Assembly: GCA_964589005.1 (NCBI GenBank)
Contig: CAZPQI010000001.1
Location: 2,144-66,143 of the forward strand
DNA length: 64,000 bases
Origin: an uncultured Candidatus Saccharibacteria bacterium
GTDB taxonomy: Bacteria > Patescibacteriota > Minisyncoccia > Phycocordibacterales > UBA2100
Reading direction: 5' to 3'
Shown here: positions 1 to 64,000 of the stretch, piece after piece
How the letters are laid out: every line of letters starts with the position of its first letter
Numbering within the stretch: position 1 is the first letter of the stretch
Notes under the pieces: model-generated
The model's input: only the letters and a program-made list of their open reading frames with translations
Told to the model about the DNA's origin: nothing
Database searches by the model: none
Position numbers and translations under genes: made by a program

Positions 1-234
1 ATTGGCAAGCTTCACAAAATTCTCCACTGTCTTTGGTGCATCAGTTGGGTTGAGTTCAATAGTAATATCACCCATAGATGTGCTCATTATTGCGGTTGTG
101 CCAGTACTTTGCTCACTTGGAGTATTACTTTCTGGACTTGGTGTAGTATCTGCGTTATTTTTTGGTGTCATAAAATAAAAGATTGCTCCTAGAGCTAAAA
201 TAATAATCCCCCCGATAATGTATTTGTTCTTCAT
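1..234 (-). CDS. peptidyl-prolyl cis-trans isomerase, cyclophilin-type (partial; C-terminus runs off window start)
   Basis: Reverse strand from ATG at 234 translates MKNKYIIGG...STSMGDITIELNPTDAPKTVENFVKLAN: TM/signal anchor then classic cyclophilin N-terminal motif (G.I.IEL....AP.TV.NF). Confidence 0.6.
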   Translation of the reverse strand, partial: MKNKYIIGGIIILALGAIFYFMTPKNNADTTPSPESNTPSEQSTGTTAIMSTSMGDITIELNPTDAPKTVENFVKLAN

Positions 235-334
235 ATTTAATTTCGATTATAAAAATAATAATAACATAAGAAAACGTCACCTCAACTTTACAGCGAGGTG
301 ACGTACTATGAAGAACAACTGAATATTGGGTACA

Positions 335-688
335 CTAGAGCGCAATTTCTTTTCCGGTTCGCCAAGAGTACAGTTTCTTGCGAGTAATCGGATCCCAAAA
401 CTCAAGGTAGTGAATAGTGCGTCCATCCGATCGAAGGAAAGAATCTGTTTTTTTATGGAACAATAACTTTCCACGACCCTTAGAGCAATTATATCCATCT
501 TTATCCAGCTCCTCAAACATGGCATTCACAGAAAATTTGAGTTGTGGGCGCATTAAATACTCATGCAAACGCACAACGGCAATCTTCGAGGTGCAGATGT
601 ATCCATTAACGAGAGCAACTTTGCCATTCTCTGCATATACACTCGTTGATAAAAGTAGTACAACTAAAATCGAAATTGGAATTCGCAT
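335..688 (-). CDS. small secreted protein, paralog A (unknown function)
   Basis: 117 aa ORF with N-terminal signal peptide; shares FLRSDGR..YLEFW.P and conserved Cys/RLH.Y motifs with adjacent ORF 714-1073. Confidence 0.5.
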   Translation of the reverse strand: MRIPISILVVLLLSTSVYAENGKVALVNGYICTSKIAVVRLHEYLMRPQLKFSVNAMFEELDKDGYNCSKGRGKLLFHKKTDSFLRSDGRTIHYLEFWDPITRKKLYSWRTGKEIAL

Positions 689-713
689 TTTTATTCCTCC
701 TTTGAACTTTGAA

Positions 714-1073
714 TCACATGACCAAACCTTTTTCTACTTTCCAAGAGAAATAGGTTAATCCAGTAAGCGGGCTCCAGAATTCCAGATACCGCACCACACG
801 GCCATCGGAGCGTAGAAAGAAGTCTGTATTTACATGATAGTAGAAAATTCCTGTCCTCAGCGAACAATCAAACCCCTCATTCCGTAACCGAACCATAAGG
901 CTATCTGTGGAAATATTCGAAAGCGATTTTGAAAAGTATTGATGAAGACGTTGAATCCCAATCTTCGATGCGCACATGTAACCACTCCGCATAGCCCTAT
1001 TGGAAAAATTATCCTTCGCATGTGTATCCAGAATCCATGTCATTAAAAGAAATAGCACGAGAATAATGCGCAT
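714..1073 (-). CDS. small secreted protein, paralog B (unknown function)
   Basis: Start taken at internal Met (MRIILVLFLL signal peptide); tandem paralog of 335-688 (FFLRSDGRVVRYLEFWSP). Confidence 0.5.
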   Translation of the reverse strand: MRIILVLFLLMTWILDTHAKDNFSNRAMRSGYMCASKIGIQRLHQYFSKSLSNISTDSLMVRLRNEGFDCSLRTGIFYYHVNTDFFLRSDGRVVRYLEFWSPLTGLTYFSWKVEKGLVM

Positions 1074-1216
1074 AGTAAAATCCTTTCCTGAATGATTGTA
1101 ACAATAACTCAATATGCACTACCCGCACACTATACTGCACAGCGATAATTGTCTACTCATAAAGGTATTTTTTGAATTTGTTCGAAACTATCGATAATTT
1201 ATAACTTTCTATACGA

Positions 1217-1259
1217 CATACAACTCGTCAACCTCGCACGTTGACGAGTTGAGGTTGAC
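1217..1259 (-). terminator. hairpin (12-bp stem caactcgtcaac/gttgacgagttg) plus extra direct copy of right arm, immediately 3' of the YgjP-like gene
   Basis: Perfect inverted repeat with 7-nt loop seen directly in sequence; AT-rich after it on minus strand. Terminator role inferred. Confidence 0.35.
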
Positions 1260-1265
1260 GAGTTG

Positions 1266-1826
1266 TTAAAGTATCTTTCGTAACTGCTTACGTATGTCTT
1301 TGTGGTTAGGTACTTCTTGCGCTACGAGTTCCCAAAATTTTGGTGAATGATTCATTTCTTTTAGATGACACAGTTCGTGCACAATAATATAATTTCCTAA
1401 CTCTTCTGCCAAAAATAATATTTTATAATTGAAATTCAAATTTCCCTTTTCTGTGCAACTTCCCCAGCATGTTTTTTGATTTCGGATGGATACTTTGTTG
1501 TATGAGAATCCATATATTTTACTAAACGTATCCAATTGTTTGTAAATGAGTATACGCGCCTCTTCTTTATGTTTTATGTAGTCACTCCTTTTGAGTTGCG
1601 CAAGTGAGACATTCTCAAATCCACTATAGTAGTGCAATTTCTTTTGAACCCATTTTGATTTTTCTAAAACAAATGAAAGAACGTTTTTTGTGTTTGCAGA
1701 ATACGGCACAGTTACAACTACACGCCCATCGCAATACACTGAAAGTCCGAGATGTTTAGCTCGTCTGTTTTTCCGAATTACATACCAAAAATTTCCTCTT
1801 TGGGACGAGAATAATATTTTACTCAT
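1266..1826 (-). CDS. YgjP-like metal-dependent hydrolase (DUF45 / WLM-SprT-like zinc peptidase family)
   Basis: HELCHLKEMNHSPKFWELV = HExxH...NHS..FW signature of DUF45/YgjP; start chosen at internal ATG (MSKILFSSQRGNFWYV) typical of family; upstream in-frame extension probably not translated. Confidence 0.75.
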   Translation of the reverse strand: MSKILFSSQRGNFWYVIRKNRRAKHLGLSVYCDGRVVVTVPYSANTKNVLSFVLEKSKWVQKKLHYYSGFENVSLAQLKRSDYIKHKEEARILIYKQLDTFSKIYGFSYNKVSIRNQKTCWGSCTEKGNLNFNYKILFLAEELGNYIIVHELCHLKEMNHSPKFWELVAQEVPNHKDIRKQLRKIL

Positions 1827-1845
1827 TTTGCAATACCAGAGCGTC

Positions 1846-2058
1846 TTACTGGTGTCGTTCCATGTTTTGATGTACCAGTGTTGCCATTCCAAATGCGGTT
1901 GCGGCAAGCAAAAGTACCATCGCATCGCTATACAAGTGAGCTTGCGAGAGACCAAGGAACGAACCCGACTGCCCAGCCATCCAGGCAGCTGGAATCGCTA
2001 GTAAACCCAAACCTCCTGTTGTTGCAGCGATTCCATGTGCTATTTTAGATATTTTCAT
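1846..2058 (-). CDS. small hydrophobic membrane protein (hypothetical)
   Basis: 70 aa ORF, two predicted TM helices (Gly/Ala-rich); no recognisable family. Confidence 0.3.
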   Translation of the reverse strand: MKISKIAHGIAATTGGLGLLAIPAAWMAGQSGSFLGLSQAHLYSDAMVLLLAATAFGMATLVHQNMERHQ

Positions 2059-2151
2059 ATAGTTTATTCTAATTTCTGATAAACGCTATCTCAGTCTACC
2101 GCAACAGAATCTTTTGTCTTGTCTCTTATACCCACAACTCTCAACAGTGAC

Positions 2152-2679
2152 TTATTCAATAAAATCTCGTATTACTTGCTCGTCGAATTGATCAAGAACT
2201 TTTTTTCTTCCAATTTTAGTCAGTATTATTTTACCGTCGTATTTGTTTGGTGCTAAATATACATTAGCCGGATATTCTTCTACAAGCGTGGTGAGTTTCT
2301 GCACCAAATCTGATTCACACTCATAATCGTCACAGTTGTATTGAATAATAATACTCGAAGGTCCACCGCCATCTGCGTGTTCGAGCATGTGACGTTGGAT
2401 AGCATCCGGTATTCTTGTTGTCATGATATGCGCCGCTGGAGATTCCTCAATGTGATTTTCTGCCGAAGTTGGAGGAGAATTAGGGATTAGAGAAAGAAGC
2501 CATCCAATACCTGCAATAACGATAACAATGATAAGGATATTGATTAAGTATTTACCGATCTTTTTTGGCACCTCCTTAGCTTTCCCTAAATTATGCTCGG
2601 TACGTTTACCCTGTTCTTTTTCCCCTTTTTTTAAATCGTACTGTTCCTTTGGAGTTAAATTGTTGTTAGATGATTCCAT
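2152..2679 (-). CDS. membrane-anchored hypothetical protein
   Basis: 175 aa; Lys-rich N-terminus, one TM helix (LINILIIVIVIAGIGWLL), C-terminal domain with CDDYECESD motif. Confidence 0.45.
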   Translation of the reverse strand: MESSNNNLTPKEQYDLKKGEKEQGKRTEHNLGKAKEVPKKIGKYLINILIIVIVIAGIGWLLSLIPNSPPTSAENHIEESPAAHIMTTRIPDAIQRHMLEHADGGGPSSIIIQYNCDDYECESDLVQKLTTLVEEYPANVYLAPNKYDGKIILTKIGRKKVLDQFDEQVIRDFIE

Positions 2680-2707
2680 ACTATTTCATTTTAAATTAAT
2701 AATTTAC

Positions 2708-3103
2708 TCAAATTATTCGGACGATCAATTCTTCTCCGTGATCATCTGTTTTATCGGTCGGATTTACCCCTCCGCATACTGCAGCGTCTGTTGCTATGAC
2801 TCGGTCTGCAATAAATTCCATACGAGCCTTCCCTCCTGCAGGAACGTGTCCACCAGGTAGTGTAGCGTTGAATTGTGGTATTTCTACCGCATGACTTACT
2901 GCATCTCGATTCTCAAAATTTATCACAACTTTATCACCGACAGAAGCAACAATTTCTGAGGGGTTATAGCGGTTATTCTCCATTACGATACTGAATTTCT
3001 TAGTGCTTTGAAAACCACCACCAAGTGTAAAGAGAAAAGCTGCGGCTATTAATCCTACTGTAAGAATCGACGCTGCAATTGTTAGTTGTGTACTGTTATT
3101 CAT
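2708..3103 (-). CDS. cupredoxin-like (plastocyanin/azurin-fold) copper-binding protein, membrane-anchored
   Basis: N-terminal TM; domain EIVASVGDKVVINFENRD..H....H..AGGKARMEF resembles cupredoxin fold proteins found in copper-resistance loci; His/Cys ligand candidates present. Confidence 0.45.
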   Translation of the reverse strand: MNNSTQLTIAASILTVGLIAAAFLFTLGGGFQSTKKFSIVMENNRYNPSEIVASVGDKVVINFENRDAVSHAVEIPQFNATLPGGHVPAGGKARMEFIADRVIATDAAVCGGVNPTDKTDDHGEELIVRII

Positions 3104-3124
3104 ATATTTATTAGAGCTAAAATT

Positions 3125-3661
3125 TTACATCGAGCAAACGGTAGGTGTTTTAATTTTCTTAATTATTGAGTACATCGAATATCCAAGTAACAGGACGCCC
3201 AGTATACCAAATTCTTCCCCTCCTAGGGGAAGAAAAGCGATAAGACCCACTCCCCCAACTAACCCCAATAATGCGCTAAGAATAAAAGTCCCGCACGCAG
3301 CACAACCAACTCCAAAGAAGCCGCTAATTAGACCTCCTATTCCTACTGCAGAACTTGAGCCAGACATACGTCCTTGATTAATTTTAACGTAGTGAATAAA
3401 CAATACGATATTTACACCAAACAAAATTGCGATGACGATAGTGTAGGAAGCGGATACAAACGTAAAGTTTGTCTGTATCGAACCGTATAAACTCCACAAC
3501 AATGATACTTTTTCGGCAGCCGTCGCTAATTCCGACGGTATAATTGTAGTAACTAACCTCCAGTTAGGAAGCCAAACCGAAAGAGTAAATACCGCAGCAG
3601 TCGCCGATAGCGCAATAATCACATTTGTTGGCTTTCGAAAAACTGTTGCAATAACCCCCAT
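3125..3661 (-). CDS. polytopic membrane protein with CxxC motif (VKOR/DsbB-like thiol oxidoreductase candidate)
   Basis: 178 aa, 4-5 TM helices, VGCAACGTF motif; sits between DsbA-like and cupredoxin genes in same orientation. Confidence 0.4.
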   Translation of the reverse strand: MGVIATVFRKPTNVIIALSATAAVFTLSVWLPNWRLVTTIIPSELATAAEKVSLLWSLYGSIQTNFTFVSASYTIVIAILFGVNIVLFIHYVKINQGRMSGSSSAVGIGGLISGFFGVGCAACGTFILSALLGLVGGVGLIAFLPLGGEEFGILGVLLLGYSMYSIIKKIKTPTVCSM

Positions 3662-3673
3662 AGTTAATATAGG

Positions 3674-4396
3674 TTACTGATTATTTAGCATTATTTCTAT
3701 GAGCTGCCTAACTGCACTCGCTGGCTGAGCACCTGAGAGCGGCAGTGTATCTCCACCTGATCCCACAACAACACTCCAAGGAGTACCTTGGCCACCTGAG
3801 GCGATTGCGTTATCTATGTCATCCTGAACATGTTGGTCATACTTTCCACTAGCGACACATGTGTCTATTGCTGATTGCGATAGACCCAAGTCACTGATTA
3901 TTTTCGGTAATACTGTTTCCAAATCAGTTTGGTTGTTCGACGGTGTTACAGCAAAGAATGCATCCGTAAATTCCCAGAATTTATCATTTCCTCCAATTTC
4001 TGCTACACATTCTGCAGTTATGGCCTCTTGACGAGCCTTTACGGGGTGAAGTGAATCAAGTGGAAATTGGCGATACACCCACGCAACTTCTCCTGAATCG
4101 CCATACTCATCCATTATTTCCTTCATAGTCACGTGGAACCGCTTACAGAACGGACATTCAAAATCTGAATATTCAACTATGGTTACTTTTGCATCTAGGT
4201 TTCCACGAATGTGGTCAGCAGCGGTTACAGGAGCAGTTTGGCTAGTGGTGTCTACTGGTGCTTGAGCTTGAGGTTGTCCACCAGCTACAGGAGCTCGACT
4301 GCCTCCAAGTGAAAAGAACAAAGCGCCTGCGACAAGCACTCCTGCGATAACGATTGATATTGGAATAGCGTAATTTCCCCGAGTATTCTGTTGCAT
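3674..4396 (-). CDS. DsbA-family thiol:disulfide oxidoreductase (thioredoxin fold, CPFC active site)
   Basis: YSDFECPFCKRFH is the canonical DsbA CxxC context; N-terminal TM anchor and Ala/Pro/Gln-rich linker. Confidence 0.7.
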   Translation of the reverse strand: MQQNTRGNYAIPISIVIAGVLVAGALFFSLGGSRAPVAGGQPQAQAPVDTTSQTAPVTAADHIRGNLDAKVTIVEYSDFECPFCKRFHVTMKEIMDEYGDSGEVAWVYRQFPLDSLHPVKARQEAITAECVAEIGGNDKFWEFTDAFFAVTPSNNQTDLETVLPKIISDLGLSQSAIDTCVASGKYDQHVQDDIDNAIASGGQGTPWSVVVGSGGDTLPLSGAQPASAVRQLIEIMLNNQ

Positions 4397-4542
4397 ATAT
4401 ATTTAGTTACGGTTATTAGTATAGATTTATAGAGGTAAATTATATATCGATTCTCCTCAGAAGCAACATCTCAAAATAGTAAACTTAAAGTTTGCTAAAC
4501 CCTAAGCGTACATCTGATTAGCAAATATATGTATGTATCTGA

Positions 4543-4800
4543 CTAAAGAGAGCGTAGTTTTTCTATCAATTCTTCTTTATTCACACCGCCTGTTGAGAAT
4601 AATTCTTCGTTAATAACTATTCCGGGTGATGCCATAACGCTATACTTCCCTGCCATCTCTTGTCCTTCTGGAGTCGACATATCGATTTCTTCCACTTCTA
4701 CTTTGTCGCTAAACTCTGGCATAATTTCCTCAAAGATTTTTTTGGCTGCTTCACAGTTGTGACAACCAGGTATTGTTAGGAATAGAATTTTATTTTGCAT
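4543..4800 (-). CDS. small thioredoxin/glutaredoxin-like protein (CHNC active site)
   Basis: 85 aa, LTIPGCHNCEAAK motif = CxxC at N-terminus of thioredoxin fold. Confidence 0.6.
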   Translation of the reverse strand: MQNKILFLTIPGCHNCEAAKKIFEEIMPEFSDKVEVEEIDMSTPEGQEMAGKYSVMASPGIVINEELFSTGGVNKEELIEKLRSL

Positions 4801-4839
4801 AGTATTTTTTTTATTTTTTAATAGGGTAATTAATAGCTT

Positions 4840-5901
4840 TTAATTTTTGATTTTTTGCTTAAATTTGTACCACCATAGCGGTATGATAATCATCAGCAGA
4901 AGTGTAATCCACGACCACGGAGCAGGAATTAAATCACTCGCACCCTCATGATCATCTGCAGGAGGGGTTGGTTCATCGATGTGTTCCAAGGGTGTCCCTG
5001 GTGCTTCTTCGTGTTCTTGTATTTCAGTAACTCTACTATCTTCTCCACCAGTAACAATTTGTACGACTTGATTCCACCCCTTGTGTACAACTGTTTCTTC
5101 GTACCATTGGTGTGAAGCACCACTAATGAAGATAAACGCGCCGAGGAATATAAGACTGATACCTGTCCATTTTGTTACTACAGCTGTTTTTTTAGCGATA
5201 CCACTTACTGCGTTAACTCCCAATATTCCTAACACCGCCAAGAAAATAAGTGGCGTCGCGCGCCCAACACCGTGGATGAATCCTAGCAACAAACCACTTG
5301 AAGCACTTCCAAGTACTGTAATATTTCCTAGTAACACATAAAAGAGAGGGTTTGGACAACCAACACCTGCGTTACCGAGGAATAGCCCCAAAAGGAACGC
5401 TTTGATGTAATCACCTTGATTTTGAATGAATTTTGGATACGCACCTTGATAGCTTGGAATCTTGAATTTAATAATTCGCAGCTCAGAAAGACCAAAAATA
5501 AAGGCCGATAGTCCACCGATCATAAACAATATGCTACTGACCATACCAGCGTTTCCCACGGCCTGATCAAGTCCAATTGATTTTCCAATTATCGCAACAA
5601 AAAGACCATATAAAGCAAGTGTAATTGAAATTCCTAACCCAAAGAATAGCGCCATAAGCAGACCTTTTTTTGCACCTTTACCCATTGCCATCGGAACTAT
5701 CACAAATGCAAGCGGTAGCGTACATGGCAATACAATCATAGTGAGGCCTACCACATAGGCAAATGCTACGTTAACCGTTTCTCCTGGCGTCATAAATAAA
5801 TAGAAGGCGCCGATGAGTGACGCGGAAAACAGCAAAAAAGCAAAGATGACAAGCCACCGTTTAGCCCCTTCGCTCATCACAACATCACTTTCGTTTTCCA
5901 T
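4840..5901 (-). CDS. CcdA/DsbD-type transmembrane thiol-disulfide electron transporter
   Basis: 353 aa polytopic membrane protein with the two conserved TM cysteines (VLPCTLPLA..., GNAGVGCPNPLF) characteristic of DsbD transmembrane domain; acidic/Pro-rich C-terminal tail. Confidence 0.6.
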   Translation of the reverse strand: MENESDVVMSEGAKRWLVIFAFLLFSASLIGAFYLFMTPGETVNVAFAYVVGLTMIVLPCTLPLAFVIVPMAMGKGAKKGLLMALFFGLGISITLALYGLFVAIIGKSIGLDQAVGNAGMVSSILFMIGGLSAFIFGLSELRIIKFKIPSYQGAYPKFIQNQGDYIKAFLLGLFLGNAGVGCPNPLFYVLLGNITVLGSASSGLLLGFIHGVGRATPLIFLAVLGILGVNAVSGIAKKTAVVTKWTGISLIFLGAFIFISGASHQWYEETVVHKGWNQVVQIVTGGEDSRVTEIQEHEEAPGTPLEHIDEPTPPADDHEGASDLIPAPWSWITLLLMIIIPLWWYKFKQKIKN

Positions 5902-5909
5902 ACGTGTCG

Positions 5910-7145
5910 TTATAAGTTGTTAATACTACCCTTGGGTACCGTTTCTCTATTTTCTGAAATCCATTGGTTCATTCCGTCGCCAAGTTCAAATACGTTTGTG
6001 TATCCCATTTCCACGAGACCTTTTGCTGTTCGTTTGCTCATATTTCCACTGCGACAATACAAAACTACTTTAGAGTTTTTGCTCGGGATAACCGATGCAA
6101 CTTTTTCGATGTCTTCATACGAAATCATATAGTCGGTACCGGGGACATGCTCTTGCTCGGGGATATGCACATCAATTAATGTAAAATCTTTATTAGCAAG
6201 CATGTTTTCAAGTTCTGCTGAGGAAATACTTTTAAATCCCGAGCCACTATGTCCATCTGCTTCTTCCGTATGATTATCAACCTCATCATGTTCCTGAAGT
6301 TTTAATTTATCCATTCCTAAATCATACTCCACATTTGCGTACATTCTAAATTCTGGTGAAGGAACAATGTTAGATACAACTTCGATAGTTTTAAAGAATC
6401 TTCCATCTGGTTCAGGATGTAAATTTGCATCGAAAGCCACCGTAATAGTTGCGCTTTCTCCGACGCCTATTACTTTTTTGTCGATTGACGCTTGCACACA
6501 CGCGCATGACGCAGGAAGTGAGTTAATGGTAACTGTTTCGGTGCCATTATTTACCACAGTAAATTCTGTAGTCACCGTACCCTGACTTTGTCGTACAACA
6601 CCAAAATCATGTTCCTTATTATTGAATATCAAAGAAGGTCCTTCCACTTGCGAAAATTCTTTTACGCCAACCCCTCTGAATTTTAGGCCCACTTCGGAAC
6701 CTGCATCAGTTTTTAAGAACACTTCTCTAATAACTTCTCCAGTAGCGTCGGGTCCGTGTTTTAGTGGGTCATAGATTACTTCAACAGCGACTTCTTCACC
6801 TGGCAGTATTTGCATATTTATTCTTGGATTTGGTATATGCCCTCCCCCCTGCATTCCAAACGGGCCAACCATGTCGCCGTCAGCATTTATTATATTAGCT
6901 ACCGTACATGCACAACTTGTTTCTGCATTTTGTATGGTAATTGGTCCATCGCCAGTATTTTTCAGGGTAAAGTTATGTCGTACGAAACCTCCAGTCATTA
7001 ATATTTCGCCAAAGTCGAAGTCGTTTCCTGAAATAACCTCAAGAACGCCCGTGCCACCTCCTACGTTGTTTGTTTGTTGCGATACGATATACCATCCTCC
7101 TATGGCAATTATCAACACAAGTACTCCTATTATTAATTTATTCAT
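5910..7145 (-). CDS. DUF1573-repeat protein fused to C-terminal rhodanese (sulfurtransferase) domain
   Basis: Two DUF1573-like modules with C-x-C (ETSCACTVANI, PASCACVQASI) followed by rhodanese active-site loop YCRSGNMSKRTA; N-terminal TM. Confidence 0.6.
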   Translation of the reverse strand: MNKLIIGVLVLIIAIGGWYIVSQQTNNVGGGTGVLEVISGNDFDFGEILMTGGFVRHNFTLKNTGDGPITIQNAETSCACTVANIINADGDMVGPFGMQGGGHIPNPRINMQILPGEEVAVEVIYDPLKHGPDATGEVIREVFLKTDAGSEVGLKFRGVGVKEFSQVEGPSLIFNNKEHDFGVVRQSQGTVTTEFTVVNNGTETVTINSLPASCACVQASIDKKVIGVGESATITVAFDANLHPEPDGRFFKTIEVVSNIVPSPEFRMYANVEYDLGMDKLKLQEHDEVDNHTEEADGHSGSGFKSISSAELENMLANKDFTLIDVHIPEQEHVPGTDYMISYEDIEKVASVIPSKNSKVVLYCRSGNMSKRTAKGLVEMGYTNVFELGDGMNQWISENRETVPKGSINNL

Positions 7146-7185
7146 ATTATTTCTTTAATTATTAATTAATTTTGAAAGTCTTTGC

Positions 7186-8169
7186 TTATACACCACACCC
7201 ACCACCTCCTTCTTGTGGTGAAGCTTGGTTGCCGTTTTCTACGTTACTTTCTAGCCATCCTTTCAGTTGGCTCCAGCCACGTACTGAGAAAAATTGTTCA
7301 CTCACAAATGTTCGTGAATTTACATCTTCAAAATCTACACTCTCGGTAACTGCAAAAAATGTAGCAACATCAATAGCTTGGCTTGGGAACCAAAAAGCAC
7401 TAAAATATTTTGCTGCTTCAAATAACTCATCCTCACTCGCGTCGTTTGATGCCATCAATTCCAAAACACCAAGAAGTGCCATACCGTGATTACAGTCTGG
7501 AAAAGCAGTCGAGTTTCCGCAGCATGGTCGATACGTGCTTTCAGCAACTTTTTGCAATCGTGCTTGCTGTTGTGTGGTGAGTGGCGCCAATTGCAATTTT
7601 CCCATATAGGTATCAAGTGGTTTTGTGGCAATTGTCCATCCGCCGGTTGAAGCAAAGCTACCCACTTGTCCATCACCATATTTAGTAATCTCACCTTCAG
7701 TTATGATGGGATTTTTGTTTGCCAAACCAAATGCCCAAAAGAGGTTGAGTAAGAAATAGGAATTGTCTCGGTTTATAACAATAGTTTCATCAAGTCCTTC
7801 TTGTGTAAAAATTTTGCGCTGTTCATTGGTGAGGGGGGTTCCTGCGTTGTCATAAAGTGCAGTAAATTTTTCGAAATCTATAACCCCATTTTGTACAAGT
7901 TGGTATCCGATATTTCCGTATTTCACATTACTCATAAATCCACTTACAGGATTTACTTGGTCGTAAAGATTTTGGATATTCGCACCGAATTCCGCATCCA
8001 CTTGTACTTGAGTGTTCGTTTCCGAACGCTGAAATTTTATTTTATACTGTTGAGGTAATAGAAACATAATCCCAACAAACACAAGTATAAAGCCGCCCCC
8101 AACCAAAAGGTTTCTTTGTGTGATTGTTTTTGTCTTACTAATCATATTTTTCAAAAATTTTACACTCAC
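7186..8169 (-). CDS. membrane-anchored hypothetical protein with Cys-rich C-terminus
   Basis: 327 aa; N-terminal TM; C-terminal CCGNSTAFPDCNHG and terminal GGGGCGV; immediately downstream of Cu ATPase on same strand. Confidence 0.45.
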   Translation of the reverse strand: MSVKFLKNMISKTKTITQRNLLVGGGFILVFVGIMFLLPQQYKIKFQRSETNTQVQVDAEFGANIQNLYDQVNPVSGFMSNVKYGNIGYQLVQNGVIDFEKFTALYDNAGTPLTNEQRKIFTQEGLDETIVINRDNSYFLLNLFWAFGLANKNPIITEGEITKYGDGQVGSFASTGGWTIATKPLDTYMGKLQLAPLTTQQQARLQKVAESTYRPCCGNSTAFPDCNHGMALLGVLELMASNDASEDELFEAAKYFSAFWFPSQAIDVATFFAVTESVDFEDVNSRTFVSEQFFSVRGWSQLKGWLESNVENGNQASPQEGGGGCGV

Positions 8170-10206
8170 TTACAACTTAATGCGCTTTAGCAGCATCGCA
8201 TTCGCAACAACAATTACTGTCGAAAGACTCATGAGCAGGGCGCCTATCTCGGGCCGTAAGAAAAATCCCCATACGGCAAACACGCCGGCTGCGGCAGGAA
8301 TCGCTACAATGTTGTATCCAAGCGCCCACACAAGGTTTTGAACCATCTTTTTGTACACCGCGCGCGATAAAACGATAAGACGTACGATGTCGAGCGGGTT
8401 ACTACGCATAAGTACAACATCACCCGACTCCACGGCAACATCAGTACCAGCGCCGATTGCGATTCCTGCGTCGGCTTGCGTAAGCGCCGGAGCGTCATTA
8501 ACACCATCGCCTACCATAAGAACTACCGCGCCACCTTCTTGGAGTTCTTTAACATATTTATATTTATCTTCAGGAAGTACTTCGGCAAAATATTTATCTA
8601 TTCCGAGAGTTGTTGCAACTTCTCTAGCTACCTGTTCGTTGTCACCGGTAAGCATTGCTGTTTTGATACCTAACTCGTGCAATCGGGAAATCGCATCTTT
8701 TGCTTCGGCTTTAATTTTGTCAGAGAGTGTAATAACTCCTAGAACCTCAGTGCTTGTTGCAACAAATACTGTCGTACCCGTTAACACGTTTCCTGAGGGG
8801 ATAGTGTCTTTAAGACCAACTTCTTCCAGTAAGGCTTTGTTACCAACAAAATATTTTGTGCCTTCTATGCTTGCAGTAATTCCTTTTCCAGCGATATTTT
8901 TAAAGTCATCAATTTGTTGAAGCTCTAAAGATTCTTTTTTGGTTTCGTTTAAAATGGATATACCAATAATGTGTGAAGAGTGCTGTTCAAGTGAAGCAGC
9001 TATGCGCAAAATAGCCTCTTTACCAATAGAGCCGAATGAAATAACGTCGGTTACTCCAAATACCCCTTCGGTTAAGGTACCTGTTTTATCAAGAACAACG
9101 TAGTCTGTTTTTTTAATAATCTCAATTTTCTCGAGATTTTTTATAAAGAATCCGTTTTCAACGGCGAGAGATGTTGTAATAGTCGTAACTGTTGGAATAG
9201 CAAGCCCGAGTGCGTGCGGACACGCAATAACTAAAACAGTAATGGCCAATGTAATAGCGAATACAAATGACTGTCCGATTACAAATGTCCATATAAGTAC
9301 TGTAAGTAGAGCAACAATAACCGCAATGAATACAAGCCATGCAGATGCACGGTCAGCTATTTTTTGTGATCGTGGTTTTGTTTTTTGTGCCGCTGTTATA
9401 AGGCTTTTAATTTGGCCCACGGTTGAATGTTCACCAACCCTTGTGAGCTTTATTGTAAGGGCAGTATCGAGGACAATTGACCCAGCGACAAGCTCGTCGG
9501 ATTCTTTTTTTACTATGGGCTTTGATTCTCCCGAAATTAATGATTCGTCAACATTTCCGGAACCGCTAACTACGACACCATCGGCAGGTACTTTTTCTCC
9601 AGGTTTAACAATAACCACGTCTCCTTCGTTAAGTTTTTCAATATCAGTATCAATTTCTTTCCCATCAACTAGCAGGTGCGCTTGTTTTGGTAAAAGTTTT
9701 GCAACTTCTTGTAAGGCGTTTCCTGCAGCTGAGCTCGATTTTGCTTCAAGGTAATGTCCAAAAAGAAGTACCCAAATAAGTGTTGAAATTTCTAAGTAAA
9801 ATTCAACTTGTATCGCAGGTATAAATGTTGAGGCAACTGAGAACAAATAACCCGACGCCACCGCGATAGACACAAGTGTCATCATTCCGTACGAGCGCAT
9901 TTTAATTTCCATCCATGCGTGCTTAAAAAATACGAACGCAAACCCAAAAATAATTGTGGCAATACCAAACGCAATCCATTTTCCAAGTGCGAACGTTGGT
10001 ACATTTAAAAGTCCTGCTACGAACTCATTCGTTATTGCGAGTGGTATCAGCAGGACGGTAACAATCCAGAACCTTTTCAAAAACGCCTCGGCTGAACCAT
10101 GACTCATGCCAGGTGATCCGTGTTCTGCATGCTCTCCTGCGGAAATATTACAGCAGGGGTGAGTTGATGCTTTAGCAGTATGCTGTATGTGGTCGTCGCG
10201 CTTCAT
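8170..10206 (-). CDS. copB: copper-translocating P1B-type ATPase, CopB-like (CPH motif, His-rich N-terminus)
   Basis: DKTGTLT phosphorylation site, GDGVNDAPAL hinge, TM6 CPH motif (IACPHALGLA), His-rich N-term (HAEHGSPGMSHGS). Confidence 0.9.
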   Translation of the reverse strand: MKRDDHIQHTAKASTHPCCNISAGEHAEHGSPGMSHGSAEAFLKRFWIVTVLLIPLAITNEFVAGLLNVPTFALGKWIAFGIATIIFGFAFVFFKHAWMEIKMRSYGMMTLVSIAVASGYLFSVASTFIPAIQVEFYLEISTLIWVLLFGHYLEAKSSSAAGNALQEVAKLLPKQAHLLVDGKEIDTDIEKLNEGDVVIVKPGEKVPADGVVVSGSGNVDESLISGESKPIVKKESDELVAGSIVLDTALTIKLTRVGEHSTVGQIKSLITAAQKTKPRSQKIADRASAWLVFIAVIVALLTVLIWTFVIGQSFVFAITLAITVLVIACPHALGLAIPTVTTITTSLAVENGFFIKNLEKIEIIKKTDYVVLDKTGTLTEGVFGVTDVISFGSIGKEAILRIAASLEQHSSHIIGISILNETKKESLELQQIDDFKNIAGKGITASIEGTKYFVGNKALLEEVGLKDTIPSGNVLTGTTVFVATSTEVLGVITLSDKIKAEAKDAISRLHELGIKTAMLTGDNEQVAREVATTLGIDKYFAEVLPEDKYKYVKELQEGGAVVLMVGDGVNDAPALTQADAGIAIGAGTDVAVESGDVVLMRSNPLDIVRLIVLSRAVYKKMVQNLVWALGYNIVAIPAAAGVFAVWGFFLRPEIGALLMSLSTVIVVANAMLLKRIKL

Positions 10207-10472
10207 TTGTTTTTAGCTAGTTTGTGAATGTTGAGAATTTCTCGTATCGCTTTTCTTTTTTTTCCTGAGGTAATTTGATCGATAACATGCGTCGAAAGGT
10301 GGTTTTCAAGAAGTAAATCTTCCACACCCGAAAGTGCCTGCTTAACTGCGCTTGTTTGCGTAATAATATCTACACAATATTTTTCCTCATCTATCATTCG
10401 TTGAAGACCGCGCACCTGCCCCTCAATGAGCTTAAGGCGACGCGTCACTTTCTTTTTGATTTCTTTTTTCAT
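10203..10472 (-). CDS. csoR: CsoR/RcnR-family metal-sensing transcriptional repressor
   Basis: 89 aa, DUF156 pattern (RLKLIEGQVRGLQRMI...CVDIITQTSAVKQAL); overlaps ATPase start by 4 nt (operon). Confidence 0.8.
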   Translation of the reverse strand: MKKEIKKKVTRRLKLIEGQVRGLQRMIDEEKYCVDIITQTSAVKQALSGVEDLLLENHLSTHVIDQITSGKKRKAIREILNIHKLAKNK

Positions 10473-10566
10473 GAAAGCAATATACCCCCCTAGGGTATAT
10501 TGTCAATGTTCACTGTGGATAATGCTCTCGCATGCTAGAGAGGCAAAATTGTGCGATACTATACAC

Positions 10567-10950
10567 ATGAAATACGGCTACACAAAAAAAGTTCCTCTCT
10601 CATTTAATGAGGTAGTAGAAAAAGTTAAAGGATCGCTTGAGTCCGAAGGTTTTGGTGTCCTTACTGAAATCGATGTAAAAGCAACGATGAAAAAGAAACT
10701 TAATGTCGAATATGAAAATTATTTAATTCTTGGTGCCTGTAATCCAGAGTTCGCACACAAAGCCCTTCAAGAAGAAAAAGAAATTGGCTTACTGCTCCCC
10801 TGCAACGTAATCGTGTATGAAGATGGTGGCGATGTATACGTATCAGCAATTCTCCCCTCGGTTGGCATGAGTATGGTGTCAAATTCAAAACTTGCAGAAA
10901 TTTCAGTAGAGGTGGAGCAAAAACTTAAGAACGCAATAGATTCGATTTAG
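10567..10950 (+). CDS. DUF302 family protein
   Basis: Start at internal ATG (MKYGYTKKV...); [13 protein letters not shown]...[17 protein letters not shown] matches DUF302; upstream part of listed ORF overlaps csoR and is unlikely coding. Confidence 0.7.
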
Positions 10951-12275
10951 TTTTCAAATAGATACATAAACTTTTCGTACCCTTCTTCTTTCAAATTTTC
11001 TGCTGGCACGAAACGCATAGATGCCGAGTTCATACAGTAGCGAATGTAATTATTTTCTTTTGGTCCATCCATAATGATGTGGCCGAGGTGCGAATCGGCA
11101 ATTTTACTGCGTATCTCGGTACGACGAAAAATAAGTTTGTAATCGTCACGCTCAATAACAAAGTCGTAGTCAATCGGTTTTAGAAAGCTTGGCCACCCAG
11201 TGCCCGAGTCATATTTGTCAGTCGACGAAAAAAGCGGCTCACCCGAAACAATGTCAACGTATATTCCATCTTCGTGATTGTCCCAATATTCATTTTGAAA
11301 TGGTCGCTCAGTACCCTCCTTTTGTGTCACATAATACTGCAATGAGGTTAATGTTTCCTTTAGTTCGGTGTTGCTCGGTTTTTCAAAAGAGTTCCAAAAA
11401 CTGCTAGAACTAATAGGCTCTGGTGTAGCAACAGGTATTACTTCCTCATTAAACAAATCGTCATTCTTACCGTTGCCCCACGCTGACTGTATAAAAGCGT
11501 CTCTACCTGAACCGCTACGATAATATTTATAGGGCAATGGATTCCTTTTGGCGTAATCTTGATGATACTTTTCAGCTATCCAAAACGTGCCTGCTGGTTC
11601 TACGCTCGTAGTTATCGGTTTCGTAAATAACTCGCGCGCATTGAGTTCTTTAATTACTGCTTCGGCTATATCTTTCTCTGCTTGAGTTTGATAATAAATT
11701 GCAGAAGTATATTGGTATCCGCGATCGTAGAATGAACCTTCTGCATCAGTTGGGTCAGTTTCTCTAAACAACTCCAATACAATGCGCTTATATGTTATTT
11801 CTGTTGGGTTATACGTTACTTTTACTGTTTCGCGATGACCCGTGTCGCCTTGTACTACCTGTCTGTAACTAGGAGCGTCTACCGCGCCACCCATGTATCC
11901 GGACACTGCATCAATTACTCCTGGTATTTTTCCATAATCGGCTTCCGTGCACCAAAAACACCCTCCAGCAACATACGCAACTGCGTTAGTTCCTACGATA
12001 GCCTCAGCAACACCAGCGGTATCAGCTACAGTTTGTATACTTACAGTTTTCTCTGGGCTAGTATTTTCAACAGTATCGACAGCAGAAGTACCTACTTTCA
12101 GAGGTTCATCAATTTGAACTACTCGCGGAGCAACAATTGCAGAAGCAGGATCCGCGACACTCGGAGCAACTTTTCCTAAATACCAGTTATAAATCCAAAT
12201 CCCAGCAAAGACAATAAGAATAATTGCAACAATCTTAAGAAAGTATTTTTGGTACGCGTGCATTGTTTCGTTCAT
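10947..12275 (-). CDS. msrAB: bifunctional methionine sulfoxide reductase MsrA-MsrB, membrane-anchored
   Basis: GGCFWCTEA (MsrA active site) and [10 protein letters not shown]...RYCMNS (MsrB) in one 442-aa ORF with N-terminal TM helix. Confidence 0.9.
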
Positions 12276-12413
12276 TGAGATAAGCCTACAAGGACACAGA
12301 CTAATGTCAAGTAGGCTTTACATTAGTCTGTGTATAAGTTACATGTCTGCTGAGTTAACTAAAGGGCGTAGATAGATCTTTATTTAGGTATTTCCTTTTT
12401 CCTAATTGCGTAT

Positions 12414-13010
12414 TTATTCAGCAACAGGACACTTGTCTTCTGAAAACTCACACACAACGCAACAATTTTTACTCTCCTTAGGCACGGTAATCATTTTCCC
12501 GCACGACTCGCACAGATGAAGCGCCAAACATTTGTCATTGGGAATCTCTACTTCCTGTTTTGTTTTGCAATGTGGGCATGTGAGGGTTGTTTTATCCATG
12601 ATTATTTTTTGTTCGTCTTTAGTTTCGGACTCAACTTCGTTCGGCTCAATCTCTGGTTTCTTAAACTGAAGTTTATTGTCGATGACTGCACCAAGAATGA
12701 AAATGGCTCCACCGACCCACACAACTACTTGTACGAAAACGTAACGCCCAAGATATAGCGCGACGCTTCCTATTAAAAATAACACAAGGGGGCGCCATTT
12801 TTTATGTGATCGATAATCGAACGCAAGTCCCACAAGACCAGCGCCTAAAAGTGCGAACACAAGCCACTTCCACAACGGAATAAACGCACCAAGTCCAACG
12901 TAACTTAGAAACGCCGCGGACCCTGCCCAACACAGTGGACATACACCAATTGCACCAGCTCCAAGAAGTGGTGCCGTTATTTTTGCGTACTTTGATAACT
13001 TCTGGCTCAT
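12414..13010 (-). CDS. membrane protein with C-terminal Cys-rich zinc-ribbon domain (hypothetical)
   Basis: Start taken at MSQKLSKYAK; 3-4 TM helices then CPHCKTKQEVE...CESCGKM...CCVVCEFSEDKCPV. Confidence 0.45.
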   Translation of the reverse strand: MSQKLSKYAKITAPLLGAGAIGVCPLCWAGSAAFLSYVGLGAFIPLWKWLVFALLGAGLVGLAFDYRSHKKWRPLVLFLIGSVALYLGRYVFVQVVVWVGGAIFILGAVIDNKLQFKKPEIEPNEVESETKDEQKIIMDKTTLTCPHCKTKQEVEIPNDKCLALHLCESCGKMITVPKESKNCCVVCEFSEDKCPVAE

Positions 13011-13020
13011 TGTATTACTA

Positions 13021-13416
13021 TTATTCTCTCCTAATAACGCTTCCGTCGCTATTGGTTCGATACGTAAATTCAGAAGATCCAGCTTTAGCGGTGACCTCAA
13101 AACCAGGTGTAATTACTTGCGCACAGAGCTCGTCTTCTGTAATCAGCCCTAGGCACGCATTTGGCCATTCTTTTTCATACGCACTAAGAATTATAACCAG
13201 CCCTTCTTCTACTCCAGTTTCTTTTGAAACCGTTGTACGAACCACGGCAACAGCCGCAGGCACAGGTAGATTGTGCAAACTACCAGCAGGAGCATTATCT
13301 GCTGAAGTTGGTGTTCGTGACTGTTCTGGTTTACCTTCAGAGAAATTTTGAGTAGTAAGATACCAACCACCAAGAATAAGAAGCAGCACTGCTGTGATTG
13401 TTAGTATTTTTTTCAT
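13021..13416 (-). CDS. secreted hypothetical protein
   Basis: 131 aa, signal peptide (MKKILTITAVLLLILGGWYL). Confidence 0.45.
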   Translation of the reverse strand: MKKILTITAVLLLILGGWYLTTQNFSEGKPEQSRTPTSADNAPAGSLHNLPVPAAVAVVRTTVSKETGVEEGLVIILSAYEKEWPNACLGLITEDELCAQVITPGFEVTAKAGSSEFTYRTNSDGSVIRRE

Positions 13417-13473
13417 TACTTTCTAGTATAGCAAACAAAAAGTCCGCTGTAATTATTGCCTTAAAATGAGTAG

Positions 13474-14154
13474 TTAGAGAATTTCTACTTCAGCTTTTGC
13501 GCGCAGCCCCTGTATGAATGTAGACAAAATTTGCTGTTGCTTTTGACGCACAACAAATGCTTCTACTTGCGGTCGGGCTTCCTCTAAAGAAGGTGCGTTT
13601 TCGTCAGCTGCTTTTGCAGTTTCGTACGCTGCTTGTACTTCTTCTTCTGTGGCAACAATCTCATTCAACTTAAGATTGTCATCTAAGTATGACTGTACAG
13701 AAAGGTCTCGTGCAATTTGTGTACGCAAAACATCCTTTGTAGTTCCGTTAGTGGCCAATGCTGCTTCAAATGCCTCGTTAGTATCGAACTGCGATCCAAT
13801 TTCAGTCAATCGTGCATCAACCTCGTCTTCAGTTGGAACTTTATCAGACTCCTTCACTGCTTGTAATATGAGAGTCTCACCAATAAGTGAATCCAACGCA
13901 ACCGTTTCAAATTGAGCTAACTCTGCAGCGTCTAAAGAAGCGACATCGACACCCTGGTCTACTGCCAATCTATCTCTTGCTACTTGAAGTGATGCGCTTC
14001 CGATGTCTTGTCCGTTAACGCGAGCCACTACTTGACCTGCAACAGCTCCTGAAGTTTCAGTACTGCCGTTAGACCCTTTTTTCGTTGTTATATACCAATA
14101 AGCCCCACCTCCAATGATAAGTAAAAGTATTACTGCAATTATTATTTTTTTCAT
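13474..14154 (-). CDS. SurA N-terminal-domain-like periplasmic chaperone (membrane anchored)
   Basis: N-terminal TM, VARVNGQDIGSASLQVARDRLAVDQG... resembles SurA_N/PpiD-type chaperone domain; no PPIase domain visible. Confidence 0.45.
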   Translation of the reverse strand: MKKIIIAVILLLIIGGGAYWYITTKKGSNGSTETSGAVAGQVVARVNGQDIGSASLQVARDRLAVDQGVDVASLDAAELAQFETVALDSLIGETLILQAVKESDKVPTEDEVDARLTEIGSQFDTNEAFEAALATNGTTKDVLRTQIARDLSVQSYLDDNLKLNEIVATEEEVQAAYETAKAADENAPSLEEARPQVEAFVVRQKQQQILSTFIQGLRAKAEVEIL

Positions 14155-14241
14155 GAGCCTAGTATATACGAAAAATTAAAGGAGTGGAAACTTTTTTTCT
14201 GGAATTAAGACACGTCATCATACTAGGAATCTCTGTCGCTT

Positions 14242-14550
14242 TTGTTGCAAATGCACGCTAGTAAGTATATGTTAAAGACCTTGTTCATAAGGTCAGGAAG
14301 GATTGAAAAAATGAGTGACATGTCAAAAGTGGGAGCAAATCTCGAAACAGAAGAGCGACTTTGGCGGGAAAACGTTGGAGCAGCTATTGTTGCATGGAAA
14401 ATTGCACTTGCCGATGAGAAGCGTCAAAAGGCTTTGGGCCTTCTAGCCCACATCGGCTCAAAGACCGGGGCGAAATTGACTGATATTGTTACCGATGGAA
14501 TGATTGACGAAGCAACGGCCAATCAAATCAGGGCTGACGCGAAAAAGTAG
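14242..14550 (+). CDS. hypothetical small protein
   Basis: 102 aa ORF followed by a clear intrinsic terminator. Confidence 0.4.
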   Translation: MLQMHASKYMLKTLFIRSGRIEKMSDMSKVGANLETEERLWRENVGAAIVAWKIALADEKRQKALGLLAHIGSKTGAKLTDIVTDGMIDEATANQIRADAKK

Positions 14551-14591
14551 CGTAGCACCCCAAATTGACTCTACGACATCGTGCTGCTTGA

Positions 14592-14632
14592 TACATCAGG
14601 TAGCACGATTTTTATATAACAATCAACAAAAC
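14592..14632 (+). terminator. Rho-independent terminator (atcgtgctg...cagcacgat + TTTTTAT)
   Basis: 9-bp perfect stem, 14-nt loop, followed by T-tract; seen directly. Confidence 0.6.
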
Positions 14633-14882
14633 GCATGTCCCCTAATTCAAACTCAATGTTTGAAACAATTTTCGTAGCTACGGGTACAACTCGATTTCTA
14701 TTTCAAGTAGCGTAAACTACATGCCATGGATGAGTATAAATTTCTATTCGTTGGAGTAACAGCGGTTCTGGCGATACTTTTAATCTCACTTGAATTACTA
14801 TTTCCTGTAAGAAATTACGAACGTGCAGTTAAAAGTAAATCGTATCTAGCAAATATTCTAATATTCGGATTTAATAATATTA

Positions 14883-16064
14883 TTACCGTATTACTTCAAG
14901 TAAGTGCTGTATTTGCTGTTGTTTTAGTGTACTCCCCTGCCCGCTTGTGTCGGCGATTATCCCACTTGCTTCATTCATATGCACTAAAAGCACATTGCCG
15001 GTCATGTTTGCATTGCCAGTGTTATAGGCAGTTTCGCTCACGGCGTTATCAGGCAGTTCTTTGCCAGTTGGTCGCTGTGGCGCCCAAGCAATGGAGTTGT
15101 AAGTGGAGTCGCCAACATCTTTTATGTCGGAAGTGAATGTGCCTGTGTATAACGGTGATTGTTTTTCATAAATATTTGCAATTTCCGTCGCAGACAAAGC
15201 GCGGTTAAAAATTGCGACTTCGTCTATTTCTCCTAACCAATATCTACCCGCAATATTAATTGCGCCAATCCACAAATCAACTGGCTGAACAATATTCCCT
15301 GATGGATTATTGTTTTTAGTGCCAATCAAAAACCCATCAACATATATCTCACTATTTGTACTCCCTGTTCTTTGGAAAACTAAATGATGCCACTGCCCGT
15401 CATTCAAGTTTACTGTTTCACTTTGAAATGATGAACCACCCCAACCAAATATAAGAGTATCCGTTGAGGGCTGATACTGCATATGTTGATTATTAGAAGT
15501 CACACTATACGCATTAATAATACCCTTGTAATTTGAGCTAGTATCGCTAGTTTTTACCCAAACAGAATAGGCAAAGTTTCCAGTACCCCACGCAAATTGG
15601 TCGGTATCAGGTATTGCAACATAATCATCAACTCCATCAAAACTCATTGCTGTATTTAGTTTTCCTGTTGCGTTGTAAGTTACTCCTCCGTTTTGCGTGC
15701 CATCATTACCTTGCCCACTTGTGTCTGAAATTGTTCCACTTGCTTCATTCATATGCATCAAAAGCACATTGCCTGTCATATCTTGCCAGCCGGTTGTTGC
15801 GGCGTTGTCGGGCAATTCCCAAAGTGGGTTTGGCGTGATGTTGGTGCCTTCCACCCAAGAGTTCGCTCCATCCCACTGCGTGTAGCTGTACGCTCCGGCA
15901 TCAAATTCGCTTTGCGTGTCGTCCACCGCCACCGCCGCGTCAGACACATCAGCGCTCATAAGCGTATAAGCCCAATACCCACCGGCAACCAGCGTAAACA
16001 CAACCCAAAGCGTAAGCAAATGCCGTAAGGGCCTAAACTGCGGATGCTTCAAAATTATCTGCAC
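14883..16064 (-). CDS. LamG/concanavalin-A-like lectin domain protein (Laminin_G_3), membrane-anchored; likely 3'-truncated
   Basis: MSFDGVDDYVAIPD...VWVKT...GEIDEVAIFNRALSATEIANIY is the Laminin_G_3 signature. Start proposed at GTG 16064 (RBS-like aaggtggggg upstream, then TM helix); the listed ORF start 16337 reads through non-coding repeats. C-terminus begins a second LamG repeat then stops. Confidence 0.6.
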   Translation of the reverse strand: MQIILKHPQFRPLRHLLTLWVVFTLVAGGYWAYTLMSADVSDAAVAVDDTQSEFDAGAYSYTQWDGANSWVEGTNITPNPLWELPDNAATTGWQDMTGNVLLMHMNEASGTISDTSGQGNDGTQNGGVTYNATGKLNTAMSFDGVDDYVAIPDTDQFAWGTGNFAYSVWVKTSDTSSNYKGIINAYSVTSNNQHMQYQPSTDTLIFGWGGSSFQSETVNLNDGQWHHLVFQRTGSTNSEIYVDGFLIGTKNNNPSGNIVQPVDLWIGAINIAGRYWLGEIDEVAIFNRALSATEIANIYEKQSPLYTGTFTSDIKDVGDSTYNSIAWAPQRPTGKELPDNAVSETAYNTGNANMTGNVLLVHMNEASGIIADTSGQGSTLKQQQIQHLLEVIR

Positions 16065-16094
16065 ATCCCCCCACACCCCCACCTTTTTCTCCAC

Positions 16095-16122
16095 CAATGT
16101 CCGAGGCGACGCCTCGGACACC
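16095..16122. repeat. REP-like 28-bp palindromic element copy R1 (ccaatgtccgaggcgacgcctcggacac)
   Basis: Perfect 10-bp arms gtccgaggcg/cgcctcggac; family has 4 copies clustered around the RAYT gene. Confidence 0.8.
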
Positions 16123-16133
16123 CGATTTGTATC

Positions 16134-16218
16134 AAGCGATTTTACTCTCTCTCTCTCTCTCTCTCGGCTCGCAAAGCTCGCCGAATTAAGATCAGTATAG
16201 TGCTTTTTGTTTTTCATA
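16134..16218 (-). promoter_or_regulatory. module M1: (TC)11/(GA)11 dinucleotide tract embedded in conserved promoter-like sequence (TTGCGA ... (GA)n ... TAAAAT on minus strand)
   Basis: Homologous (~80% id) to module M2 at 17571-17670 but with different repeat number; lies about 70 bp 5' of proposed LamG GTG start. Confidence 0.5.
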
Positions 16219-16279
16219 ATATTTGCAGAAAAGGGGTCAGATACCTTTTTTTCTTGCCCTTGCCCCTCCTTTTCGCGCA

Positions 16280-16307
16280 CCAATGTCCAAGGCGTCGCCT
16301 TGGACAC
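16280..16307. repeat. REP-like palindromic element copy R2 (ccaatgtccaaggcgtcgccttggacac)
   Basis: Same family as R1/R3/R4; perfect palindrome gtccaaggcg/cgccttggac. Confidence 0.8.
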
Positions 16308-16573
16308 GAGCCGTATTGTTGTTGCCGTTACCGCCACTCTTGCTCTTCCGCAAATCTACAATATGCTCATCAATTTTCTCATTTGTTTGCCCACCAAAAG
16401 AATCCCCCCCTATGCGATTAGTATTCGTGTAATTGTTGGAGTTAATATTAGAGTCAGTATTAGAAATGTTTCTACTATATTTTTGTGACTTTCTGTTACG
16501 CAGCATCATGCCTAAATTATACCATTAGCAACGCCAAGAATATTTGCTGGATAGTTGATACCTTTACTAATGG

Positions 16574-17230
16574 TCAAGGAGCCTCCTTGACCATTAAATC
16601 AAGCATTTCTGATAAATCTTCAACATCATTTATTTCAATCGGTAATATCTCTTTGTTTAAAATTAGTGATTCGTCTCGCTTAGTTCCAAAATAATCTCTA
16701 TAACTTGAATATTTATACTCCTTTAGAAATTTAGATACTTTGCTCATGTCAGAAATACCGACTTCTTTCCAATCTGGCTCAACTTGGTCAACAGGGTTCA
16801 TATGAATATATGAAATTAACCATCTAAAGTACCCATCACTATCTACATGCTTTGCGCGAAATGGTCTACACATTAGTGGTCCGGTTCTGTCGTACTTTTT
16901 GTTCATATACATAGAAAACGAAGTGAGTAGTTTCTGCATGAAAGCGGAAATACCTCCCTCTTGTTTTTCGAGCAGAAGGAGATGAAAATGATTCGGCATC
17001 ATTGCATATGCACAGACAGTAACGAGTGTGTCACCCCTGTCCAAAGTGTCCAAGGCGACGCCTCGGACACGAGAGGATTTTTTGGTTGGTTTTGTGCTAT
17101 TGCACAGATACAGCAGTCGCTGATAATGCTTCCAATCGCCCTTACTAAAAAATATATTGCGCTTATCTATACCACGATTGTAAACGTGGTAAAACTCTCC
17201 TTCTGTAAATTCTACTGCTCTCTTTGCCAT
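16574..17230 (-). CDS. REP-associated tyrosine transposase (RAYT; IS200/IS605-like Y1 HUH transposase family)
   Basis: HUH motif MPNHFHLLLL, N-terminal FYHVYNRGIDKRNIFF, C-terminal RPFRAKHVD...YIHMNPV (catalytic Tyr region) align with E. coli RAYT YafM motifs; flanked and interrupted by REP-like palindromes. Confidence 0.8.
   Translation of the reverse strand: MAKRAVEFTEGEFYHVYNRGIDKRNIFFSKGDWKHYQRLLYLCNSTKPTKKSSRVRGVALDTLDRGDTLVTVCAYAMMPNHFHLLLLEKQEGGISAFMQKLLTSFSMYMNKKYDRTGPLMCRPFRAKHVDSDGYFRWLISYIHMNPVDQVEPDWKEVGISDMSKVSKFLKEYKYSSYRDYFGTKRDESLILNKEILPIEINDVEDLSEMLDLMVKEAP
17048..17070. repeat. REP-like palindromic element copy R3, located in-frame inside the RAYT ORF
   Basis: gtccaaggcgacgcctcggacac encodes the RVRGVALDTLD segment between the N-terminal motif and HUH motif of the RAYT. 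Confidence 0.75.
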
Positions 17231-17255
17231 TAATCTTTATTGTAGCATTGCCCCG

Positions 17256-17283
17256 CCAATGTCCAAGGCGTCGCCTTGGGCAC
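17256..17283. repeat. REP-like palindromic element copy R4, 25 bp upstream of RAYT start
   Basis: ccaatgtccaaggcgtcgccttgggcac. Confidence 0.8.
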
Positions 17284-17570
17284 TTGGCTCGGCGTTTGTT
17301 TATCGCCTGTTTTTTTCAGAAGAAATCACACTATCATTGTTTAAATCAACAGGTCTTTTGGTCGCAGTATTTTTGCCCTCACGACTTAAATCAAGCATCT
17401 CGCTCAATCTTTTTTTTGCTTTTTTATTTTCTTTTTTGTTCAACATATTAAAATACAAAAACACGCTTAAAAGCGCGTAAATTCACACATCTTGTTTTTA
17501 AGTGTGTAGTTAGAAGTAAAGGTTTTTGATTTAGAGTAAAATAGTCCCGAAAACAACGAGATAAACTCCG

Positions 17571-17670
<100 letters not shown>

Positions 17671-18116
17671 TTTTTGACAGAATCAATATCTACATTATAC
17701 CAACTTCTGATAAAAATTAGAACGAGTTAAGCAGAACAAGTTTTGCAGCCAAACAATTGGCAAAATGTCATCACTAGCGCCAATTCTGCGAAGTTATGAG
17801 CAGAGAACAAACCAGAAATTTTCTTTTCCTTTTTGAAAAAATTATTAGGGGGCAAAAACAAAGAAACGAAACAATAAAGTAAAGAAAATTTCTGGTTTGG
17901 TTTTGCTGAGCGGAGCGACTTTGTTTGCTTAGGACTGGAAAGAGTTAGCAAACAAGAAGTGCCCTCGTGGTGCGGAGGCGGTGGCGCGGTCGTTCGCGCG
18001 CCCACAGGCGCGCGAGATACAGCACGCGGAGCGTTCCGCTTTGTTAAAGTTACCACGCGCTCGGCGCGTGATTAGCGTTCATCTCGAAAATAGGTTCGGA
18101 TTTGGTCATATAAAGT

Positions 18117-18274
18117 AGCCCGAATAAAACTCGTGTCGTTTTGGGGGAATTTTTGACGCACGGCGCGAAGCGCCGCGTACGGAAACGGGGCATTTTCTTG
18201 GACTTTTTTGTCGTGCAAATGGAGGTTCGATCCGAAGATTTTTCGGAGAGAGGATTTTTTGGAGGGAAGGTCGT
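18117..18274. repeat. IR-L: left copy of a perfect 158-bp inverted repeat flanking serine recombinase 1
   Basis: Exact reverse complement of 19856-20013 (verified base by base at both ends). Confidence 0.9.
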
Positions 18275-18516
18275 GCAAGTTTATATGTGCGCTTGACCCA
18301 CCCACCCGTTCGCGCGCACCAATCCCCACTGTTTTTGAGAGGTATTGTAAAACAGTGGGGATTGCTCCCTCAAAGTGTGTTATATTTCTAGTGCAACCAG
18401 CCGAATTTTTTAAGTCGTGCTCAAAGAGCCGTCTTGGACAGTTCGAATTTATTCGGCTGGTTGCACCAAGGCGGCTTTTTGAGTATTCGCCACATTATCA
18501 ATCTAATTTGTATTAT

Positions 18517-20124
18517 ATGGAACAGAAATATTTTTTGTATGCTCGCAAAAGCACAGATGTCGAGGACAAGCAAGTGCTCTCTATTGAGGCACAACTTGAT
18601 GAGCTACGCGCGGTCGCCAAAAAAGAAAAGCTGGAGATTGCCGATGAATTTGTAGAAAAGAGGACGGCAAAGATGCCAGGGCGAGCTGTGTTTAATGAAA
18701 TGATCGGGAAAATACAGAACGGAGAAGCCCAAGGAATAGTTTGTTGGAAGCTTGATCGCTTGGCGCGCAATCCTGTGGACGGCGGGCAAATAAGTTGGAT
18801 GCTCCAACAAGGTATTATCCAGCACATTCGCGCTCATGACAAAAGCTACTATTCAAATGACAATGTGTTGATGATGTCTGTTGAGTTTGGAATGGCTAAT
18901 CAGTTTATTCGTGATTTAAGCTCAAATGTAAAACGGGGATTGCGAGCGAAAGTAAAGCGCGGAGAATTCCCAAGCACCGCTCCTGTCGGATATTTGAATG
19001 ATGTGCGCAGAAAAACAATTGTCGTTGACAGAAAGAAATCAAAAGTAGTCCGCGCAGCTTTTGAATTGTATTCGCTGGGCAATTCGTGCCTTGAAGATAT
19101 TGCGAACTTTTTTTATGAAAGAGGTGTACGAAGTATATACGGAAACAAATTGCACAAAGACAGAATAAAGTGGATTCTCTCTAATCCTTTTTATTACGGG
19201 CACTTTCGATATGGTGGAGAAATTCACGAGGGCAAACATACTCCGGTTATTGAGAAGCGGCTTTTTGATCAGGTGCAAAAAGTTATGAAAGAAAAAGGAC
19301 ATCCGCAAAAATTGGTAAAAAATCCAAAACCTTTTTGCGGACTTTTGCGATGTGGCACTTGTGAGATGATGATAACAGCAGAAGACAAAGTGAAGCGATG
19401 CAAAAACGGGAATGTGCACAGATATGTCTATTACCACTGCACGAAAAAATCCAAAACAATCAAATGTAAAGAGTCATGTATCAGAGGAGAAGTTTTGACT
19501 GAACAACTTTCAGAAATTCTTTGCGACTATTCCATGCCGTTGTCTTGGATTCAAGAATTTCGATTGTGTATGAGAGAAGATAAGAGAAAAGCAAATCTTG
19601 AATCAGTGAAGATTATTGAGAGTTTAAGAAAAGAAGTTTCGGATATTTCGGAAAAGATACAAAGATTGCTCGATATTTATCTCGCTCAAGATATTGACAG
19701 AGAAACATATCTTAAAGAGCGCTCAAAACTTTTCTCAGAAAAGAAAAGTCTTGAGGAGAAAATATCAAGATTGGAGAGAGATGCCACTGCGTGGCTCGAA
19801 CCTATGCAAGAATGGATTGAAACCGCCTCAACACTGGATAAAATCGGCAAAAGGAACGACCTTCCCTCCAAAAAATCCTCTCTCCGAAAAATCTTCGGAT
19901 CGAACCTCCATTTGCACGACAAAAAAGTCCAAGAAAATGCCCCGTTTCCGTACGCGGCGCTTCGCGCCGTGCGTCAAAAATTCCCCCAAAACGACACGAG
20001 TTTTATTCGGGCTGGCCTCCTCGGGCTAGAACCAAAGTCGGTCAAGCCCTGCAAGGTTATTTCTAACTATTTCAATCTATCAATTCGACGCTCCTCGAGC
20101 ACGTTAAATTTTAAAAAATATTAA
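18517..20124 (+). CDS. large serine recombinase 1 (resolvase/invertase N-domain + recombinase domain + zinc ribbon)
   Basis: Start at ATG 18517 (MEQKYFLYARKSTDVEDKQ... = catalytic Ser motif Y.RKST..Q); recombinase domain and Cys cluster (CGLLRCGTC...C..C). The C-terminal ~85 aa are read through IR-R, so the true stop is uncertain. The listed 18208 start is an artefact of reading IR-L. Confidence 0.8.
   Translation: MEQKYFLYARKSTDVEDKQVLSIEAQLDELRAVAKKEKLEIADEFVEKRTAKMPGRAVFNEMIGKIQNGEAQGIVCWKLDRLARNPVDGGQISWMLQQGIIQHIRAHDKSYYSNDNVLMMSVEFGMANQFIRDLSSNVKRGLRAKVKRGEFPSTAPVGYLNDVRRKTIVVDRKKSKVVRAAFELYSLGNSCLEDIANFFYERGVRSIYGNKLHKDRIKWILSNPFYYGHFRYGGEIHEGKHTPVIEKRLFDQVQKVMKEKGHPQKLVKNPKPFCGLLRCGTCEMMITAEDKVKRCKNGNVHRYVYYHCTKKSKTIKCKESCIRGEVLTEQLSEILCDYSMPLSWIQEFRLCMREDKRKANLESVKIIESLRKEVSDISEKIQRLLDIYLAQDIDRETYLKERSKLFSEKKSLEEKISRLERDATAWLEPMQEWIETASTLDKIGKRNDLPSKKSSLRKIFGSNLHLHDKKVQENAPFPYAALRAVRQKFPQNDTSFIRAGLLGLEPKSVKPCKVISNYFNLSIRRSSSTLNFKKY
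19856..20013. repeat. IR-R: right copy of the 158-bp perfect inverted repeat
   Basis: Reverse complement of 18117-18274. Confidence 0.9.
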
Positions 20125-20666
20125 AAACATTCATCAAGTTGTTCTCTTGTAAGAATCAGAATGTTGTCTGTCTTAAATGTATTTTTACCGACACTAGCTA
20201 AAAACCCTAAGTAATTTCTCAACTTTACGAAAGCCTTAAGTTTCTCTGAAGTCCATGGAATTAAAATTGCGACTCTACCCAAAGCGGACGCATTAACGAA
20301 CCCACCTAGAATATGTTTCCTGCTAACTTTGTTCTCAATCTCTACGCAGAGAAGACAACGAGCATTTTGATTGAAATGTTTCAAGATTGTAAAAAGATGT
20401 TCGTCAATATCTAAATCGAAGGATTTAAGATTTTCGTTATGCTTTTGAATTAGCTTACGAATGAAATCCTCACTGGTTTCTAATAGATTGCTGTATTCTT
20501 CTATATGTTTATTCTCTGTCGCGAACGGGCCAACTGCAGCATCAACTCTCGGAGAGTAAACACTCGAGTCGCCTCTTATTGAAGTCCACTCAATTTCAAC
20601 ATCTTGGTCTGGATAAATTCCTTGTAACTTTCGCTTTAAAAGTGGCTGGTATTCTTTTGGTGTCAT
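20121..20666 (-). CDS. PD-(D/E)xK-like putative nuclease (hypothetical)
   Basis: 181 aa; candidate D (SPRVDAAVGP) and E-x-K (LCVEIENK) arrangement typical of restriction-endonuclease fold; immediately downstream of the 901-aa helicase gene on same strand. Confidence 0.35.
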   Translation of the reverse strand: MTPKEYQPLLKRKLQGIYPDQDVEIEWTSIRGDSSVYSPRVDAAVGPFATENKHIEEYSNLLETSEDFIRKLIQKHNENLKSFDLDIDEHLFTILKHFNQNARCLLCVEIENKVSRKHILGGFVNASALGRVAILIPWTSEKLKAFVKLRNYLGFLASVGKNTFKTDNILILTREQLDECF

Positions 20667-20731
20667 ATTTGGGTGGTTAAACTATTCTTACTTAAAAATA
20701 TCTTAGAAAAGTGACAAAAGTGACACTGGTA

Positions 20732-23437
20732 TCAAAGATTAAACTTTGATGACAACAGCGCTACGTCCTTTCCATTATTCCTTTTCTCCAAGGAACTTAG
20801 GATCTTTTTTTCTGTCTCTGGCGTCCAGTATATTTTCAACTTTTCTCGTGCTCTTGTTATGGCTGTATAGAAAATATTATGTGAGACCATTTCTTCTATT
20901 TCATCTGTAATAACCACTTTAACCGAGTTGTACTCTAAGCCCTGAGCTTTATGGATGGAAACGGCATAAGCAATTTGGAAAGGAACTACTGCATTTGAGG
21001 AAGAATCGTCATCTTCATCAGTACTCCTAAGCCTGTTAACGATAAAGCGAATAGTTGAGTTTTCATTTTCAAGGTTGTCGACTAGTTCAAAGTCATATCT
21101 TTCTGCTTCCCATTCATTTATTGCTCTATCGAGTTCAACATCAAACTGTATTCCGTCTTCCAGAGTCACTATTTGAACTATCTTACCCTTTAAATTGTTG
21201 TAAATAAGGGGCGCAAATCTATCGGATTCATTAAACAATACGGGGTCATTGACTTTATATGTCTGAACGCCCCATTGTTCGGGAGCACTTTCATTACTAC
21301 CCTGCAAAAATTTGTTTATATTATTTATTCCATAAAGTCCGTCATAATTTAGACATAAAATTATTTCGTCAGCTTCCGAGTGCTCAAAAATTGAATCATT
21401 CAAAGTAAATGAATAATCACTTTTGGTAATGTGTTCTAAAATATCTACATCAATATTTCTAACCTTCGTCCACAAATCGAGCAGCTTTGGGTTTTTACTT
21501 CTATAAGGTTTAGTTAATTCAGATACAGAGGTTACTGGAACAAAATCTCGAACCATGCTGAACCAATTTCCAAAACGAATCGATTCTATCTGGAATACAT
21601 CGCCCACTAAAACTAACAACTTGAAAGAAGCTTTGTTTAGTACCTTAAGCATGTCCGCATTGTTGAGCGTACTACACTCGTCGATAACTAATAAGTCATA
21701 CTTTGTATCTTCATTCCTAACAGATAAAAACCTGGTTACTGTCTTGAAGGTAGAACTCCCAACATTTACCCTTCTCCTAAGATTATCAACGGCAGGATTA
21801 GTGTTGGCTAAATAAAGCTTTTCCCTATCGTGAAAGAAATTAGAAATATGGTTTATTAGTGTTGATTTTCCTGTCCCAGCAGAGCCATATACCAACGCCA
21901 CCTCTGATTTTTCAAACATCTGTTTCAGTTTTACCTTTTTCTCATCACAATCGATTTTGTAGGTAGATGATTGTAACCATGAGTCAAAAGACTTTGAGTA
22001 GTTCTTGATACCTTTTAAGGAAAATCCCTTCAATTTTTCAATGATATGGAGAGTGTCTTGTTCATAGCCTTTTATATAGACATGGTCTTTATAGTCTTCT
22101 ATCTTTCGTTGTCCGTGCTTCCAATATAATTTTGCGTTGTATGACCGCATCAGTTCATCAATGTCATCGAAGTTGGTAATATCTTCCCGTGGTGTATAGA
22201 GATTTCCCTTTATTTCAATGTTATTTCTTACCTGTCTTGCGAATAGCTCGTGCTTTCGATCAGTTGGATCTATACAATCGAACAAATCAGAAAGTCTTGG
22301 GTTGTGACCAATTAAAGAAGTATTAAATGGCATTTCATCAAATGGGATGCATCCATAACTAAGTTTTAGACTTGATAATCTTTCGCACTCCCCATGAAAA
22401 TATTGTCGTTTGAGAATTTTATTATTTAGTCTATAAAGCAGGTATCTGATTACATTATTCCCAGGCGCATTATTTTTTGTCAGTTCACGACTTTTATCTA
22501 ACAGGCTGAGGATATGATCCGTTTGCGCTTTTTGAATTATTGCATCTTTAAAACGCTGATAGTAATCATCAGGGAAGTCGATGACTTCAACTAAGTTCGA
22601 TCCGGTCTTTGTTAAAAGTGACATTAGCTCACGGTATTCCTTCGTTCCAGTGCTTATTTTTATGTGCTTACCAAATATGTCGGCAAAATGATCAAGTTCA
22701 CACGGACGAATTGAGACTTCCCAATTATCAATAATTTGGATTGGCATCTCCTTACCCACAACTTCTATAGAGTCATTACTAACGGCAAGCTTTACAGCAT
22801 AATTGGGAGATATATCTAATTTTGTGAAAGCAATAATTCGATCGAATTTACTTGCATTATCAATCGCCGTTGTAAAAGTCACTTCATAATAAACTTCATG
22901 ATTAACGAAAAATGGTTTTATCTTTTGGATGTAATATCTATCCCTATATGTGCTTCTTATTCTTGATGACTCAGACTGATTAATCTTCTCCGTGATTTTT
23001 TCGTAATACGCTTTTAATGCAGGATCAAGTGTTATGGGAAATTTATCAATGTTCTCCAAAAGATCCATACCATATTTACTTTTCATGAAGGATTTTATTT
23101 TGAGCAAATACTCGTAGTACTTCAGCATCAATCTCTCTGAATTCTCCTCACCGAGAGTATAGTGAGAAGCAGAAATCTGCAGAAGTTTATGAAGTCTACT
23201 CAAAAATTTTAGATCCCCTCTTACCTTGATGAAAGTTTCAGCCTTTTTAATATTTTCGTATGTATTTTCAGTGTCTTTACCGGCGCCGTATATTTTTAAT
23301 GAAATATGTTCAACAAAATTTCTGAGTTGAGATAAGAGGTTCTGCGATAGCAAACCTCTTTCAGAGTCATCAAATTTACTGATGTTCTCACATATAACTT
23401 TATTGGTATTCAAAATGTGATCATCAATCTTTCTCAT
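20732..23437 (-). CDS. large protein: ~480-aa N-terminal domain of unknown function + C-terminal SF1 (RecD/Dda-like, AAA_30 + UvrD_C_2) helicase
   Basis: Walker A VALVYGSAGTGKSTLI, Walker B LLVIDECS, LVGDVFQ, and C-terminal SIHKAQGLEY...FYTAITRAR motifs of SF1B helicases; N-terminal half has no recognisable family. Confidence 0.7.
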   Translation of the reverse strand: MRKIDDHILNTNKVICENISKFDDSERGLLSQNLLSQLRNFVEHISLKIYGAGKDTENTYENIKKAETFIKVRGDLKFLSRLHKLLQISASHYTLGEENSERLMLKYYEYLLKIKSFMKSKYGMDLLENIDKFPITLDPALKAYYEKITEKINQSESSRIRSTYRDRYYIQKIKPFFVNHEVYYEVTFTTAIDNASKFDRIIAFTKLDISPNYAVKLAVSNDSIEVVGKEMPIQIIDNWEVSIRPCELDHFADIFGKHIKISTGTKEYRELMSLLTKTGSNLVEVIDFPDDYYQRFKDAIIQKAQTDHILSLLDKSRELTKNNAPGNNVIRYLLYRLNNKILKRQYFHGECERLSSLKLSYGCIPFDEMPFNTSLIGHNPRLSDLFDCIDPTDRKHELFARQVRNNIEIKGNLYTPREDITNFDDIDELMRSYNAKLYWKHGQRKIEDYKDHVYIKGYEQDTLHIIEKLKGFSLKGIKNYSKSFDSWLQSSTYKIDCDEKKVKLKQMFEKSEVALVYGSAGTGKSTLINHISNFFHDREKLYLANTNPAVDNLRRRVNVGSSTFKTVTRFLSVRNEDTKYDLLVIDECSTLNNADMLKVLNKASFKLLVLVGDVFQIESIRFGNWFSMVRDFVPVTSVSELTKPYRSKNPKLLDLWTKVRNIDVDILEHITKSDYSFTLNDSIFEHSEADEIILCLNYDGLYGINNINKFLQGSNESAPEQWGVQTYKVNDPVLFNESDRFAPLIYNNLKGKIVQIVTLEDGIQFDVELDRAINEWEAERYDFELVDNLENENSTIRFIVNRLRSTDEDDDSSSNAVVPFQIAYAVSIHKAQGLEYNSVKVVITDEIEEMVSHNIFYTAITRAREKLKIYWTPETEKKILSSLEKRNNGKDVALLSSKFNL

Positions 23438-23459
23438 TATATTTACATTTTAGATGCTA

Positions 23460-23765
23460 TCAACCTGCAATCTCCTTAAACCGCTTTAAAGAAACTATAC
23501 TGGATACGTAATTTCTAGCAGAAAACCTATCTTTGGTAACATCATCAATAATAAACGGATCGCTTCCAAACATCGCCCATTTACTTGAAAGGTCTTCGGC
23601 AGCAATTCCTTGCTTTAACATGTCTTCGAAATCTTCATCTACAATTTTCTTACAAGCAGCCACAGCCTCTTCATACGTTGAAAACTCTCCGTGATTAGTC
23701 CTCTCGCTCTCATCCATGTAGTGGAAGTTATCGTCTACCATTACTATGTATCGTTTCTCTGTCAT
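23460..23765 (-). CDS. hypothetical acidic small protein
   Basis: 101 aa ORF co-oriented with neighbours; no motif recognised. Confidence 0.35.
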   Translation of the reverse strand: MTEKRYIVMVDDNFHYMDESERTNHGEFSTYEEAVAACKKIVDEDFEDMLKQGIAAEDLSSKWAMFGSDPFIIDDVTKDRFSARNYVSSIVSLKRFKEIAG

Positions 23766-23803
23766 ACAACCATTATACCACAGAATATGGCTTAAATAAA
23801 GGG

Positions 23804-24886
23804 TTATTTGACCTTGATCTGCTTAACCAGCTTTAATAAGTCTTCTTCTCTCTCATATGCCCTGAATCTTCCTGTGAGTATTCCTGAGCGATATGAGATT
23901 CCATCACTCATAAGTCGCCAGTTTGTACCTTCTAAAGCCTCTCTAGCTATCTTTTGGAGTTCATATGAACTTTCGCGATCTCTACGCTCGGACTTAGTAT
24001 CGTATGTGGTAAAAGGTAAGAATAGGTCTTTACTCATATCTGGAGTACCAAATTGTAGTTTTGTATATCCCTGCTTCTCAAAGACAGGAGCTAGTAATTC
24101 TTCAAGCTCGATAACGGTTAGTTTCTTTATCTTCTCAACTTCGTCATAGACATCTTTATTCTCTTCTCGCTCCTCAACTTCCTTTATTAACTTACCTAGC
24201 TCTTTCATGTTGTTCATCGCTTCAGCATATTTTCTGCCTTCTTCCTCACTACAAAATCGCGCGCGATCCTTTTCATATTCAGGATCGTGTTTCTCCTTTT
24301 TGTTTGCAGTTCTTGGAATCTCACTCACTTCGACGTAATCACAGTCTGGACACGTTGATGTCATTTTAAATACATCATCAGTATCTTCATCTACTTGTTC
24401 AAAAACAGATTGGCACTTTGGACACTTCGGTTTGTTATATTTCCATTCTTCGCCGCTATCATAAAACGAGCGCATTGGAGTGTGCCCAAGTGTGCATTTA
24501 TACATAAAAAGAACTCTGTCGGGTTTATCTAAATTTGTATCTAAATGTTTTGACTCAACGAATACCTCTCTGCTACAGGTAAGACAAGTAATTCCATCAG
24601 GAGCTTCTGCAGTTTCGTAAAAGCGGTCGTGTGCTTCGTCTTCACTCATCCACTTAGAAATAGTTTCTTCTTTTTGTTCATACATACCTCCTTGAACAAA
24701 AAACAAGTGAAGTTCATTGAATGCTTTCGTAAGGTGTTTCTCTTCACTCTTATCTATTTTTTCCTCGTGATGTTTTAGAACCTTGGGGCCATCAATCGCT
24801 CCTTCAGCCCATCGGCAATGTTCAACCGTCATGCGATCATAACGATCAATATACTCTTGTTTTGGTTTTAAATATTTCATTGACAC
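23804..24886 (-). CDS. hypothetical protein with three zinc-ribbon-like Cys pairs and coiled-coil/charged C-terminal half
   Basis: CLTCS...C, CPKCQ, CPDCD motifs; highly charged KE-rich C-terminus. Confidence 0.45.
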   Translation of the reverse strand: MSMKYLKPKQEYIDRYDRMTVEHCRWAEGAIDGPKVLKHHEEKIDKSEEKHLTKAFNELHLFFVQGGMYEQKEETISKWMSEDEAHDRFYETAEAPDGITCLTCSREVFVESKHLDTNLDKPDRVLFMYKCTLGHTPMRSFYDSGEEWKYNKPKCPKCQSVFEQVDEDTDDVFKMTSTCPDCDYVEVSEIPRTANKKEKHDPEYEKDRARFCSEEEGRKYAEAMNNMKELGKLIKEVEEREENKDVYDEVEKIKKLTVIELEELLAPVFEKQGYTKLQFGTPDMSKDLFLPFTTYDTKSERRDRESSYELQKIAREALEGTNWRLMSDGISYRSGILTGRFRAYEREEDLLKLVKQIKVK

Positions 24887-25131
24887 TATTCTGGTTACGT
24901 TTCTTAATAAAGTACAGAGATATCAACACCTTAAATCTTGTCGTCACATAAGCATATGTTATACAATAAGGGAACAATAGAAGATTGGATTTGAAAATGT
25001 ATTAAATTGAGGCGAGAAAGTGCCCCAGACGATGTAACTGAAGTTGTATTGTCTTGGGGCTCTTTCTATTGTCATGGGTCGATATATCCCCCAGGACTGA
25101 TTAGTTACTATCAGTCTAATTAATACAAATC

Positions 25132-26403
25132 ATGACTAAACAAATTAAATGGAACGTCGAGAGACGTAAAGTTAGTGACTTACTCCTTTGGAGTAAGAAC
25201 CCAAGAAGTATTACAGAAGAAGCACTTGAAAAACTAAAGGAACGAATCGTAAAACGAGGTTTTCACGATGTAATAAAAATTGATGTTGATGGAACTATCC
25301 TATCTGGCAACCAGCGTAGGGCGGCACTTATTGATCTCGGCATTGAGGAAGTAACTGTACTGCTTCCAGACCGTAAACTTACCAAAGAAGAAAAAGAGAA
25401 AGTTGCTCTTGAAAGTAACATAAATGATGGAGAATGGAGCTTTGAGGAATTGAAAAACTTTAATCTCGACATGCTTCTTGATATCGGATTCGACAAAGAC
25501 GAACTGTCCGATATTTGGGACGACAAAATCGGAATAACAGAGGATGACTTTGACGAGGAAGAAGAAGTTAAAAAGATTAAGATACCGAAAACAAAACTCG
25601 GTGATCTTATTATTCTTGGAAGCAACAAACTAATCTGTGGTGATTCAAATGATCCAGAAATAGTTAAAAGACTTTTTGGAGAAGATCGTGCATCGATGGT
25701 TATGTCGGATCCTGTATACAACATCAATCTGCCGTACAGGACTGGTCTAGGGGGTACAAAAGATTATGGTGCTGATGTAGAAGACAATAGGACAGAAGAA
25801 GAATATATAGAATTCCTTCGACAGAATATATCAGTTGCCTTACAGGTCGTTAAGCCAGACTGTCATATATTCTATTGGAATACTGAACAGCAGATATGGA
25901 TTCTTCAGACACTCTATCGAGAGCTTGGTATTAGTAACAAGAGAGTATGTCTGTGGGTTAAGAATGGGCAGAATATGACCCCTCAAATTGCGTTCGATAA
26001 GTGTTACGAGCCTTGTATATACGGAACAATCGGTAGCCCTTATCTATCTAAGAAAGAACATGGATTAAATGAAGTGATGAATAAAGGCGTTGGTACGGGA
26101 AATAATCTTATTGACGATGTAAATATCTGGACAGCCAAAAGAATAAGTACGAGTAAATATTCTCATGCCACATCTAAGCCTGTTGGATTGTATGAGAAAT
26201 CAATTAAAAGGTGTACAAAGCCAGGAGATATCATACTCGATACATTTGGTGGCTCAGGTAGCACTCTAATCGCAGGAGAACAATTACAACGAAAGGTGTA
26301 CATGGTCGAATTGGAGCCTGTGTTCTGTGACGTAATAATTAACCGTTATGAAAAAGTAAGTGGTAAAAAAGCGGAGGTAGTTAGTAGCCATGAAGAAAGA
26401 TAA
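25132..26403 (+). CDS. ParB-like nuclease-domain / N6- or N4-DNA methyltransferase fusion (orphan MTase)
   Basis: N-terminal ParB-like domain; MTase motif IV-like SDPVYNINLPY and C-terminal motif I FGGSGST (beta-class order); no cognate restriction gene adjacent. Confidence 0.75.
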   Translation: MTKQIKWNVERRKVSDLLLWSKNPRSITEEALEKLKERIVKRGFHDVIKIDVDGTILSGNQRRAALIDLGIEEVTVLLPDRKLTKEEKEKVALESNINDGEWSFEELKNFNLDMLLDIGFDKDELSDIWDDKIGITEDDFDEEEEVKKIKIPKTKLGDLIILGSNKLICGDSNDPEIVKRLFGEDRASMVMSDPVYNINLPYRTGLGGTKDYGADVEDNRTEEEYIEFLRQNISVALQVVKPDCHIFYWNTEQQIWILQTLYRELGISNKRVCLWVKNGQNMTPQIAFDKCYEPCIYGTIGSPYLSKKEHGLNEVMNKGVGTGNNLIDDVNIWTAKRISTSKYSHATSKPVGLYEKSIKRCTKPGDIILDTFGGSGSTLIAGEQLQRKVYMVELEPVFCDVIINRYEKVSGKKAEVVSSHEER

Positions 26404-26899
26404 AAGAAAAGTCTTTCTGGAAGAGTTGAGCGAAACACCCATAGTGGCAATTGTCTGCAAAAGAGTAGGTTTGTCTAGGCAGACAATTTATAGGTGGTGT
26501 GCGGAAGATAAAGCCTTCAAAGAGAAGTTTGATGGGTGTATTGGTCGTGGGAGAGACAGTATAAATGATTTAGCGGAAAGTAAATTGATATCCCTCATTA
26601 ACGAAGGTAAGTTGGGAGCAATAAAATATTGGTTAGGAAATAACAAACAAAATTATGGTCATCCAAAATCCCCATACTATGACGATGTTATTTCATCTGA
26701 ACTAGATAGGAATAAAGACCTCTTGAGAGAACTTGCCGACAGAGAAGCGCTCAAGGAAAAATCTGGATTAAGCGATTACGACATCGCTAAAATAAGATAC
26801 GATTCTTATTTTGGCGAAAAGGCGAACGTATTGGCAGAAGAGATAAAAGGAAAAATGAAAAAAACAAAGACTGACAACGACAGTACTCCAGAATCCTAA
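26390..26899 (+). CDS. HTH-domain protein (terminase small-subunit-like / resolvase-HTH-like)
   Basis: VAIVCKRVGLSRQTIYRWCAEDKAFK helix-turn-helix; overlaps upstream MTase gene by 14 nt. Confidence 0.45.
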   Translation: MKKDKRKVFLEELSETPIVAIVCKRVGLSRQTIYRWCAEDKAFKEKFDGCIGRGRDSINDLAESKLISLINEGKLGAIKYWLGNNKQNYGHPKSPYYDDVISSELDRNKDLLRELADREALKEKSGLSDYDIAKIRYDSYFGEKANVLAEEIKGKMKKTKTDNDSTPES

Positions 26900-27044
26900 T
26901 TGGAACTTTTGACTATGAACACTATATATTACCTCTCTTCTATCTGAAGAAATCACAGAATCTATTGCTTGCTAAGTAAAGTTGCCAACATGCTGTCTAC
27001 ACAATATCGCTTAGCAAATCTCATGGTTCTGTCATTAATTAAGT

Positions 27045-28373
27045 ATGGAGAACGCGTTAATATCAGTACCAATAAATAACGACATTGAACCTCAAACTAC
27101 AAACATCAAATATTGCTTATACGCCAGAAAATCAACCGAGCAGGATGAGAAACAAGCTCTCTCTATAGAATCTCAAGTGAAAGAGATGTTAGCAATTGCA
27201 GAAAGGGAAAGCCTTGATGTCATAGATATACGAAGAGAATCTCACTCAGCTAAAGACTCAGGGCAACGGCCAGTCTTTAAACAAATTATTGAGGATATTG
27301 AACGGGAGCGATTCAACGCGATCATAACTTGGGCGCCTGATCGTCTAAGCAGGAACGCTGGAGATTTGGGAAGCTTAGTTGATCTTATGGATCAAAAGAA
27401 ACTTCTTACAATTCGCACTTACGGACAAACATTTAGCAACTCTCCAAATGAAAAGTTTTTGTTGATGATTTTATGTAGCCAAGCAAAGTTAGAAAATGAC
27501 AACAAGAGCATAAACGTCAAACGAGGATTACGTGCCAGATGTGAAATGGGGCTGTGGCCAGCTCCTGCTCCTACTGGATACTTAAACGAAAAGAAAACTG
27601 ACAGAAAAGGATATGTGATGATAGACCCTAAGGCAGCTCACATTATTAAACAAATGTTTGAAAAAGTTGCGAATGAAAAATGGAGCGGTAGGAAAATATA
27701 TCATTGGTTAAAGTTTGATCTTAATTTCAAAACCACTACAGGTAATAAGAACCTAACACTCAGTAATGTATTTCTAATTCTAAAAAATACTTTTTACTAC
27801 GGTGAATTTGAGTATCCTAGAGGAGGAGGTGTTTGGTATAAAGGAAAACACGAACCAATTATCACTAAAGAATTATTTGGCCAAGTCCGTCAGGAAATAA
27901 AAACGAATATTGTACGTGTCGAAAGTAAGGAATTTGCTTTCACTAAACTTATGAAATGTGGTCTTTGCGGTTCAGGTATCACAGCCGACGAGAAGTTTAA
28001 AAAATTAAAAAACGGCGGAATCAACAGACATGTCTATTATGGCTGTACGAAAGTGAGAGATAAAAATTGCAAGTGTGGATACATCAACGAAACAGATTTA
28101 ATTAAACAATTTGAAGGACTAATCGATAAGATTGATATAGACAAAACTGGTATCCAGGAGAAGATTAAAGAAGAAGTAACACGATTCAAAAAGTTTCAGC
28201 AATCATTACTTAGCACCAAAGAAAAAATAGTTGTTGCCGATATAGATATACGAAATTACGCAAAGTATGTCCTACAGGAAGGAAAAGACGTCGAGAAACG
28301 AGAATTACTTGGTTGTCTAAAAGGAAAAATTGAATTAAAAAATAAATCAATCATTTTAAATACTAAAGGTTAG
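27045..28373 (+). CDS. large serine recombinase 2
   Basis: YARKSTEQDEKQALSIESQ catalytic motif, recombinase domain, zinc ribbon CGLCGS...C..C; paralog of recombinase 1 (KRGLRA, PAPTGYLN shared). Confidence 0.85.
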   Translation: MENALISVPINNDIEPQTTNIKYCLYARKSTEQDEKQALSIESQVKEMLAIAERESLDVIDIRRESHSAKDSGQRPVFKQIIEDIERERFNAIITWAPDRLSRNAGDLGSLVDLMDQKKLLTIRTYGQTFSNSPNEKFLLMILCSQAKLENDNKSINVKRGLRARCEMGLWPAPAPTGYLNEKKTDRKGYVMIDPKAAHIIKQMFEKVANEKWSGRKIYHWLKFDLNFKTTTGNKNLTLSNVFLILKNTFYYGEFEYPRGGGVWYKGKHEPIITKELFGQVRQEIKTNIVRVESKEFAFTKLMKCGLCGSGITADEKFKKLKNGGINRHVYYGCTKVRDKNCKCGYINETDLIKQFEGLIDKIDIDKTGIQEKIKEEVTRFKKFQQSLLSTKEKIVVADIDIRNYAKYVLQEGKDVEKRELLGCLKGKIELKNKSIILNTKG

Positions 28374-28409
28374 TTTTCATAATCTGTTCTTATTTTTTAC
28401 ATTAACAGT

Positions 28410-31235
28410 TTATTTTAATAACCCACCAATAGTTGATTGTATTGTTATTTTTTCTGTAGGAACAATTATATATCTCCAGGGTTTTACAATTCCAAATTTA
28501 CCAACATTTTCATTTACAACTTTACAATATTCCTCAGCAGTAGTTTTTTTAGCCTGAACGTCTGGTGTGTTTATTTCGTCTCTTGGCTTTACTTCAATCA
28601 TCACTATTTCTTTTTCAAACTCAACCACAAAGTCAGGCTCATATCGATGATGCGACGCTCCGTCAGAATCACGCCAATAGAGTCCTTCAAATTGATTCGG
28701 TGCAGGTCTAAGCCAATCACTCACTGTAGAATCACGATCTAAAAGATAGGCTAGTCTGGCTTCATCAGAGGAGTCAAATTTGTATTGTGCATGGCAAGCA
28801 TTATTAAACCCAGTGTAAGTATGTTCTCGCGAAAAAGTATCAAGTTGAGAATCTAGTGTTACAGGATTTGTTGCAGAAGATATATTATATTGCTCAAGCC
28901 AAGGCTTCGGCTCGGTAACACCTGAATCTAAATATCCTTCTGATTTCAATTCTTTATGAGATACTATTTGTTCATAAATATCATCGGCTATTGACCGAGC
29001 ATTACTTTCAACAATCAATGCTAGATTGTCATCATCAACAGCTTTCTTTTTATAGTGAGTTACAGCCTGTTTTGCTAGTTTCAATAACAAAGGTCTCTGT
29101 GTTTTGTCATCATAGTCGACCAAAGGAAAGTCCAAGAGCGCTGCTATAATTGTGCTCTCTGGCGACTGTTTATTTTTTGCTCCAAAACTTGTTATTTGTG
29201 TGACTTGCGTCATGCGTCTTCCAGGAACATCCTTGCCAAACAAGTCTACATCGCGCTCACCTTGAAGTTGTTCTTCTAAAATTGCTCTCTCATTAGTATA
29301 AGACTGAAGCGCGTTAATACTAGTATCCAAATCAAAATCATGGATTATTAACTCTCCATAATGCGGAGTAAGAATAAGCCTTGGTATTGGTATGTTTCTT
29401 GTCTCTAAATTAGCGCGTACACCTTTCGCAATCTCAGAAAGTTCATCTTGCACATTTGAATTGAACGAACCAAACAACGTATCAGAGCCAAAAGACATAC
29501 CTGTGCTAGATTTTGTTGTTTGACCATGAAATTCTGAGAAAGAGAGATTTTTTGCTGTTTCTTTAGCTGCTACCCCAACCAATTCTTCGGTTTTCATTTC
29601 AAGCATCTTTTCCTTAACGCTGTCTTCCATATTTTCAGTAAGTGGCATTTTTGTAATTGATTCCGTAACTTTCTGTTCAATCTCCTGCATGATCACTTCA
29701 TTCTTTCTAATTTCATTAGCAATATCCTGCAATATAATAGGCTGAATTTCTTTTAAAACCCTGACTTCTTTTACTTCCTTTTCAGATATTTTCTCAACTT
29801 GTCCCTGTATAAGAGTTGAGTCTTTAGCAAGCTCAATCACCCTGGAATATTGTCCGTGTGCAACTATAACGAGTCTATCTACTAGAGGCACACCAGTTCT
29901 CTCACCGTATGGCAATCGTAAGCCACGACCGATTGTTTGTTCAGTTAATATTGCTGCTGCTGAAGCACGTAATGGCGCAATTGTGTATATATTTGTTACA
30001 TCCCACCCTTCTTTAAGCATGTTTACATGTATAACGACCTCCACAATATTTTCGTGATCCTCAAGCGAGATTAATTTTTCAATACTTTCGTCATATTTAC
30101 TTCCGCGGAGTTTTGTATGTATTTCTATTACTTTTCCTTTGAATTCTCCATTTCTAAAATCACCACTATCAATCAAGATCCTTAATTCTCTTGCATGATC
30201 CGTGTCCTTTGCCACCACAAGTAATACGGGTTTTATAACTTGCTTGTTATTTTCAAGTGCATATTCCTTAAGCGCATTTTTTGCGCGTTCATGAAAGAAT
30301 GCTGCCAATTGTAATTTACGCGCATCTGTTTCAATTGATTCGTTATCAAACTGTTTAAAATCTACATCAGCTTCAGTTCCTATCCATGGATCTTTAACAA
30401 GTTTTCCACGAATTGCATCTCCAAGATTGTAAGTATATAAAACATTCTTCATTCTAATTTGCTGAGCATTCTTGCCGCTTCCTTTGGTGCCAAGATATGG
30501 GGTTGCTGTCATTTCTAAACCAAACAACGGATCCATTAAATCAAAAGCTCCAAGTGCGGCATCTGCGTGGTAATGGTGTGCCTCATCAAGCATCACGACT
30601 AAATCATCATGTTCTTTTAGATAATCAAAATATGATTCTCCAGCTGTTTCCCATGCCTTCGTGATACCACGCTCGTTCGTCATATCTTTTTGCGCAAATT
30701 GCTGGATATTAAAAATATTGATTTCAATCTGGTTACCGAAAAGTGACTGCCCGCGTTGTTGAGCATAATTGTCTGTAGTAATAACTTTTGCTGTATTTAT
30801 ATTTATCTCCTGAATGCCTTTAAAAACATACTTTGGATTATTTGCTTTACTAAAATCATCATACAACTTTCTATATATAGTAAGATTTGGCGCCACAATC
30901 AAAAAATGTTGGATATTATAAACAAGATAAAGATACGCCACAAAGGTACCCATAAGCCGTGTTTTGCCGACGCCTGTGGCTAACGCAAAAGTGTAAGCAG
31001 GATATGTGCGTTCAAAATCTTCAAACTTGTCGGCCTCAGGAATGTTTTTAAAATATTTTACTGATTCAGCCAAAATTTCACTTGTGTTTCCGCGATTTCC
31101 TTTTTTCATCCGCGCCAATACTTTTTGTCCTACAGGTGACTCCAAATAATCAGCAAAAAGCTTCAAGCTTTTTGCTTGTGGTATATGCAAACTCATTACG
31201 CCATTTAGATATTTAATCGCTTGCCCTGGTTTCAT
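28410..31235 (-). CDS. res: Type III restriction enzyme Res subunit (SF2 helicase + C-terminal PD-(D/E)xK endonuclease)
   Basis: Walker A TGVGKTRLM, DEAH box VMLDEAHHY, helicase C motifs, C-terminal YEPDFVVE...MIEVKPRDE nuclease motif. Confidence 0.85.
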   Translation of the reverse strand: MKPGQAIKYLNGVMSLHIPQAKSLKLFADYLESPVGQKVLARMKKGNRGNTSEILAESVKYFKNIPEADKFEDFERTYPAYTFALATGVGKTRLMGTFVAYLYLVYNIQHFLIVAPNLTIYRKLYDDFSKANNPKYVFKGIQEININTAKVITTDNYAQQRGQSLFGNQIEINIFNIQQFAQKDMTNERGITKAWETAGESYFDYLKEHDDLVVMLDEAHHYHADAALGAFDLMDPLFGLEMTATPYLGTKGSGKNAQQIRMKNVLYTYNLGDAIRGKLVKDPWIGTEADVDFKQFDNESIETDARKLQLAAFFHERAKNALKEYALENNKQVIKPVLLVVAKDTDHARELRILIDSGDFRNGEFKGKVIEIHTKLRGSKYDESIEKLISLEDHENIVEVVIHVNMLKEGWDVTNIYTIAPLRASAAAILTEQTIGRGLRLPYGERTGVPLVDRLVIVAHGQYSRVIELAKDSTLIQGQVEKISEKEVKEVRVLKEIQPIILQDIANEIRKNEVIMQEIEQKVTESITKMPLTENMEDSVKEKMLEMKTEELVGVAAKETAKNLSFSEFHGQTTKSSTGMSFGSDTLFGSFNSNVQDELSEIAKGVRANLETRNIPIPRLILTPHYGELIIHDFDLDTSINALQSYTNERAILEEQLQGERDVDLFGKDVPGRRMTQVTQITSFGAKNKQSPESTIIAALLDFPLVDYDDKTQRPLLLKLAKQAVTHYKKKAVDDDNLALIVESNARSIADDIYEQIVSHKELKSEGYLDSGVTEPKPWLEQYNISSATNPVTLDSQLDTFSREHTYTGFNNACHAQYKFDSSDEARLAYLLDRDSTVSDWLRPAPNQFEGLYWRDSDGASHHRYEPDFVVEFEKEIVMIEVKPRDEINTPDVQAKKTTAEEYCKVVNENVGKFGIVKPWRYIIVPTEKITIQSTIGGLLK

Positions 31236-31240
31236 AATAT

Positions 31241-32851
31241 TTATTCGTTATTATCATCATCCAAATCAATCTCTTCAAGCGCAGACTTTTTTATTGGAAG
31301 TAGATACTCTTTTTTTCCAAAGTGACACGACTTCAAAACTGACTGCGGAATCTTTTTAATCATAATCCGATCATCTACCTTATCTGCTCCTGGCTCAAAT
31401 TTCTTTGGGCAAATAACAAGTGATTCTCCTTCATCGAGGTGCGCCATGATTTGTTGGACCATACCAGTAGTAAGAAATTGTGTCGTGACATATAGATAGT
31501 TTTTCCCTTGACCTACTCCATGCTTCCAATACTCTGTCTCGCTTGGCTTATAGGTGAAATTCATCAGTTTACACATCGCTTTAATGAGCTTTGTATCATT
31601 ATAAAAGTCATCAATTACTGGATTACCGAATTCGTCATTTACTATGAAACTTGGTGCCAACTCATAAAATTTATATGCGCCGCCGCCTTCCCATTCGAGT
31701 GTTTCAGAAAGTTTTAAACCATCAGTACCACTAATCACTTTATCCAAGCGCGCTTTGCAGTGTGTGTAAGCGTGATCACCCATTTCAATACCAATGTATT
31801 TTCGACCCATTTTATGTGCAACGGCAGCGGCAGTACCTGAACCCAAAAAAGAATCAAGGATTAAATCTCCCTTTTTTGTCGATAATTCAAAAACTCTTTT
31901 AATTAATCTTTCTGGCTTAGGGGTAGTAAACACATCATTAGGATTAATTTTAATAACTTCCTTTTTTGCTTCATCGTTGTGTCCAACTTCACCATGCAAT
32001 AATATAGTAGTAGCTTTTCTACCTTGTTGAACTTCAGACAAGAATTGCTTGAAAGCCGGTATGGACTTACCATTTTTACCAAAAACAACTCTGTTGTCCT
32101 TAATCATTGCCATCATTTTCTTCTCATTAAAAGCCCAATGCTTTCCAAGAGGAGCATCAAATTGATCCCCATGTGGTCCAGTTATAATATAATGACCGTT
32201 TGTACGTTCCTCGTTTGAAATTAAGTCACCAGGTTTCCATGGCCCTCTTGGATCATTGTCTGGGTTTTTATATCGCTTGTTCATTTCTTCAGTCCTCTCA
32301 AGTAAATTAAAATCTAACTTACTCTCATTCCTTGCATATACAAGAATATACTCATGATCTATAGATATTCGTTTAGATTGATTTTTAGGACTATAAACTT
32401 TTTGCCATATTAATGTACATACGTTATTTTTGCGGCCAAAAACTTCATCAGCTAAAACCCTAAGATAAGGCATCTCGTTGTCATCAATTGATATAAAAAT
32501 GACTCCATCTTCATGCTTTAAAAAAGATTTCAGAAGTTCGAGCCTTGGTTTCATCAGGGATAACCAAGTTGAATGTTCAACACTGTCATCATAATGGTCA
32601 AAAGCACTCCTGGTATTGTACGGTGGGTCAATGTAAATACATTTAACTTCCCCTGCATACTCTGGAAGAAGTGCCCTAAGTGCTAAAAGATTATCACCAT
32701 GGATTATCATATTCTCGGTATTTGGATCATTCTTACAATTAGAAAGTTTTGGGTCCTCTTCTAAAATTCGTGGCTCAATATTAGCAATATCGTATTCGGG
32801 ATTGCTCTTTCCTATCCATGTAAGTTCTAGTTTTTGTTTGTTTTTACTCAT
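31241..32851 (-). CDS. mod: Type III restriction-modification Mod subunit (beta-class N6-adenine DNA methyltransferase)
   Basis: Motif IV IYIDPPYNT and C-terminal motif I DSFLGSGTAAAVA; 5-nt gap to res, 4-nt gap to SNF2 gene. Confidence 0.85.
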   Translation of the reverse strand: MSKNKQKLELTWIGKSNPEYDIANIEPRILEEDPKLSNCKNDPNTENMIIHGDNLLALRALLPEYAGEVKCIYIDPPYNTRSAFDHYDDSVEHSTWLSLMKPRLELLKSFLKHEDGVIFISIDDNEMPYLRVLADEVFGRKNNVCTLIWQKVYSPKNQSKRISIDHEYILVYARNESKLDFNLLERTEEMNKRYKNPDNDPRGPWKPGDLISNEERTNGHYIITGPHGDQFDAPLGKHWAFNEKKMMAMIKDNRVVFGKNGKSIPAFKQFLSEVQQGRKATTILLHGEVGHNDEAKKEVIKINPNDVFTTPKPERLIKRVFELSTKKGDLILDSFLGSGTAAAVAHKMGRKYIGIEMGDHAYTHCKARLDKVISGTDGLKLSETLEWEGGGAYKFYELAPSFIVNDEFGNPVIDDFYNDTKLIKAMCKLMNFTYKPSETEYWKHGVGQGKNYLYVTTQFLTTGMVQQIMAHLDEGESLVICPKKFEPGADKVDDRIMIKKIPQSVLKSCHFGKKEYLLPIKKSALEEIDLDDDNNE

Positions 32852-32855
32852 AATC

Positions 32856-35795
32856 TTATATTACCTTAAATCTAATCGTGAATAAGGTCGTAAGAGTCAT
32901 TTTTTGGTTTAGTTGTGCCTCTATTCTGTCTAATAAATCTCCTTTTTTTACATCAACCTCATCTTGCGATTTATAGAGCTTCTGTCTCATTTCGTTTCTT
33001 TTCTTTTCCAAATCCTTTATTTCTCTTTGAATCTTTACTTTCTTTTCCAAATCCAGCACTTTCTTTGCGCTCGTTTTCATCGCCTTGAGATCAATATCCA
33101 TGCGCTTTAAATCTAACTCCAAGCTCTTTTTTAAATCTTCTGCCCAATTATCAAGCTTGTCTACCTCAGCGTCAAAAAATTCACTGTTTCGCTCTGCAAT
33201 CTCTCCAGAAGTTATTTTAATAGTTTGCTTTTCAAACTCATCAATATATTTTTTTTCATCATCACTTAAGTCATTGCAATCACTATACTGCCCAGAAAGT
33301 GAGAAAAGTTTTTTGGCAATTTCTGGTTCTATTTTTTCACCACTTGCATCAATTGCAGATACAACTATATGATCTTCTTTCTCAAATGCTTGAACCGTAT
33401 AATTTGAAACCCTAATTATTCCACTCTTACCTGCTAATGGCTTTAGCACAGAAATGATCGTCTTGTGGTTAATAAAATCAAAAGTAATTTCTTTTACAGG
33501 CAATTCCTTATTTTTTACTTCGGTCAAAATCCTTTGAGCTAATGGGTGGCCAGGGCGATACACATGAGAATCTTCAATATTATTTCCTATTTTATATGGC
33601 CCAGGTGGAATGGTCTCTTCTTTAAATGGATTATTTTTTAATAAAAAAGAATATTCATCTTCCGCAAAATCTGCCTTATCACCTAAATAATATTTTGTCG
33701 TCTCCCATAACCATCTTTCGTATGTATCAAGATACCTCTTACTTTCATCAAGGTTTAGTCGTAATTTTTCATGTACTTCAACATCAAAATTTTCAAGCAA
33801 TTTCTGCTTAGCATCACCCATATTCTCTTGAATGCTCTCATCCATCTCCTGCTGGAGTTTGTCAAATGCATTGTTTATATCTTCCTCGCTACGACACGTT
33901 TGATAAATAGATGATATTCGTTTTTCAAAATCTACACCTGATTCAATGACCCCAAGTATTTCATCACTAGCACCAAATACTCCTTTAAATAATCTGAATT
34001 TCTGGTCGAGTAGCTCAAAGACTCGCTGATCTGCTGCATTCTTTCTATTTATGAAATTGATCACGACAACGTCATATTTTTGACCATAACGATGACAACG
34101 CCCTATTCTCTGCTCAATACGCTGAGGGTTCCAAGGTAGGTCGTAATTTATTACCAAAGAACAAAATTGAAGATTTATACCTTCTGCACCTGCCTCAGTA
34201 GCAATCATTATTTCTGCCTCATCTTTAAAGTAATCAACAATAGCAGCACGCATGTCTGCTGTTTTGAGTCCGGTTATTTTATCTGTGTCTTTATGTTTAT
34301 CTAACCAATCTGTATAAACCTCTTTTGACTTTGGATCATTGTTGGAACCATTAAATAAAACTATCTTCCCTTTATAACCATTGTCAGAAAGCAACTCTAA
34401 TAAATAATCTTGTGTAATTCTAGATTCTGTAAATATTATAGCCTTTTTTTGAGCACCAAATTCCTCAGCTTTTTGGAATCCCTTTTGAAGACCTATTAGT
34501 AAAGCGTCACCCTTTGAATTTTTCCAAATCTTTTTTGCAAGGTCTCTATATTTCTCTAGATCCTTCTTTTCAGCTTCCATTGCCACAATGTCTTTTTGTG
34601 TAAAAACTTTATCGTTATCTTTCTCATCGTCGTTTTCTTCTTCATCGTCAAGCCACTCATCAGATAATTCATCAAACGAATCAAAGTTTTCTTCTATTCC
34701 AGGAATACCTAAATCTGACGAAACTTGTTTGTTCTTTGCTTCCTCAATAAGTTTTTCTAATTTATATGCGAGATTATTTAATGTACTAGCGATAGCAAAA
34801 GTAGAGGATGCTAACAATTTTCTAAGAATAAGTGACATCAAGTGTCTTTGGCTCGCAGGTAACGCATACAACCTCGGTCTCTGAAGATATTCCGTCATTT
34901 CATCATAAAGTTCTATTTCTTCTTCGGAAGGAATATAGTCCTGTGTTAAGGGGATGCGTTTTGTATATTTAATATATTCTAAAACTTGTTTTCTAAGCGT
35001 TCTAATACAAACAGTCTTTAGCCGATTTCTTAAATTGAGAAACATCTCTTGCCTCGGCTCAACTAAGCCTAATTCATTTTCATAAATATCCTGCACTTGA
35101 GAAACTCGGGCGTATTGTGCTTTAAAACTTTTAAGGTCACCAAAAATATGATCGTCAATGATGCTAACGAGTCCGTATAACTCTAGTAGCGAATTTTGAA
35201 GAGGTGTGGCAGTAAGTAAGATTTTTGGAACATTTTCAAGTGATTTTTTTATCTCTTTAGCAATTTTATTCTTGGGCTTATATACATTTCTAAGCCTGTG
35301 AGCTTCGTCTATAATCACAAGATCCCAAGATGTCTGTTTTACATATGGAGATTTATTGCGAGCAAAATGATACGAACAAATAACAATACAATCTTCCTGA
35401 TTAAAGGGGTTGAGATTGCCATCCTTTACGACTTGGTTAAATGATTTCGCCTCTAGAATTGTAGAAGGAAGAAAAAACTTTTCTTGAAGCTCCGTCATCC
35501 ATTGTTTTCGCAAATTTGATGGAACAATAAGAAGTATTGTTCTTTTTCTCTCCGCCCATTTTTGAGAAATGACGAGACCTGCTTCAATTGTTTTTCCTAA
35601 ACCAACCTCATCAGCCAGAATTGCGCCCTTTGAGAGTGGTGAACGAAAAGCAAACAGAGCAGCTTCAATCTGATGTGGGTTTAAATCAATTTGTGCATTA
35701 GATAATGTTGACGTAAGCTTGTTCAAACTGTCCGAAGAACTTCGCTTGGTTAGCTCGTAAGCATAATATTTTGCATGATAATCAGTGATTTTCAT
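32856..35795 (-). CDS. SNF2-family helicase with ~350-aa C-terminal domain of unknown function
   Basis: GLGKT Walker A, DEAH box VIIDEAHRLRN, helicase C (QRIGRCHRYGQ); C-terminal 620-979 region (coiled-coil rich) unrecognised. Confidence 0.8.
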   Translation of the reverse strand: MKITDYHAKYYAYELTKRSSSDSLNKLTSTLSNAQIDLNPHQIEAALFAFRSPLSKGAILADEVGLGKTIEAGLVISQKWAERKRTILLIVPSNLRKQWMTELQEKFFLPSTILEAKSFNQVVKDGNLNPFNQEDCIVICSYHFARNKSPYVKQTSWDLVIIDEAHRLRNVYKPKNKIAKEIKKSLENVPKILLTATPLQNSLLELYGLVSIIDDHIFGDLKSFKAQYARVSQVQDIYENELGLVEPRQEMFLNLRNRLKTVCIRTLRKQVLEYIKYTKRIPLTQDYIPSEEEIELYDEMTEYLQRPRLYALPASQRHLMSLILRKLLASSTFAIASTLNNLAYKLEKLIEEAKNKQVSSDLGIPGIEENFDSFDELSDEWLDDEEENDDEKDNDKVFTQKDIVAMEAEKKDLEKYRDLAKKIWKNSKGDALLIGLQKGFQKAEEFGAQKKAIIFTESRITQDYLLELLSDNGYKGKIVLFNGSNNDPKSKEVYTDWLDKHKDTDKITGLKTADMRAAIVDYFKDEAEIMIATEAGAEGINLQFCSLVINYDLPWNPQRIEQRIGRCHRYGQKYDVVVINFINRKNAADQRVFELLDQKFRLFKGVFGASDEILGVIESGVDFEKRISSIYQTCRSEEDINNAFDKLQQEMDESIQENMGDAKQKLLENFDVEVHEKLRLNLDESKRYLDTYERWLWETTKYYLGDKADFAEDEYSFLLKNNPFKEETIPPGPYKIGNNIEDSHVYRPGHPLAQRILTEVKNKELPVKEITFDFINHKTIISVLKPLAGKSGIIRVSNYTVQAFEKEDHIVVSAIDASGEKIEPEIAKKLFSLSGQYSDCNDLSDDEKKYIDEFEKQTIKITSGEIAERNSEFFDAEVDKLDNWAEDLKKSLELDLKRMDIDLKAMKTSAKKVLDLEKKVKIQREIKDLEKKRNEMRQKLYKSQDEVDVKKGDLLDRIEAQLNQKMTLTTLFTIRFKVI

Positions 35796-35801
35796 TTTTA
35801 A

Positions 35802-36008
35802 TTATTTTAAAAGCTCATCGGATGATACTCCGACTGCATTAGCTAATCTTGCTATTGTTGCAAGTGTTGGATTTGTCTTTCCACTTTCAATATTACTAAC
35901 AAATCCACGACTAACCCCAAGTGATCGAGCCACATCGACTTGCGATATATCTTTTTCTGTTCTAATACGCTTTAGGTTCTTCCCAAGCTTTTCTGCCTCT
36001 TCTTTCAT
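35802..36008 (-). CDS. XRE-family HTH transcriptional regulator
   Basis: 68 aa; SQVDVARSLGVSRGFVSNIESGKTNPTLATIARLANAVGVS is the canonical XRE HTH. Confidence 0.75.
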   Translation of the reverse strand: MKEEAEKLGKNLKRIRTEKDISQVDVARSLGVSRGFVSNIESGKTNPTLATIARLANAVGVSSDELLK

Positions 36009-36065
36009 AATGACCCGTAGTGTACCACAATGTTATATTAAAACATAACATCTCAAAAGCCACCC

Positions 36066-36094
36066 AATCGGGTGGCTTTTGAGTCTAATTACTG
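36066..36094 (-). terminator. hairpin terminator downstream of ssb (aaagccaccc..gggtggcttt + T-run)
   Basis: 10-bp perfect stem seen directly. Confidence 0.45.
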
Positions 36095-36110
36095 CGACTC
36101 AGCAGGTATG

Positions 36111-36635
36111 CTAATCTGGATATGCCCATCCTGTAGCTTCATCATCACTATGTAAGTCACGTAGTTCTTGAGCCCACTCCAAATCATATTCCGGATACAA
36201 ATAAGGTTTAGGTACAAATTCTTCCTCATCGTCAAATGATTCCTCCGGGTACTCTTGATGATATTCGGTTTCGTTTTCCGAGGATTCTTCTCTTCTCGCT
36301 TGTTTAGGTAAATGTAGCTTAAATCGCTCTAAGACTATGAATGTCTTAGAGAATTCTACCCCATGTTGTCCATGTCGTGTCCACTTCACGGTCTTAAGTC
36401 TCCCGTGGATAAATATTCTCTGAGACTTAGAGCTTTCCCTTTTAATAATTCTGGCATAGTTACCATACGCAACAACGTGATGCAACACTGTATTCGATCC
36501 AATTGTCTCATTTCCTTTAAAATAAGCTACATCGGTAGAAACAGTAAACCAACAACACTGCTGACCATTCTTTAATGTTTGAATGTCTGACAGTGTTTTT
36601 ATTGTCCCAAGTAAAGAAACCTCGTTAATATCCAT
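36111..36635 (-). CDS. ssb: single-stranded DNA-binding protein
   Basis: OB-fold pattern VSLLGTI...TVLHHVVAYGNYA...IFIHGRL and acidic C-terminal tail. Confidence 0.75.
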   Translation of the reverse strand: MDINEVSLLGTIKTLSDIQTLKNGQQCCWFTVSTDVAYFKGNETIGSNTVLHHVVAYGNYARIIKRESSKSQRIFIHGRLKTVKWTRHGQHGVEFSKTFIVLERFKLHLPKQARREESSENETEYHQEYPEESFDDEEEFVPKPYLYPEYDLEWAQELRDLHSDDEATGWAYPD

Positions 36636-36671
36636 ACTTATACTCTAAACAGTTACGCTGAGTAATCAAGT

Positions 36672-36760
36672 TTGCTGCCGGTTTGGGACTCGAACCCTCC
36701 TCGGGCGCACAAGACCCGTCACAAAACGACGGTCTTCGTGCGAAATAACCTATCACGAGG
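36672..36760 (-). other. tRNA-like degenerate element: 15-bp imperfect hairpin plus T-arm-like GGGTTCGAGTCCC motif
   Basis: Canonical T-loop sequence present but T-stem only 3 bp and no acceptor stem can be paired; a possible UUU (Lys) anticodon loop lies in the long hairpin. Not a confident tRNA. Confidence 0.25.
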
Positions 36761-36834
36761 TGGCTGTCGGACTAGGACTCGAACCTAGATAGGCGGCACC
36801 AAAAGCCGCAGTCCTACCATTAGACGATCCGACA
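36761..36834 (-). tRNA. tRNA-Gln (anticodon UUG), CCA encoded
   Basis: Manual fold: acceptor TGTCGGA/TCCGACA, D-stem, anticodon stem GCGGC/GCCGC with loop TTTTGGT, T-arm CTAGG-TTCGAGT-CCTAG, discriminator G, CCA. Confidence 0.8.
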
Positions 36835-36901
36835 AAATAAAAACGCTCAGTGAACGCTTTTATACCACCCATCCTACCAAAAAATCAACTTAAAACCACC
36901 G

Positions 36902-45395: not shown

Positions 45396-47573
45396 ATGAA
45401 GCTGGTAATAGTTGAATCACCCGCCAAAGCGAAAACCATCGAGAAATATCTTGGTAAGGATTTTACTGTGCGTGCAAGTGTTGGGCACGTGCGCGATTTA
45501 CCCAAGAGCAACAAGGACGCGATAGATATTAAAAAGGGGTTTGTACCAAAGTATGAAATATCGCCTCAAAAGATTGAAGTTATTTCCGAACTTACCAAAA
45601 TAGCAAAGAAAGCTGATGAAGTGATTCTTGCAACTGACCACGACCGAGAGGGAGAAGCTATTGCGTGGCACTTACAACAAGTATTGGGTCTTAAAAAACC
45701 TAAGCGTATTGTGTTCAATGAGATTACTAAGGAAGCTGTTCAAGATGCTTTGAAAAATCATAGACTGATTGATGAGAACATGCGCGAAGCTCAAGAAGCT
45801 CGCAGAGTGCTTGATAGACTGGTGGGTTACGACTTGTCTGGTCTTATTTGGAAAAAAGTTCGCTACGGCCTTTCTGCAGGAAGAGTACAATCGCCTGCAC
45901 TGCGCATAATTATGGAGCGCGAACGAGAAATTCGTGCATTCATTCCTGAGAAATATTGGGTTATTACCTCGGAAACCAAAACAAAAAATTCTACACCAGT
46001 TACATTTACTTGCATAGAGGAACCTAAAACTCAAAAAGATGCTGACACAATAGTGAGCGAGGCGAAAAAAAATTCATGGAAGGTTGCCAGTATCAAGGAA
46101 ACCGCAGCTAAACGTTCACCTCGCGCACCATTTACCACAAGTACTCTGCAACAGACTGCTAGTTCACGCTTGGGCTATGCACCGTCGCGAACCATGGGAA
46201 TCGCTCAGAAACTCTATGAAGCTGGACTTATAACCTATATGCGTACCGACAGCACGACGATGTCGAAGCAAGCACTCGCACAGATAAGCAGTGTCGTGGG
46301 AAGTGAATACGGAAAAGATCAACTCTCCATTCGTGAATACAAAACCAAATCGAAATCGGCTCAAGAGGCGCACGAAGCTGTTCGCCCTTCTGATATTAGT
46401 AAAATCTCGGCCGGGCGCACTGATGACCAGAAGCGACTATATTCTCTTATCTGGGCACGTGCAGTATCAAGCCAAATGGTAGACGCGGAAATAAAACGTA
46501 CAAAAATTACTGCTGAAGTAGAAAGTACTGCAGTTCCCGCTTTTACCGTAACTGGTTCACGCGTCGTAAAAGAAGGTTGGCTGCAAGCCGACCCAGCAGC
46601 ACGTGGTGAAGACGTGGACTTACCTAAAGTCGAAGAAGGCGAAGCTCTTGACGTAAAAAGTGTGGACGCTCTGGGAAAAGAAACACAGCCACTTCCTCGC
46701 TACACTGAAGCAGGACTCATTAAAGAACTTGAAAAACGTGGCATTGGACGACCAAGTACGTACGCCGCTATTATGCGCACTCTTTCTGACAGAGGCTACG
46801 TAACTAAAGAGGGGCGAACACTTACGCCGACTGACACAGGTGACGTGGTTAGTAGTTTTCTCGAAGAACACTTCGCTAACTACGTGAGTGATACCTTTAC
46901 TGCGGAAATGGAAACTGAACTCGATGAAATTGCTGATGGAAAGCGCGAGTACGCAAAAACTTTGAAAGAATTTTATACACCGTTTGCAAAGGCAGTCGCC
47001 TCGAAAGAAGGCGTACCAAAGTTAACCAACCTCGGCCCCACTCCAAAAGAATTCAAATGTCCGTTGTGTAAAAAAGAAATGGTATTCAAATTAGCTAGAA
47101 ACGGGAAGTTTATGAGCTGCGCGAAATTCCCCGAATGTCACGGTGCGCGCAAAGAAGACGGAAGCATTATCGAACCGCCGAAAGAAATTGGGGAAAAGTG
47201 TCCCAAATGTGGTGAGCCGGGCCCTCGAAGCAAGCAAGACCCTGGGAAACTTGTGGAACGCGAGGGGCGTTTTGGTATGTTTATATCATGCGATCGTTAC
47301 CCAAAATGTAAATACATAAAGCAGGATGATTCTCTGAATTCTACTGGAGTTAAATGTACCGAATGTAAAGACGGCGAGCTAATCGAGCGACACGGTCGCT
47401 TTGGTCCTTTCTTTAGTTGTTCAAACTACCCTGACTGTAAACTCGCAATTAAGGCTCGACCTACTGGAAAAAAATGCCCTACCTGCGAACAGCTTATGAT
47501 GGATGGGACAAAAACCATACCAGAGCGCTGTAGTAGTAAAGCCTGCCCTAATCATAATCCGCACAAGCTGTAG
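45396..47573 (+). CDS. topA: DNA topoisomerase I with C-terminal zinc-ribbon repeats
   Basis: TOPRIM N-terminus (MKLVIVESPAKAKTIEKYLGKDF), active-site region, four C4 zinc ribbons at C-terminus. Confidence 0.9.
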   Translation: MKLVIVESPAKAKTIEKYLGKDFTVRASVGHVRDLPKSNKDAIDIKKGFVPKYEISPQKIEVISELTKIAKKADEVILATDHDREGEAIAWHLQQVLGLKKPKRIVFNEITKEAVQDALKNHRLIDENMREAQEARRVLDRLVGYDLSGLIWKKVRYGLSAGRVQSPALRIIMEREREIRAFIPEKYWVITSETKTKNSTPVTFTCIEEPKTQKDADTIVSEAKKNSWKVASIKETAAKRSPRAPFTTSTLQQTASSRLGYAPSRTMGIAQKLYEAGLITYMRTDSTTMSKQALAQISSVVGSEYGKDQLSIREYKTKSKSAQEAHEAVRPSDISKISAGRTDDQKRLYSLIWARAVSSQMVDAEIKRTKITAEVESTAVPAFTVTGSRVVKEGWLQADPAARGEDVDLPKVEEGEALDVKSVDALGKETQPLPRYTEAGLIKELEKRGIGRPSTYAAIMRTLSDRGYVTKEGRTLTPTDTGDVVSSFLEEHFANYVSDTFTAEMETELDEIADGKREYAKTLKEFYTPFAKAVASKEGVPKLTNLGPTPKEFKCPLCKKEMVFKLARNGKFMSCAKFPECHGARKEDGSIIEPPKEIGEKCPKCGEPGPRSKQDPGKLVEREGRFGMFISCDRYPKCKYIKQDDSLNSTGVKCTECKDGELIERHGRFGPFFSCSNYPDCKLAIKARPTGKKCPTCEQLMMDGTKTIPERCSSKACPNHNPHKL

Positions 47574-47842
47574 AATCCGAATAGTAGCACGCAACCTGCG
47601 TTGCGTGTGCAGCTTGTCTTTGTCGGGCGGAGCCATGTTTTTGTGACACCAAGGAACAAAACGGGCGAGCCGGGGTCGAGCGCACTTAGTAGAATTACAC
47701 GCAAAGCGTGGTAATTATACTTAGTGACGGGTGACCAAAAACGATCCCCGAACGATGTTCAGACAAAAAGTGTCCTAACCATCGCCCAGATAAACTCACG
47801 TAAAAATACAACCTCAGCGATTTCTCGCTGAGGTCTTCAATG

Positions 47843-48049
47843 TTACATACCCATGAGAAAACGTTGGGTTTCCTCAGCCCACGCGTCGTCAATGCGTGGT
47901 TTTGGCACATTTGCTTTCCTTGTTTTTACGCGCAAAGCCGCCAGAGTTTCACCACATTCCGTACAATACTTGTCCCATGCGGAAGAATTTTTCCATGTTC
48001 CACAGCTCGGACAAGGAATGAGCATATCTTCTTCGATTTCCAAAGTCAT
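47843..48049 (-). CDS. small zinc-ribbon protein (hypothetical)
   Basis: CPSCGTW...CTECG double CxxC; overlapping plus-strand ORFs considered less likely. Confidence 0.3.
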   Translation of the reverse strand: MTLEIEEDMLIPCPSCGTWKNSSAWDKYCTECGETLAALRVKTRKANVPKPRIDDAWAEETQRFLMGM

Positions 48050-48133
48050 CGAACGTCTCCTTTCTGTTTAACGTGGATGCAGAACTGTATCCAAAAAATT
48101 TGAAAATACCTACGAACAGAGTACCATAGTATA

Positions 48134-49729
48134 ATGGATATTTTTAGCGCAGTTACCAAACAGAAAAACGGAAAGATTCCACCCGTAGCCTTGAAGAATA
48201 TTTTGAGTGCAATGAGCCTCTCCAAAAAGGGGGATGTGGAATTTGTCACGCGTGCATATATGCTTACCCGTCGCGCCCACCGCGGACAAAAGCGCTACTC
48301 AGGAGAAGCTTATTTGGATCACCCTGTCTCCACTGCTCAGTATTTGGCAAATCTTGGTATGGGTCCAACTATCGTCGCCGCTGGTTTACTGCACGACACA
48401 TTAGAAGATAGCGACATCACTCCCGAAGAAATTGAAAAGGAGCTGAGCGCCGATGTGTGCCGACTTGTTGAGGGCGTTACAAAATTGGGTCACGTGCGTT
48501 ACCAAGGTGTAAAACGCCACACCGAAAGTCTTCGTAAACTTTTTGCGGCAACTTCACAAGATGTTCGTGTCATGATTATTAAACTCGCCGACCGACTCCA
48601 TAACGCGAAAACTCTTGAACATGTTCCACGAGACGACAAACGAGAGCGTATTGCCCACGAAACACTCGAAATCTACGCTCCAATTGCTGATCGGTTAGGA
48701 ATGGGATTAATGAAACGAGAATTAGAAGATGCAGTATTTCCGCACGCCTACTCCGATGAGTACAAAAAAGTTTCAAAAATTTTCAAAGAAGCGGGCGGAG
48801 ACGACATAAAAAGATTGGAGCGTATACACAACAATGTAAAAAAGAAGCTCGCCGAATATGGCCTTAAAAAGTTTCAAACATCAAACCGCGTAAAGGGGCT
48901 GTATAGTTTTTTTCGAAAACTTGAACGTAAAAACTGGGACGTCACTAAGATTTTTGATGTCTGGGCACTACGCATTATCGTAGACTCAGTAGCAGACTGC
49001 TATACCGTGCTAGGAATTGTGCATGGAGAGTGGCGCCCTTTGCCGGGCAGGGTAAAAGATTATATTGCATTTGAAAAACCAAACGGCTACAAAAGTATTC
49101 ACACTACAATACACACAGGCGACGGTGGTATTATCGAACTACAAATTCGTACTAAAGAAATGCATAAAGAAGCACAACTTGGTATTGCATCGCATTTTTC
49201 ATATAAAGAAATTAAAAAAGGTAAAAAGAGTTCGGAGAGTGGTGCAATAAGTTGGATTCGTCAGTTTATACCTGCTCGTCTTTGGATGGAAGGCCAGGGC
49301 AAATCGTCCACTGGAGAAACAAAAAAAACGTACATCGGCGACGATACTCCTGAATGGCTAAAACATATGGCCGAGCCGCAAGATGTACACGACAATAATC
49401 CGCATGTCTTTTTACAGGATATGAAGGCAGACTTTTTTAGCCATCGTGTATTTTTGTTTACGCCTCGCGGCGACGTCATCGACCTACCGCTCGATTCAAG
49501 TCCAATAGATTTTGCGTATGCCATACACTCTGATGTAGGTAACCACATGTCGGGTGCCAAGGTTAACGGAAAAATGGCAGCGCTTGATAGCTGTCTTAAA
49601 AACGGCGATATCGTTGAGATAATGACTAGCAGTAAGTCTAATGCAACTCAAAAATGGATTGATATGGCAAAAACAGGTTTGGCAAAACGGCAGATACGCT
49701 CATTTCTGCAAAAACCCTTAAGTAGTTAG
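48134..49729 (+). CDS. rel: (p)ppGpp synthetase/hydrolase Rel/SpoT homolog (HD + synthetase + TGS domains; no ACT)
   Basis: HD motif region (HPVSTAQYLANLGMG..LHDTLED), synthetase motifs (RIHNN...GYKSIHTT), TGS-like C-terminus. Confidence 0.85.
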   Translation: MDIFSAVTKQKNGKIPPVALKNILSAMSLSKKGDVEFVTRAYMLTRRAHRGQKRYSGEAYLDHPVSTAQYLANLGMGPTIVAAGLLHDTLEDSDITPEEIEKELSADVCRLVEGVTKLGHVRYQGVKRHTESLRKLFAATSQDVRVMIIKLADRLHNAKTLEHVPRDDKRERIAHETLEIYAPIADRLGMGLMKRELEDAVFPHAYSDEYKKVSKIFKEAGGDDIKRLERIHNNVKKKLAEYGLKKFQTSNRVKGLYSFFRKLERKNWDVTKIFDVWALRIIVDSVADCYTVLGIVHGEWRPLPGRVKDYIAFEKPNGYKSIHTTIHTGDGGIIELQIRTKEMHKEAQLGIASHFSYKEIKKGKKSSESGAISWIRQFIPARLWMEGQGKSSTGETKKTYIGDDTPEWLKHMAEPQDVHDNNPHVFLQDMKADFFSHRVFLFTPRGDVIDLPLDSSPIDFAYAIHSDVGNHMSGAKVNGKMAALDSCLKNGDIVEIMTSSKSNATQKWIDMAKTGLAKRQIRSFLQKPLSS

Positions 49730-49734
49730 GCTGT

Positions 49735-50763
49735 TTATACAGCAAAATTTTGAATCGAGTAGATGTCTTCCTCATCATCTTCTTCTTGTTCTTGAACGAC
49801 GAGCACATTTTCATTATCACCCTCGGTGCGTGGAGTACTTTCTATCTCTATTGAATCTGCTACTCCAATAAATTGCAGCAACGGTGATGGTATTACAGTA
49901 CCTACCGGTGTTGAAACTGGTTGTGTCGTGGCAGATACCACACTGTTGTTAAGCAACAAAAGTAACTGAGCAACATCAGTTGGTGTGAAAAAATCTATAT
50001 GGACTTTACCACCTTTGGCACGTGGCTCTATCTGAACTCGTGTACCTAATTTTTCTGTTAGGTCACGCTCAAGTTGTGCAAGGTCTGGAGGGAGATCTTG
50101 TTTACGTGCACGATCTGTTGCAATACTGCGCGCAATTCTTTCTGTCTCGCGAACCGTTAATCCCTTTTCCGAAATTTCTTTAAACAATTCAATTTGTTGT
50201 TCTGGCCTATCGACGAGCATCAAAAGCGGGCGTGTGTGTCCCTCGGTTATCTGGCGAGCAACTACAGCTTGCTGCATTTCATCTGAAAGAGAGAGTAGTC
50301 GTAATGAGTTGGAAACATATTCTCGACTTTTCCCCACCTTCTTTGCAATTTCTACATGCTTTAGGTTAAACGTGTCTGCCAACTGTCGAAAAGCCACCGC
50401 ACGGTCAATTGGATTCAAGTCTTCCCGCTGTAAATTTTCAATAATCGCAAGTTCCAGCTTCATTTTGTCAGAATCCTCGGAAGAACGAATCAAAACAGGT
50501 ACTTGCGATACGCTCGCAAGTTTAGAAGCTCGTAGTCGTCGCTCCCCTGCTACAAGTTCGTATTCAACTGATATACCGCCGTCACTGCGTTCAATCTCAC
50601 GACGCGTTACCACTAAAGGTTGCAAAATTCCATATTGGCGAATAGATTCTGCAAGACTTGCGAGTGCGTCTTCATTAAATTCCTTTCTCGGCTGAAAAGG
50701 GTTTGGGAGAATACGATTCACCTCTACCCAAAAAACTGAATTGTTGTAAAAGTCTGATGCCAT
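49735..50763 (-). CDS. parB: ParB/Spo0J-like partition protein with extended C-terminal region
   Basis: ParB N-terminal box ILPNPFQPRKEFNEDALASLAESIRQYGILQPLVV; start taken at MASDFYNN (upstream extension overlaps tRNA-Leu fragment region). Confidence 0.7.
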   Translation of the reverse strand: MASDFYNNSVFWVEVNRILPNPFQPRKEFNEDALASLAESIRQYGILQPLVVTRREIERSDGGISVEYELVAGERRLRASKLASVSQVPVLIRSSEDSDKMKLELAIIENLQREDLNPIDRAVAFRQLADTFNLKHVEIAKKVGKSREYVSNSLRLLSLSDEMQQAVVARQITEGHTRPLLMLVDRPEQQIELFKEISEKGLTVRETERIARSIATDRARKQDLPPDLAQLERDLTEKLGTRVQIEPRAKGGKVHIDFFTPTDVAQLLLLLNNSVVSATTQPVSTPVGTVIPSPLLQFIGVADSIEIESTPRTEGDNENVLVVQEQEEDDEEDIYSIQNFAV

Positions 50764-50989
50764 TGCGGGCAGTATACCATAGTGAGTTTTACCAAGTTTT
50801 TCACAAATGTGTGCATATGTGGAAACCTGATGCGTGTAACACAAATTACCTAAAGGGCTGGAAGTTTTCGCTTCTGCATGTAGAATATTCAACACATGCC
50901 GAGGTGGCGGAATTGGTAGATTCAATACGGGCGCACGACTCGCAATTATTTTATTTGCGTGTCCCGTACAGAGTGTATCAATACACTAT

Positions 50990-51071
50990 GCCGAGGTGGC
51001 GGAACTGGTAGACGCGCACGACTCAAAATCGTGTTCTTTACAGAGTGGGGGTTCGATTCCCCCCCTCGGCA
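50990..51071 (+). tRNA. tRNA-Leu (anticodon CAA), type II long variable arm, CCA not encoded
   Basis: Acceptor GCCGAGG/CCTCGGC, anticodon stem CACGA/TCGTG with loop CTCAAAA, variable arm, T-arm GGGGG-TTCGATT-CCCCC. Confidence 0.8.
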
Positions 51072-51256
51072 CAAATGAAGAATAAACCCAGATTTTTTCT
51101 GGTTTTATTTTTTATTTAGTTGTGGGAATCGAAAGCCACAGCGTTGTGCGAGTTTGAGCGAGGAACGAGCGAAAGACGAGTACCGCGATGCGGGGTCGAG
51201 AGATTTTTCCGGCAGGAAAAATACTCGTGACCTAGTCCCTCCCTAATATAAAAAAC

Positions 51257-51823
51257 ATGACAACAATGATAGACGAAGCAGCAGAAGCACTGCGAAAAGG
51301 CGAGCTTGTAGTTTTTCCAACTGATACTGTTTTTGGTATTGGCTGTGACCCGTTTAATGAAGACGCACTGCGTGCACTTCGCGCTTCAAAAAACCGCTCT
51401 CTAGAAAAAAGCACACCTATACTTGTCGACTCCATCGAAACTGCGCATTCGTTAGCAAGTATCCCCCAATATTGCGAAAACCTCATAGAGCAACATTGGC
51501 CAGGAGCACTTACTGTTATTGCGAAACAAAAAACCGAATTTCCTTCCTTGATTTCTAATGATGACACAGTCGCGTTGCGTATGCCCGACCACGAAGATTT
51601 GTTGGAATTAATAACGAGCGTCGGTGGAGCTCTTGCCGCCACAAGTGCAAACTTATCTGGACAACCACCACTTATTACGTACGACGAAGTATATGCTACG
51701 TTTTCAGAAAAGGCTTCTGTGATAATTCCCGGTTCAGTGCAAGGTGGCACTGCTTCTACAATTATCGACTGCACAGGCAACAAGCCAAAGATTGTTCGCG
51801 AGGGTCCTATTAATCTTGAATAA
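51257..51823 (+). CDS. tsaC: L-threonylcarbamoyladenylate synthase TsaC/YrdC
   Basis: GELVVFPTDTVFGIGCD and YrdC-domain pattern; 188 aa. Confidence 0.8.
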   Translation: MTTMIDEAAEALRKGELVVFPTDTVFGIGCDPFNEDALRALRASKNRSLEKSTPILVDSIETAHSLASIPQYCENLIEQHWPGALTVIAKQKTEFPSLISNDDTVALRMPDHEDLLELITSVGGALAATSANLSGQPPLITYDEVYATFSEKASVIIPGSVQGGTASTIIDCTGNKPKIVREGPINLE

Positions 51824-51896
51824 TAGAGTGTTTTCATATAAGCTCGCATTAGCTGCACATTGTTAAACTAGAAACAAGGTAAACGGAGAAACCATA

Positions 51897-52577
51897 ATGT
51901 CTACTAGTCCAATAATCATCCCTCTTGACGGGATGACCGAATCTACGGCGCTCGCTATGGCAAAAGAATTGTCGGGTAGCGTGTGGGGATTCAAAGTGAA
52001 TGACCTGCTTATCGAGTGTGGTGTCAGTATTGTCACTAAATTGAAAAAATACGGCAACGTCTTTGCTGACCCAAAACTCCACGACATTCCAAATACTGTT
52101 TCCAACAGTGTACAACGACTGGATGAAGCTGGGGCAGACTTTATATCTATTCATGCTTCAGGCTGGACTGAAATGATGGAAGCTGCAGTTCAAGCAACTT
52201 CTAACAGTAAAATACTTGCCATCACTATTCTCACATCCTTAGACGACGAAGGTGTGGATGCTATCTATCACAATTCGACTATCGATCAAGTTTTATGGCT
52301 TGCTGAGATAGCGAAATTCAGTAAAGTTCACGGGGTTGTATGTTCCCCAATGGAACTTGAATTGCTCGAAGAAATACCCGAGCTCATTAAGGTGATTCCC
52401 GGGATTCGTCCAAAGTGGTATCTAAATGAAGATGACCAGAAACGTGTTGCTACTCCGGAAAATGCAATGAAGAACGGGGCAGACTTGCTTGTCATTGGAC
52501 GCCCGATAACTAGCGACAAAAATCCGTACGAGGCAGCCCAAAGAACCATGGGCGAGATTGTGGATATACATGTGTGA
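51897..52577 (+). CDS. pyrF: orotidine-5'-phosphate decarboxylase
   Basis: IIPLDG...GFKVNDLL...DPKLHDIPNTV...IGRPIT motifs. Confidence 0.85.
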   Translation: MSTSPIIIPLDGMTESTALAMAKELSGSVWGFKVNDLLIECGVSIVTKLKKYGNVFADPKLHDIPNTVSNSVQRLDEAGADFISIHASGWTEMMEAAVQATSNSKILAITILTSLDDEGVDAIYHNSTIDQVLWLAEIAKFSKVHGVVCSPMELELLEEIPELIKVIPGIRPKWYLNEDDQKRVATPENAMKNGADLLVIGRPITSDKNPYEAAQRTMGEIVDIHV

Positions 52578-53092
52578 ATGATGCTAATACACGATTTCAA
52601 ACGCCGCGCAGGAAAAATATCCTGCGCGGCGTTTCCTTTTCTATGCGTGTTACACTTTACTGTATGAAATTTCCCCTTTCAAAAGATGCTCGTGTTCTTC
52701 TAGTTCGTGTTTTTCTAATCGTAATGGCGGCAGGCTCACTCTACGGAGTGTACGACAATCAAGAGTTTCTGGCCCGTTTCCCATTTTACTTATCAGCAGC
52801 AGCTGACGTATTATTCGCTGGCATCTTTCTTTACTTTGCATACTTTTTGCCCACCTTTATTACTCGCACAAATCGAAAAATACTGATGGTAGCATTGGCG
52901 GCTTTTTGGGTATACACAACAGCAGTGAGTCTCAGCAGTTCAGCACTCTATGCTTTTAATTTGGGAATTTTCTATGTTGCGCTCGAAGCAGGTAAAAGCA
53001 TTCCGGTATATATTGCATCTGAAGTTATATACCTCGCAATACTCCCCGCTCTTGTGTTTGGTTTTGTGATTTGGTTGGTACGGAAAGTATAA
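52574..53092 (+). CDS. integral membrane protein (hypothetical)
   Basis: 4-5 predicted TM helices; start may be an internal Met (MRVTLY/MKFPLS). Confidence 0.4.
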   Translation: MNDANTRFQTPRRKNILRGVSFSMRVTLYCMKFPLSKDARVLLVRVFLIVMAAGSLYGVYDNQEFLARFPFYLSAAADVLFAGIFLYFAYFLPTFITRTNRKILMVALAAFWVYTTAVSLSSSALYAFNLGIFYVALEAGKSIPVYIASEVIYLAILPALVFGFVIWLVRKV

Positions 53093-53156
53093 TCAAATGG
53101 TGACTGACCTCGTTTCTGCTAAATTTGAGACACCCATTCATTATGGGGATACCCTA

Positions 53157-53639
53157 TTACATTTTCTTGTATTCCTTCCAAATAACCCAAAGTATTAACA
53201 GGTCAACAAAAATAATACCTAACAATATATATGAATTTGTGTATGTAAATCTATACAACTCGTAGATAACAAAAAAACCTATAAGCCAAAAACTTGTAGG
53301 GAAAGCCCATTTTTTGTGCTTTAACAGCGAAATTGAAATGACAATGTCGATGATTCCCCAAAAAATCAAATAAGCAGAAATGAAATAAGTTATATATATT
53401 GGATGCAATTGTAGAAACCCATTAGCCACCGTAAATAAAAAATCTGTTGGATCTTCTATTAGCTCAGACCTCATTATCTTATACAGCAAATCAATAAGGG
53501 GGACATGTATCAATTTAAGTAACGCCAGACCAAACAAAAGCCTTAGTGCTCCGTAAAAAGTGCGCCAAAACATAGCCAGACGGAAAAAATCAATTTTTTT
53601 GTTGCCAATCTGCATTACAAGAAAGTTTAGCACACTCAT
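53157..53639 (-). CDS. integral membrane protein (hypothetical)
   Basis: 160 aa, 4 predicted TM helices. Confidence 0.4.
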   Translation of the reverse strand: MSVLNFLVMQIGNKKIDFFRLAMFWRTFYGALRLLFGLALLKLIHVPLIDLLYKIMRSELIEDPTDFLFTVANGFLQLHPIYITYFISAYLIFWGIIDIVISISLLKHKKWAFPTSFWLIGFFVIYELYRFTYTNSYILLGIIFVDLLILWVIWKEYKKM

Positions 53640-53971
53640 GTATTCTGTTATTTCAGAATGGATACTAGCTAAGTATTTTTAGTGTTTTGTGACTCCACGG
53701 GGTGAGAAAGTGTTGGGCTCTTTCGCAAGAGGTTGCCTAGTATTTTGAGGTCGCAAAAAATGCTGACAACCTATACTGTTTCTGTAAGGAATCGGCGTCA
53801 GCTCACTACGCAAAATTAGCGTTCTATGAACTCAATTCTGCCAAGTGGCTCCTACCCGGACTCGGCCACAACTCTTTCAGAGTCGGCTTCGCGGCCTCCG
53901 TCTTTCGATTCCCCGTCGAGACTCTGCAGCATCTAAAAACCCCATGCGTTGCATGAGGCCTTAAGATGCTG

Positions 53972-54043
53972 TGACTCCACGGGGAATCGAACCCCGATTG
54001 CAAGATTGAGAACCTTGTGTCCTAACCGTTAGACGATGGAGCC
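53972..54043 (-). tRNA. tRNA-Glu (anticodon CUC), CCA not encoded
   Basis: Acceptor GGCTCCA/TGGAGTC (one G-U), anticodon stem CAAGG/TCTTG loop TTCTCAA, T-arm CGGGG-TTCGATT-CCCCG. Confidence 0.75.
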
Positions 54044-54521
54044 AAGTGCAAAGAGTATAATATATTTTATGGTTCTATACTATTTAAATAAAATACGTAA
54101 AAAATTTGTGCTTTCGCGATTGCAAGATGAAAACCTACCTATCACCTGTCTAATACTTCGACAACGCTGATTTCTCAACTACGTTGAGAATCGGATGAAA
54201 AGCAAAGCAGTTTGTTTTTCATTCCCACCCGTTAGACCTGCCTGCTCCGCATTCGCAGGCATGGCAGGCATGCGATAAGGCCATAATTTAAAATCGTGCA
54301 CGATTTCACCTTTTCTTCCAGGTAAAAGAAAACCACGCATCACGTGCTGTTCAAGGTTTTAAGAGTAGTTATAAAAACCAAGTACAGCACGCAACGTGCG
54401 GTGGGCGGCGCTGTAATCAGCGGGGGTGAAATTGAGCGCCTAGGACTAGGAAAAGATTCCAACGGGAAAAGGAAACTTTTTATCCTTGCTTTTAGTGTAG
54501 TGATTACGTCGCAATTGTCAA

Positions 54522-55826
54522 CTACGACTCAAGCCACTCGGTTTCTTGGCGAACCAAAAGTTCTCGTGCACGTTGCGGTTCAGCAAGAATTTCTTTTATA
54601 GCTTTTTCGAGACGAATACCAGACTGCGACCCTTTTACAAGAACAACATCTCCCTCCTCGAGCATCGCACGCACAGTGAGTCCCGCCTCTTTGGCATCCC
54701 CGGTATCAAATTCTTGAATACACTCAGCACTAAAACCAGCTTCGCGCGCTGCCGCTGCGATTTGTTTTGCGCGTACACCAACAGTAATTAGTGAATCTGC
54801 AACTCCTGTAATTTGAACTCCAACTTTTTTATGTGCATCTGCACTAAAACGTCCGAGCTCTAGCATATCTCCAAGCACCGCAATTTTTTTTCCTGTAACT
54901 TCAACTTTTCGGAGCGTCGTTATTGCAGCGCGAAGCGCTACGGGTGATGAGTTATATGAATCATCTATTATAATTGAATCGTTAAACCCTTCCAAAATTT
55001 TCATACGACCCTTGGGCCCTCTTTCTTTCTCAAGTGCCTTTGCTACTGACAGAGGCTTCATACCAAGCACTTGTGCAACTGCAAACGCACTGAGCACTGG
55101 ATACACCTGATGCTTTCCTACGCGTCCTAAGATTTGCACCGGAATATGCGAGCCTTTTTCCTCGATGTGCAGACTCATACCAACCAAAGCCCCTTGTGTG
55201 TCGTACAAGAATGAAGAATGCGACGCCGAAACATCGTTATGTGCTTCCATTCCAAACAAAAGCGTGTGTGTTTTTGGAAACTCTTTTTTTAAGGCAAGCG
55301 TGAGTTTATCGTCTCCTGAAATCACGAGCGTTCCGCCACTTTGCAACGCTTTTACAAGTGCTTTCTTTTCGTGTATCACTGCCTCGGGATTTGCAAAATT
55401 TTCTACGTGTACAGGAACGTCGGGCAGTGCTGTAACTACAACGATGTCGGGCGACAGCCACTTTGAAATACTTTGGATATCGCCCGGCCGATCGGTTCCC
55501 ACTTCCAACACAAGCCACTTGGGATAGTGATTAGCTAAAAGTATTAGAGCTAACCCTTCAAATATAATTTTGACCCAAAGAAAAGGATTATTCCAACCTG
55601 TATCGCAGCCCAAAATAGTAAGCGGAACACCTATTTCACTATTAAAACTTTTAATATTTTTGCGAATGTACAGGGAACTTTGTAGGGCTGTATAGATTGC
55701 ATCTTTAGTGCTTGTTTTACCAACACTTCCAGTTACCGCTATAATCTGCGGTTTATATTTTTTTAGAACGAGGCGTGCTTCCCACGTAATTATTATTATG
55801 ACTATTTTTCTTACAAATGATTTCAT
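54522..55826 (-). CDS. murF: UDP-N-acetylmuramoyl-tripeptide--D-alanyl-D-alanine ligase
   Basis: Mur ligase P-loop VTGSVGKTSTKD and Mur ligase C-domain. Confidence 0.85.
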   Translation of the reverse strand: MKSFVRKIVIIIITWEARLVLKKYKPQIIAVTGSVGKTSTKDAIYTALQSSLYIRKNIKSFNSEIGVPLTILGCDTGWNNPFLWVKIIFEGLALILLANHYPKWLVLEVGTDRPGDIQSISKWLSPDIVVVTALPDVPVHVENFANPEAVIHEKKALVKALQSGGTLVISGDDKLTLALKKEFPKTHTLLFGMEAHNDVSASHSSFLYDTQGALVGMSLHIEEKGSHIPVQILGRVGKHQVYPVLSAFAVAQVLGMKPLSVAKALEKERGPKGRMKILEGFNDSIIIDDSYNSSPVALRAAITTLRKVEVTGKKIAVLGDMLELGRFSADAHKKVGVQITGVADSLITVGVRAKQIAAAAREAGFSAECIQEFDTGDAKEAGLTVRAMLEEGDVVLVKGSQSGIRLEKAIKEILAEPQRARELLVRQETEWLES

Positions 55827-55886
55827 GCGTGTAAAACTTTACGTCATGTAGCATACCACGAGATATATGTGTAAACATTACGTATT

Positions 55887-57608
55887 CTAACGATCAGGAG
55901 GAATGTTGTAATAATTTATAAGAAATTGAGTGATGTCCATAAACGGCCGTGTGAGTGTTTGAGAAGCATACAAAGCTCCTTGTGGTTCTACATTAAGTAA
56001 AAATACTAAATATTTTGCGTCATACGCGGGGAAGTAACCGAAAAATGAATGTAGGAAACGGTCTTCATAGTATCCGCCATCTGGTGAAGCTATTTGCGCA
56101 GTTCCCGTTTTTGCGGCAATACTATATCTATCCATTTTCACACTCCCACCTAGAAGCGCCTCATCAAAAACCTCAACGAGCATCCGAGTTATTGTTTCTG
56201 CTGTTTCAGGAGAAAGCACTTGTTCTCGTACATCAGAGTTGTTGATTGTATGAGTAAGACCATTGCGCGTATTGATGGCCGAAACCACGTATGGTTGCTC
56301 CGCATATCCATCAGGGAGTATTGAAAGCGCACGCACCATATTTATCGGTGTCACGGCAACTCCCTGTCCGAAACTGGCGGTTGCATATTCAATATCACGA
56401 GGACTGTTTAAATTCTCTGTTAAGTTACGTGCTTCGTTGGGTAAATCTATTCCTGTCTCTTCGTTCAATCCGTAGCGATACATGTAGCGACGAAATTCGT
56501 CTTTACCCATTGCGGAAACAACGTACGCTGCGCCGGTGTTAAGTGACTGGGAAAGTATCTGCTGCATTGGTACGACTCCCCTCGCTTTTCCATCAAAGTT
56601 AGATATTGTCGAACCGTCGAGCGTTAATGACCCTCTGTCGTTATATGTTGACTTTGTTGTAATCGCACCCGAGTCCAAACCAGCAGCCATGGTAAGCGGC
56701 TTCATAATAGACCCCATCTCGTATACTCTTTCGACAAGTGGATTGGCAAACTGAGATATTTGTGCACTTCCAAAATTATTTAAATCAAATCCAGGAGAGA
56801 CTGCCATCGCTCGTATAATTCCAGTTTGAGGCTCAATGACTATAGCGGCCGTAAACTTTGAATCCCATTCATCTTGTAAATCATTCAGTACGTTTTCGAC
56901 ATAGAGCTGCACCGAAGGTTCAATGGTGGTAATGATATTTCCTTCGCGCTGATTTACGGGAACAAATACCACGTCGCGAACATTCGTGAACAATTCAGCA
57001 AAAAAATTTACATATAAGTTGCTCCCGCCCCGCACAAGTACATCTTCGAAATATCTTTCCAGCCCATAGCGTCCATTGCGTACGTCGCCATCATAGGCTA
57101 CAAACCCCAATATGTGCGATGCAAGTGCACCTCCTGGATAATAACGCCAACGCTCTGGAATAATTAGTACCCCATCGAGGTCGGCCGTACGGATTGCATC
57201 TGCCTGTGCTGTGGTGAGGTGCGTTTGAATCCCTTCGTAGGTATCATTTGTCTTTGTCGCACGAATCATAAATGTTTCGCGATCTAGTTCTATATAGGGA
57301 GCTAGAGTTTTATACACTAATTCTGGTTTCGTAACTTTGTTTGGATTTAATGCTAAAACAAATCCTTTTTTTATTGTGGCACCACTTATTTCTCGCCCAT
57401 CTTTATCTTTAAAAAAGATACCACCTCGATCATAAAATCCTCCAGACGTACTTACGTATTGGTCAGTTGCTTGCGTGCGATACTCGGCACCATGAATTAT
57501 CTGTAAAAAATATAGGCGCACAACCAACAGTAATGCTACCAAAAGTAGTAGTCCTAACACTAGGCGGGTTCGTATTATAAAACGTTCTCTTTTTTGTCTC
57601 GCCACCAT
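55887..57608 (-). CDS. ftsI: penicillin-binding protein (FtsI/PBP2-type transpeptidase)
   Basis: N-terminal TM, dimerisation domain, transpeptidase SxxK (GSIMKP), SxN, KTG(T) motifs. Confidence 0.85.
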   Translation of the reverse strand: MVARQKRERFIIRTRLVLGLLLLVALLLVVRLYFLQIIHGAEYRTQATDQYVSTSGGFYDRGGIFFKDKDGREISGATIKKGFVLALNPNKVTKPELVYKTLAPYIELDRETFMIRATKTNDTYEGIQTHLTTAQADAIRTADLDGVLIIPERWRYYPGGALASHILGFVAYDGDVRNGRYGLERYFEDVLVRGGSNLYVNFFAELFTNVRDVVFVPVNQREGNIITTIEPSVQLYVENVLNDLQDEWDSKFTAAIVIEPQTGIIRAMAVSPGFDLNNFGSAQISQFANPLVERVYEMGSIMKPLTMAAGLDSGAITTKSTYNDRGSLTLDGSTISNFDGKARGVVPMQQILSQSLNTGAAYVVSAMGKDEFRRYMYRYGLNEETGIDLPNEARNLTENLNSPRDIEYATASFGQGVAVTPINMVRALSILPDGYAEQPYVVSAINTRNGLTHTINNSDVREQVLSPETAETITRMLVEVFDEALLGGSVKMDRYSIAAKTGTAQIASPDGGYYEDRFLHSFFGYFPAYDAKYLVFLLNVEPQGALYASQTLTRPFMDITQFLINYYNIPPDR

Positions 57609-57629
57609 CGCCTTATTATAGTACCGCTA

Positions 57630-57983
57630 TTACTGAGTACTTGCTTGCCCAAGGTATCGGCTTCTGGTCACGTAATCTTTGCTAGAAATGGTACTGAAAC
57701 CGAGCGTAGTTGCTAAGCCAAGAGTAATAGTGTTCTTTCCTTGCAAGTAATCTACTTCGAGTTCTGCAATGCGCGAACCCGCATCGGCTACCATACCTTG
57801 TGTTTCTTCGCGATCAATTGCATATACGACAGCCATACCAATAAAATATATATAGAGCACTACCAACACCAGTGTTAGTACTATTAATAATCCTATCGTA
57901 CGTTGCTGTACATTTTGTAAAACAGCTGCAGCAACTTTCACTTGCCTACGCAAGCCAACTTTTTGTTTAAATATCTTTTTCAT
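57630..57983 (-). CDS. ftsL: FtsL-like cell division protein
   Basis: Short bitopic protein (TM LLIVLTLVLVVLYIYFIG) between rsmH and ftsI as in dcw clusters; start taken at internal Met. Confidence 0.45.
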   Translation of the reverse strand: MKKIFKQKVGLRRQVKVAAAVLQNVQQRTIGLLIVLTLVLVVLYIYFIGMAVVYAIDREETQGMVADAGSRIAELEVDYLQGKNTITLGLATTLGFSTISSKDYVTRSRYLGQASTQ

Positions 57984-58953
57984 CAGAGTGTGTGAATCTA
58001 AATACCCGAAGCTTCGCGCTACGTGAACGCGGATTTTGCCCAACTTCGGAACTACTTGGAGTTATTGGTTTCTTTGTAACCACTTCGCCGCGCCCTTCTT
58101 TTGCCCAAACGCGAAACGTCTCCTTTACTAACTTATCTTCAAGACTGTGAAATGTGAGGAATGCAACTACTGCGTCTTCGTGAGTAATGTTTGGAAGCGC
58201 TTCTAAAAGACTCTTAAGTGCTCCCAGTTCATCATTCACTGCGATACGCAACGCTTGGAATGTTTTTGTAGCAGGATTTCGTTTGCCGTGGCGATATGCA
58301 GCTGGAGTTCCTTTGCGAACTATGTCCACTAACTGTTGTGTGGTTTCAATCGGTGCATTCTTGCGCGCCGCTACAATTTCGCGAGCAATGCGTCGAGAAA
58401 ATCTCTCTCCGCCCCAACCGTACAAAATGTCGGCAATATTCTCTTCCTGCCAATGATTAACGATTTCGTGTGCTGTTAAAGCATTAGTATCGTCAGTATC
58501 ACTGAGTGTCATCTGCAATGGTTCGTCTTTCAAAAAACTGAACCCCCTGCCCGACACTTCAAGCTGATCACTACTCCAACCTAAATCGAATAGCGCTTTG
58601 TCGATACCGTCTATTTTGTATTCAGCTAATTTCGCCGAAACATTACGGAAGTTATCGTGAATAAGAGTGACGTGTGGCTTACTTCCCTTCAACGCACTCC
58701 GTGCTCGCGCTAAAGCACCACTGTCGACATCGAAACCTACAAGATGACCTTTGACACCTAAAAGATTAGTGAAGGCCTTGGCATGCCCACCACCACCTAA
58801 GGTGCCGTCGAGTACGGTATCTTCCTCATGTATTTCAAGTACTTCAAGTACTTCTTGTAAAAGAACAGGTACGTGCCGGGTGGTGCTTGCCCCGTTAACA
58901 TCCTTTGGATGTGGTTCGGGGGTTGTCGGCGTCGAGCCGCTGGAGGATTGCAT
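57967..58953 (-). CDS. rsmH: 16S rRNA (cytosine1402-N4)-methyltransferase RsmH (MraW)
   Basis: HVPVLLQEVLEVL, DGTLGGGGHA SAM motif, family pattern throughout. Confidence 0.85.
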   Translation of the reverse strand: MQSSSGSTPTTPEPHPKDVNGASTTRHVPVLLQEVLEVLEIHEEDTVLDGTLGGGGHAKAFTNLLGVKGHLVGFDVDSGALARARSALKGSKPHVTLIHDNFRNVSAKLAEYKIDGIDKALFDLGWSSDQLEVSGRGFSFLKDEPLQMTLSDTDDTNALTAHEIVNHWQEENIADILYGWGGERFSRRIAREIVAARKNAPIETTQQLVDIVRKGTPAAYRHGKRNPATKTFQALRIAVNDELGALKSLLEALPNITHEDAVVAFLTFHSLEDKLVKETFRVWAKEGRGEVVTKKPITPSSSEVGQNPRSRSAKLRVFRFTHSDEKDI

Positions 58954-59184
58954 AATATTGAGTGCGCATGACTATGGAAAATCCTCCAGCAACTCGATGT
59001 AAACAACTTCGAGTTGGTCGTACTTAGTTACTTATTAATAAACTTTCATCCCATCTTTTAAAAAGTGGATAGTTAGTGCAGTACGAGGCGCATGAGTTAA
59101 TTTTTTTGAGTTGTATCGTGCATACAACGATGAAAATTTCACGAAATGCAACAAAGTAATGTTCTGACTAGCTACTTTCTAAAA

Positions 59185-59619
59185 TTAAAGAACTCCAATT
59201 TCGCCCAACTTCTCCGCCATAGCGTCTCCCTGTTCTTCGATATGCGACTGGTACGTGCTCCATCGTTTTTCATCCCAAATTTCGACTCTGTCTGCTACTC
59301 CTGCCAAAACAACTTTTGTTTTTAGAGTCGCAAACTTTTTAAGATGTTCAGGAACCAATATTCTTCCTGTGCTGTCTAAACTAACTTCTACCGCGCCAGA
59401 AAACATAAAGCGGGTGAATCCACGGGTGTCTGATTGGGCGAAGCTTAGTTCCTTTAAACGCTTCGCAATTTCGGCCCATTCTTTTTCTGAGTAGAGAAAC
59501 AAACAGTTGTCGAGTCCTCGGGTGATTACTAACTTTTTTCCAAGTCCATCCTTAAACTTTTTTGGCAACATGAGTCGCTTCTTATCGTCTAACGTGTATG
59601 TGTATTCGCCGAGAAGCAT
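59185..59619 (-). CDS. mraZ: transcriptional regulator MraZ
   Basis: MLLGEYTYTLDDKKRLMLPKKF... duplicated MraZ-domain pattern, 144 aa. Confidence 0.85.
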   Translation of the reverse strand: MLLGEYTYTLDDKKRLMLPKKFKDGLGKKLVITRGLDNCLFLYSEKEWAEIAKRLKELSFAQSDTRGFTRFMFSGAVEVSLDSTGRILVPEHLKKFATLKTKVVLAGVADRVEIWDEKRWSTYQSHIEEQGDAMAEKLGEIGVL

Positions 59620-59805
59620 GTTCCAAATGTTTATTTCCCACTCTTTCCCACTTAAAGGTTATATTACTACACTTCGTCCCACATCATGAAACAAGTTATC
59701 CACATGGTTTCATCTACACAAAACAAAAAGACACGAGATGCTTCTCTCGTGTCTTTTTGTAATCTTAGATCGTTGACTACTCTTCTTTAGGTCATCTTCT
59801 AGATA

Positions 59806-60666
59806 CTATTCAACAACATGTTTTTCCATTTCTTTGGAAACTTCCGAAGCATCAGCTAGATTAAACAATAACTCACTTTTACGAACTATTCTCTTAGTGA
59901 TCGCAGAAGCCATCTCTTTACTCCATTCCTGCAGTAATTCACTCTGTACACTATATAATCCAAGTGAATTTTTGAAAAGAAACCCTTCTTTCTCAAGACC
60001 ACGTAGAACTTGTGTGATAATACGAGACTCAAATTCCTCAAATTTTACATAATTACTTGTTATTCCAAATCCAATCCATTTATTGCTTTGATCAAGAAGT
60101 AATTCTAATATAGACTCTGCTGATACTTCTGAACGAACGTGCCTCAATAGATATAATATTACAGTTCTCCAAGCTCTAATCTTATAGCTTAAGAATACCT
60201 CATGTTCTCCATAGTCAACAACGGAAAAAGCCAACATACTTAGCCATGCTCGGAACCAATGTTCTGAGGATCTCATATAATACTCTTCAGAAGCAGGAGA
60301 AAGATACAACTCTTGGCTTTTAACCGAAAAACCTCTCCCTGAAATTGCGTCCTCAACAGAATCTAGAGTGATTATTTCTCCAGGGAATATTTTATCTGGT
60401 ACAAAACCATGAATATGATTTATATTAATATACTCTTTTCCGAATTCTAGATATTGATTTAGCGTGAAAACGTTTTTATTGAGGAGTATAATCATTACGT
60501 CGATATCACTTTTTCCAATCTTACCGCCCCCATACGCTACACTGCCACTGAATAAAGAAAACACCATGTTAGCTCCGAAGATGCGTAAGGCAGCCTCAGT
60601 TAATTGTTTTTTGATGCTGACAAAATCATAATCCGTGCAGAACTGTGCTGAATCAATAGTCTTCAT
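59806..60666 (-). CDS. nucleotidyltransferase-domain protein (Pol-beta superfamily)
   Basis: GSVAYGGGKIGKSDIDVMIIL = GS...(D)xD NTase motif; start uncertain. Confidence 0.5.
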   Translation of the reverse strand: MKTIDSAQFCTDYDFVSIKKQLTEAALRIFGANMVFSLFSGSVAYGGGKIGKSDIDVMIILLNKNVFTLNQYLEFGKEYININHIHGFVPDKIFPGEIITLDSVEDAISGRGFSVKSQELYLSPASEEYYMRSSEHWFRAWLSMLAFSVVDYGEHEVFLSYKIRAWRTVILYLLRHVRSEVSAESILELLLDQSNKWIGFGITSNYVKFEEFESRIITQVLRGLEKEGFLFKNSLGLYSVQSELLQEWSKEMASAITKRIVRKSELLFNLADASEVSKEMEKHVVE

Positions 60667-61318
60667 ACTGTTTATTAGTGCAAGATATAGAAACTCCAGT
60701 CTGAGTGGCAAATAAAAGCGATCTGTCTTCATTGCCAAGCCAATTATATGACAAGTTAGTCAACCCAAGATCCCTAAAACTTTCCTGTAAAAAATGATAC
60801 GAGCGTATATCAAATTCCTCGTTCGGTATAATCTCCTCTACTGCAGTTTTAAAATCAACAGGTGGAATAGCTACACCAGTAGCGTCAATACCTTTTTGGA
60901 GTCTGTGATCACTAAGTTTATTACGTAATCCTCGTCCCATTCCCTCCTGTGGCAAATATACAAATACTCCTTCTTTATATTCCGCAATTTTCGCCAAATA
61001 TTCTACCATATCAGTATGGCAGTCACATGAAGAATCGCCCAATATACCAGTAATACATGCACTCATAATTCTCAAAGGGACTCTTGAAGGTCGTAGGAAT
61101 AACGATTCGTTAAAAAGCACACTTCTCTCGCCAGTCTTTATTGGTAATACTGGAACATTGGTCTTAACTAGGAAGATCACTGAATCCCCAGTTATGCCAG
61201 CGATTTGTTCCTCCACTGCATCTAGAAAATATCCAACTGAAATGCATTCACCTAAAAAACTATTGCTAGCAGGGGTTGCAACATATCTACCATTGTCTGC
61301 TAGAGTTTTGTGTTTCAT
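60653..61318 (-). CDS. GTP cyclohydrolase II (RibA)-like protein
   Basis: Cys triad C-x10-C-x-C (SACITGILGDSSCDCH) and QEGMGRGLRNKLSDHRLQ...GIDAT resembling RibA nucleotide/zinc motifs. Confidence 0.55.
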   Translation of the reverse strand: MKHKTLADNGRYVATPASNSFLGECISVGYFLDAVEEQIAGITGDSVIFLVKTNVPVLPIKTGERSVLFNESLFLRPSRVPLRIMSACITGILGDSSCDCHTDMVEYLAKIAEYKEGVFVYLPQEGMGRGLRNKLSDHRLQKGIDATGVAIPPVDFKTAVEEIIPNEEFDIRSYHFLQESFRDLGLTNLSYNWLGNEDRSLLFATQTGVSISCTNKQYEDY

Positions 61319-61373
61319 AAATATATTACGGTTTTTCTAGAATACGATAGTCTCTAACAATATTTCTTTATAG

Positions 61374-63977
61374 TTATACGTCTAGTAATTGATTTATTTT
61401 ATCTTTGTTCTCTAGAGCCCACAAAAAAGTTGATAGTCGGGGTCCGGAATTTCTACCAATAAGTAAATTATATATCGTTTTAAAAAATAGTCTCTGTCTT
61501 TTTGCGTTTTCTTTCTTATCCAAATTCTCTTTTTGGACAATACCGTATACTAAACCGTTCAGTTCAGCAATCGTCCTATGTGGATTAGTCACCAACTCTG
61601 CACGCAATTCCCTAACCTTTTCTAATTCTTCTTTGGATAACGTCTCTATATAGCCAAGATTTTTTTTGTCTTCTAGCTTTATTATGTCCTTGCTATTATA
61701 AGTTTCTAGCCAAATCTTGGCTCTTTCCAATCTGTTTTCTATACTCTCCTTATCATAAGACTCCCCTTGTTCATCCAAGATTTTAATCATTTTCTCCCTA
61801 TTCCACTGCACAACCTGCCCCAGCCCAACTGCCTGCCTAAAGGAAATTGGTTTCTTATAGTCGTCTTTCTTTAAAACACCACTGATTTCTAAAGCACTGA
61901 CTTCAAAATTACTTAGTTGTTCTGATTCCTTATTCATCTTTTCAATTTGAGTATCAAATTCATCATACTGCCTATAAACCTCACTATCAAACGCTAGTGA
62001 AAAAGTCTTATTTGGGTCTGTCTTAAAGTAAAGCCATTTTAAAAGTTCTGGTGAATAAATTCCCAAAAGTTGTTCTGGTGAAATACTATTTCCTTTCGAA
62101 CCAGACATTTTATCTCCAACACCTCTAATTCCAACAAAATCATAAGCTTGATACACTGGAGGCTCAACACCAAAAACTTCAGTCGCAATGACAGATGAAG
62201 TATCATAACTTCCGCCTGGAGTAGAATGATCTTTGCCTCCTGGCTCAAAACTAACATCTTCTACTCCCCACCGCATAGGCCAGTCAATTTTCCACGATAA
62301 CTTAACAACCCTATCTTTTGTAATATCAATTGTTTCGGTTTTCCCAGTATCAAAACACTTGTAAGTTATTTTCTTATCTCCATCGTAGTCAATCACCACA
62401 GTATTGTCTTTACCTGAGAAACGAGAATAAACTGTTATAGGATAATATCCTTCTATATATTCACTATCTCGAATACTCTTTGATTTTTTACCTTTTTCTG
62501 TCATAAATGACAATAAAATCTCTGCTATTTTGTTACGCTTCTTTAAAGCCTCTATAATATACTCATCGTATCGTCCTGATTTATATTCGTCCGTCTGGTA
62601 TCTATATTCTATTTCCATATCCAGATCTTTCATTGCATGCTCAAAATTTTCTTCATGATATTTGGCATAAGACTTATCAGTACCGTCTGGAGACGGAACT
62701 TCTGAAAGAGGCATTCCTACATACTTTTCAAAACTCGAATCAATATCTTGAGGAACTTTCCTGAATCTATCAAAATCATCCCAAGAAAAAATCATTTTTG
62801 ATTTTTTCCCTCTTTTTCCTAGTTCTTTAAAAACTGCATACGGAGCAACTATATCTCTCAAGTTACCAAAGTGAACCATTCCAGACGGACTAATACCTGC
62901 GGCACATACATACTCGTCTCTATCTGGGAATCTATCTAATACCTCATCGGTGTAATTGCTGGCCCAATGAATCCTATTTTCTGGGTTCTCCTGTTGGCTT
63001 TTAATCTTTTCTTTTTTTCCTTTTCCCATGGTTTGAAATTTTTCCATATCTTTTCGTATTAATATATTGTATATGTCTCTTTGTGGCAATGTTGGAGTGG
63101 GTACTGTAATCCCATTTAGGCTCAAGCTGGAGGAATTTTTTGAGTATCCTCCATATTCATTAATACCACGTTCGACACCATTAGCGTGCAAATGAGTGTC
63201 ATTAATTAAAATGCCATATTTCGATGGAAAACTCAAATCATTCTTTTTTGAATTAAGAAACTCGCTACTTCCGAAAACTGTTACATACATTGCGTTCTTT
63301 CTATAATGTTCGTTATCGAAATATAATCCCAAATCCACTTCAGCGCTATACTTCTGTATAATAAATATAGGAGCAAATGACTCGACATAGTTGCCACCAT
63401 ATTTCAAGTCCTTATTTATTATGACTGGTCTAATTGTATGTGTCTTGAAGTCAATATGTGCACCAGTTTGTTTGTCGATCCACTTATTATTTTTAATTAG
63501 AAATTTACCGATACTAATAAGGTTTTCCTTTCTGGTTATCGGACCTACTGTAACCCCTTTCTCAGTATACGCTCCCACTTTCACTTTCCTTAATTCCATA
63601 TGCAGCTTTTTCATAAAAGTCGGGAAAACTTCACTAGAGATTAGTATGGAATTTGGTGCGGCACAGTCCTGTCCTTGATTATATAATTGTAATTGGATGG
63701 TAGCCATAACTGCTTCTTGTATATTTGCACTATCAGTAACTAAAACTGGATTGTGGCCATAACCATTGAAAATAAAAAGTGTTTTTTTGGAAAAAAGTTT
63801 TTTAACTTTTATTGAGTTTTGTGCTCTCCCGGTGAAAATTACAACATCCGTTATTGGTTGGTCTTCATTACTTACCTTATCTATTCGTGTTTGAGTTATT
63901 TTTGCTAAGAATTTTGATCTAACTAATCTTAGAACTTCTATATTAGTAAAGTCCTTTTCTAAATTAATCGCCACCAT
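61374..63977 (-). CDS. class I lysyl-tRNA synthetase with an in-frame ~310-aa N-terminal degenerate aldehyde-dehydrogenase-like domain
   Basis: LysRS-I part (from MGKGKK at 63029): HWASNYTDE, HFGN (HIGH-like), KMSGS (KMSKS). N-terminal part: ALDH C-terminal-half pattern (FTGRAQ.., GQDC catalytic Cys, GPIT) but catalytic Glu position reads FNGYG. No stop codon between the two parts. Confidence 0.7.
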   Translation of the reverse strand: MVAINLEKDFTNIEVLRLVRSKFLAKITQTRIDKVSNEDQPITDVVIFTGRAQNSIKVKKLFSKKTLFIFNGYGHNPVLVTDSANIQEAVMATIQLQLYNQGQDCAAPNSILISSEVFPTFMKKLHMELRKVKVGAYTEKGVTVGPITRKENLISIGKFLIKNNKWIDKQTGAHIDFKTHTIRPVIINKDLKYGGNYVESFAPIFIIQKYSAEVDLGLYFDNEHYRKNAMYVTVFGSSEFLNSKKNDLSFPSKYGILINDTHLHANGVERGINEYGGYSKNSSSLSLNGITVPTPTLPQRDIYNILIRKDMEKFQTMGKGKKEKIKSQQENPENRIHWASNYTDEVLDRFPDRDEYVCAAGISPSGMVHFGNLRDIVAPYAVFKELGKRGKKSKMIFSWDDFDRFRKVPQDIDSSFEKYVGMPLSEVPSPDGTDKSYAKYHEENFEHAMKDLDMEIEYRYQTDEYKSGRYDEYIIEALKKRNKIAEILLSFMTEKGKKSKSIRDSEYIEGYYPITVYSRFSGKDNTVVIDYDGDKKITYKCFDTGKTETIDITKDRVVKLSWKIDWPMRWGVEDVSFEPGGKDHSTPGGSYDTSSVIATEVFGVEPPVYQAYDFVGIRGVGDKMSGSKGNSISPEQLLGIYSPELLKWLYFKTDPNKTFSLAFDSEVYRQYDEFDTQIEKMNKESEQLSNFEVSALEISGVLKKDDYKKPISFRQAVGLGQVVQWNREKMIKILDEQGESYDKESIENRLERAKIWLETYNSKDIIKLEDKKNLGYIETLSKEELEKVRELRAELVTNPHRTIAELNGLVYGIVQKENLDKKENAKRQRLFFKTIYNLLIGRNSGPRLSTFLWALENKDKINQLLDV

Positions 63978-64000
63978 TAGATCTTCAAAAAAAGATGCCA

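Follow-up and report, generated by a model that had tools for sequence, protein, structure and literature searches.

A large serine recombinase gene of a Saccharibacteria bacterium lies between inverted copies of what is probably an attachment-site arm of a tRNA-targeting element

A large serine recombinase (LSR) gene of an uncultured Candidatus Saccharibacteria bacterium is bracketed by a perfect 158-nt inverted repeat. The reading we favour, with a probability of roughly 0.55, is that this repeat represents two copies of one arm (the P' arm I, ~110-170 bp) of the attachment site of an integrative element that is driven by the LSR and targets tRNA genes. The DNA analysed, hereafter the window, is a 64,000-nt stretch of contig CAZPQI010000001.1. 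Its two repeat arms, IR-L (18117-18274) and IR-R (19856-20013), are 100% complementary and enclose 1581 nt, confirming the exact reverse complement reported in the original prediction. Such a repeat far exceeds the chance expectation for 64 kb, and the repeat search found no second comparable one at positions 16000-22500. The identical perfect repeat, oriented as in the window, is present in a JGI metagenome contig from a separate assembly (L001, 8423 nt), which matches window 17069-23124 at 99.65%.

The recombinase gene (18517-20124, plus strand; 535 aa) was delimited from Pfam matches, homologues, their alignment and an AlphaFold2 model; it starts at the ATG at 18517, not at the TTG at 18208 of the mechanical ORF. 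It had been predicted that the ORF reads ~85 codons into IR-R and that the repeats enclose the whole gene. Instead, the ORF spans all of IR-R (~53 codons, aa 447-499) and then runs 37 more codons to the stop at 20124; the repeats therefore enclose not quite all of the ORF, although its entire conserved part does lie between their outer edges. In the alignment, homology to relatives ends at the outer edge of IR-R (...SFIRA), so that residues 1-499 are conserved and residues 500-535 form a non-conserved extension read from the flank. The AlphaFold2 model gives residues 497-535 a pLDDT of ~30 and predicts them to be disordered. An inversion, which had been expected to swap the C-terminal tail, would according to this model alter just the non-conserved, predicted-disordered extension, the conserved tail being inside the repeat.

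That the enzyme is a large serine recombinase, as first proposed, is borne out by a Resolvase catalytic domain (PF00239, E = 1e-19, residues 6-150) with a YARKSTD catalytic serine motif nearly invariant among aligned relatives, and by a Recombinase domain (PF07508, E = 6e-15) together with a zinc ribbon interrupted by a coiled coil. The Zn_ribbon_recom match (PF13408) scores 22.4 bits, slightly below the 25.3-bit cut-off, and is recorded for most homologues; the zinc-ribbon cysteines C274, C279, C282, C308 and C317 are invariant in the alignment, and the model has long helices at 342-446, the coiled-coil region. The search returned 6305 homologues, the best ones from Patescibacteria, and the recombinase belongs to an uncharacterised Patescibacteria LSR clade. 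No recombinase above 30% identity was found in phage and plasmid collections. The NCBIfam IS607 model reached 18.9 bits against a cut-off of 110, so IS607-type elements, first noted for lacking such terminal repeats, are indeed no match, and the named equivalogs XisF, CcrA, CcrB and CcrC were all far under their cut-offs. No candidate for a directionality factor emerged; in relatives, a 68-aa helix-turn-helix gene frequently adjoins the recombinase gene.

In 53 of 80 homologous genome loci, the final 110-175 nt of the recombinase gene recur in inverted form upstream of it (median 157 nt, 90% identity; nine perfect), and most of the loci without it have too little upstream sequence. Judged by this locus comparison, the repeat is a trait of the family. 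Arm identity in most relatives is only 80-93%. Within each locus, the outer ~110 nt of the arms are near-identical and the inner ~50 nt have diverged behind an indel, a pattern that also fits gene conversion, so that perfect identity need not imply the frequent inversion originally suggested. About half of the loci compared carry a frame-breaking insertion of 9-11 nt in IR-L, which recurs at the same motif in many lineages, and a GC palindrome is found at +42 to +45 of arm I in ~34 of 47 loci.

What adjoins the two arms points to an attachment site. In 49 of 64 loci, the outer edge of IR-R lies where a convergent tRNA has its 3' end; these tRNAs are of 10 isotypes, and comparison of the loci places the crossover within the final 3-6 nt of the targeted tRNA. 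IR-L in relatives adjoins a conserved arm, Po, and a GC-rich structured sequence, X; a Po match lies at its outer edge in nearly every repeat-bearing locus that includes the flank. The T-loop-like GGTTCG of Po has its TTC 22 nt from the edge; for the tRNA T-loop this distance is 18 nt. Of the loci with both distances measured, all but two show an offset of exactly 4 bp, the Po motif being the farther from the edge. This offset resembles the known one between attP and attB half-sites of serine integrases; for LI integrase, the zinc-ribbon motif of attB lies 5 bp nearer the centre than that of attP (PMC3783163).

Three kinds of junction, tRNA/I, Po/I and Po/B', occur together in L027, L038, L042 and L068 (partly in L034), where Po/B' is a second, inverted X-Po joined to unrelated DNA. 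The junctions have only a 3-5 nt core in common (GAGC, GAGCA, CAC), so that a test of the four junction types for a short common core was positive for these three. A simple integrated form, tRNA-Ala/I ... X-Po/B' with the common core CCACAA, was found in L077. L036 was set aside as a clean case of this form, since no tRNA stands on its right flank and its upstream Po runs into ~12 nt resembling I. On 72 metagenome contigs, ~45 of 77 Po occurrences are joined to DNA other than I, and these junctions often lead into a terminator-like hairpin or the next tRNA. Comparison of the junctions shows the predicted attP to be X-Po/I and the predicted attB to be the tRNA 3' end with the DNA downstream of it, the attB being read from junctions and not observed empty. 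With the sites thus defined by the three-junction loci, the window can be read likewise: X-Po/IR-L is an intact, inverted attP, and IR-R with its outer flank J is a recombined, attL-like junction. The repeat, rather than a generic transposon end or the homogenised arm of an inverton, would be a duplicated P' arm with the crossover at its outer edge.

In the window, X lies on the plus strand at 17937-18079, where it was recognised by an nhmmer profile and by its hairpins as a GC-rich structured extension of the P arm. The profile, made from the left flanks of 10 relatives and the window's own flank, matches 17937-18128 (E = 5.9e-30), its sole copy in the window. X includes the palindrome CACGCGC-TCG-GCGCGTG (18054-18070), and across loci its hairpins occupy equivalent positions with varying sequence and kept pairing, a covariation judged by eye, without quantification. 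RNAalifold gave no consensus structure for X-Po from 22 sequences because the alignment is too gappy, and X matched no Rfam family. Left of IR-L, no tRNA or known RNA was found by ARAGORN or by Rfam at the gathering threshold, and a permissive E-value Rfam search returned implausible miRNA/lncRNA matches only. Po (18080-18116, plus strand) was identified from the relatives' flanks as a P-type half-site with the T-loop-like motif AAAATAGGTTCGG (18086-18099) and ends at the crossover edge. We also considered Po as an outward or inward promoter; a sigma-70-type scan of 17800-20300 gave no signal above chance anywhere, Po included, and leaves this role unsupported.

IR-L (plus strand) is a non-coding inverted copy of the recombinase 3' end and, in our reading, the P' arm of the inverted attP. 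Within IR-L lie a GC palindrome (18161-18175) and, at 18224-18233, the T-loop-like GGTTCGATCC. A minus-strand ORF (18072-18329) gives IR-L the potential to code for the same 52 aa and then TLYDQIRTYFRDER, a tail that agrees with natural tails of Po-joined homologues, such as TLYDQIRTYFREKN of P0045. The 242-nt spacer U (18275-18516, plus strand), upstream of the recombinase gene, is without cargo genes and contains two perfect 16-bp hairpins (18320-18364 and 18391-18466). IR-R (plus strand), the coding copy of arm I, would be the P' arm of the recombined junction, and J (20014-20056, plus strand) is a degenerate tRNA-end-like arm with B-type spacing. The reverse complement of J ends in ...GGTTCTAGCCCGAGGAGGCC at the junction, and J is not a complete tRNA. 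A J-homologous flank follows the recombinase gene in L002 and L064, the downstream genes of which partly match window 23.8-26.7 kb. J was rejected as the displaced 3' end of the tRNA-Gln at 36761-36834, its acceptor-like bases not being complementary to the 5' strand of that tRNA.

The interval corresponding to U is 126-5528 nt long in relatives and is occupied there by oppositely oriented cargo genes; often these serve anti-phage defence, with Shedu, Thoeris, OLD/Gabija-like, restriction and other defence genes among them. No second X-Po or attR was found across the 64-kb window, including the 18 kb left of the cassette, and the DNA left of X carries host-like genes. With no cargo and no partner attR in the 18 kb to its left, the window cassette is probably a stranded copy.

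The alignment indicates that arm I is under constraint as DNA: synonymous sites show it in IR-R codons 450-464, and third-codon-position entropy is 1.03-1.15 bits over codons 426-475, against 1.22-1.73 bits in the other 25-codon bins; for conserved degenerate codons in those other bins it is 1.45-1.86 bits. Along with these constrained synonymous sites, the conserved arms carry palindromes at about +43 and -65. Canonical serine integrases manage with 40-50 bp sites and no accessory sequence (PMC3783163), whereas here the conserved stretches are 110-170 nt for arm I and ~150-200 nt for X-Po. Because canonical enzymes need so little (PMC3783163), conserved arms of 110-200 bp are left unexplained by canonical site requirements, a point that counts against our reading.

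By comparison of the loci, arm I takes in the final 53 conserved codons of the recombinase gene and has the crossover at its outer edge. Taking these features together, we propose the following course of events. The free element would bear two inverted copies of attP, which would split it into two arcs, one with the recombinase (and any defence cargo) and the I arms, the other a backbone with the X-Po arms. Integration via one attP would leave the other intact and in this way create the inverted repeat around the gene. Cassette orientation may be set by the choice of attP or by later recombination between the two inverted sites, and the likeness of the arms, perfect in this genome, may stem from gene conversion or from recent formation. 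A circle with two attP predicts cassettes between two P-type arms, and such cassettes are found in L058, L103 and probably L113.

Several further points weigh against the proposal. The circular form is deduced from contigs alone, and both the origin of a second, inverted attP and its retention across clades 55-80% identical are unexplained. The window itself has neither a second X-Po nor an attR, the DNA left of X is host-like, and on the right stands a degenerate tRNA-like arm in place of a tRNA. The motif offset is 4 bp and not the published 5 bp, and the proposal does not account for an orientation ratio of ~10:1.

Orientation is where the strongest alternative takes hold. In relatives, the recombinase tail runs into a tRNA in some loci and into the conserved Po in others (into its reverse complement in L017, L082, L084 and L085), and all flank combinations occur: (Po, tRNA), (tRNA, Po), (Po, Po) and (tRNA, tRNA; L081). 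Some 50 loci show one state, and L125 shows the complete flipped arrangement. Tails joined to Po and tails joined to several tRNAs occur together in 6 of 10 clusters at 90% identity, and one Shedu-plus-recombinase cassette is shared by L087 and L088 at 91.5% nucleotide identity, its tail being on Po in one locus and on tRNA-Tyr in the other. Comparison across relatives thus indicates that cassettes exist in both orientations, even where the recombinases are at least 90% identical, as the original prediction had allowed. All of this could reflect a self-inverting switch, in which the recombinase recombines Po/I with tRNA/I, regenerates both sites and flips the cassette to and fro; in relatives, orientation would then govern the expression of the recombinase and of the divergent defence genes. 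The sites are inverted and have identical inner arms, so inversion would regenerate both, and the cargo consists of defence genes, a class often phase-variable. We nevertheless regard such a switch as doubtful. Serine integrases are reported to pair only attP with attB, or attL with attR when a directionality factor is present (PMC3783163); the orientations are strongly biased; the window cassette has no cargo to regulate; and nothing promoter-like rose above chance at its flanks. Metagenome contigs gave 0 matches to the flipped junction of the window (Po end, 158 N, antisense recombinase), only one other contig of this organism being known. The same states are also explicable, without flipping, by alternative use of two attP at integration. 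It is in a similarly tentative way that we suggest that the recombinase joins an intact attP with a tRNA-joined hybrid site, the long structured arms serving as accessory sites; this pairing is one that canonical serine integrases refuse.

It is unlikely that the repeat is a passive duplication, that is, an old inverted copy of the gene's 3' end kept alike by RecA-dependent gene conversion and flipped occasionally by homologous recombination. The near-identical outer ~110 nt, with divergence behind what would be a conversion-blocking indel, are consistent with it, as is the frame shift of IR-L in about half of the loci compared, where IR-L is thus not a coding tail. However, the repeat is kept in 53 of 80 loci, in clades only 55-80% identical, and has the conserved Po and X beside it almost without exception; the 9-11 nt insertion recurs at one and the same motif in many lineages; and the repeat edges coincide exactly with the att crossover. 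Together, these features argue for a maintained site and not for debris.

We consider it very improbable that I...I is the mobile unit itself, an IS-like serine transposon that forms a circle with a palindromic I/I joint and inserts either way between a tRNA end and Po. Serine recombinases do move small elements, as TnpX (Tn4451), TndX (Tn5397) and the IS607 family do, the element ends being inverted-repeat halves of the joint site. The cassette is found with every flank combination and near-identical recombinases sit at different tRNAs, both of which a transposon would produce. Yet excision between inverted ends requires a palindromic crossover dinucleotide, and the cores CACC, CTCC and TTCC have none, which rules this route out for the groups with those cores. 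IR-L is almost never found on native tRNA-downstream DNA, Po being nearly always present; neither an empty Po/tRNA site nor an I/I joint was seen among the contigs; and simple integrated forms with a single I are known (L077). Serine transposases have short, imperfect ends and a dinucleotide core and choose their targets loosely, whereas here the repeats are long, include coding sequence and meet tRNA ends; the low IS607 score, the single copy in the window and the specific Po and tRNA flanks all set the cassette apart from an IS.

An assembly artefact, either a fold-back chimera or a mis-joined repeat, is hardly credible and already contradicted by the evidence: many public contigs do end at or just outside these repeats, and short reads cannot orient perfect repeats longer than the assembly k-mer, but the second assembly shows the same structure, the arms differ by substitutions and the insertion in most relatives, which makes IR-L a physically separate copy, and the arrangement, for which the original prediction had allowed an artefact if relatives lacked it, is carried by those 53 loci and by records deposited as complete chromosomes (OY970354.1, OY970382.1).

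Phage and element serine integrases are among the closest known systems. phiC31, Bxb1, A118/LI and SPbeta have the same domain set (catalytic, recombinase, and zinc ribbon with a long coiled-coil insertion) and follow the same attP/attB logic with a short common core, the half-turn motif offset between P- and B-type half-sites being 5 bp for LI and 4 bp here. In phage and element integrases the conserved arms are ~25 bp, against 110-200 bp here. Other differences are that attP extends over the final 53 codons of the integrase gene itself, that the 3' ends of many different tRNAs serve as target, and that a second, inverted attP brackets the gene. A recombinase gene enclosed by repeats is not unprecedented, and less unusual than first supposed, since the Salmonella hin gene sits inside its own invertible segment. 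Hin, Gin, Cin and Pin are likewise serine recombinases with a segment bounded by inverted repeats, but these enzymes are small (~190 aa), have a C-terminal helix-turn-helix, and work with 26-bp sites and an enhancer bound by Fis. Here the enzyme is a 535-aa LSR, the arms measure 158 nt in the window (110-170 bp in the family), and the sites look like attP and attL where the Hin/Gin type has two equivalent ones.

SSV1-type archaeal tyrosine integrases also have attP within their own integrase gene and a tRNA gene as target, and integration splits that gene; here the conserved protein is left whole, and an inverted repeat surrounds its gene. Tycheposons and related tRNA-targeting islands are similar in being cargo islands at tRNA genes, and in a minority of tycheposons and related cryptic elements the recombinase encoded is an LSR (10.1101/2020.12.28.424599). 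The SSV1-type elements and tycheposons mostly use tyrosine recombinases and long identity segments in the tRNA, whereas the crossover here is at its very 3' end. In the literature searched, we found no description of a recombinase bracketed by duplicated att arms.

If correct, these results define, from sequence alone, attachment sites for a very large uncharacterised clade of serine integrases with thousands of homologues, the target of which would be the 3' ends of many tRNAs, read via a T-loop-like motif. Integrases with a near-universal natural target and mapped attP/attB arms would be of direct interest as genome-engineering tools, and the repeats are a place where contigs of Patescibacteria assemblies recurrently break. 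The architecture differs from the textbook picture of a minimal site with no accessory DNA in that an att arm lies inside the enzyme's coding sequence, a second attP is present in inverted form and the arms are hundreds of bases long, which raises a testable question about site pairing and directionality. Should the pairing of attP with a hybrid site prove true, near-universal tRNA features, the T-loop and 3' end, would be recognised as the target, and the cassettes would be a natural flip-flop or cassette-exchange device by which anti-phage defence genes are turned over or phase-varied at Patescibacteria tRNA loci. Given the defence cargo found in relatives, these cassettes seem to be a main means by which bacteria with tiny genomes turn over their defence genes.

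The two arms of the inverted repeat, IR-L (18117-18274) and IR-R (19856-20013), are 158 nt long, lie 1581 nt apart and are 100% complementary, one being the exact reverse complement of the other, as the original prediction stated. L001, a JGI metagenome contig of 8423 nt from a separate assembly, is 99.65% identical to positions 17069-23124 with a single 21-nt gap, and it contains the perfect repeat in unchanged orientation. The gene at 18517 (ATG) to 20124 (stop) codes for a large serine recombinase (LSR) of 535 aa with Resolvase, Recombinase and Zn_ribbon_recom domains, which confirms the predicted enzyme; it is not fully enclosed, however, as codons 447-499 form IR-R and the reading frame goes on for 37 codons past the repeat. 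Between IR-L and the gene, the window's cassette (the segment bounded by the arms and carrying the recombinase gene) contains only a 242-nt spacer, with two 16-bp hairpins.

Homologous loci, 80 in all, were taken from species-representative genomes. In 53 of them the gene's final 43-178 nt (median 157 nt) recur in inverted form 126-5528 nt upstream of it, the arms having a median identity of 90% and being perfect in nine loci; of the 27 loci without the repeat, 15 offer under 2.2 kb of sequence upstream. The possibility that relatives lack an orthologous arrangement, raised originally as a sign of artefact, is refuted by these loci. Since the repeat is a family trait and recurs in L001, it is not an assembly artefact, an explanation also ruled out by two loci in records deposited as complete chromosomes and by the divergence of the arms, which in most loci differ by substitutions and an indel. 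Many public contigs stop within the repeat, or outside IR-L at a distance of about one assembly k-mer (L003, L005-L007, L010, L014, L015, L020, L026, L061-L067, L074, L083, L086), and L065 starts and ends exactly with the repeat, its terminal inverted repeats measuring 141 nt. Patescibacteria assemblies break systematically at such units.

Enough downstream sequence was available for 64 loci, and in 49 of them the outer edge of IR-R coincides with the end of a convergent tRNA; ten isotypes are represented, with Gln, Asn and Thr prevailing. Outside IR-L lies Po, a conserved motif of about 35 nt with a near-constant link to the repeat (gaAAATAGGTTCGrnnnnnnnnnTAnAnnn, ending at the junction), and immediately beyond it X, a GC-rich region of 150-250 nt. 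X-Po at 17937-18116 (X, 17937-18079) is the sole copy within the 64-kb window. In the equivalents examined (L009-L079, L017, L082-L085), the hairpins of X vary in sequence between loci while pairing is kept, covariation being judged by eye (CCGAGGTTTTGCGAA...TTCGCAAAACCGAG in L072 versus CCGAGGAAAAGCGGAA...TTCCGCTTTTCCGAG in L076); a long-range stem, CGCCCCGCCGC...GCGGCGGGGCG, is another example. X matched no Rfam family and may serve as an accessory DNA site or be a novel RNA.

The junctions reveal how these parts are joined. L077 is a simple integrated element which, in tRNA orientation, reads tRNA-Ala joined to the repeat arm (arm I), antisense recombinase gene, cargo, and X-Po joined to unrelated DNA, both junctions having only CCACAA in common. 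In L027, L038, L042 and L068 (L034 in part), a second, near-identical X-Po lies inverted 3.3-5.3 kb further upstream and abuts unrelated DNA, sharing only GAGC, GAGCA or CAC with the Po-I and tRNA-I junctions of the same locus. When metagenome contigs were scanned with one Po variant, 72 contigs with 77 Po occurrences were obtained, and in about 45 of the 77 Po was joined to sequence other than arm I, frequently entering a terminator-like hairpin or another tRNA 30-70 nt off. These junctions lead us to assign, by comparative sequence analysis of assembled contigs, on which our conclusions are based, putative attP as X-Po joined to I, attB as the tRNA 3' end joined to downstream DNA (B'), attL as tRNA joined to I, and attR as X-Po joined to B'. 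The comparison shows the predicted crossover to fall within the tRNA's last few bases, that is, at the outer edge of the repeat, and the repeat to be a putative duplicated P' arm, with tRNA 3' ends as the target. In the window, the left site is by this assignment an intact attP, inverted, and the right site a recombined junction.

The spacing of the half-sites was also compared. From the repeat edge to the TTC the distance is 22 nt in Po (21, 20 or 19 in some groups) and 18 nt in the tRNA T-loop (17, 16 or 15); in the loci with both distances measured, the two differ by exactly 4, apart from two exceptions. The motif recognised by the zinc ribbon of LI integrase is present in attP and attB half-sites alike and lies 5 bp nearer the centre in attB (PMC3783163). 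Judged by the TTC offset, which resembles this shift, Po behaves as a P-type half-site does, and the tRNA T-arm as a B-type one.

In length, arm I far exceeds a canonical LSR half-site. Within one locus the outer ~110 nt of its copies are near-identical and the inner ~50 nt divergent, and an insertion of 9-11 nt breaks the frame of IR-L in roughly half of the compared loci, each time at the same position within the FGSN codons; the reverse complement of this site, AGGTTCGAKCC (AGGTTCGAnCC), resembles the tRNA T-loop and the Po motif. At 19865-19910 (codons 450-464), two A-rich direct repeats (CTCC[A/G]AAAAATC) and, after them, TTCGGnTCGAACC are kept in all homologues, even at synonymous positions. 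Third-codon entropy is 1.09-1.15 bits over codons 426-475 versus 1.22-1.73 in other 25-codon bins, and at conserved degenerate codons 1.03 versus 1.45-1.86. About 34 of 47 loci have a GC palindrome, CGCGGCGCGrAGCGCCGCG (coding for YAALRAAR), centred on or near +42 to +45 relative to the edge, and 12 have a similar one in X at -63 to -70, the window among them (18161-18175 in arm I, 18054-18070 in X). The conserved third positions and the palindromes point to DNA-level information in arm I besides its coding role.

A total of 6305 LSR homologues were detected, the best (55-83% identity) from Patescibacteria, including Minisyncoccia, Paceibacterota and Zambryskibacteria. Phage and plasmid collections held no recombinase above 30% identity, and the LSR scores far under the cut-offs of the XisF, CcrA/B/C and IS607 equivalog models, the last in keeping with the original prediction, in which IS607 elements were said to lack such terminal repeats. 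In a 24-member alignment, the repeat encodes a conserved tail, NDLPSKKSSLQKIFGSNLxLHDKKVQEN..YAALRAARQNF...SFIRA, and conservation ends exactly at the outer edge of IR-R, past which the frame of most homologues enters a tRNA in reverse complement (G[FI]EPTTxxLTG..STTELPRN or GFEPR...VLPLDDP, for example). At least 8 of the best 120 homologues read the reverse complement of Po, such as protein P0045 (...SFIRATLYDQIRTYFREKN); the window IR-L would yield the tail SFIRATLYDQIRTYFRDER. In 6 of 10 clusters at 90% identity, tRNA-joined and Po-joined members occur together, with as many as five different tRNA tails.

The loci also differ in their flanks. L125 is a full mirror image of the window unit (X-Po joined to I, antisense recombinase gene, reverse-complement I joined to tRNA-Thr; repeat of 111 nt, 99%), and L083 has its second copy at the contig start. 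P-type arms flank both sides in L058, L103 and probably L113, and tRNA ends do so in L081. L087 and L088 contain the same Shedu-plus-recombinase cassette (91.5% nucleotide identity), Po-joined in one and tRNA-Tyr-joined in the other. L017, L082, L084 and L085 are Po-joined and look like plain attP forms, a second I copy being absent from their available sequence. As judged from these contigs, the cassette is shown to exist in both orientations, with all flank combinations; its expected occurrence in either orientation is thus borne out across relatives.

The interval between IR-L and the recombinase gene contains 0-6 genes in relatives, almost all of them encoded on the opposite strand, and a 68-aa helix-turn-helix gene is often divergent from the recombinase gene. 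All 10 cargo genes tested match PADLOC defence families (AriA/OLD/GajA-like ATPases, type II restriction enzymes, PDC-M04A, RmrA, ThsB, SduA, Ppl, E1-E2). Defence cargo occurs in L016, L026, L027, L040, L043, L065-L067, L074, L083 (KAP NTPase and helix-turn-helix protein), L086 (two ThsB proteins and helix-turn-helix protein), L087 and L088.

To the left of X are host-like genes (Dsb proteins, P-type ATPase, MsrAB). An IS200-like Y1 transposase (PF01797) at 16574-17230, minus strand, together with four copies of the 24-nt GC-rich palindrome TGTCCAAGGCGTCGCCTTGGACAC (16098-16121, 16284-16307, 17046-17069, 17260-17283), looks like a RAYT (REP-associated tyrosine transposase) with its REP sequences; L001 begins right at one such palindrome. 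A direct repeat of ~90 nt (16136-16225 and 17570-17676) opens in each copy with GCGATTTTA, followed by a (CT)n microsatellite. The outer flank of IR-R, common to L002 and L064, is a degenerate tRNA-end-like arm with B-type spacing rather than a tRNA, its reverse complement reading GGTTCTAGCCCGAGGAGGCC up to the junction. Directly after the recombinase gene, a low-GC stretch runs from 20014 to ~36700 (GC 0.34-0.38 versus 0.40-0.44), ending near a tRNA-Gln (36761-36834). It codes for a second, unrelated LSR (27045-28373, 442 aa) with no inverted repeat around its gene, two N6/N4 DNA methylases, an SF1 helicase (901 aa), ResIII/SNF2 (SF2) helicases, a TnsA-like endonuclease domain and SSB; its 23.8-26.7 kb part is also found, conserved, behind the homologous recombinase genes of L002 and L064. 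The 11-nt sequence CCTCCTCGGGC is directly repeated, at ~20016 and 36701. At 36677-36712, ~50 nt downstream of tRNA-Gln, lies a fragment like a tRNA 3' part (minus strand ...GCCCGAGGAGGGTTCGAGTCCCAAACCGGCA), possibly left over from an att site of the low-GC island. No attR was found within the 64-kb window, and the unit is probably stranded.

Taking these forms into consideration, we infer that the free element would carry two inverted attP copies, which fits both the loci with Po at both ends and those where inverted X-Po copies bracket the backbone. Integration via one attP would leave the other inside the element, generating the inverted repeat, and cassette orientation would be set by the choice of attP or by later recombination between the inverted sites. 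The main rival, an attractive one, is an active flip-flop in which the LSR would recombine attP with attL; however, this is contrary to published site-pairing rules. A flipped-junction search for the window unit gave 0 matches in metagenome contigs, among which just one other contig of this organism is known, and no promoter signal above chance was found in 17800-20300. A purely passive duplication of the repeat leaves the near-constant Po link and the recurrent insertion unaccounted for, and an IS-like model for the cassette requires a palindromic crossover dinucleotide, which several groups do not have.

The window unit would work like serine-integrase att systems, its protein being an LSR, while departing from the "minimal site" that defines that family and in the extra inverted attP around the gene. 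The sole likeness to Hin-type invertons is a serine recombinase gene inside a segment bounded by inverted repeats, and no description of this architecture was found in the literature searched. In an AlphaFold2 model of the LSR (mean pLDDT 66.8), the tail at residues 447-496 is of moderate confidence and pLDDT is ~30 over residues 497-535. The C-terminal swap originally predicted upon inversion therefore stands for the extension but not for the conserved tail, which ends at the outer edge of IR-R: under either mechanism, inversion would alter only a non-conserved extension of the protein, modelled as disordered.

Follow-up and report, generated by a model that had tools for sequence, protein, structure and literature searches.

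Does a helicase gene that shares its strand with a small nuclease-like gene, a short gap apart, form one defence system with it, or do the two stand side by side by chance? The question arises in a stretch of 64,000 nucleotides from an uncultured Candidatus Saccharibacteria bacterium (the window). Here, as the initial annotation had reported, two co-oriented open reading frames for proteins of 901 and 181 amino acid residues (20732..23437 and 20121..20666, both on the minus strand) are separated by a gap of 65 nt (20667..20731). The annotation took them for a two-gene module within a mobile or defence island. The setting is as described: the island includes a Type II methyltransferase, two large serine recombinases, a Type III R-M system and a DrmD-like SNF2 ATPase, and it lies inside a low-GC stretch at 20-36 kb of the window. 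Both genes are most likely carried by a serine-recombinase-borne island beside tRNA-Gln. The proposed module itself fared differently, as described below.

The 901-residue protein belongs to PDC-S53

The PADLOC model PDLC05035 (PDC-S53) matches the 901-residue protein from end to end (E=0, 1352 bits; residues 1-899 on model positions 1-894 of 900), and the earlier statement that no known system matches convincingly is thereby overturned. PDC-S53 is a candidate single-gene phage defence family in PADLOC (Payne et al. 2024, bioRxiv 10.1101/2024.01.29.577857), whose genes were first picked up inside BREX, DISARM or Type I R-M systems; none of the papers in the library searched mentions it by name. 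Homologues number more than 4699, with full-length identities of 65-87% across phyla, and the family, which is unusually conserved, is very widespread: over 500 species representatives have it, ranging from Patescibacteria to Nanoarchaeota. Homologues adjoin genes of Type I R-M (REase_I, MTase_I), PDC-S06 and REase_III-like genes, and the window copy has the Type III R-M and DrmD-like genes nearby. In its full-length HMM match, its single-gene behaviour and its surroundings of R-M and defence genes, the window protein thus agrees with PDC-S53, and we saw no difference at the family level.

The C-terminal half is an SF1B helicase core of the RecD/Dda/Pif1 type (residues ~502-876; 20810..21934, minus strand). 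AAA_30 (residues 505-665, E 5e-19), Viral_helicase1 and UvrD_C_2 (823-868, E 2e-12) all match above their Pfam cut-offs. The motifs comprise Walker A (GSAGTGKST, 518-526), Walker B (DECS, 586-589), GDxxQ (motif III, 612-616) and, towards the C-terminus, SIHKAQGLEY (827-836) and YTAITRA (857-863); their residues are invariant in an alignment of diverged homologues (A4). With Walker A and B, GDxxQ, motifs V/VI and both AAA_30 and UvrD_C_2 in place, the RecD/Dda-like SF1B assignment is supported, and the helicase half is as complete as first described. Searches of PDB sequences with the family profile retrieved RecD, RecD2, Pif1 and Dda chains. The protein shares all helicase motifs and sequence homology with these solved chains, whereas they lack its N-terminal region of ~500 residues. 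It is not a RecD2, since the equivalog model TIGR01448 reaches 116.7 bits against a cut-off of 500 and covers residues 401-875 alone.

The N-terminal half was said to have no recognisable family, and this proved correct: neither Pfam nor NCBIfam has a match for residues 1-500, also when these are searched in fragments at E<=10, no PDB sequence matches them, and searches of PHROGs and PADLOC returned nothing besides phrog_325 and PDC-S53, apart from matches to the helicase. The architecture is fixed, the N-terminal region always forming the start of ~900-residue proteins (972 representative clusters). In the AlphaFold model of this half (pLDDT 85), helical domains surround an OB-like barrel. 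A helical domain (residues 1-152; 22982..23437, minus strand), which includes R39 and H92, both invariant in the diverged alignment, is followed by a beta-rich sub-domain of five long predicted strands (residues 167-241; 22715..22939, minus strand), which includes E185 and K197. Foldseek matches of this sub-domain to SSB-type OB folds were Rim1 (probability 0.96), LEF-3 (0.84) and Mtb SSB (0.82), all at E>0.1, and we tentatively regard it as an OB-like barrel, a feature new for PDC-S53. A helical and alpha/beta region with no recognisable family (residues 245-455; 22073..22705, minus strand) includes E247, Y332, F366, P370 and H378. A MobF/TraA-type relaxase-helicase or a Rep protein, the former already judged unlikely in the initial annotation, was rejected: the N-terminal half lacks Pfam matches, Foldseek searches of its model found no relaxase, Rep or nuclease structure, and the TraA/TraI matches in NCBIfam are confined to the helicase part and lie far below cut-off.

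The two genes are not a conserved pair

We looked for the pair from both sides. Homologues of the 181-residue protein were found near PDC-S53 homologues in none of 80 genome loci and none of 78 viral loci, and PDC-S53 near homologues of the 181-residue protein in none of 89 loci; L179, the sole other instance of the pair, is 99.75% identical in DNA and represents this locus again. The two closest relatives of the helicase (L177 and L176, 87% and 80% identical at the amino acid level) have different neighbours on both sides, and no homologue of the small protein lies within the 595 nt downstream of the 87%-identical helicase. In blastn comparisons with these two loci, DNA homology begins at the start codon, continues ~25 nt beyond the stop and ends inside the intergenic gap (~20707-20711), so the 181-residue gene is excluded from the shared unit. 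No conserved neighbour of PDC-S53 was found across the 80 genome loci, and the gene behaves as a single-gene cassette there; among viral loci, a prophage clade does have a partner. That the pair should be confined to this genome is the very outcome which the initial annotation had named as speaking against its proposal, and the two-gene module is therefore not borne out. Because the 181-residue family accompanies many different defence systems and does not co-occur with PDC-S53, we consider it probable that the two are independent defence-island genes that came to be juxtaposed.

A functional pair peculiar to this lineage, in which the PDC-S53 helicase as a sensor recruited the 181-residue nuclease as its effector much as HamB controls HamA, is unlikely. 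It would explain why the genes are co-oriented across a gap with no terminator-like site, why the helicase has no nuclease domain of its own and why the 181-residue family is usually found directly downstream of NTPase-type defence proteins; moreover, the prophage clade shows that partner use does occur in PDC-S53. Against this stand the absence of co-occurrence in all three sets of loci, the close relative without the small gene, the DNA unit that stops short of it, and the fact that systems upstream of the 181-residue family are already complete with effectors of their own (for example HamA+HamB and CTD7-MC3-LmuB).

Two further ORFs precede the helicase on the same strand. A 101-residue ORF (23460..23765, minus strand) lies 22 nt upstream, belongs to no family and has no homologue among the 80 PDC-S53 loci and the 89 loci of the 181-residue family. 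A 360-residue ORF (23804..24886, minus strand) carries CxxC zinc-ribbon-like motifs and matches no family above threshold; a homologue lies directly downstream of PDC-S53 in one locus (L035) and a fragment in another (L003), which makes it loosely associated with PDC-S53. Neighbour comparison across the 80 and 89 loci led us to reject both as partners. Since the four co-oriented genes (360, 101, 901 and 181 residues) follow one another with short gaps and no predicted terminator, they may nevertheless be co-expressed and cooperate locally. A promoter and terminator scan was uninformative, with 20 promoter-like sites against 16.8 expected. Separately, we note that a perfect 158-bp inverted repeat brackets the serine recombinase gene adjoining the two ORFs.

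PDC-S53 in phages, prophages and plasmids

Homologues from phages and plasmids match the same PDC-S53 model. In 40 viral loci, a prophage clade of the family has a conserved, obligate-looking upstream partner with an LmuA/HamA-like N-terminus, an association that this analysis adds for PDC-S53. Because this clade uses a partner protein, the helicase alone may in some cases not be enough. A nuclease-plus-helicase pairing thus does occur in the prophage clade, with a protein other than the 181-residue one, and the LmuA/HamA-like partner is absent from the window. What the window helicase shares with Hachiman and Nhi-type systems is its place in a defence island. It is SF1B, while HamB is an SF2 helicase, and neither window protein matches HamA (DUF1837), HamB or any Nhi-named PADLOC model; Hachiman was rejected on these grounds.

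The mobile homologues bear on a different explanation, that the 901-residue protein is a Dda/RecD-like replication or recombination helicase serving the DNA metabolism of mobile elements and not an immune gene. It matches phrog_325 ('Dda-like helicase') over its full length, and 2 cultured phages, at least 60 IMG/VR contigs and 5 plasmids carry full-length homologues; on a plasmid of L. plantarum the gene comes after the rep and DUF536 genes. Serine recombinases are nearby in 9 of 80 loci, and the high conservation across phyla would suit a housekeeping-like element function. The neighbours, however, are R-M systems and other defence genes and not replication modules; in phage TPDSL_ph1 the gene sits beside the repressor, and the replication genes are on the other strand; in about 11 of 34 non-redundant viral loci no more than 2.6 kb separates it from the contig end, a moron-like position. 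Together with the first recovery of the family inside defence systems and the LmuA/HamA-like partner of the prophage clade, this makes an element helicase improbable, and we retain the reading of PDC-S53 as a defence candidate.

A modelled restriction-endonuclease-like fold in the 181-residue protein

The small protein belongs to an unnamed family of at least 636 sequence clusters, every one annotated "hypothetical". It has no match in Pfam, NCBIfam or PADLOC (PADLOC-DB 2.0.0), and its family profile finds nothing among PDB sequences or PHROGs. Its AlphaFold model (pLDDT 94.5) has the order alpha-beta-beta-(3 helices)-beta-alpha-beta-alpha, with D42 on strand 2, E109 and E111 on strand 3 and K117 and H118 at the start of the next helix. 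These five residues, the putative active site (20313..20543, minus strand), do not vary among 45 sequences whose identity to the window protein is 43-72%. The order of elements, the acidic residues on strands 2 and 3 and the lysine are those of a PD-(D/E)xK fold, with the lysine displaced from its canonical position. The top Foldseek matches are restriction-endonuclease-fold proteins, none at E<=1e-3, the best being a viral 'restriction endonuclease' (E 8.8e-3, probability 0.95) and PvuRts1I (E 0.034). The initial description as PD-(D/E)xK-like therefore stands as to fold order and invariant residues and falls short of a significant match to a known member; the modelled fold is supported, not proven.

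Small enzymes of this fold (the Type IV enzymes PvuRts1I and Mrr, the viral 'restriction endonuclease' and MmcB-like proteins) are the closest structural neighbours of the model and likewise carry acidic residues on strands 2 and 3. Unlike these enzymes, the 181-residue protein has a D...ExE...KH variant of the motif, no significant match, no sequence family and no DNA-recognition or modification-reading domain. An inert regulator or DNA-binding adaptor, or a repair enzyme that accompanies DNA-targeting systems as Vsr does Dcm, would fit the small size, the lack of a sensor domain, the displaced lysine, the structural matches short of significance and the solitary members with long intergenic gaps, but is very improbable given invariance typical of an active site, neighbourhoods made up overwhelmingly of defence genes and no Vsr-kind association with methyltransferases.

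The 181-residue family accompanies many defence systems

Genes upstream of the family include HamB, PDC-S06, REase_I, BrxL, Ppl, Old/AriA-like, GmrSD-like, HerA-like and Mko-like genes, and further contexts are Lamassu-type CTD7-MC3-LmuB_C, OLD-like and Shedu. Members thus occur inside or behind operons of Hachiman, BREX, Lamassu, Type I RM, PDC-S06, Ppl and other systems, with no fixed partner. The 138 neighbours in 71 non-redundant loci fall into 98 Pfam families, of which the commonest are defence ATPases, nucleases and recombinases, and of 62 upstream neighbours, 38 share the direction of the gene and lie no more than 100 nt away. No methyltransferase is among the 25 commonest neighbour families, so the protein was rejected as the R-M partner of a methyltransferase; as a fixed end gene of serine-recombinase elements it was rejected too, with a recombinase within three genes in 4 of the 71 loci and in the window.

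Genes embedded in defence systems, the basis of the guilt-by-embedding concept, are exemplified by PrrC in Type I R-M and BrxU in BREX. Like such genes, members of the 181-residue family sit within many defence operons or at their ends, in the same direction; unlike them, the family prefers no single host system and is not part of PADLOC-DB 2.0.0.

Proposed functions and implications

We propose that the 901-residue gene is a self-contained PDC-S53 cassette, whose product would act as an ATP-driven 5'->3' ssDNA translocase or helicase of SF1B. The conserved N-terminal half, with its helical domains and OB-like barrel, is most likely the sensor or DNA-engaging part and would recognise intermediates of phage replication or recombination, such as ssDNA or forks, upon which the motor may block phage DNA replication or trigger abortive infection. 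As no nuclease domain is detectable, the proposed effector is the motor itself or else an uncharacterised site made up of H92, E185, K197, E247 and H378. The contrast between solo members and the prophage clade with its LmuA/HamA-like partner hints at a helicase-sensor/effector logic.

The 181-residue gene would encode an autonomous, probably dimeric, metal-dependent endonuclease. Members of its family insert into many unrelated defence operons, either internally or at the 3' end, and are probably transcribed together with them. The protein may work alone as a restriction-type nuclease or be added to other systems as a back-up nuclease; we do not see it as a partner dedicated to the helicase. 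It is possible, if somewhat doubtful, that the family represents a previously unrecognised, partner-independent nuclease gene that joins at least 12 unrelated defence operons (among them Hachiman, BREX, Lamassu, Type I R-M, PDC-S06, Ppl, OLD-like, GmrSD-like and PDC-S53) as a universal add-on or back-up effector, or else a new minimal restriction-type defence.

For annotation, PDC-S53 should not be labelled a nuclease-helicase pair. For the PDC-S53 candidate, the analysis delimits the domains, points to residues that may be functional and offers a natural contrast between solo and partnered forms. The 181-residue nuclease-like family, which accompanies so many defence systems, is a new candidate for a defence or accessory role that can be tested cheaply.

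Family assignment and distribution of the helicase

The 901-aa ORF (20732..23437, minus strand) lies 65 nt from the 181-aa ORF (20121..20666, minus strand), and two further co-oriented ORFs are found upstream of it, one of 101 aa (23460..23765, minus strand) and one of 360 aa (23804..24886, minus strand), the latter with several CxxC motifs and no family. The C-terminal 400 residues of the 901-aa protein are an intact SF1B helicase, in which AAA_30, Viral_helicase1 and UvrD_C_2 all exceed Pfam cut-offs. The Walker A/B, GDxxQ and motif V/VI residues showed no variation in a diverged alignment of the family, and the family profile matched the solved structures of RecD, RecD2, Pif1 and Dda. Residues 1-500 had no Pfam, NCBIfam or PDB-sequence match, fragments at E<=10 included. 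ORF calls, Pfam and profiles thus bear out the description in the initial annotation, namely the ORFs, the gap, the SF1B helicase half and an N-terminal half without a family.

The same annotation saw a resemblance to nuclease-helicase anti-phage pairs, none of them convincing; the PADLOC search gave an end-to-end match to the single-gene family PDC-S53 (PADLOC-DB 2.0.0; E=0, 1352 bits, residues 1-899 of 901 against 1-894 of 900). The helicase is a new member of a catalogued candidate family. The "phage defence candidates" (PDC) were predicted from their embedding in BREX, DISARM and Type I R-M loci (guilt-by-embedding) and are untested candidates as a class; the "S" denotes a single-gene candidate (Payne et al. 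2024, bioRxiv 10.1101/2024.01.29.577857). Our literature search retrieved no paper that names PDC-S53.

The family has more than 4699 matches, with 65-87% identity along the whole length across phyla, and homologues occur in Patescibacteria, Bacillota, Bacteroidota, Gammaproteobacteria and others. Among the 506 species-representative genomes with a homologue, one is a Nanoarchaeota MAG. A phmmer search of 1.84 billion representatives with residues 1-480 returned 972 clusters, and in all full-length matches listed this region was the N-terminus of a ~900-aa protein. Full-length homologues are also carried by two cultured temperate phages, about 60 IMG/VR contigs and five plasmids; all three copies checked (phage TPDSL_ph1, one IMG/VR contig and an L. 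plantarum plasmid) match PDC-S53. On the mobilisable 10.7-kb L. plantarum plasmid NZ_CP137848.1 (3340-7950), the gene after the homologue encodes a 502-aa ATP-binding protein of GHKL type (HATPase_c_3); HATPase_c_3 proteins likewise lie ahead of the 181-aa family in one locus, L081.

Genomic association of the two genes

The proposal that the two genes form a two-gene module fails. By tblastn, a 181-aa homologue was absent from all 80 genome loci with a PDC-S53 homologue (flanks up to 6 kb) and from 78 viral PDC-S53 loci, and the 181-aa profile found nothing in the whole viral collection. Conversely, none of the 89 loci carrying a 181-aa homologue, 39 of which have at least 2.5 kb upstream, holds a PDC-S53 homologue. 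The pair turned up only once more, at L179, which is this same locus again (99.75% DNA identity). The two closest relatives of the helicase (87% and 80% identity) have upstream genes that differ from those of the window, and DNA homology to both starts exactly at the start codon (23437) and stops at 20707-20711, about 25 nt beyond the helicase stop and short of the 181-aa start at 20666; the 595 nt downstream of the 87% relative's helicase contain no 181-aa homologue. Neighbour clustering found no conserved partner of PDC-S53 in the 80 genome loci, where large serine recombinases (9 loci), Type I R-M subunits, PDC-S06, Type III-like and UvrD-like genes recur. Since DNA homology is limited to the gene and no partner is conserved, the helicase gene travels as a single-gene cassette between defence islands. 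The absent co-occurrence, the cassette ends and the varied neighbours show that the 901-aa and 181-aa proteins are not a conserved two-gene system. No terminator-like site was found in the gap between the two genes in the window, so they may be co-transcribed there; we saw no sign of cooperation between their products, and recruitment of the two as a lineage-specific pair is improbable.

In L035 (8711-9796) a 34%-identical homologue of the 360-aa ORF follows the PDC-S53 gene after 10 nt, and L003 (9-227) has a fragment of one; the linkage is loose and the gene order varies.

The 181-aa gene is a defence-island gene without a fixed partner, and the gene upstream of it or near it changes from locus to locus. 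Neighbours include GmrSD_N, Vsr/C5-MTase and HATPase_c_3 (L081), HamA-HamB (L085, L093), PDC-S06 (L095, L119), Type I HsdR (L104), BrxL (L121, L153), Ppl (L140), an Old/AriA/GajA-like ATPase (L117), HerA-like (L107) and MkoA/C-like (L128) proteins and, in the B. cereus group, a Lamassu/ABC-3C-type CTD7-MC3-LmuB_C set. The homologue adjoins an OLD-like ATPase and an SF1 helicase past rlmH in Brevibacillus, lies close to Shedu in Gorillibacterium, and on plasmid pBb comes after a DUF6602 protein, within an island with AAA-ATPase and HNH genes as well. In 71 non-redundant loci, a co-directional gene was found within 100 nt upstream in 38 of 62 cases and downstream in 24 of 55. The 138 neighbours match 98 Pfam families, and no neighbour family dominates; the commonest Pfam families are AAA_21, SMC_N, AAA_23, Resolvase, ResIII and AAA_15, and no methyltransferase family is among the 25 commonest. 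One plasmid carries a member, and none was found in the phage and viral collections searched.

Structural models and conserved residues

The AF2 model of residues 1-500 of the helicase (74 sequences; pLDDT 85.3, pTM 0.83) comprises a helical domain (1-152), a five-stranded beta sub-domain (167-241), a helical region (245-345) and an alpha/beta region (346-455). Foldseek against PDB returned nothing at E<=1e-3. The single coherent signal, a likeness at sub-domain level, is that of the beta region to the OB-fold ssDNA-binding proteins Rim1 (prob 0.96), LEF-3 (0.84) and M. tuberculosis SSB (0.82). A diverged alignment (36-51% identity) shows no variation at R39, H92, E185, Y332, F366, P370, L375 and H378, and its near-invariants include K197, E247, Q345 and N434; judged from conservation, these residues could form a metal or substrate site. 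The view that the N-terminal half is novel and not a relaxase stands, with no family in sequence scans and no relaxase, Rep or nuclease fold among the Foldseek matches. The full-length alignment with PHROG 325 ("Dda-like helicase") would suit a replication helicase of mobile elements; set beside the R-M and other defence genes that recur next to the family, we consider such a role, in place of defence, unlikely.

The 181-aa protein had no Pfam, NCBIfam or PADLOC match. A single-sequence search placed 167 clusters in its family and a profile search at least 636; the best 120 members listed, which include the Bacillus cereus group, are all stand-alone "hypothetical" proteins of 180-260 aa. The family is missing from Pfam, NCBIfam and PADLOC 2.0 and is more novel than the helicase. 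The AF2 model (45 sequences; pLDDT 94.5, pTM 0.90) has the order alpha-beta-beta-(three helices)-beta-alpha-beta-alpha, with invariant D42 in strand 2, E109 and E111 in strand 3, and K117-H118 at the start of the next helix. Foldseek matches to PDB, none significant, are led by the restriction-endonuclease-fold proteins PvuRts1I, YaeQ, 3ijm and Cfr10I; those to BFVD, likewise not significant, comprise a "restriction endonuclease" from a Synechococcus phage (E 8.8e-3, prob 0.95) along with PDDEXK-like, MmcB-like, DUF559 and Cas4 proteins. We call it a distant, variant PD-(D/E)xK-type protein; with these invariant residues and the defence genes around the family, a non-nuclease or repair role is very unlikely.

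The island and its recombinases

The low-GC stretch at ~18.1-36.8 kb of the window (0.36 vs ~0.42) ends near tRNA-Gln (36761-36834) and holds two large serine recombinases, a Type II MTase, an HTH protein, a Type III R-M system (res 28410-31235, mod 31241-32851) and a DrmD-like SNF2 ATPase (32856-35795). In Patescibacteria, PDC-S53 homologues at four loci (L003, L017, L023, L046) are flanked by recombinases 54-58% identical to SR2, one of these two, and by MT_25132-like methylases (46-54%), which suggests a common mobile backbone.

A perfect inverted repeat of 158 bp (18117-18274 and 19856-20013) encloses the large serine recombinase gene (18517..20124, plus strand) that converges on the 181-aa gene; one arm falls within the 3' end of the recombinase's own coding sequence, and the other precedes its start. 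Three other loci have related recombinases (24-38% identical) set in the same way between perfect repeats of 78-149 bp (L116, 10026-10158/11644-11776; L008, 9674-9751/11258-11335; L115, 1619-1767/3046-3194); no such repeats were found around SR2-type recombinases or the recombinase of L140. A minus-strand ORF (18072..18329) shares the reading frame of the repeat and encodes the same 52-aa peptide, then a different tail. The arrangement looks like a self-inverting recombinase gene cassette, and its flipped state would put the recombinase co-directional with, and just downstream of, the 360-101-901-181 string. The 638-aa mechanical ORF (18208..20124, plus strand) runs too far 5', since its frame stays open through the repeat arm (535 aa in the JGI call, start 18517), and a 111-aa ORF (19694..20029, plus strand) overlapping the other arm is probably spurious. 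Just outside the island lies an IS200-like Y1 transposase ORF (16574-17230, minus strand; Y1_Tnp E 1.5e-5), with short hairpin-forming inverted repeats nearby (17044-17069/17260-17285 and 17808-17835/17872-17899).

A partnered clade in prophages and a possible mechanism

In a viral clade with ~48% identity to the window protein, a co-directional gene of ~280-310 aa is conserved directly upstream of the PDC-S53 gene (by BLAST in 17 of 27 upstream neighbours, by HMM in 40 viral loci; for example L180, 5146-5982, and L209, 4035-4979, with about 38 others), and cultured phage TPDSL_ph1 shows the same partner-then-helicase arrangement. Over its first ~140 residues, the partner matches a PADLOC LmuA model at E 1e-13 to 6e-16, with HamA/DUF1837 as a weak second match (2e-4). 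The partner HMM found nothing in the window or the 80 genome loci. Thus an arrangement of helicase and putative effector exists in the family, neither in the window nor with the 181-aa protein, and its existence suggests a sensor role for the helicase.

We propose that PDC-S53 acts as a single polypeptide, whose OB-like and helical N-terminal half would engage ssDNA, replication intermediates or a phage protein, while the SF1B motor would translocate 5'->3' and disrupt phage replication or trigger abortive infection. The 181-aa protein may be a metal-dependent endonuclease, acting alone or as an add-on to its host operon. PADLOC counts PDC-S53 as a single gene; the prophage clade may really be a two-gene system.

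Follow-up and report, generated by a model that had tools for sequence, protein, structure and literature searches.

The XRE-SNF2-Mod-Res operon described here, from an uncultured Candidatus Saccharibacteria bacterium, belongs to a large set of loci in which the genes for an SNF2-family ATPase, a Type III Mod and a Type III Res recur as a group in many phyla and on many mobile elements, as established by domain content and synteny. We consider it probable that this module is a horizontally mobile anti-phage or anti-plasmid restriction-modification (R-M) system, composed of a Type III Mod-Res pair and a dedicated DrmD-like SNF2 ATPase, with the gene for an XRE-type controller placed first in this copy. 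Canonical Type III systems are built from two types of subunit, Mod and Res, which suffice with no need of a third protein, and their ATP-dependent cleavage requires two inversely oriented unmethylated sites. A search of the open-access literature found no description of the SNF2-Mod-Res trio.

The operon occupies the minus strand of the window (the whole 64,000-nucleotide stretch of DNA that was analyzed) as four co-oriented open reading frames in the order XRE, SNF2, Mod and Res (Table 1). The first-pass annotation had reported four such genes spaced by 4-6 nt, in agreement with the gaps of 6, 4 and 5 nt in the ORF listing; the interval it gave, 32856-36008, takes in the XRE and SNF2 genes and leaves out the Mod-Res part of the operon, which extends down to 28410. 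The operon sits within a low-GC defense island, with a GC content of 0.36 compared to 0.42 beyond 36.1 kb, and the terminator-like hairpin at its upstream side shows where an independent transcription unit begins and this island ends. A sigma-70 promoter scan was uninformative, with 24 sites against 30 expected. The island also holds another, unrelated candidate defense gene, PDC-S53.

Table 1. Features of the operon and its upstream border, listed in the direction of transcription (positions are those of the window).
Feature	Position	Strand	Size	Matches and remarks
Terminator-like hairpin	36052..36083	-		14-bp stem, 8 G-C pairs; separates the upstream SSB gene from the operon (terminator scan)
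7-bp inverted repeat, ATGTTAT-N8-ATAACAT	36030..36051			Precedes the XRE start codon by 22-43 nt; read from the sequence
XRE	35802-36008	-	68 aa	Pfam HTH_3 4.4e-17
SNF2 ATPase	32856-35795	-	979 aa	SNF2-rel_dom 8e-36; Helicase_C 5e-21
SNF2 ATPase core	33702..35711	-	aa 29-698	Extent of DrmD profile match
Family-specific C-terminal module of SNF2	32859..33785	-	aa 671-979	AF2 model, pLDDT 88.2
Type III Mod	31241-32851	-	536 aa	Pfam N6_N4_Mtase 1.9e-45; PADLOC MTase_III 3.7e-159
Type III Res	28410-31235	-	941 aa	Pfam ResIII 1.5e-19; PADLOC REase_III 1e-126

Domain content and synteny establish Mod as a predicted Type III beta-class N6-adenine DNA methyltransferase, with DPPY (residues 75-78) lying N-terminal to FLGSGT (335-340) in the beta-class order, and with matches to the solved Type III Mods 6k0w (1.6e-51) and EcoP15I Mod (8.4e-38). 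On the same grounds Res is a predicted helicase-nuclease of the Type III kind, comprising an SF2 ATPase (TGVGKT 87-92, DEAHH 217-221) and a C-terminal PD-(D/E)xK nuclease (PDF 867-869 followed by IEVK 880-883) that matches Pfam Tn7_TnsA-like_N over residues 848-905 (1.5e-06). The mod gene is immediately upstream of res on the same strand, and this order, the PF01555 beta-class Mod and the combination of a ResIII ATPase with a PD-(D/E)xK nuclease are all shared with the canonical Type III systems (EcoP15I, EcoP1I; Mod2Res1-2). Res also matches the NCBIfam BPTD_3080-family restriction endonuclease (1e-30), below cut-off. The locus differs from the canonical systems in the weak match of its Res to that of EcoP15I (1.4e-4) and in the nuclease of this copy, which is TnsA-like rather than RE_endonuc; moreover, a conserved SNF2 ATPase gene stands ahead of mod in almost all relatives, and defense cargo is often embedded within the SNF2-Mod-Res unit.

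The best family matches of the SNF2 protein are DrmD models (PADLOC DrmD PDLC02619, 2.2e-210; NCBIfam NF038318 DISARM_DrmD_b, 703 bits, below the cut-off of 950), such that the analogy to DISARM drawn in the first-pass annotation is an apt one; the second-best PADLOC family is BrxHI/HII (1.8e-65). Only positions 21-658 of the 868 in the DrmD profile align, and the last ~210 do not. The DEAH and HRYGQ motifs noted previously are both present (163-166, and within QRIGRCHRYGQ 562-572) along with GLGKT 65-69, and an alignment of 49 sequences, down to 39% identity, shows no variation at K68, D163-H166, R563, R566 or Q572; an intact ATPase is predicted from these motifs and established at the level of domain content. 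There are more than 8000 homologues, the top 120 of which are 71-83% identical along the entire length. The solved structure closest to the ATPase core is that of RapA, the Swi2/Snf2 RNA polymerase recycling factor (7e-39 by sequence and 5e-26 by fold). Unlike RapA, the SNF2 protein has no N-terminal RNAP-binding domain, carries another C-terminal module and is found in another genomic context; it scores 186.6 bits against NCBIfam RapA (cut-off 576), aligning from RapA position ~132. The AlphaFold2 (AF2) model of the full-length protein has a pLDDT of 82.3, and neither a nuclease nor any other effector domain shows up in the protein by Pfam, by AF2 modeling of its C-terminal module or by Foldseek against the PDB.

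The uncharacterized C-terminal domain proposed previously is real. Residues 621-979 have zero Pfam matches, and only their first ~78 residues match in NCBIfam and PADLOC, to the end of the DrmD helicase profile; for residues ~700-979 there is no Pfam, NCBIfam, PADLOC or PDB sequence match, and a Foldseek search of the PDB with the confident AF2 model of the module gave nothing at E<=1e-3. No known unrelated function emerged from any of these searches. An apparent alignment of the full-length protein to a second DrmD model (NCBIfam NF038317) reached residue 957 but was not reproduced with the C-terminal region by itself, and no homology was counted; the C-terminal ~280 residues align to neither DrmD profile. 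In the AF2 model the module consists of a long helix, an alpha/beta domain (708-838) completed by the last strand (965-978), and an antiparallel coiled-coil hairpin of ~115 residues (845-962), in keeping with the earlier description of this region as rich in coiled coil. Conserved patches are seen at YRxxHPLA 746-753, GKSG 789-792 and KLDxWAxD 880-887, and there are no invariant catalytic-type residues in the conservation alignment. The module is carried by 1863 cluster representatives (50%-identity clusters), nearly always as the C-terminus of proteins of ~950-1000 aa, and it is kept whichever Res lineage follows, TnsA-like or RE_endonuc.

Related loci (n = 93) were collected by an alignment-based metagenome scan seeded from the SNF2 gene, and the linkage of SNF2 to mod and res among them is strong. 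A co-directional Mod follows SNF2 in 65 of the 70 loci with at least 3 kb of downstream sequence, 49 of 51 with at least 6 kb, and 32 of 33 with at least 9 kb; for Res the corresponding counts are 52/70, 44/51 and 28/33, so that with at least 6 kb downstream the linkage is 96% for Mod and 86% for Res. The suspicion that this SNF2 clade might show no conserved linkage elsewhere is not borne out. A scan of genome contigs with over-specific patterns gave only eight loci, all with SNF2 followed by Mod, and then by Res where the contig reaches, except L008; a few loci (this one and L071) lack Mod or Res within 10 kb. The SNF2-Mod-Res order is also annotated in Deltaproteobacteria and Omnitrophota contigs, on plasmids of Salmonella (IncFIB), Rhizobium, Ketogulonicigenium and Sphingopyxis, and at the yicC-dinD site of the E. 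coli chromosome, and the pairing of SNF2 with Mod-Res persists on IncFIB, MOBH, MOBF and MOBP plasmids and on serine-recombinase islands. Seeding tblastn with Res leads back to records in which the SNF2 gene is also present, and a more distant Res in Gordonia is part of a Mod-Res pair only. A 1233-aa Thioclava 'SNF2-related protein' that matches the Res C-terminus was considered as a Rosetta-stone fusion and rejected; since its identity to the individual SNF2 and Res proteins of a Ketogulonicigenium-type locus is 98.7% and 93%, respectively, it reflects a recent in-frame deletion and no evolved fusion.

The tight, translational coupling of SNF2 to mod suggested previously is consistent with the short gap in the window but is no trait of the family. 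In 48 of 76 loci the SNF2-Mod interval holds 0.5-8 kb of defense cargo (AIPR, OLD, SIR2-HerA, GmrSD and others), which shows translational coupling to be dispensable, and even with these genes in between, SNF2 remains part of one co-directional unit. The interval in related loci is best explained as an insertion site for other defense genes, with the unit doubling as a mini defense-island scaffold. Within the SNF2 clade of at least 70% identity, the partner Res may be 81%, 60% or only 36-38% identical to that of the window; the modules therefore recombine freely, which counts against a tightly co-evolved protein-protein interface.

The XRE protein (PADLOC 'Control_protein' 3.5e-12, HTH_VI 1.8e-14) probably controls transcription of the operon in the manner of a C-protein, and the inverted repeat is a candidate C-box-like operator, as judged from its sequence and position. 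C-proteins are classically associated with Type II systems. As in R-M systems under C-protein control, a small XRE HTH gene with a 'Control_protein' match heads the operon and an inverted repeat lies just upstream; unlike in those systems, the HTH gene is missing from most relatives, or is of the HTH_17 type instead. Only ~14 of 91 related loci have a small HTH gene immediately before SNF2, from either of two families, XRE or HTH_17/MerR, and the XRE gene is thus optional in the wider family and no conserved component.

Class 1 DISARM, as reportedly described by Ofir et al. in 2018, is composed of the DrmD SNF2 helicase, the DrmMI adenine methylase and DrmA, DrmB and DrmC. The same composition is given elsewhere (PMC11232893). 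The present locus resembles it in having an SNF2 core closest to DrmD, whose gene directly precedes that of an adenine methyltransferase in a defense locus based on methylation, and differs in using a Type III Mod as methyltransferase and a Type III Res as effector. The best 25 of the 67 PADLOC families matched by Mod are Type III, Type II and orphan methyltransferases, led by MTase_III, with no DrmMI among them, and there is no DrmA among the 12 PADLOC matches of Res. As reported previously, drmA, drmB (DUF1998) and drmC (PLD) are absent, none being found in the operon, its island neighbors or the annotated related loci. A similar division into SNF2 ATPase, methyltransferase and separate helicase-nuclease effector is seen in ARMADA (the SNF2/BrxHII-like ArmA, the PglX-like methyltransferase ArmB and the YprA helicase-nuclease ArmC) and in BREX with BrxHII, but the PglX/YeeA-type methyltransferase and YprA/DUF1998 effector families of these systems are different and absent here; Pfam and PADLOC searches of the four operon proteins gave only HTH, SNF2, Type III Mod and Type III Res, with no PglX, YprA/DUF1998 or PglZ/BrxC.

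A three-component Type III variant, as envisaged in the first-pass annotation, is supported by the conserved synteny, and from synteny and analogy we infer that the SNF2 motor serves restriction in what would be a widespread variant of this kind. Mod2-Res complexes would mark self DNA and recognize unmethylated sites, as EcoP15I does. The SNF2 protein, as a putative dsDNA translocase or remodeler, would be needed for the restriction arm and not for methylation, either driving or rectifying long-range communication along invading DNA or stripping off DNA-bound proteins that block Res; its C-terminal alpha/beta and coiled-coil module could act as a docking or dimerization element, and the XRE protein would probably delay or limit expression upon entry into a new host, as C-proteins do. 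That canonical Type III systems need no third protein counts against SNF2 as a required component. The analogy favors a role in restriction, given that SNF2-methyltransferase pairs occur in both class 1 DISARM and ARMADA and that deletion of the SNF2 gene armA abolished defense in ARMADA II (bioRxiv 10.1101/2025.09.22.677730; 10.1101/2025.09.15.676423).

The SNF2 protein might instead protect or regulate the host, through RapA-like stripping of sliding or stalled Mod-Res from the chromosome or by biasing the complex towards methylation, thereby limiting autoimmunity from a hemimethylating system. The synteny fits this as well as it fits a role in restriction, RapA comes nearest among solved structures in sequence and in fold alike, and the C-terminal module, lacking invariant catalytic-type residues, looks like a binding module. 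We nonetheless regard such a role as unlikely, in that the RapA score is below its cut-off, the ATPase begins at ~aa 30 with the RapA N-terminal domain missing, and Type III systems of the EcoP15I type tolerate hemimethylation without a helper protein. Moreover, in ARMADA II, the only tested analogue, loss of SNF2 caused loss of defense and no toxicity (bioRxiv 10.1101/2025.09.22.677730).

It is also rather improbable that SNF2 is an independent single-gene defense or anti-defense function that shares defense islands with Type III systems and has no joint mechanism with them. Other defense genes are freely inserted between SNF2 and Mod, the SNF2 and Res identities are partly incongruent, and the window's own island carries the unrelated PDC-S53; since HmaA is a single-protein SNF2 defense (PMC11232893), the SNF2 protein could in principle act alone. 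However, gene order and orientation are fixed over many phyla and no fewer than four kinds of mobile element, the linkage to Mod and Res far exceeds what a shared defense-island neighborhood gives, the SNF2...Mod-Res frame is constant while the cargo varies, and the SNF2 protein contains no nuclease or other effector domain.

There is little to recommend the HTH-SNF2 pair as mobile-element backbone, functioning in replication, transfer or establishment outside of the R-M system. Conjugative elements do often carry SNF2 genes (PMC5704250) and serine recombinases lie near some loci, but these recombinases are found in only 12 of 93 loci and are not a constant part of the unit, the HTH gene is equally sporadic (~14/91), and the pairing with Mod-Res persists across all of the plasmid types, recombinase islands and the E. 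coli yicC-dinD site listed above. A degenerate or minimal class 1 DISARM, after loss of drmA, drmB and drmC, is barely credible, for while DrmD models match SNF2 best and SNF2 precedes an adenine methyltransferase as drmD precedes drmMI, the DrmD_b score is below cut-off with the end of the profile unaligned, the PF01555 Mod and Type III Res have no DrmMI or DrmA among the PADLOC matches given above, no DUF1998 or PLD gene is present in the window island or annotated related loci, and an architecture that is intact and conserved in dozens of loci is no decay product.

More tentatively, and falling somewhat short of what we would call probable, the HTH/SNF2...Mod-Res loci may form a distinct, very widespread and undescribed three-component Type III-like class, in which restriction depends strictly on a DrmD-like translocase with a new C-terminal fold and the SNF2-Mod interval is a dedicated integration hot spot; the numbers of SNF2 homologues and of clusters with the C-terminal module speak to the breadth of such a class.

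Type III R-M has been viewed for decades as a closed two-subunit system, and with the additional SNF2 gene conserved, it may be asked whether two subunits are enough here; a large clade with a third ATP-driven motor implies either another mode of long-range DNA communication or a new layer of control. We know of no defined molecular role for the DrmD/ArmA/BrxHII SNF2 lineage in DISARM, ARMADA or BREX, and a three-gene version built around the well-understood Type III pair offers the simplest context for learning what this lineage does; if the interpretation is correct, it would be the first tractable handle on DrmD-type SNF2 proteins in methylation-based immunity (DISARM, ARMADA and BREX-BrxHII). 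The system occurs on Salmonella and Klebsiella conjugative plasmids and on E. coli chromosomes, which makes it experimentally tractable and relevant to barriers to plasmids and phage therapy. Tractable copies include those of E. coli STEC309 (NZ_CP041435.1 67251-77404, in the order HTH-SNF2-GmrSD-Mod-Res) and Salmonella pR18.1595_113k. The trio's PGAP names ('SNF2-related protein', 'site-specific DNA-methyltransferase' and 'DEAD/DEAH box helicase family protein') are generic, and the linkage is therefore hidden in routine annotation. Finally, the cargo embedded between SNF2 and Mod provides a new 'guilt by embedding' anchor for finding defense genes.

The four genes of the operon, XRE, SNF2, Mod and Res, are co-oriented and spaced by only 6, 4 and 5 nt in the window, as described in the first-pass annotation; the extent given there is correct for the XRE and SNF2 genes but leaves Mod and Res outside. 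The XRE protein belongs to HTH_3 and is also matched by the PADLOC 'Control_protein' models, and the inverted repeat preceding its gene is a possible operator. Family matches identify Mod as a Type III Mod (PF01555, 2e-45; PADLOC MTase_III, 4e-159; solved structures of the Type III Mod 6k0w, 2e-51, and EcoP15I Mod, 8e-38), with the beta-class motif order in which DPPY is N-terminal of FxGxG. Res is likewise assigned to the Type III kind: it combines a ResIII ATPase, in which TGVGKT and DEAHH are present, with a C-terminal TnsA-like PD-(D/E)xK domain (PDF...IEVK), matches PADLOC REase_III (1e-126) and has only a remote match to EcoP15I Res (1.4e-4).

Features of the operon, the surrounding island and the predicted SNF2 C-terminus (window positions, or SNF2 residues where stated)
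Feature	Position	Strand	Remarks
XRE gene	35802-36008	minus	68 aa (ORF listing)
SNF2-family gene	32856-35795	minus	979 aa (ORF listing)
Mod (methyltransferase) gene	31241-32851	minus	536 aa (ORF listing)
Res (helicase-nuclease) gene	28410-31235	minus	941 aa (ORF listing)
7-bp inverted repeat	36030-36051		ATGTTAT-N8-ATAACAT; directly before XRE start codon
Terminator-like hairpin, strong	36052-36083	minus	between upstream SSB gene and operon (terminator scan)
Large serine recombinase	18508-20124	plus	in low-GC island
901-aa SF1 helicase	20732-23437	minus	AAA_30 / UvrD_C_2; ~500-aa N-terminal region without known identity
Orphan N6/N4 methyltransferase	25132-26403	plus	PADLOC MTase_II, 8e-56; in low-GC island
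Large serine recombinase	27045-28373	plus	in low-GC island
Long helix	SNF2 residues 671-707		AlphaFold2 prediction
Alpha/beta domain	SNF2 residues 708-838		AlphaFold2 prediction
Antiparallel coiled-coil hairpin	SNF2 residues 845-962		~115 residues; AlphaFold2 prediction
Final strand rejoining beta-sheet	SNF2 residues 965-978		AlphaFold2 prediction

The SNF2 protein contains the DEAH and HRYGQ motifs reported earlier within an intact set of Swi2/Snf2 ATPase motifs (GLGKT 65-69, DEAH 163-166 and QRIGRCHRYGQ 562-572), whose residues do not vary across 49 aligned sequences with identities down to 39%. SNF2, Mod and Res each belong to a defined family of DNA enzymes that use ATP or SAM, and their motifs are intact. 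The best family match of SNF2 is to DrmD, the helicase of class 1 DISARM (PADLOC PDLC02619, 2e-210), although its score against NCBIfam DISARM_DrmD_b (703 bits) is under the curated 950-bit cut-off and its C-terminus is different, with both alignments ending at about residue 698, approximately position 659 of the ~870-position profile. The nearest solved structure is RapA (7e-39 by sequence, 5e-26 by fold). Its homologues number more than 8000; the 120 closest share 71-83% identity over their full length and derive from Peregrinibacteria, Parcubacteria, other Patescibacteria, Omnitrophota, Syntrophales and Deltaproteobacteria; such identity across phyla points to horizontal spread of the gene.

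The C-terminal region is uncharacterised and coiled-coil-bearing, as had been proposed. Residues 621-979 have no match in Pfam, only the first ~78 match in NCBIfam and PADLOC (where the DrmD helicase profile ends), and a PDB search by sequence returns nothing; nor does a Foldseek search of the PDB at E<=1e-3 with the model of residues 671-979. The AlphaFold2 prediction of the module, from a diverse alignment, is confident, with a pLDDT of 82.3 and pTM of 0.70 for the full-length protein, and a pLDDT of 88.2 for residues 671-979 alone. Conserved patches include YRxxHPLA (746-753), GKSG (789-792), KLDxWAxD (880-887) and the terminal LFTIRW strand. Because the alignment contains no invariant constellation of acidic, histidine or lysine residues, the module has the look of a binding or architectural element, not of an enzyme. 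Exhaustive searching of 1.84 billion cluster representatives with HMMER finds the module in 1863 proteins (999 at 1e-10), and nearly all of the full-length ones are 940-1000 aa long and have it at their C-terminus. Rare N-terminally extended members are P0195 (1493 aa), P0202 (1349 aa; possible PD-(D/E)xK region by eye) and P0262 (1986 aa), the extension of which resembles a UvrD/AddA-like helicase-nuclease, also as judged by eye.

Conserved linkage of this SNF2 clade to Mod and Res, the key test of the original proposal, is evident in a set of 93 loci seeded from the SNF2 gene (8 from reference genomes, 80 from an alignment-derived scan of metagenomes, where contigs are short, and the remainder from look-ups). 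With at least 6 kb available downstream of SNF2, a co-directional Mod is present in 49 of 51 loci and Res in 44; the corresponding numbers are 65 and 52 of 70 with at least 3 kb, and 32 and 28 of 33 with at least 9 kb, all being biased downward in that tblastn with the window Mod and Res may miss very divergent partners. This near-obligate synteny extends across phyla and mobile elements. Independently annotated records keep the SNF2, Mod, Res order: a Deltaproteobacteria contig, an Omnitrophota contig, Salmonella IncFIB plasmids (HTH-SNF2-IS256-Abi-hyp-Mod-Res), a Rhizobium conjugative plasmid (HTH-SNF2-Mod-DUF262-Res), Ketogulonicigenium and Sphingopyxis plasmids, and the E. coli STEC309 chromosome between yicC and dinD (HTH-SNF2-GmrSD-Mod-Res). 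The PGAP names of the SNF2, Mod and Res genes are generic in the plasmid and E. coli records. Reciprocally, a tblastn search of plasmids with Res recovers records in which the SNF2 gene is present as well, and a more distant Res on a Gordonia plasmid is in an ordinary two-gene Mod-Res arrangement; the SNF2 association therefore marks one clade among Type III-like systems, not every one.

A Thioclava sp. plasmid (p5, NZ_CP149930.1) encodes a 1233-aa 'SNF2-related protein' (L096 4391-8092) that is an in-frame deletion product joining SNF2 1-825 to Res 531-945, so that the SNF2 coiled coil, the whole of Mod and the helicase of Res are lost from a parent locus nearly identical to that of Ketogulonicigenium.

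Other aspects of the window arrangement are not general. A small HTH gene (XRE-type or HTH_17/MerR-type) abuts SNF2 in only about 14 of 91 loci, so XRE is not a conserved component, and the tight SNF2-Mod coupling holds for the window copy but not as a family trait, with Mod within 250 nt in only 28 of 76 loci (from among L009, L012 and L015-L093). In 48 loci the two genes are separated by 0.5-8 kb of inserted genes, almost always co-directional, that recur between loci (an E. coli example is L099 11858-13963). The inserts are of kinds typical of defence: AIPR, OLD-family nucleases, SIR2 + HerA, DUF2130, SMC-like ATPases, YhcG/DUF1016, IrrE-HTH (whose small partner gene reads by eye as HigB-like), GmrSD, Fic, RhuM, Schlafen/AlbA_2 and an HmaA-like SNF2-NOV_C protein. 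Given this recurrent cargo, the SNF2...Mod-Res frame behaves as a scaffold embedding other defence genes, and the interval has the appearance of an intra-operon hot spot for integration. Type I hsd loci show a similar pattern of embedded defence genes. At L021 the gene for the HmaA-like protein (16427-19858, 1143 aa) is located downstream of that for the DrmD-like SNF2, so that a co-directional array with Fic and Schlafen/AlbA_2 genes encodes SNF2 defence proteins of two kinds. Two Patescibacteria-type loci have a conserved 156-aa ORF between SNF2 and Mod with no Pfam match (L006 12956-13426 and L008 12952-13422); in L008 no Res homologue follows Mod.

The partners of SNF2 also vary. At least two Res lineages are used, the TnsA-like nuclease type of the window and a ~1000-aa type that carries an RE_endonuc domain (PF19778) and follows a larger Mod, and the SNF2 C-terminal module is retained with both. 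Among loci whose SNF2 is at least 70% identical to that of the window, identity to the window Res is 81%, 60% or only 36-38%, and Mod ranges from 37 to 69%; SNF2 is therefore the most conserved part, recombining with divergent Mod-Res modules. Such exchange makes a finely co-evolved contact between the proteins less likely and is compatible with interaction via DNA or via a conserved surface.

At 36% G+C (flanks, about 41-42%), the operon makes up the right-hand end of an ~18-kb low-GC island (window ~18200-36050; ~0.36 versus 0.41-0.42), which probably represents one or two mobile defence islands that have integrated. The SF1 helicase encoded there has a full-length match (E=0, 1352 bits) to PDC-S53, a candidate single-gene defence system in PADLOC. 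No family match was obtained for the 181-aa ORF just downstream (20121-20666, minus) or for ORFs 23460-23765 and 23804-24886. Adjoining the island edge is an SSB gene (36111-36635, minus) whose product is extended by a long acidic C-terminus, and a tRNA-Gln(ttg) gene about 700 nt past that edge (36761-36834, minus) could be an integration target.

Sequence-level tests place the locus with Type III restriction-modification and with none of DISARM, RapA, ARMADA and BREX. DrmA/DrmB/DrmC-type genes, noted as absent at the outset, are seen in no annotated example locus, and Mod is of the Type III rather than the DrmMI type, no DrmMI model being among the 25 best of its 67 PADLOC matches. A description of an SNF2-associated Type III system was not found in the open-access full texts searched, though one may exist in REBASE or in subscription journals, and we rate the window copy as one ordinary member of a large family whose characterisation was not found there. 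For the three-component variant originally proposed, the synteny stands, and the role of SNF2 is drawn by analogy: DISARM class 1 and ARMADA both build in an SNF2 and a methyltransferase, and deletion of the SNF2 gene armA abolishes ARMADA II defence (bioRxiv 10.1101/2025.09.22.677730; 10.1101/2025.09.15.676423). The main rival keeps the functional link and reverses its sign, with SNF2 as a RapA-like remodeller removing Mod-Res complexes from host DNA. An independent neighbour without joint function, a degenerate DISARM system and a mobile-element backbone gene all fit the synteny poorly. We infer a Type III-like restriction system of three components, in which Mod-Res would recognise unmethylated sites, the SNF2 translocase would serve the restriction arm by directional movement or by clearing DNA-bound proteins, and its C-terminal alpha/beta and coiled-coil module may act as a docking or dimerisation element.
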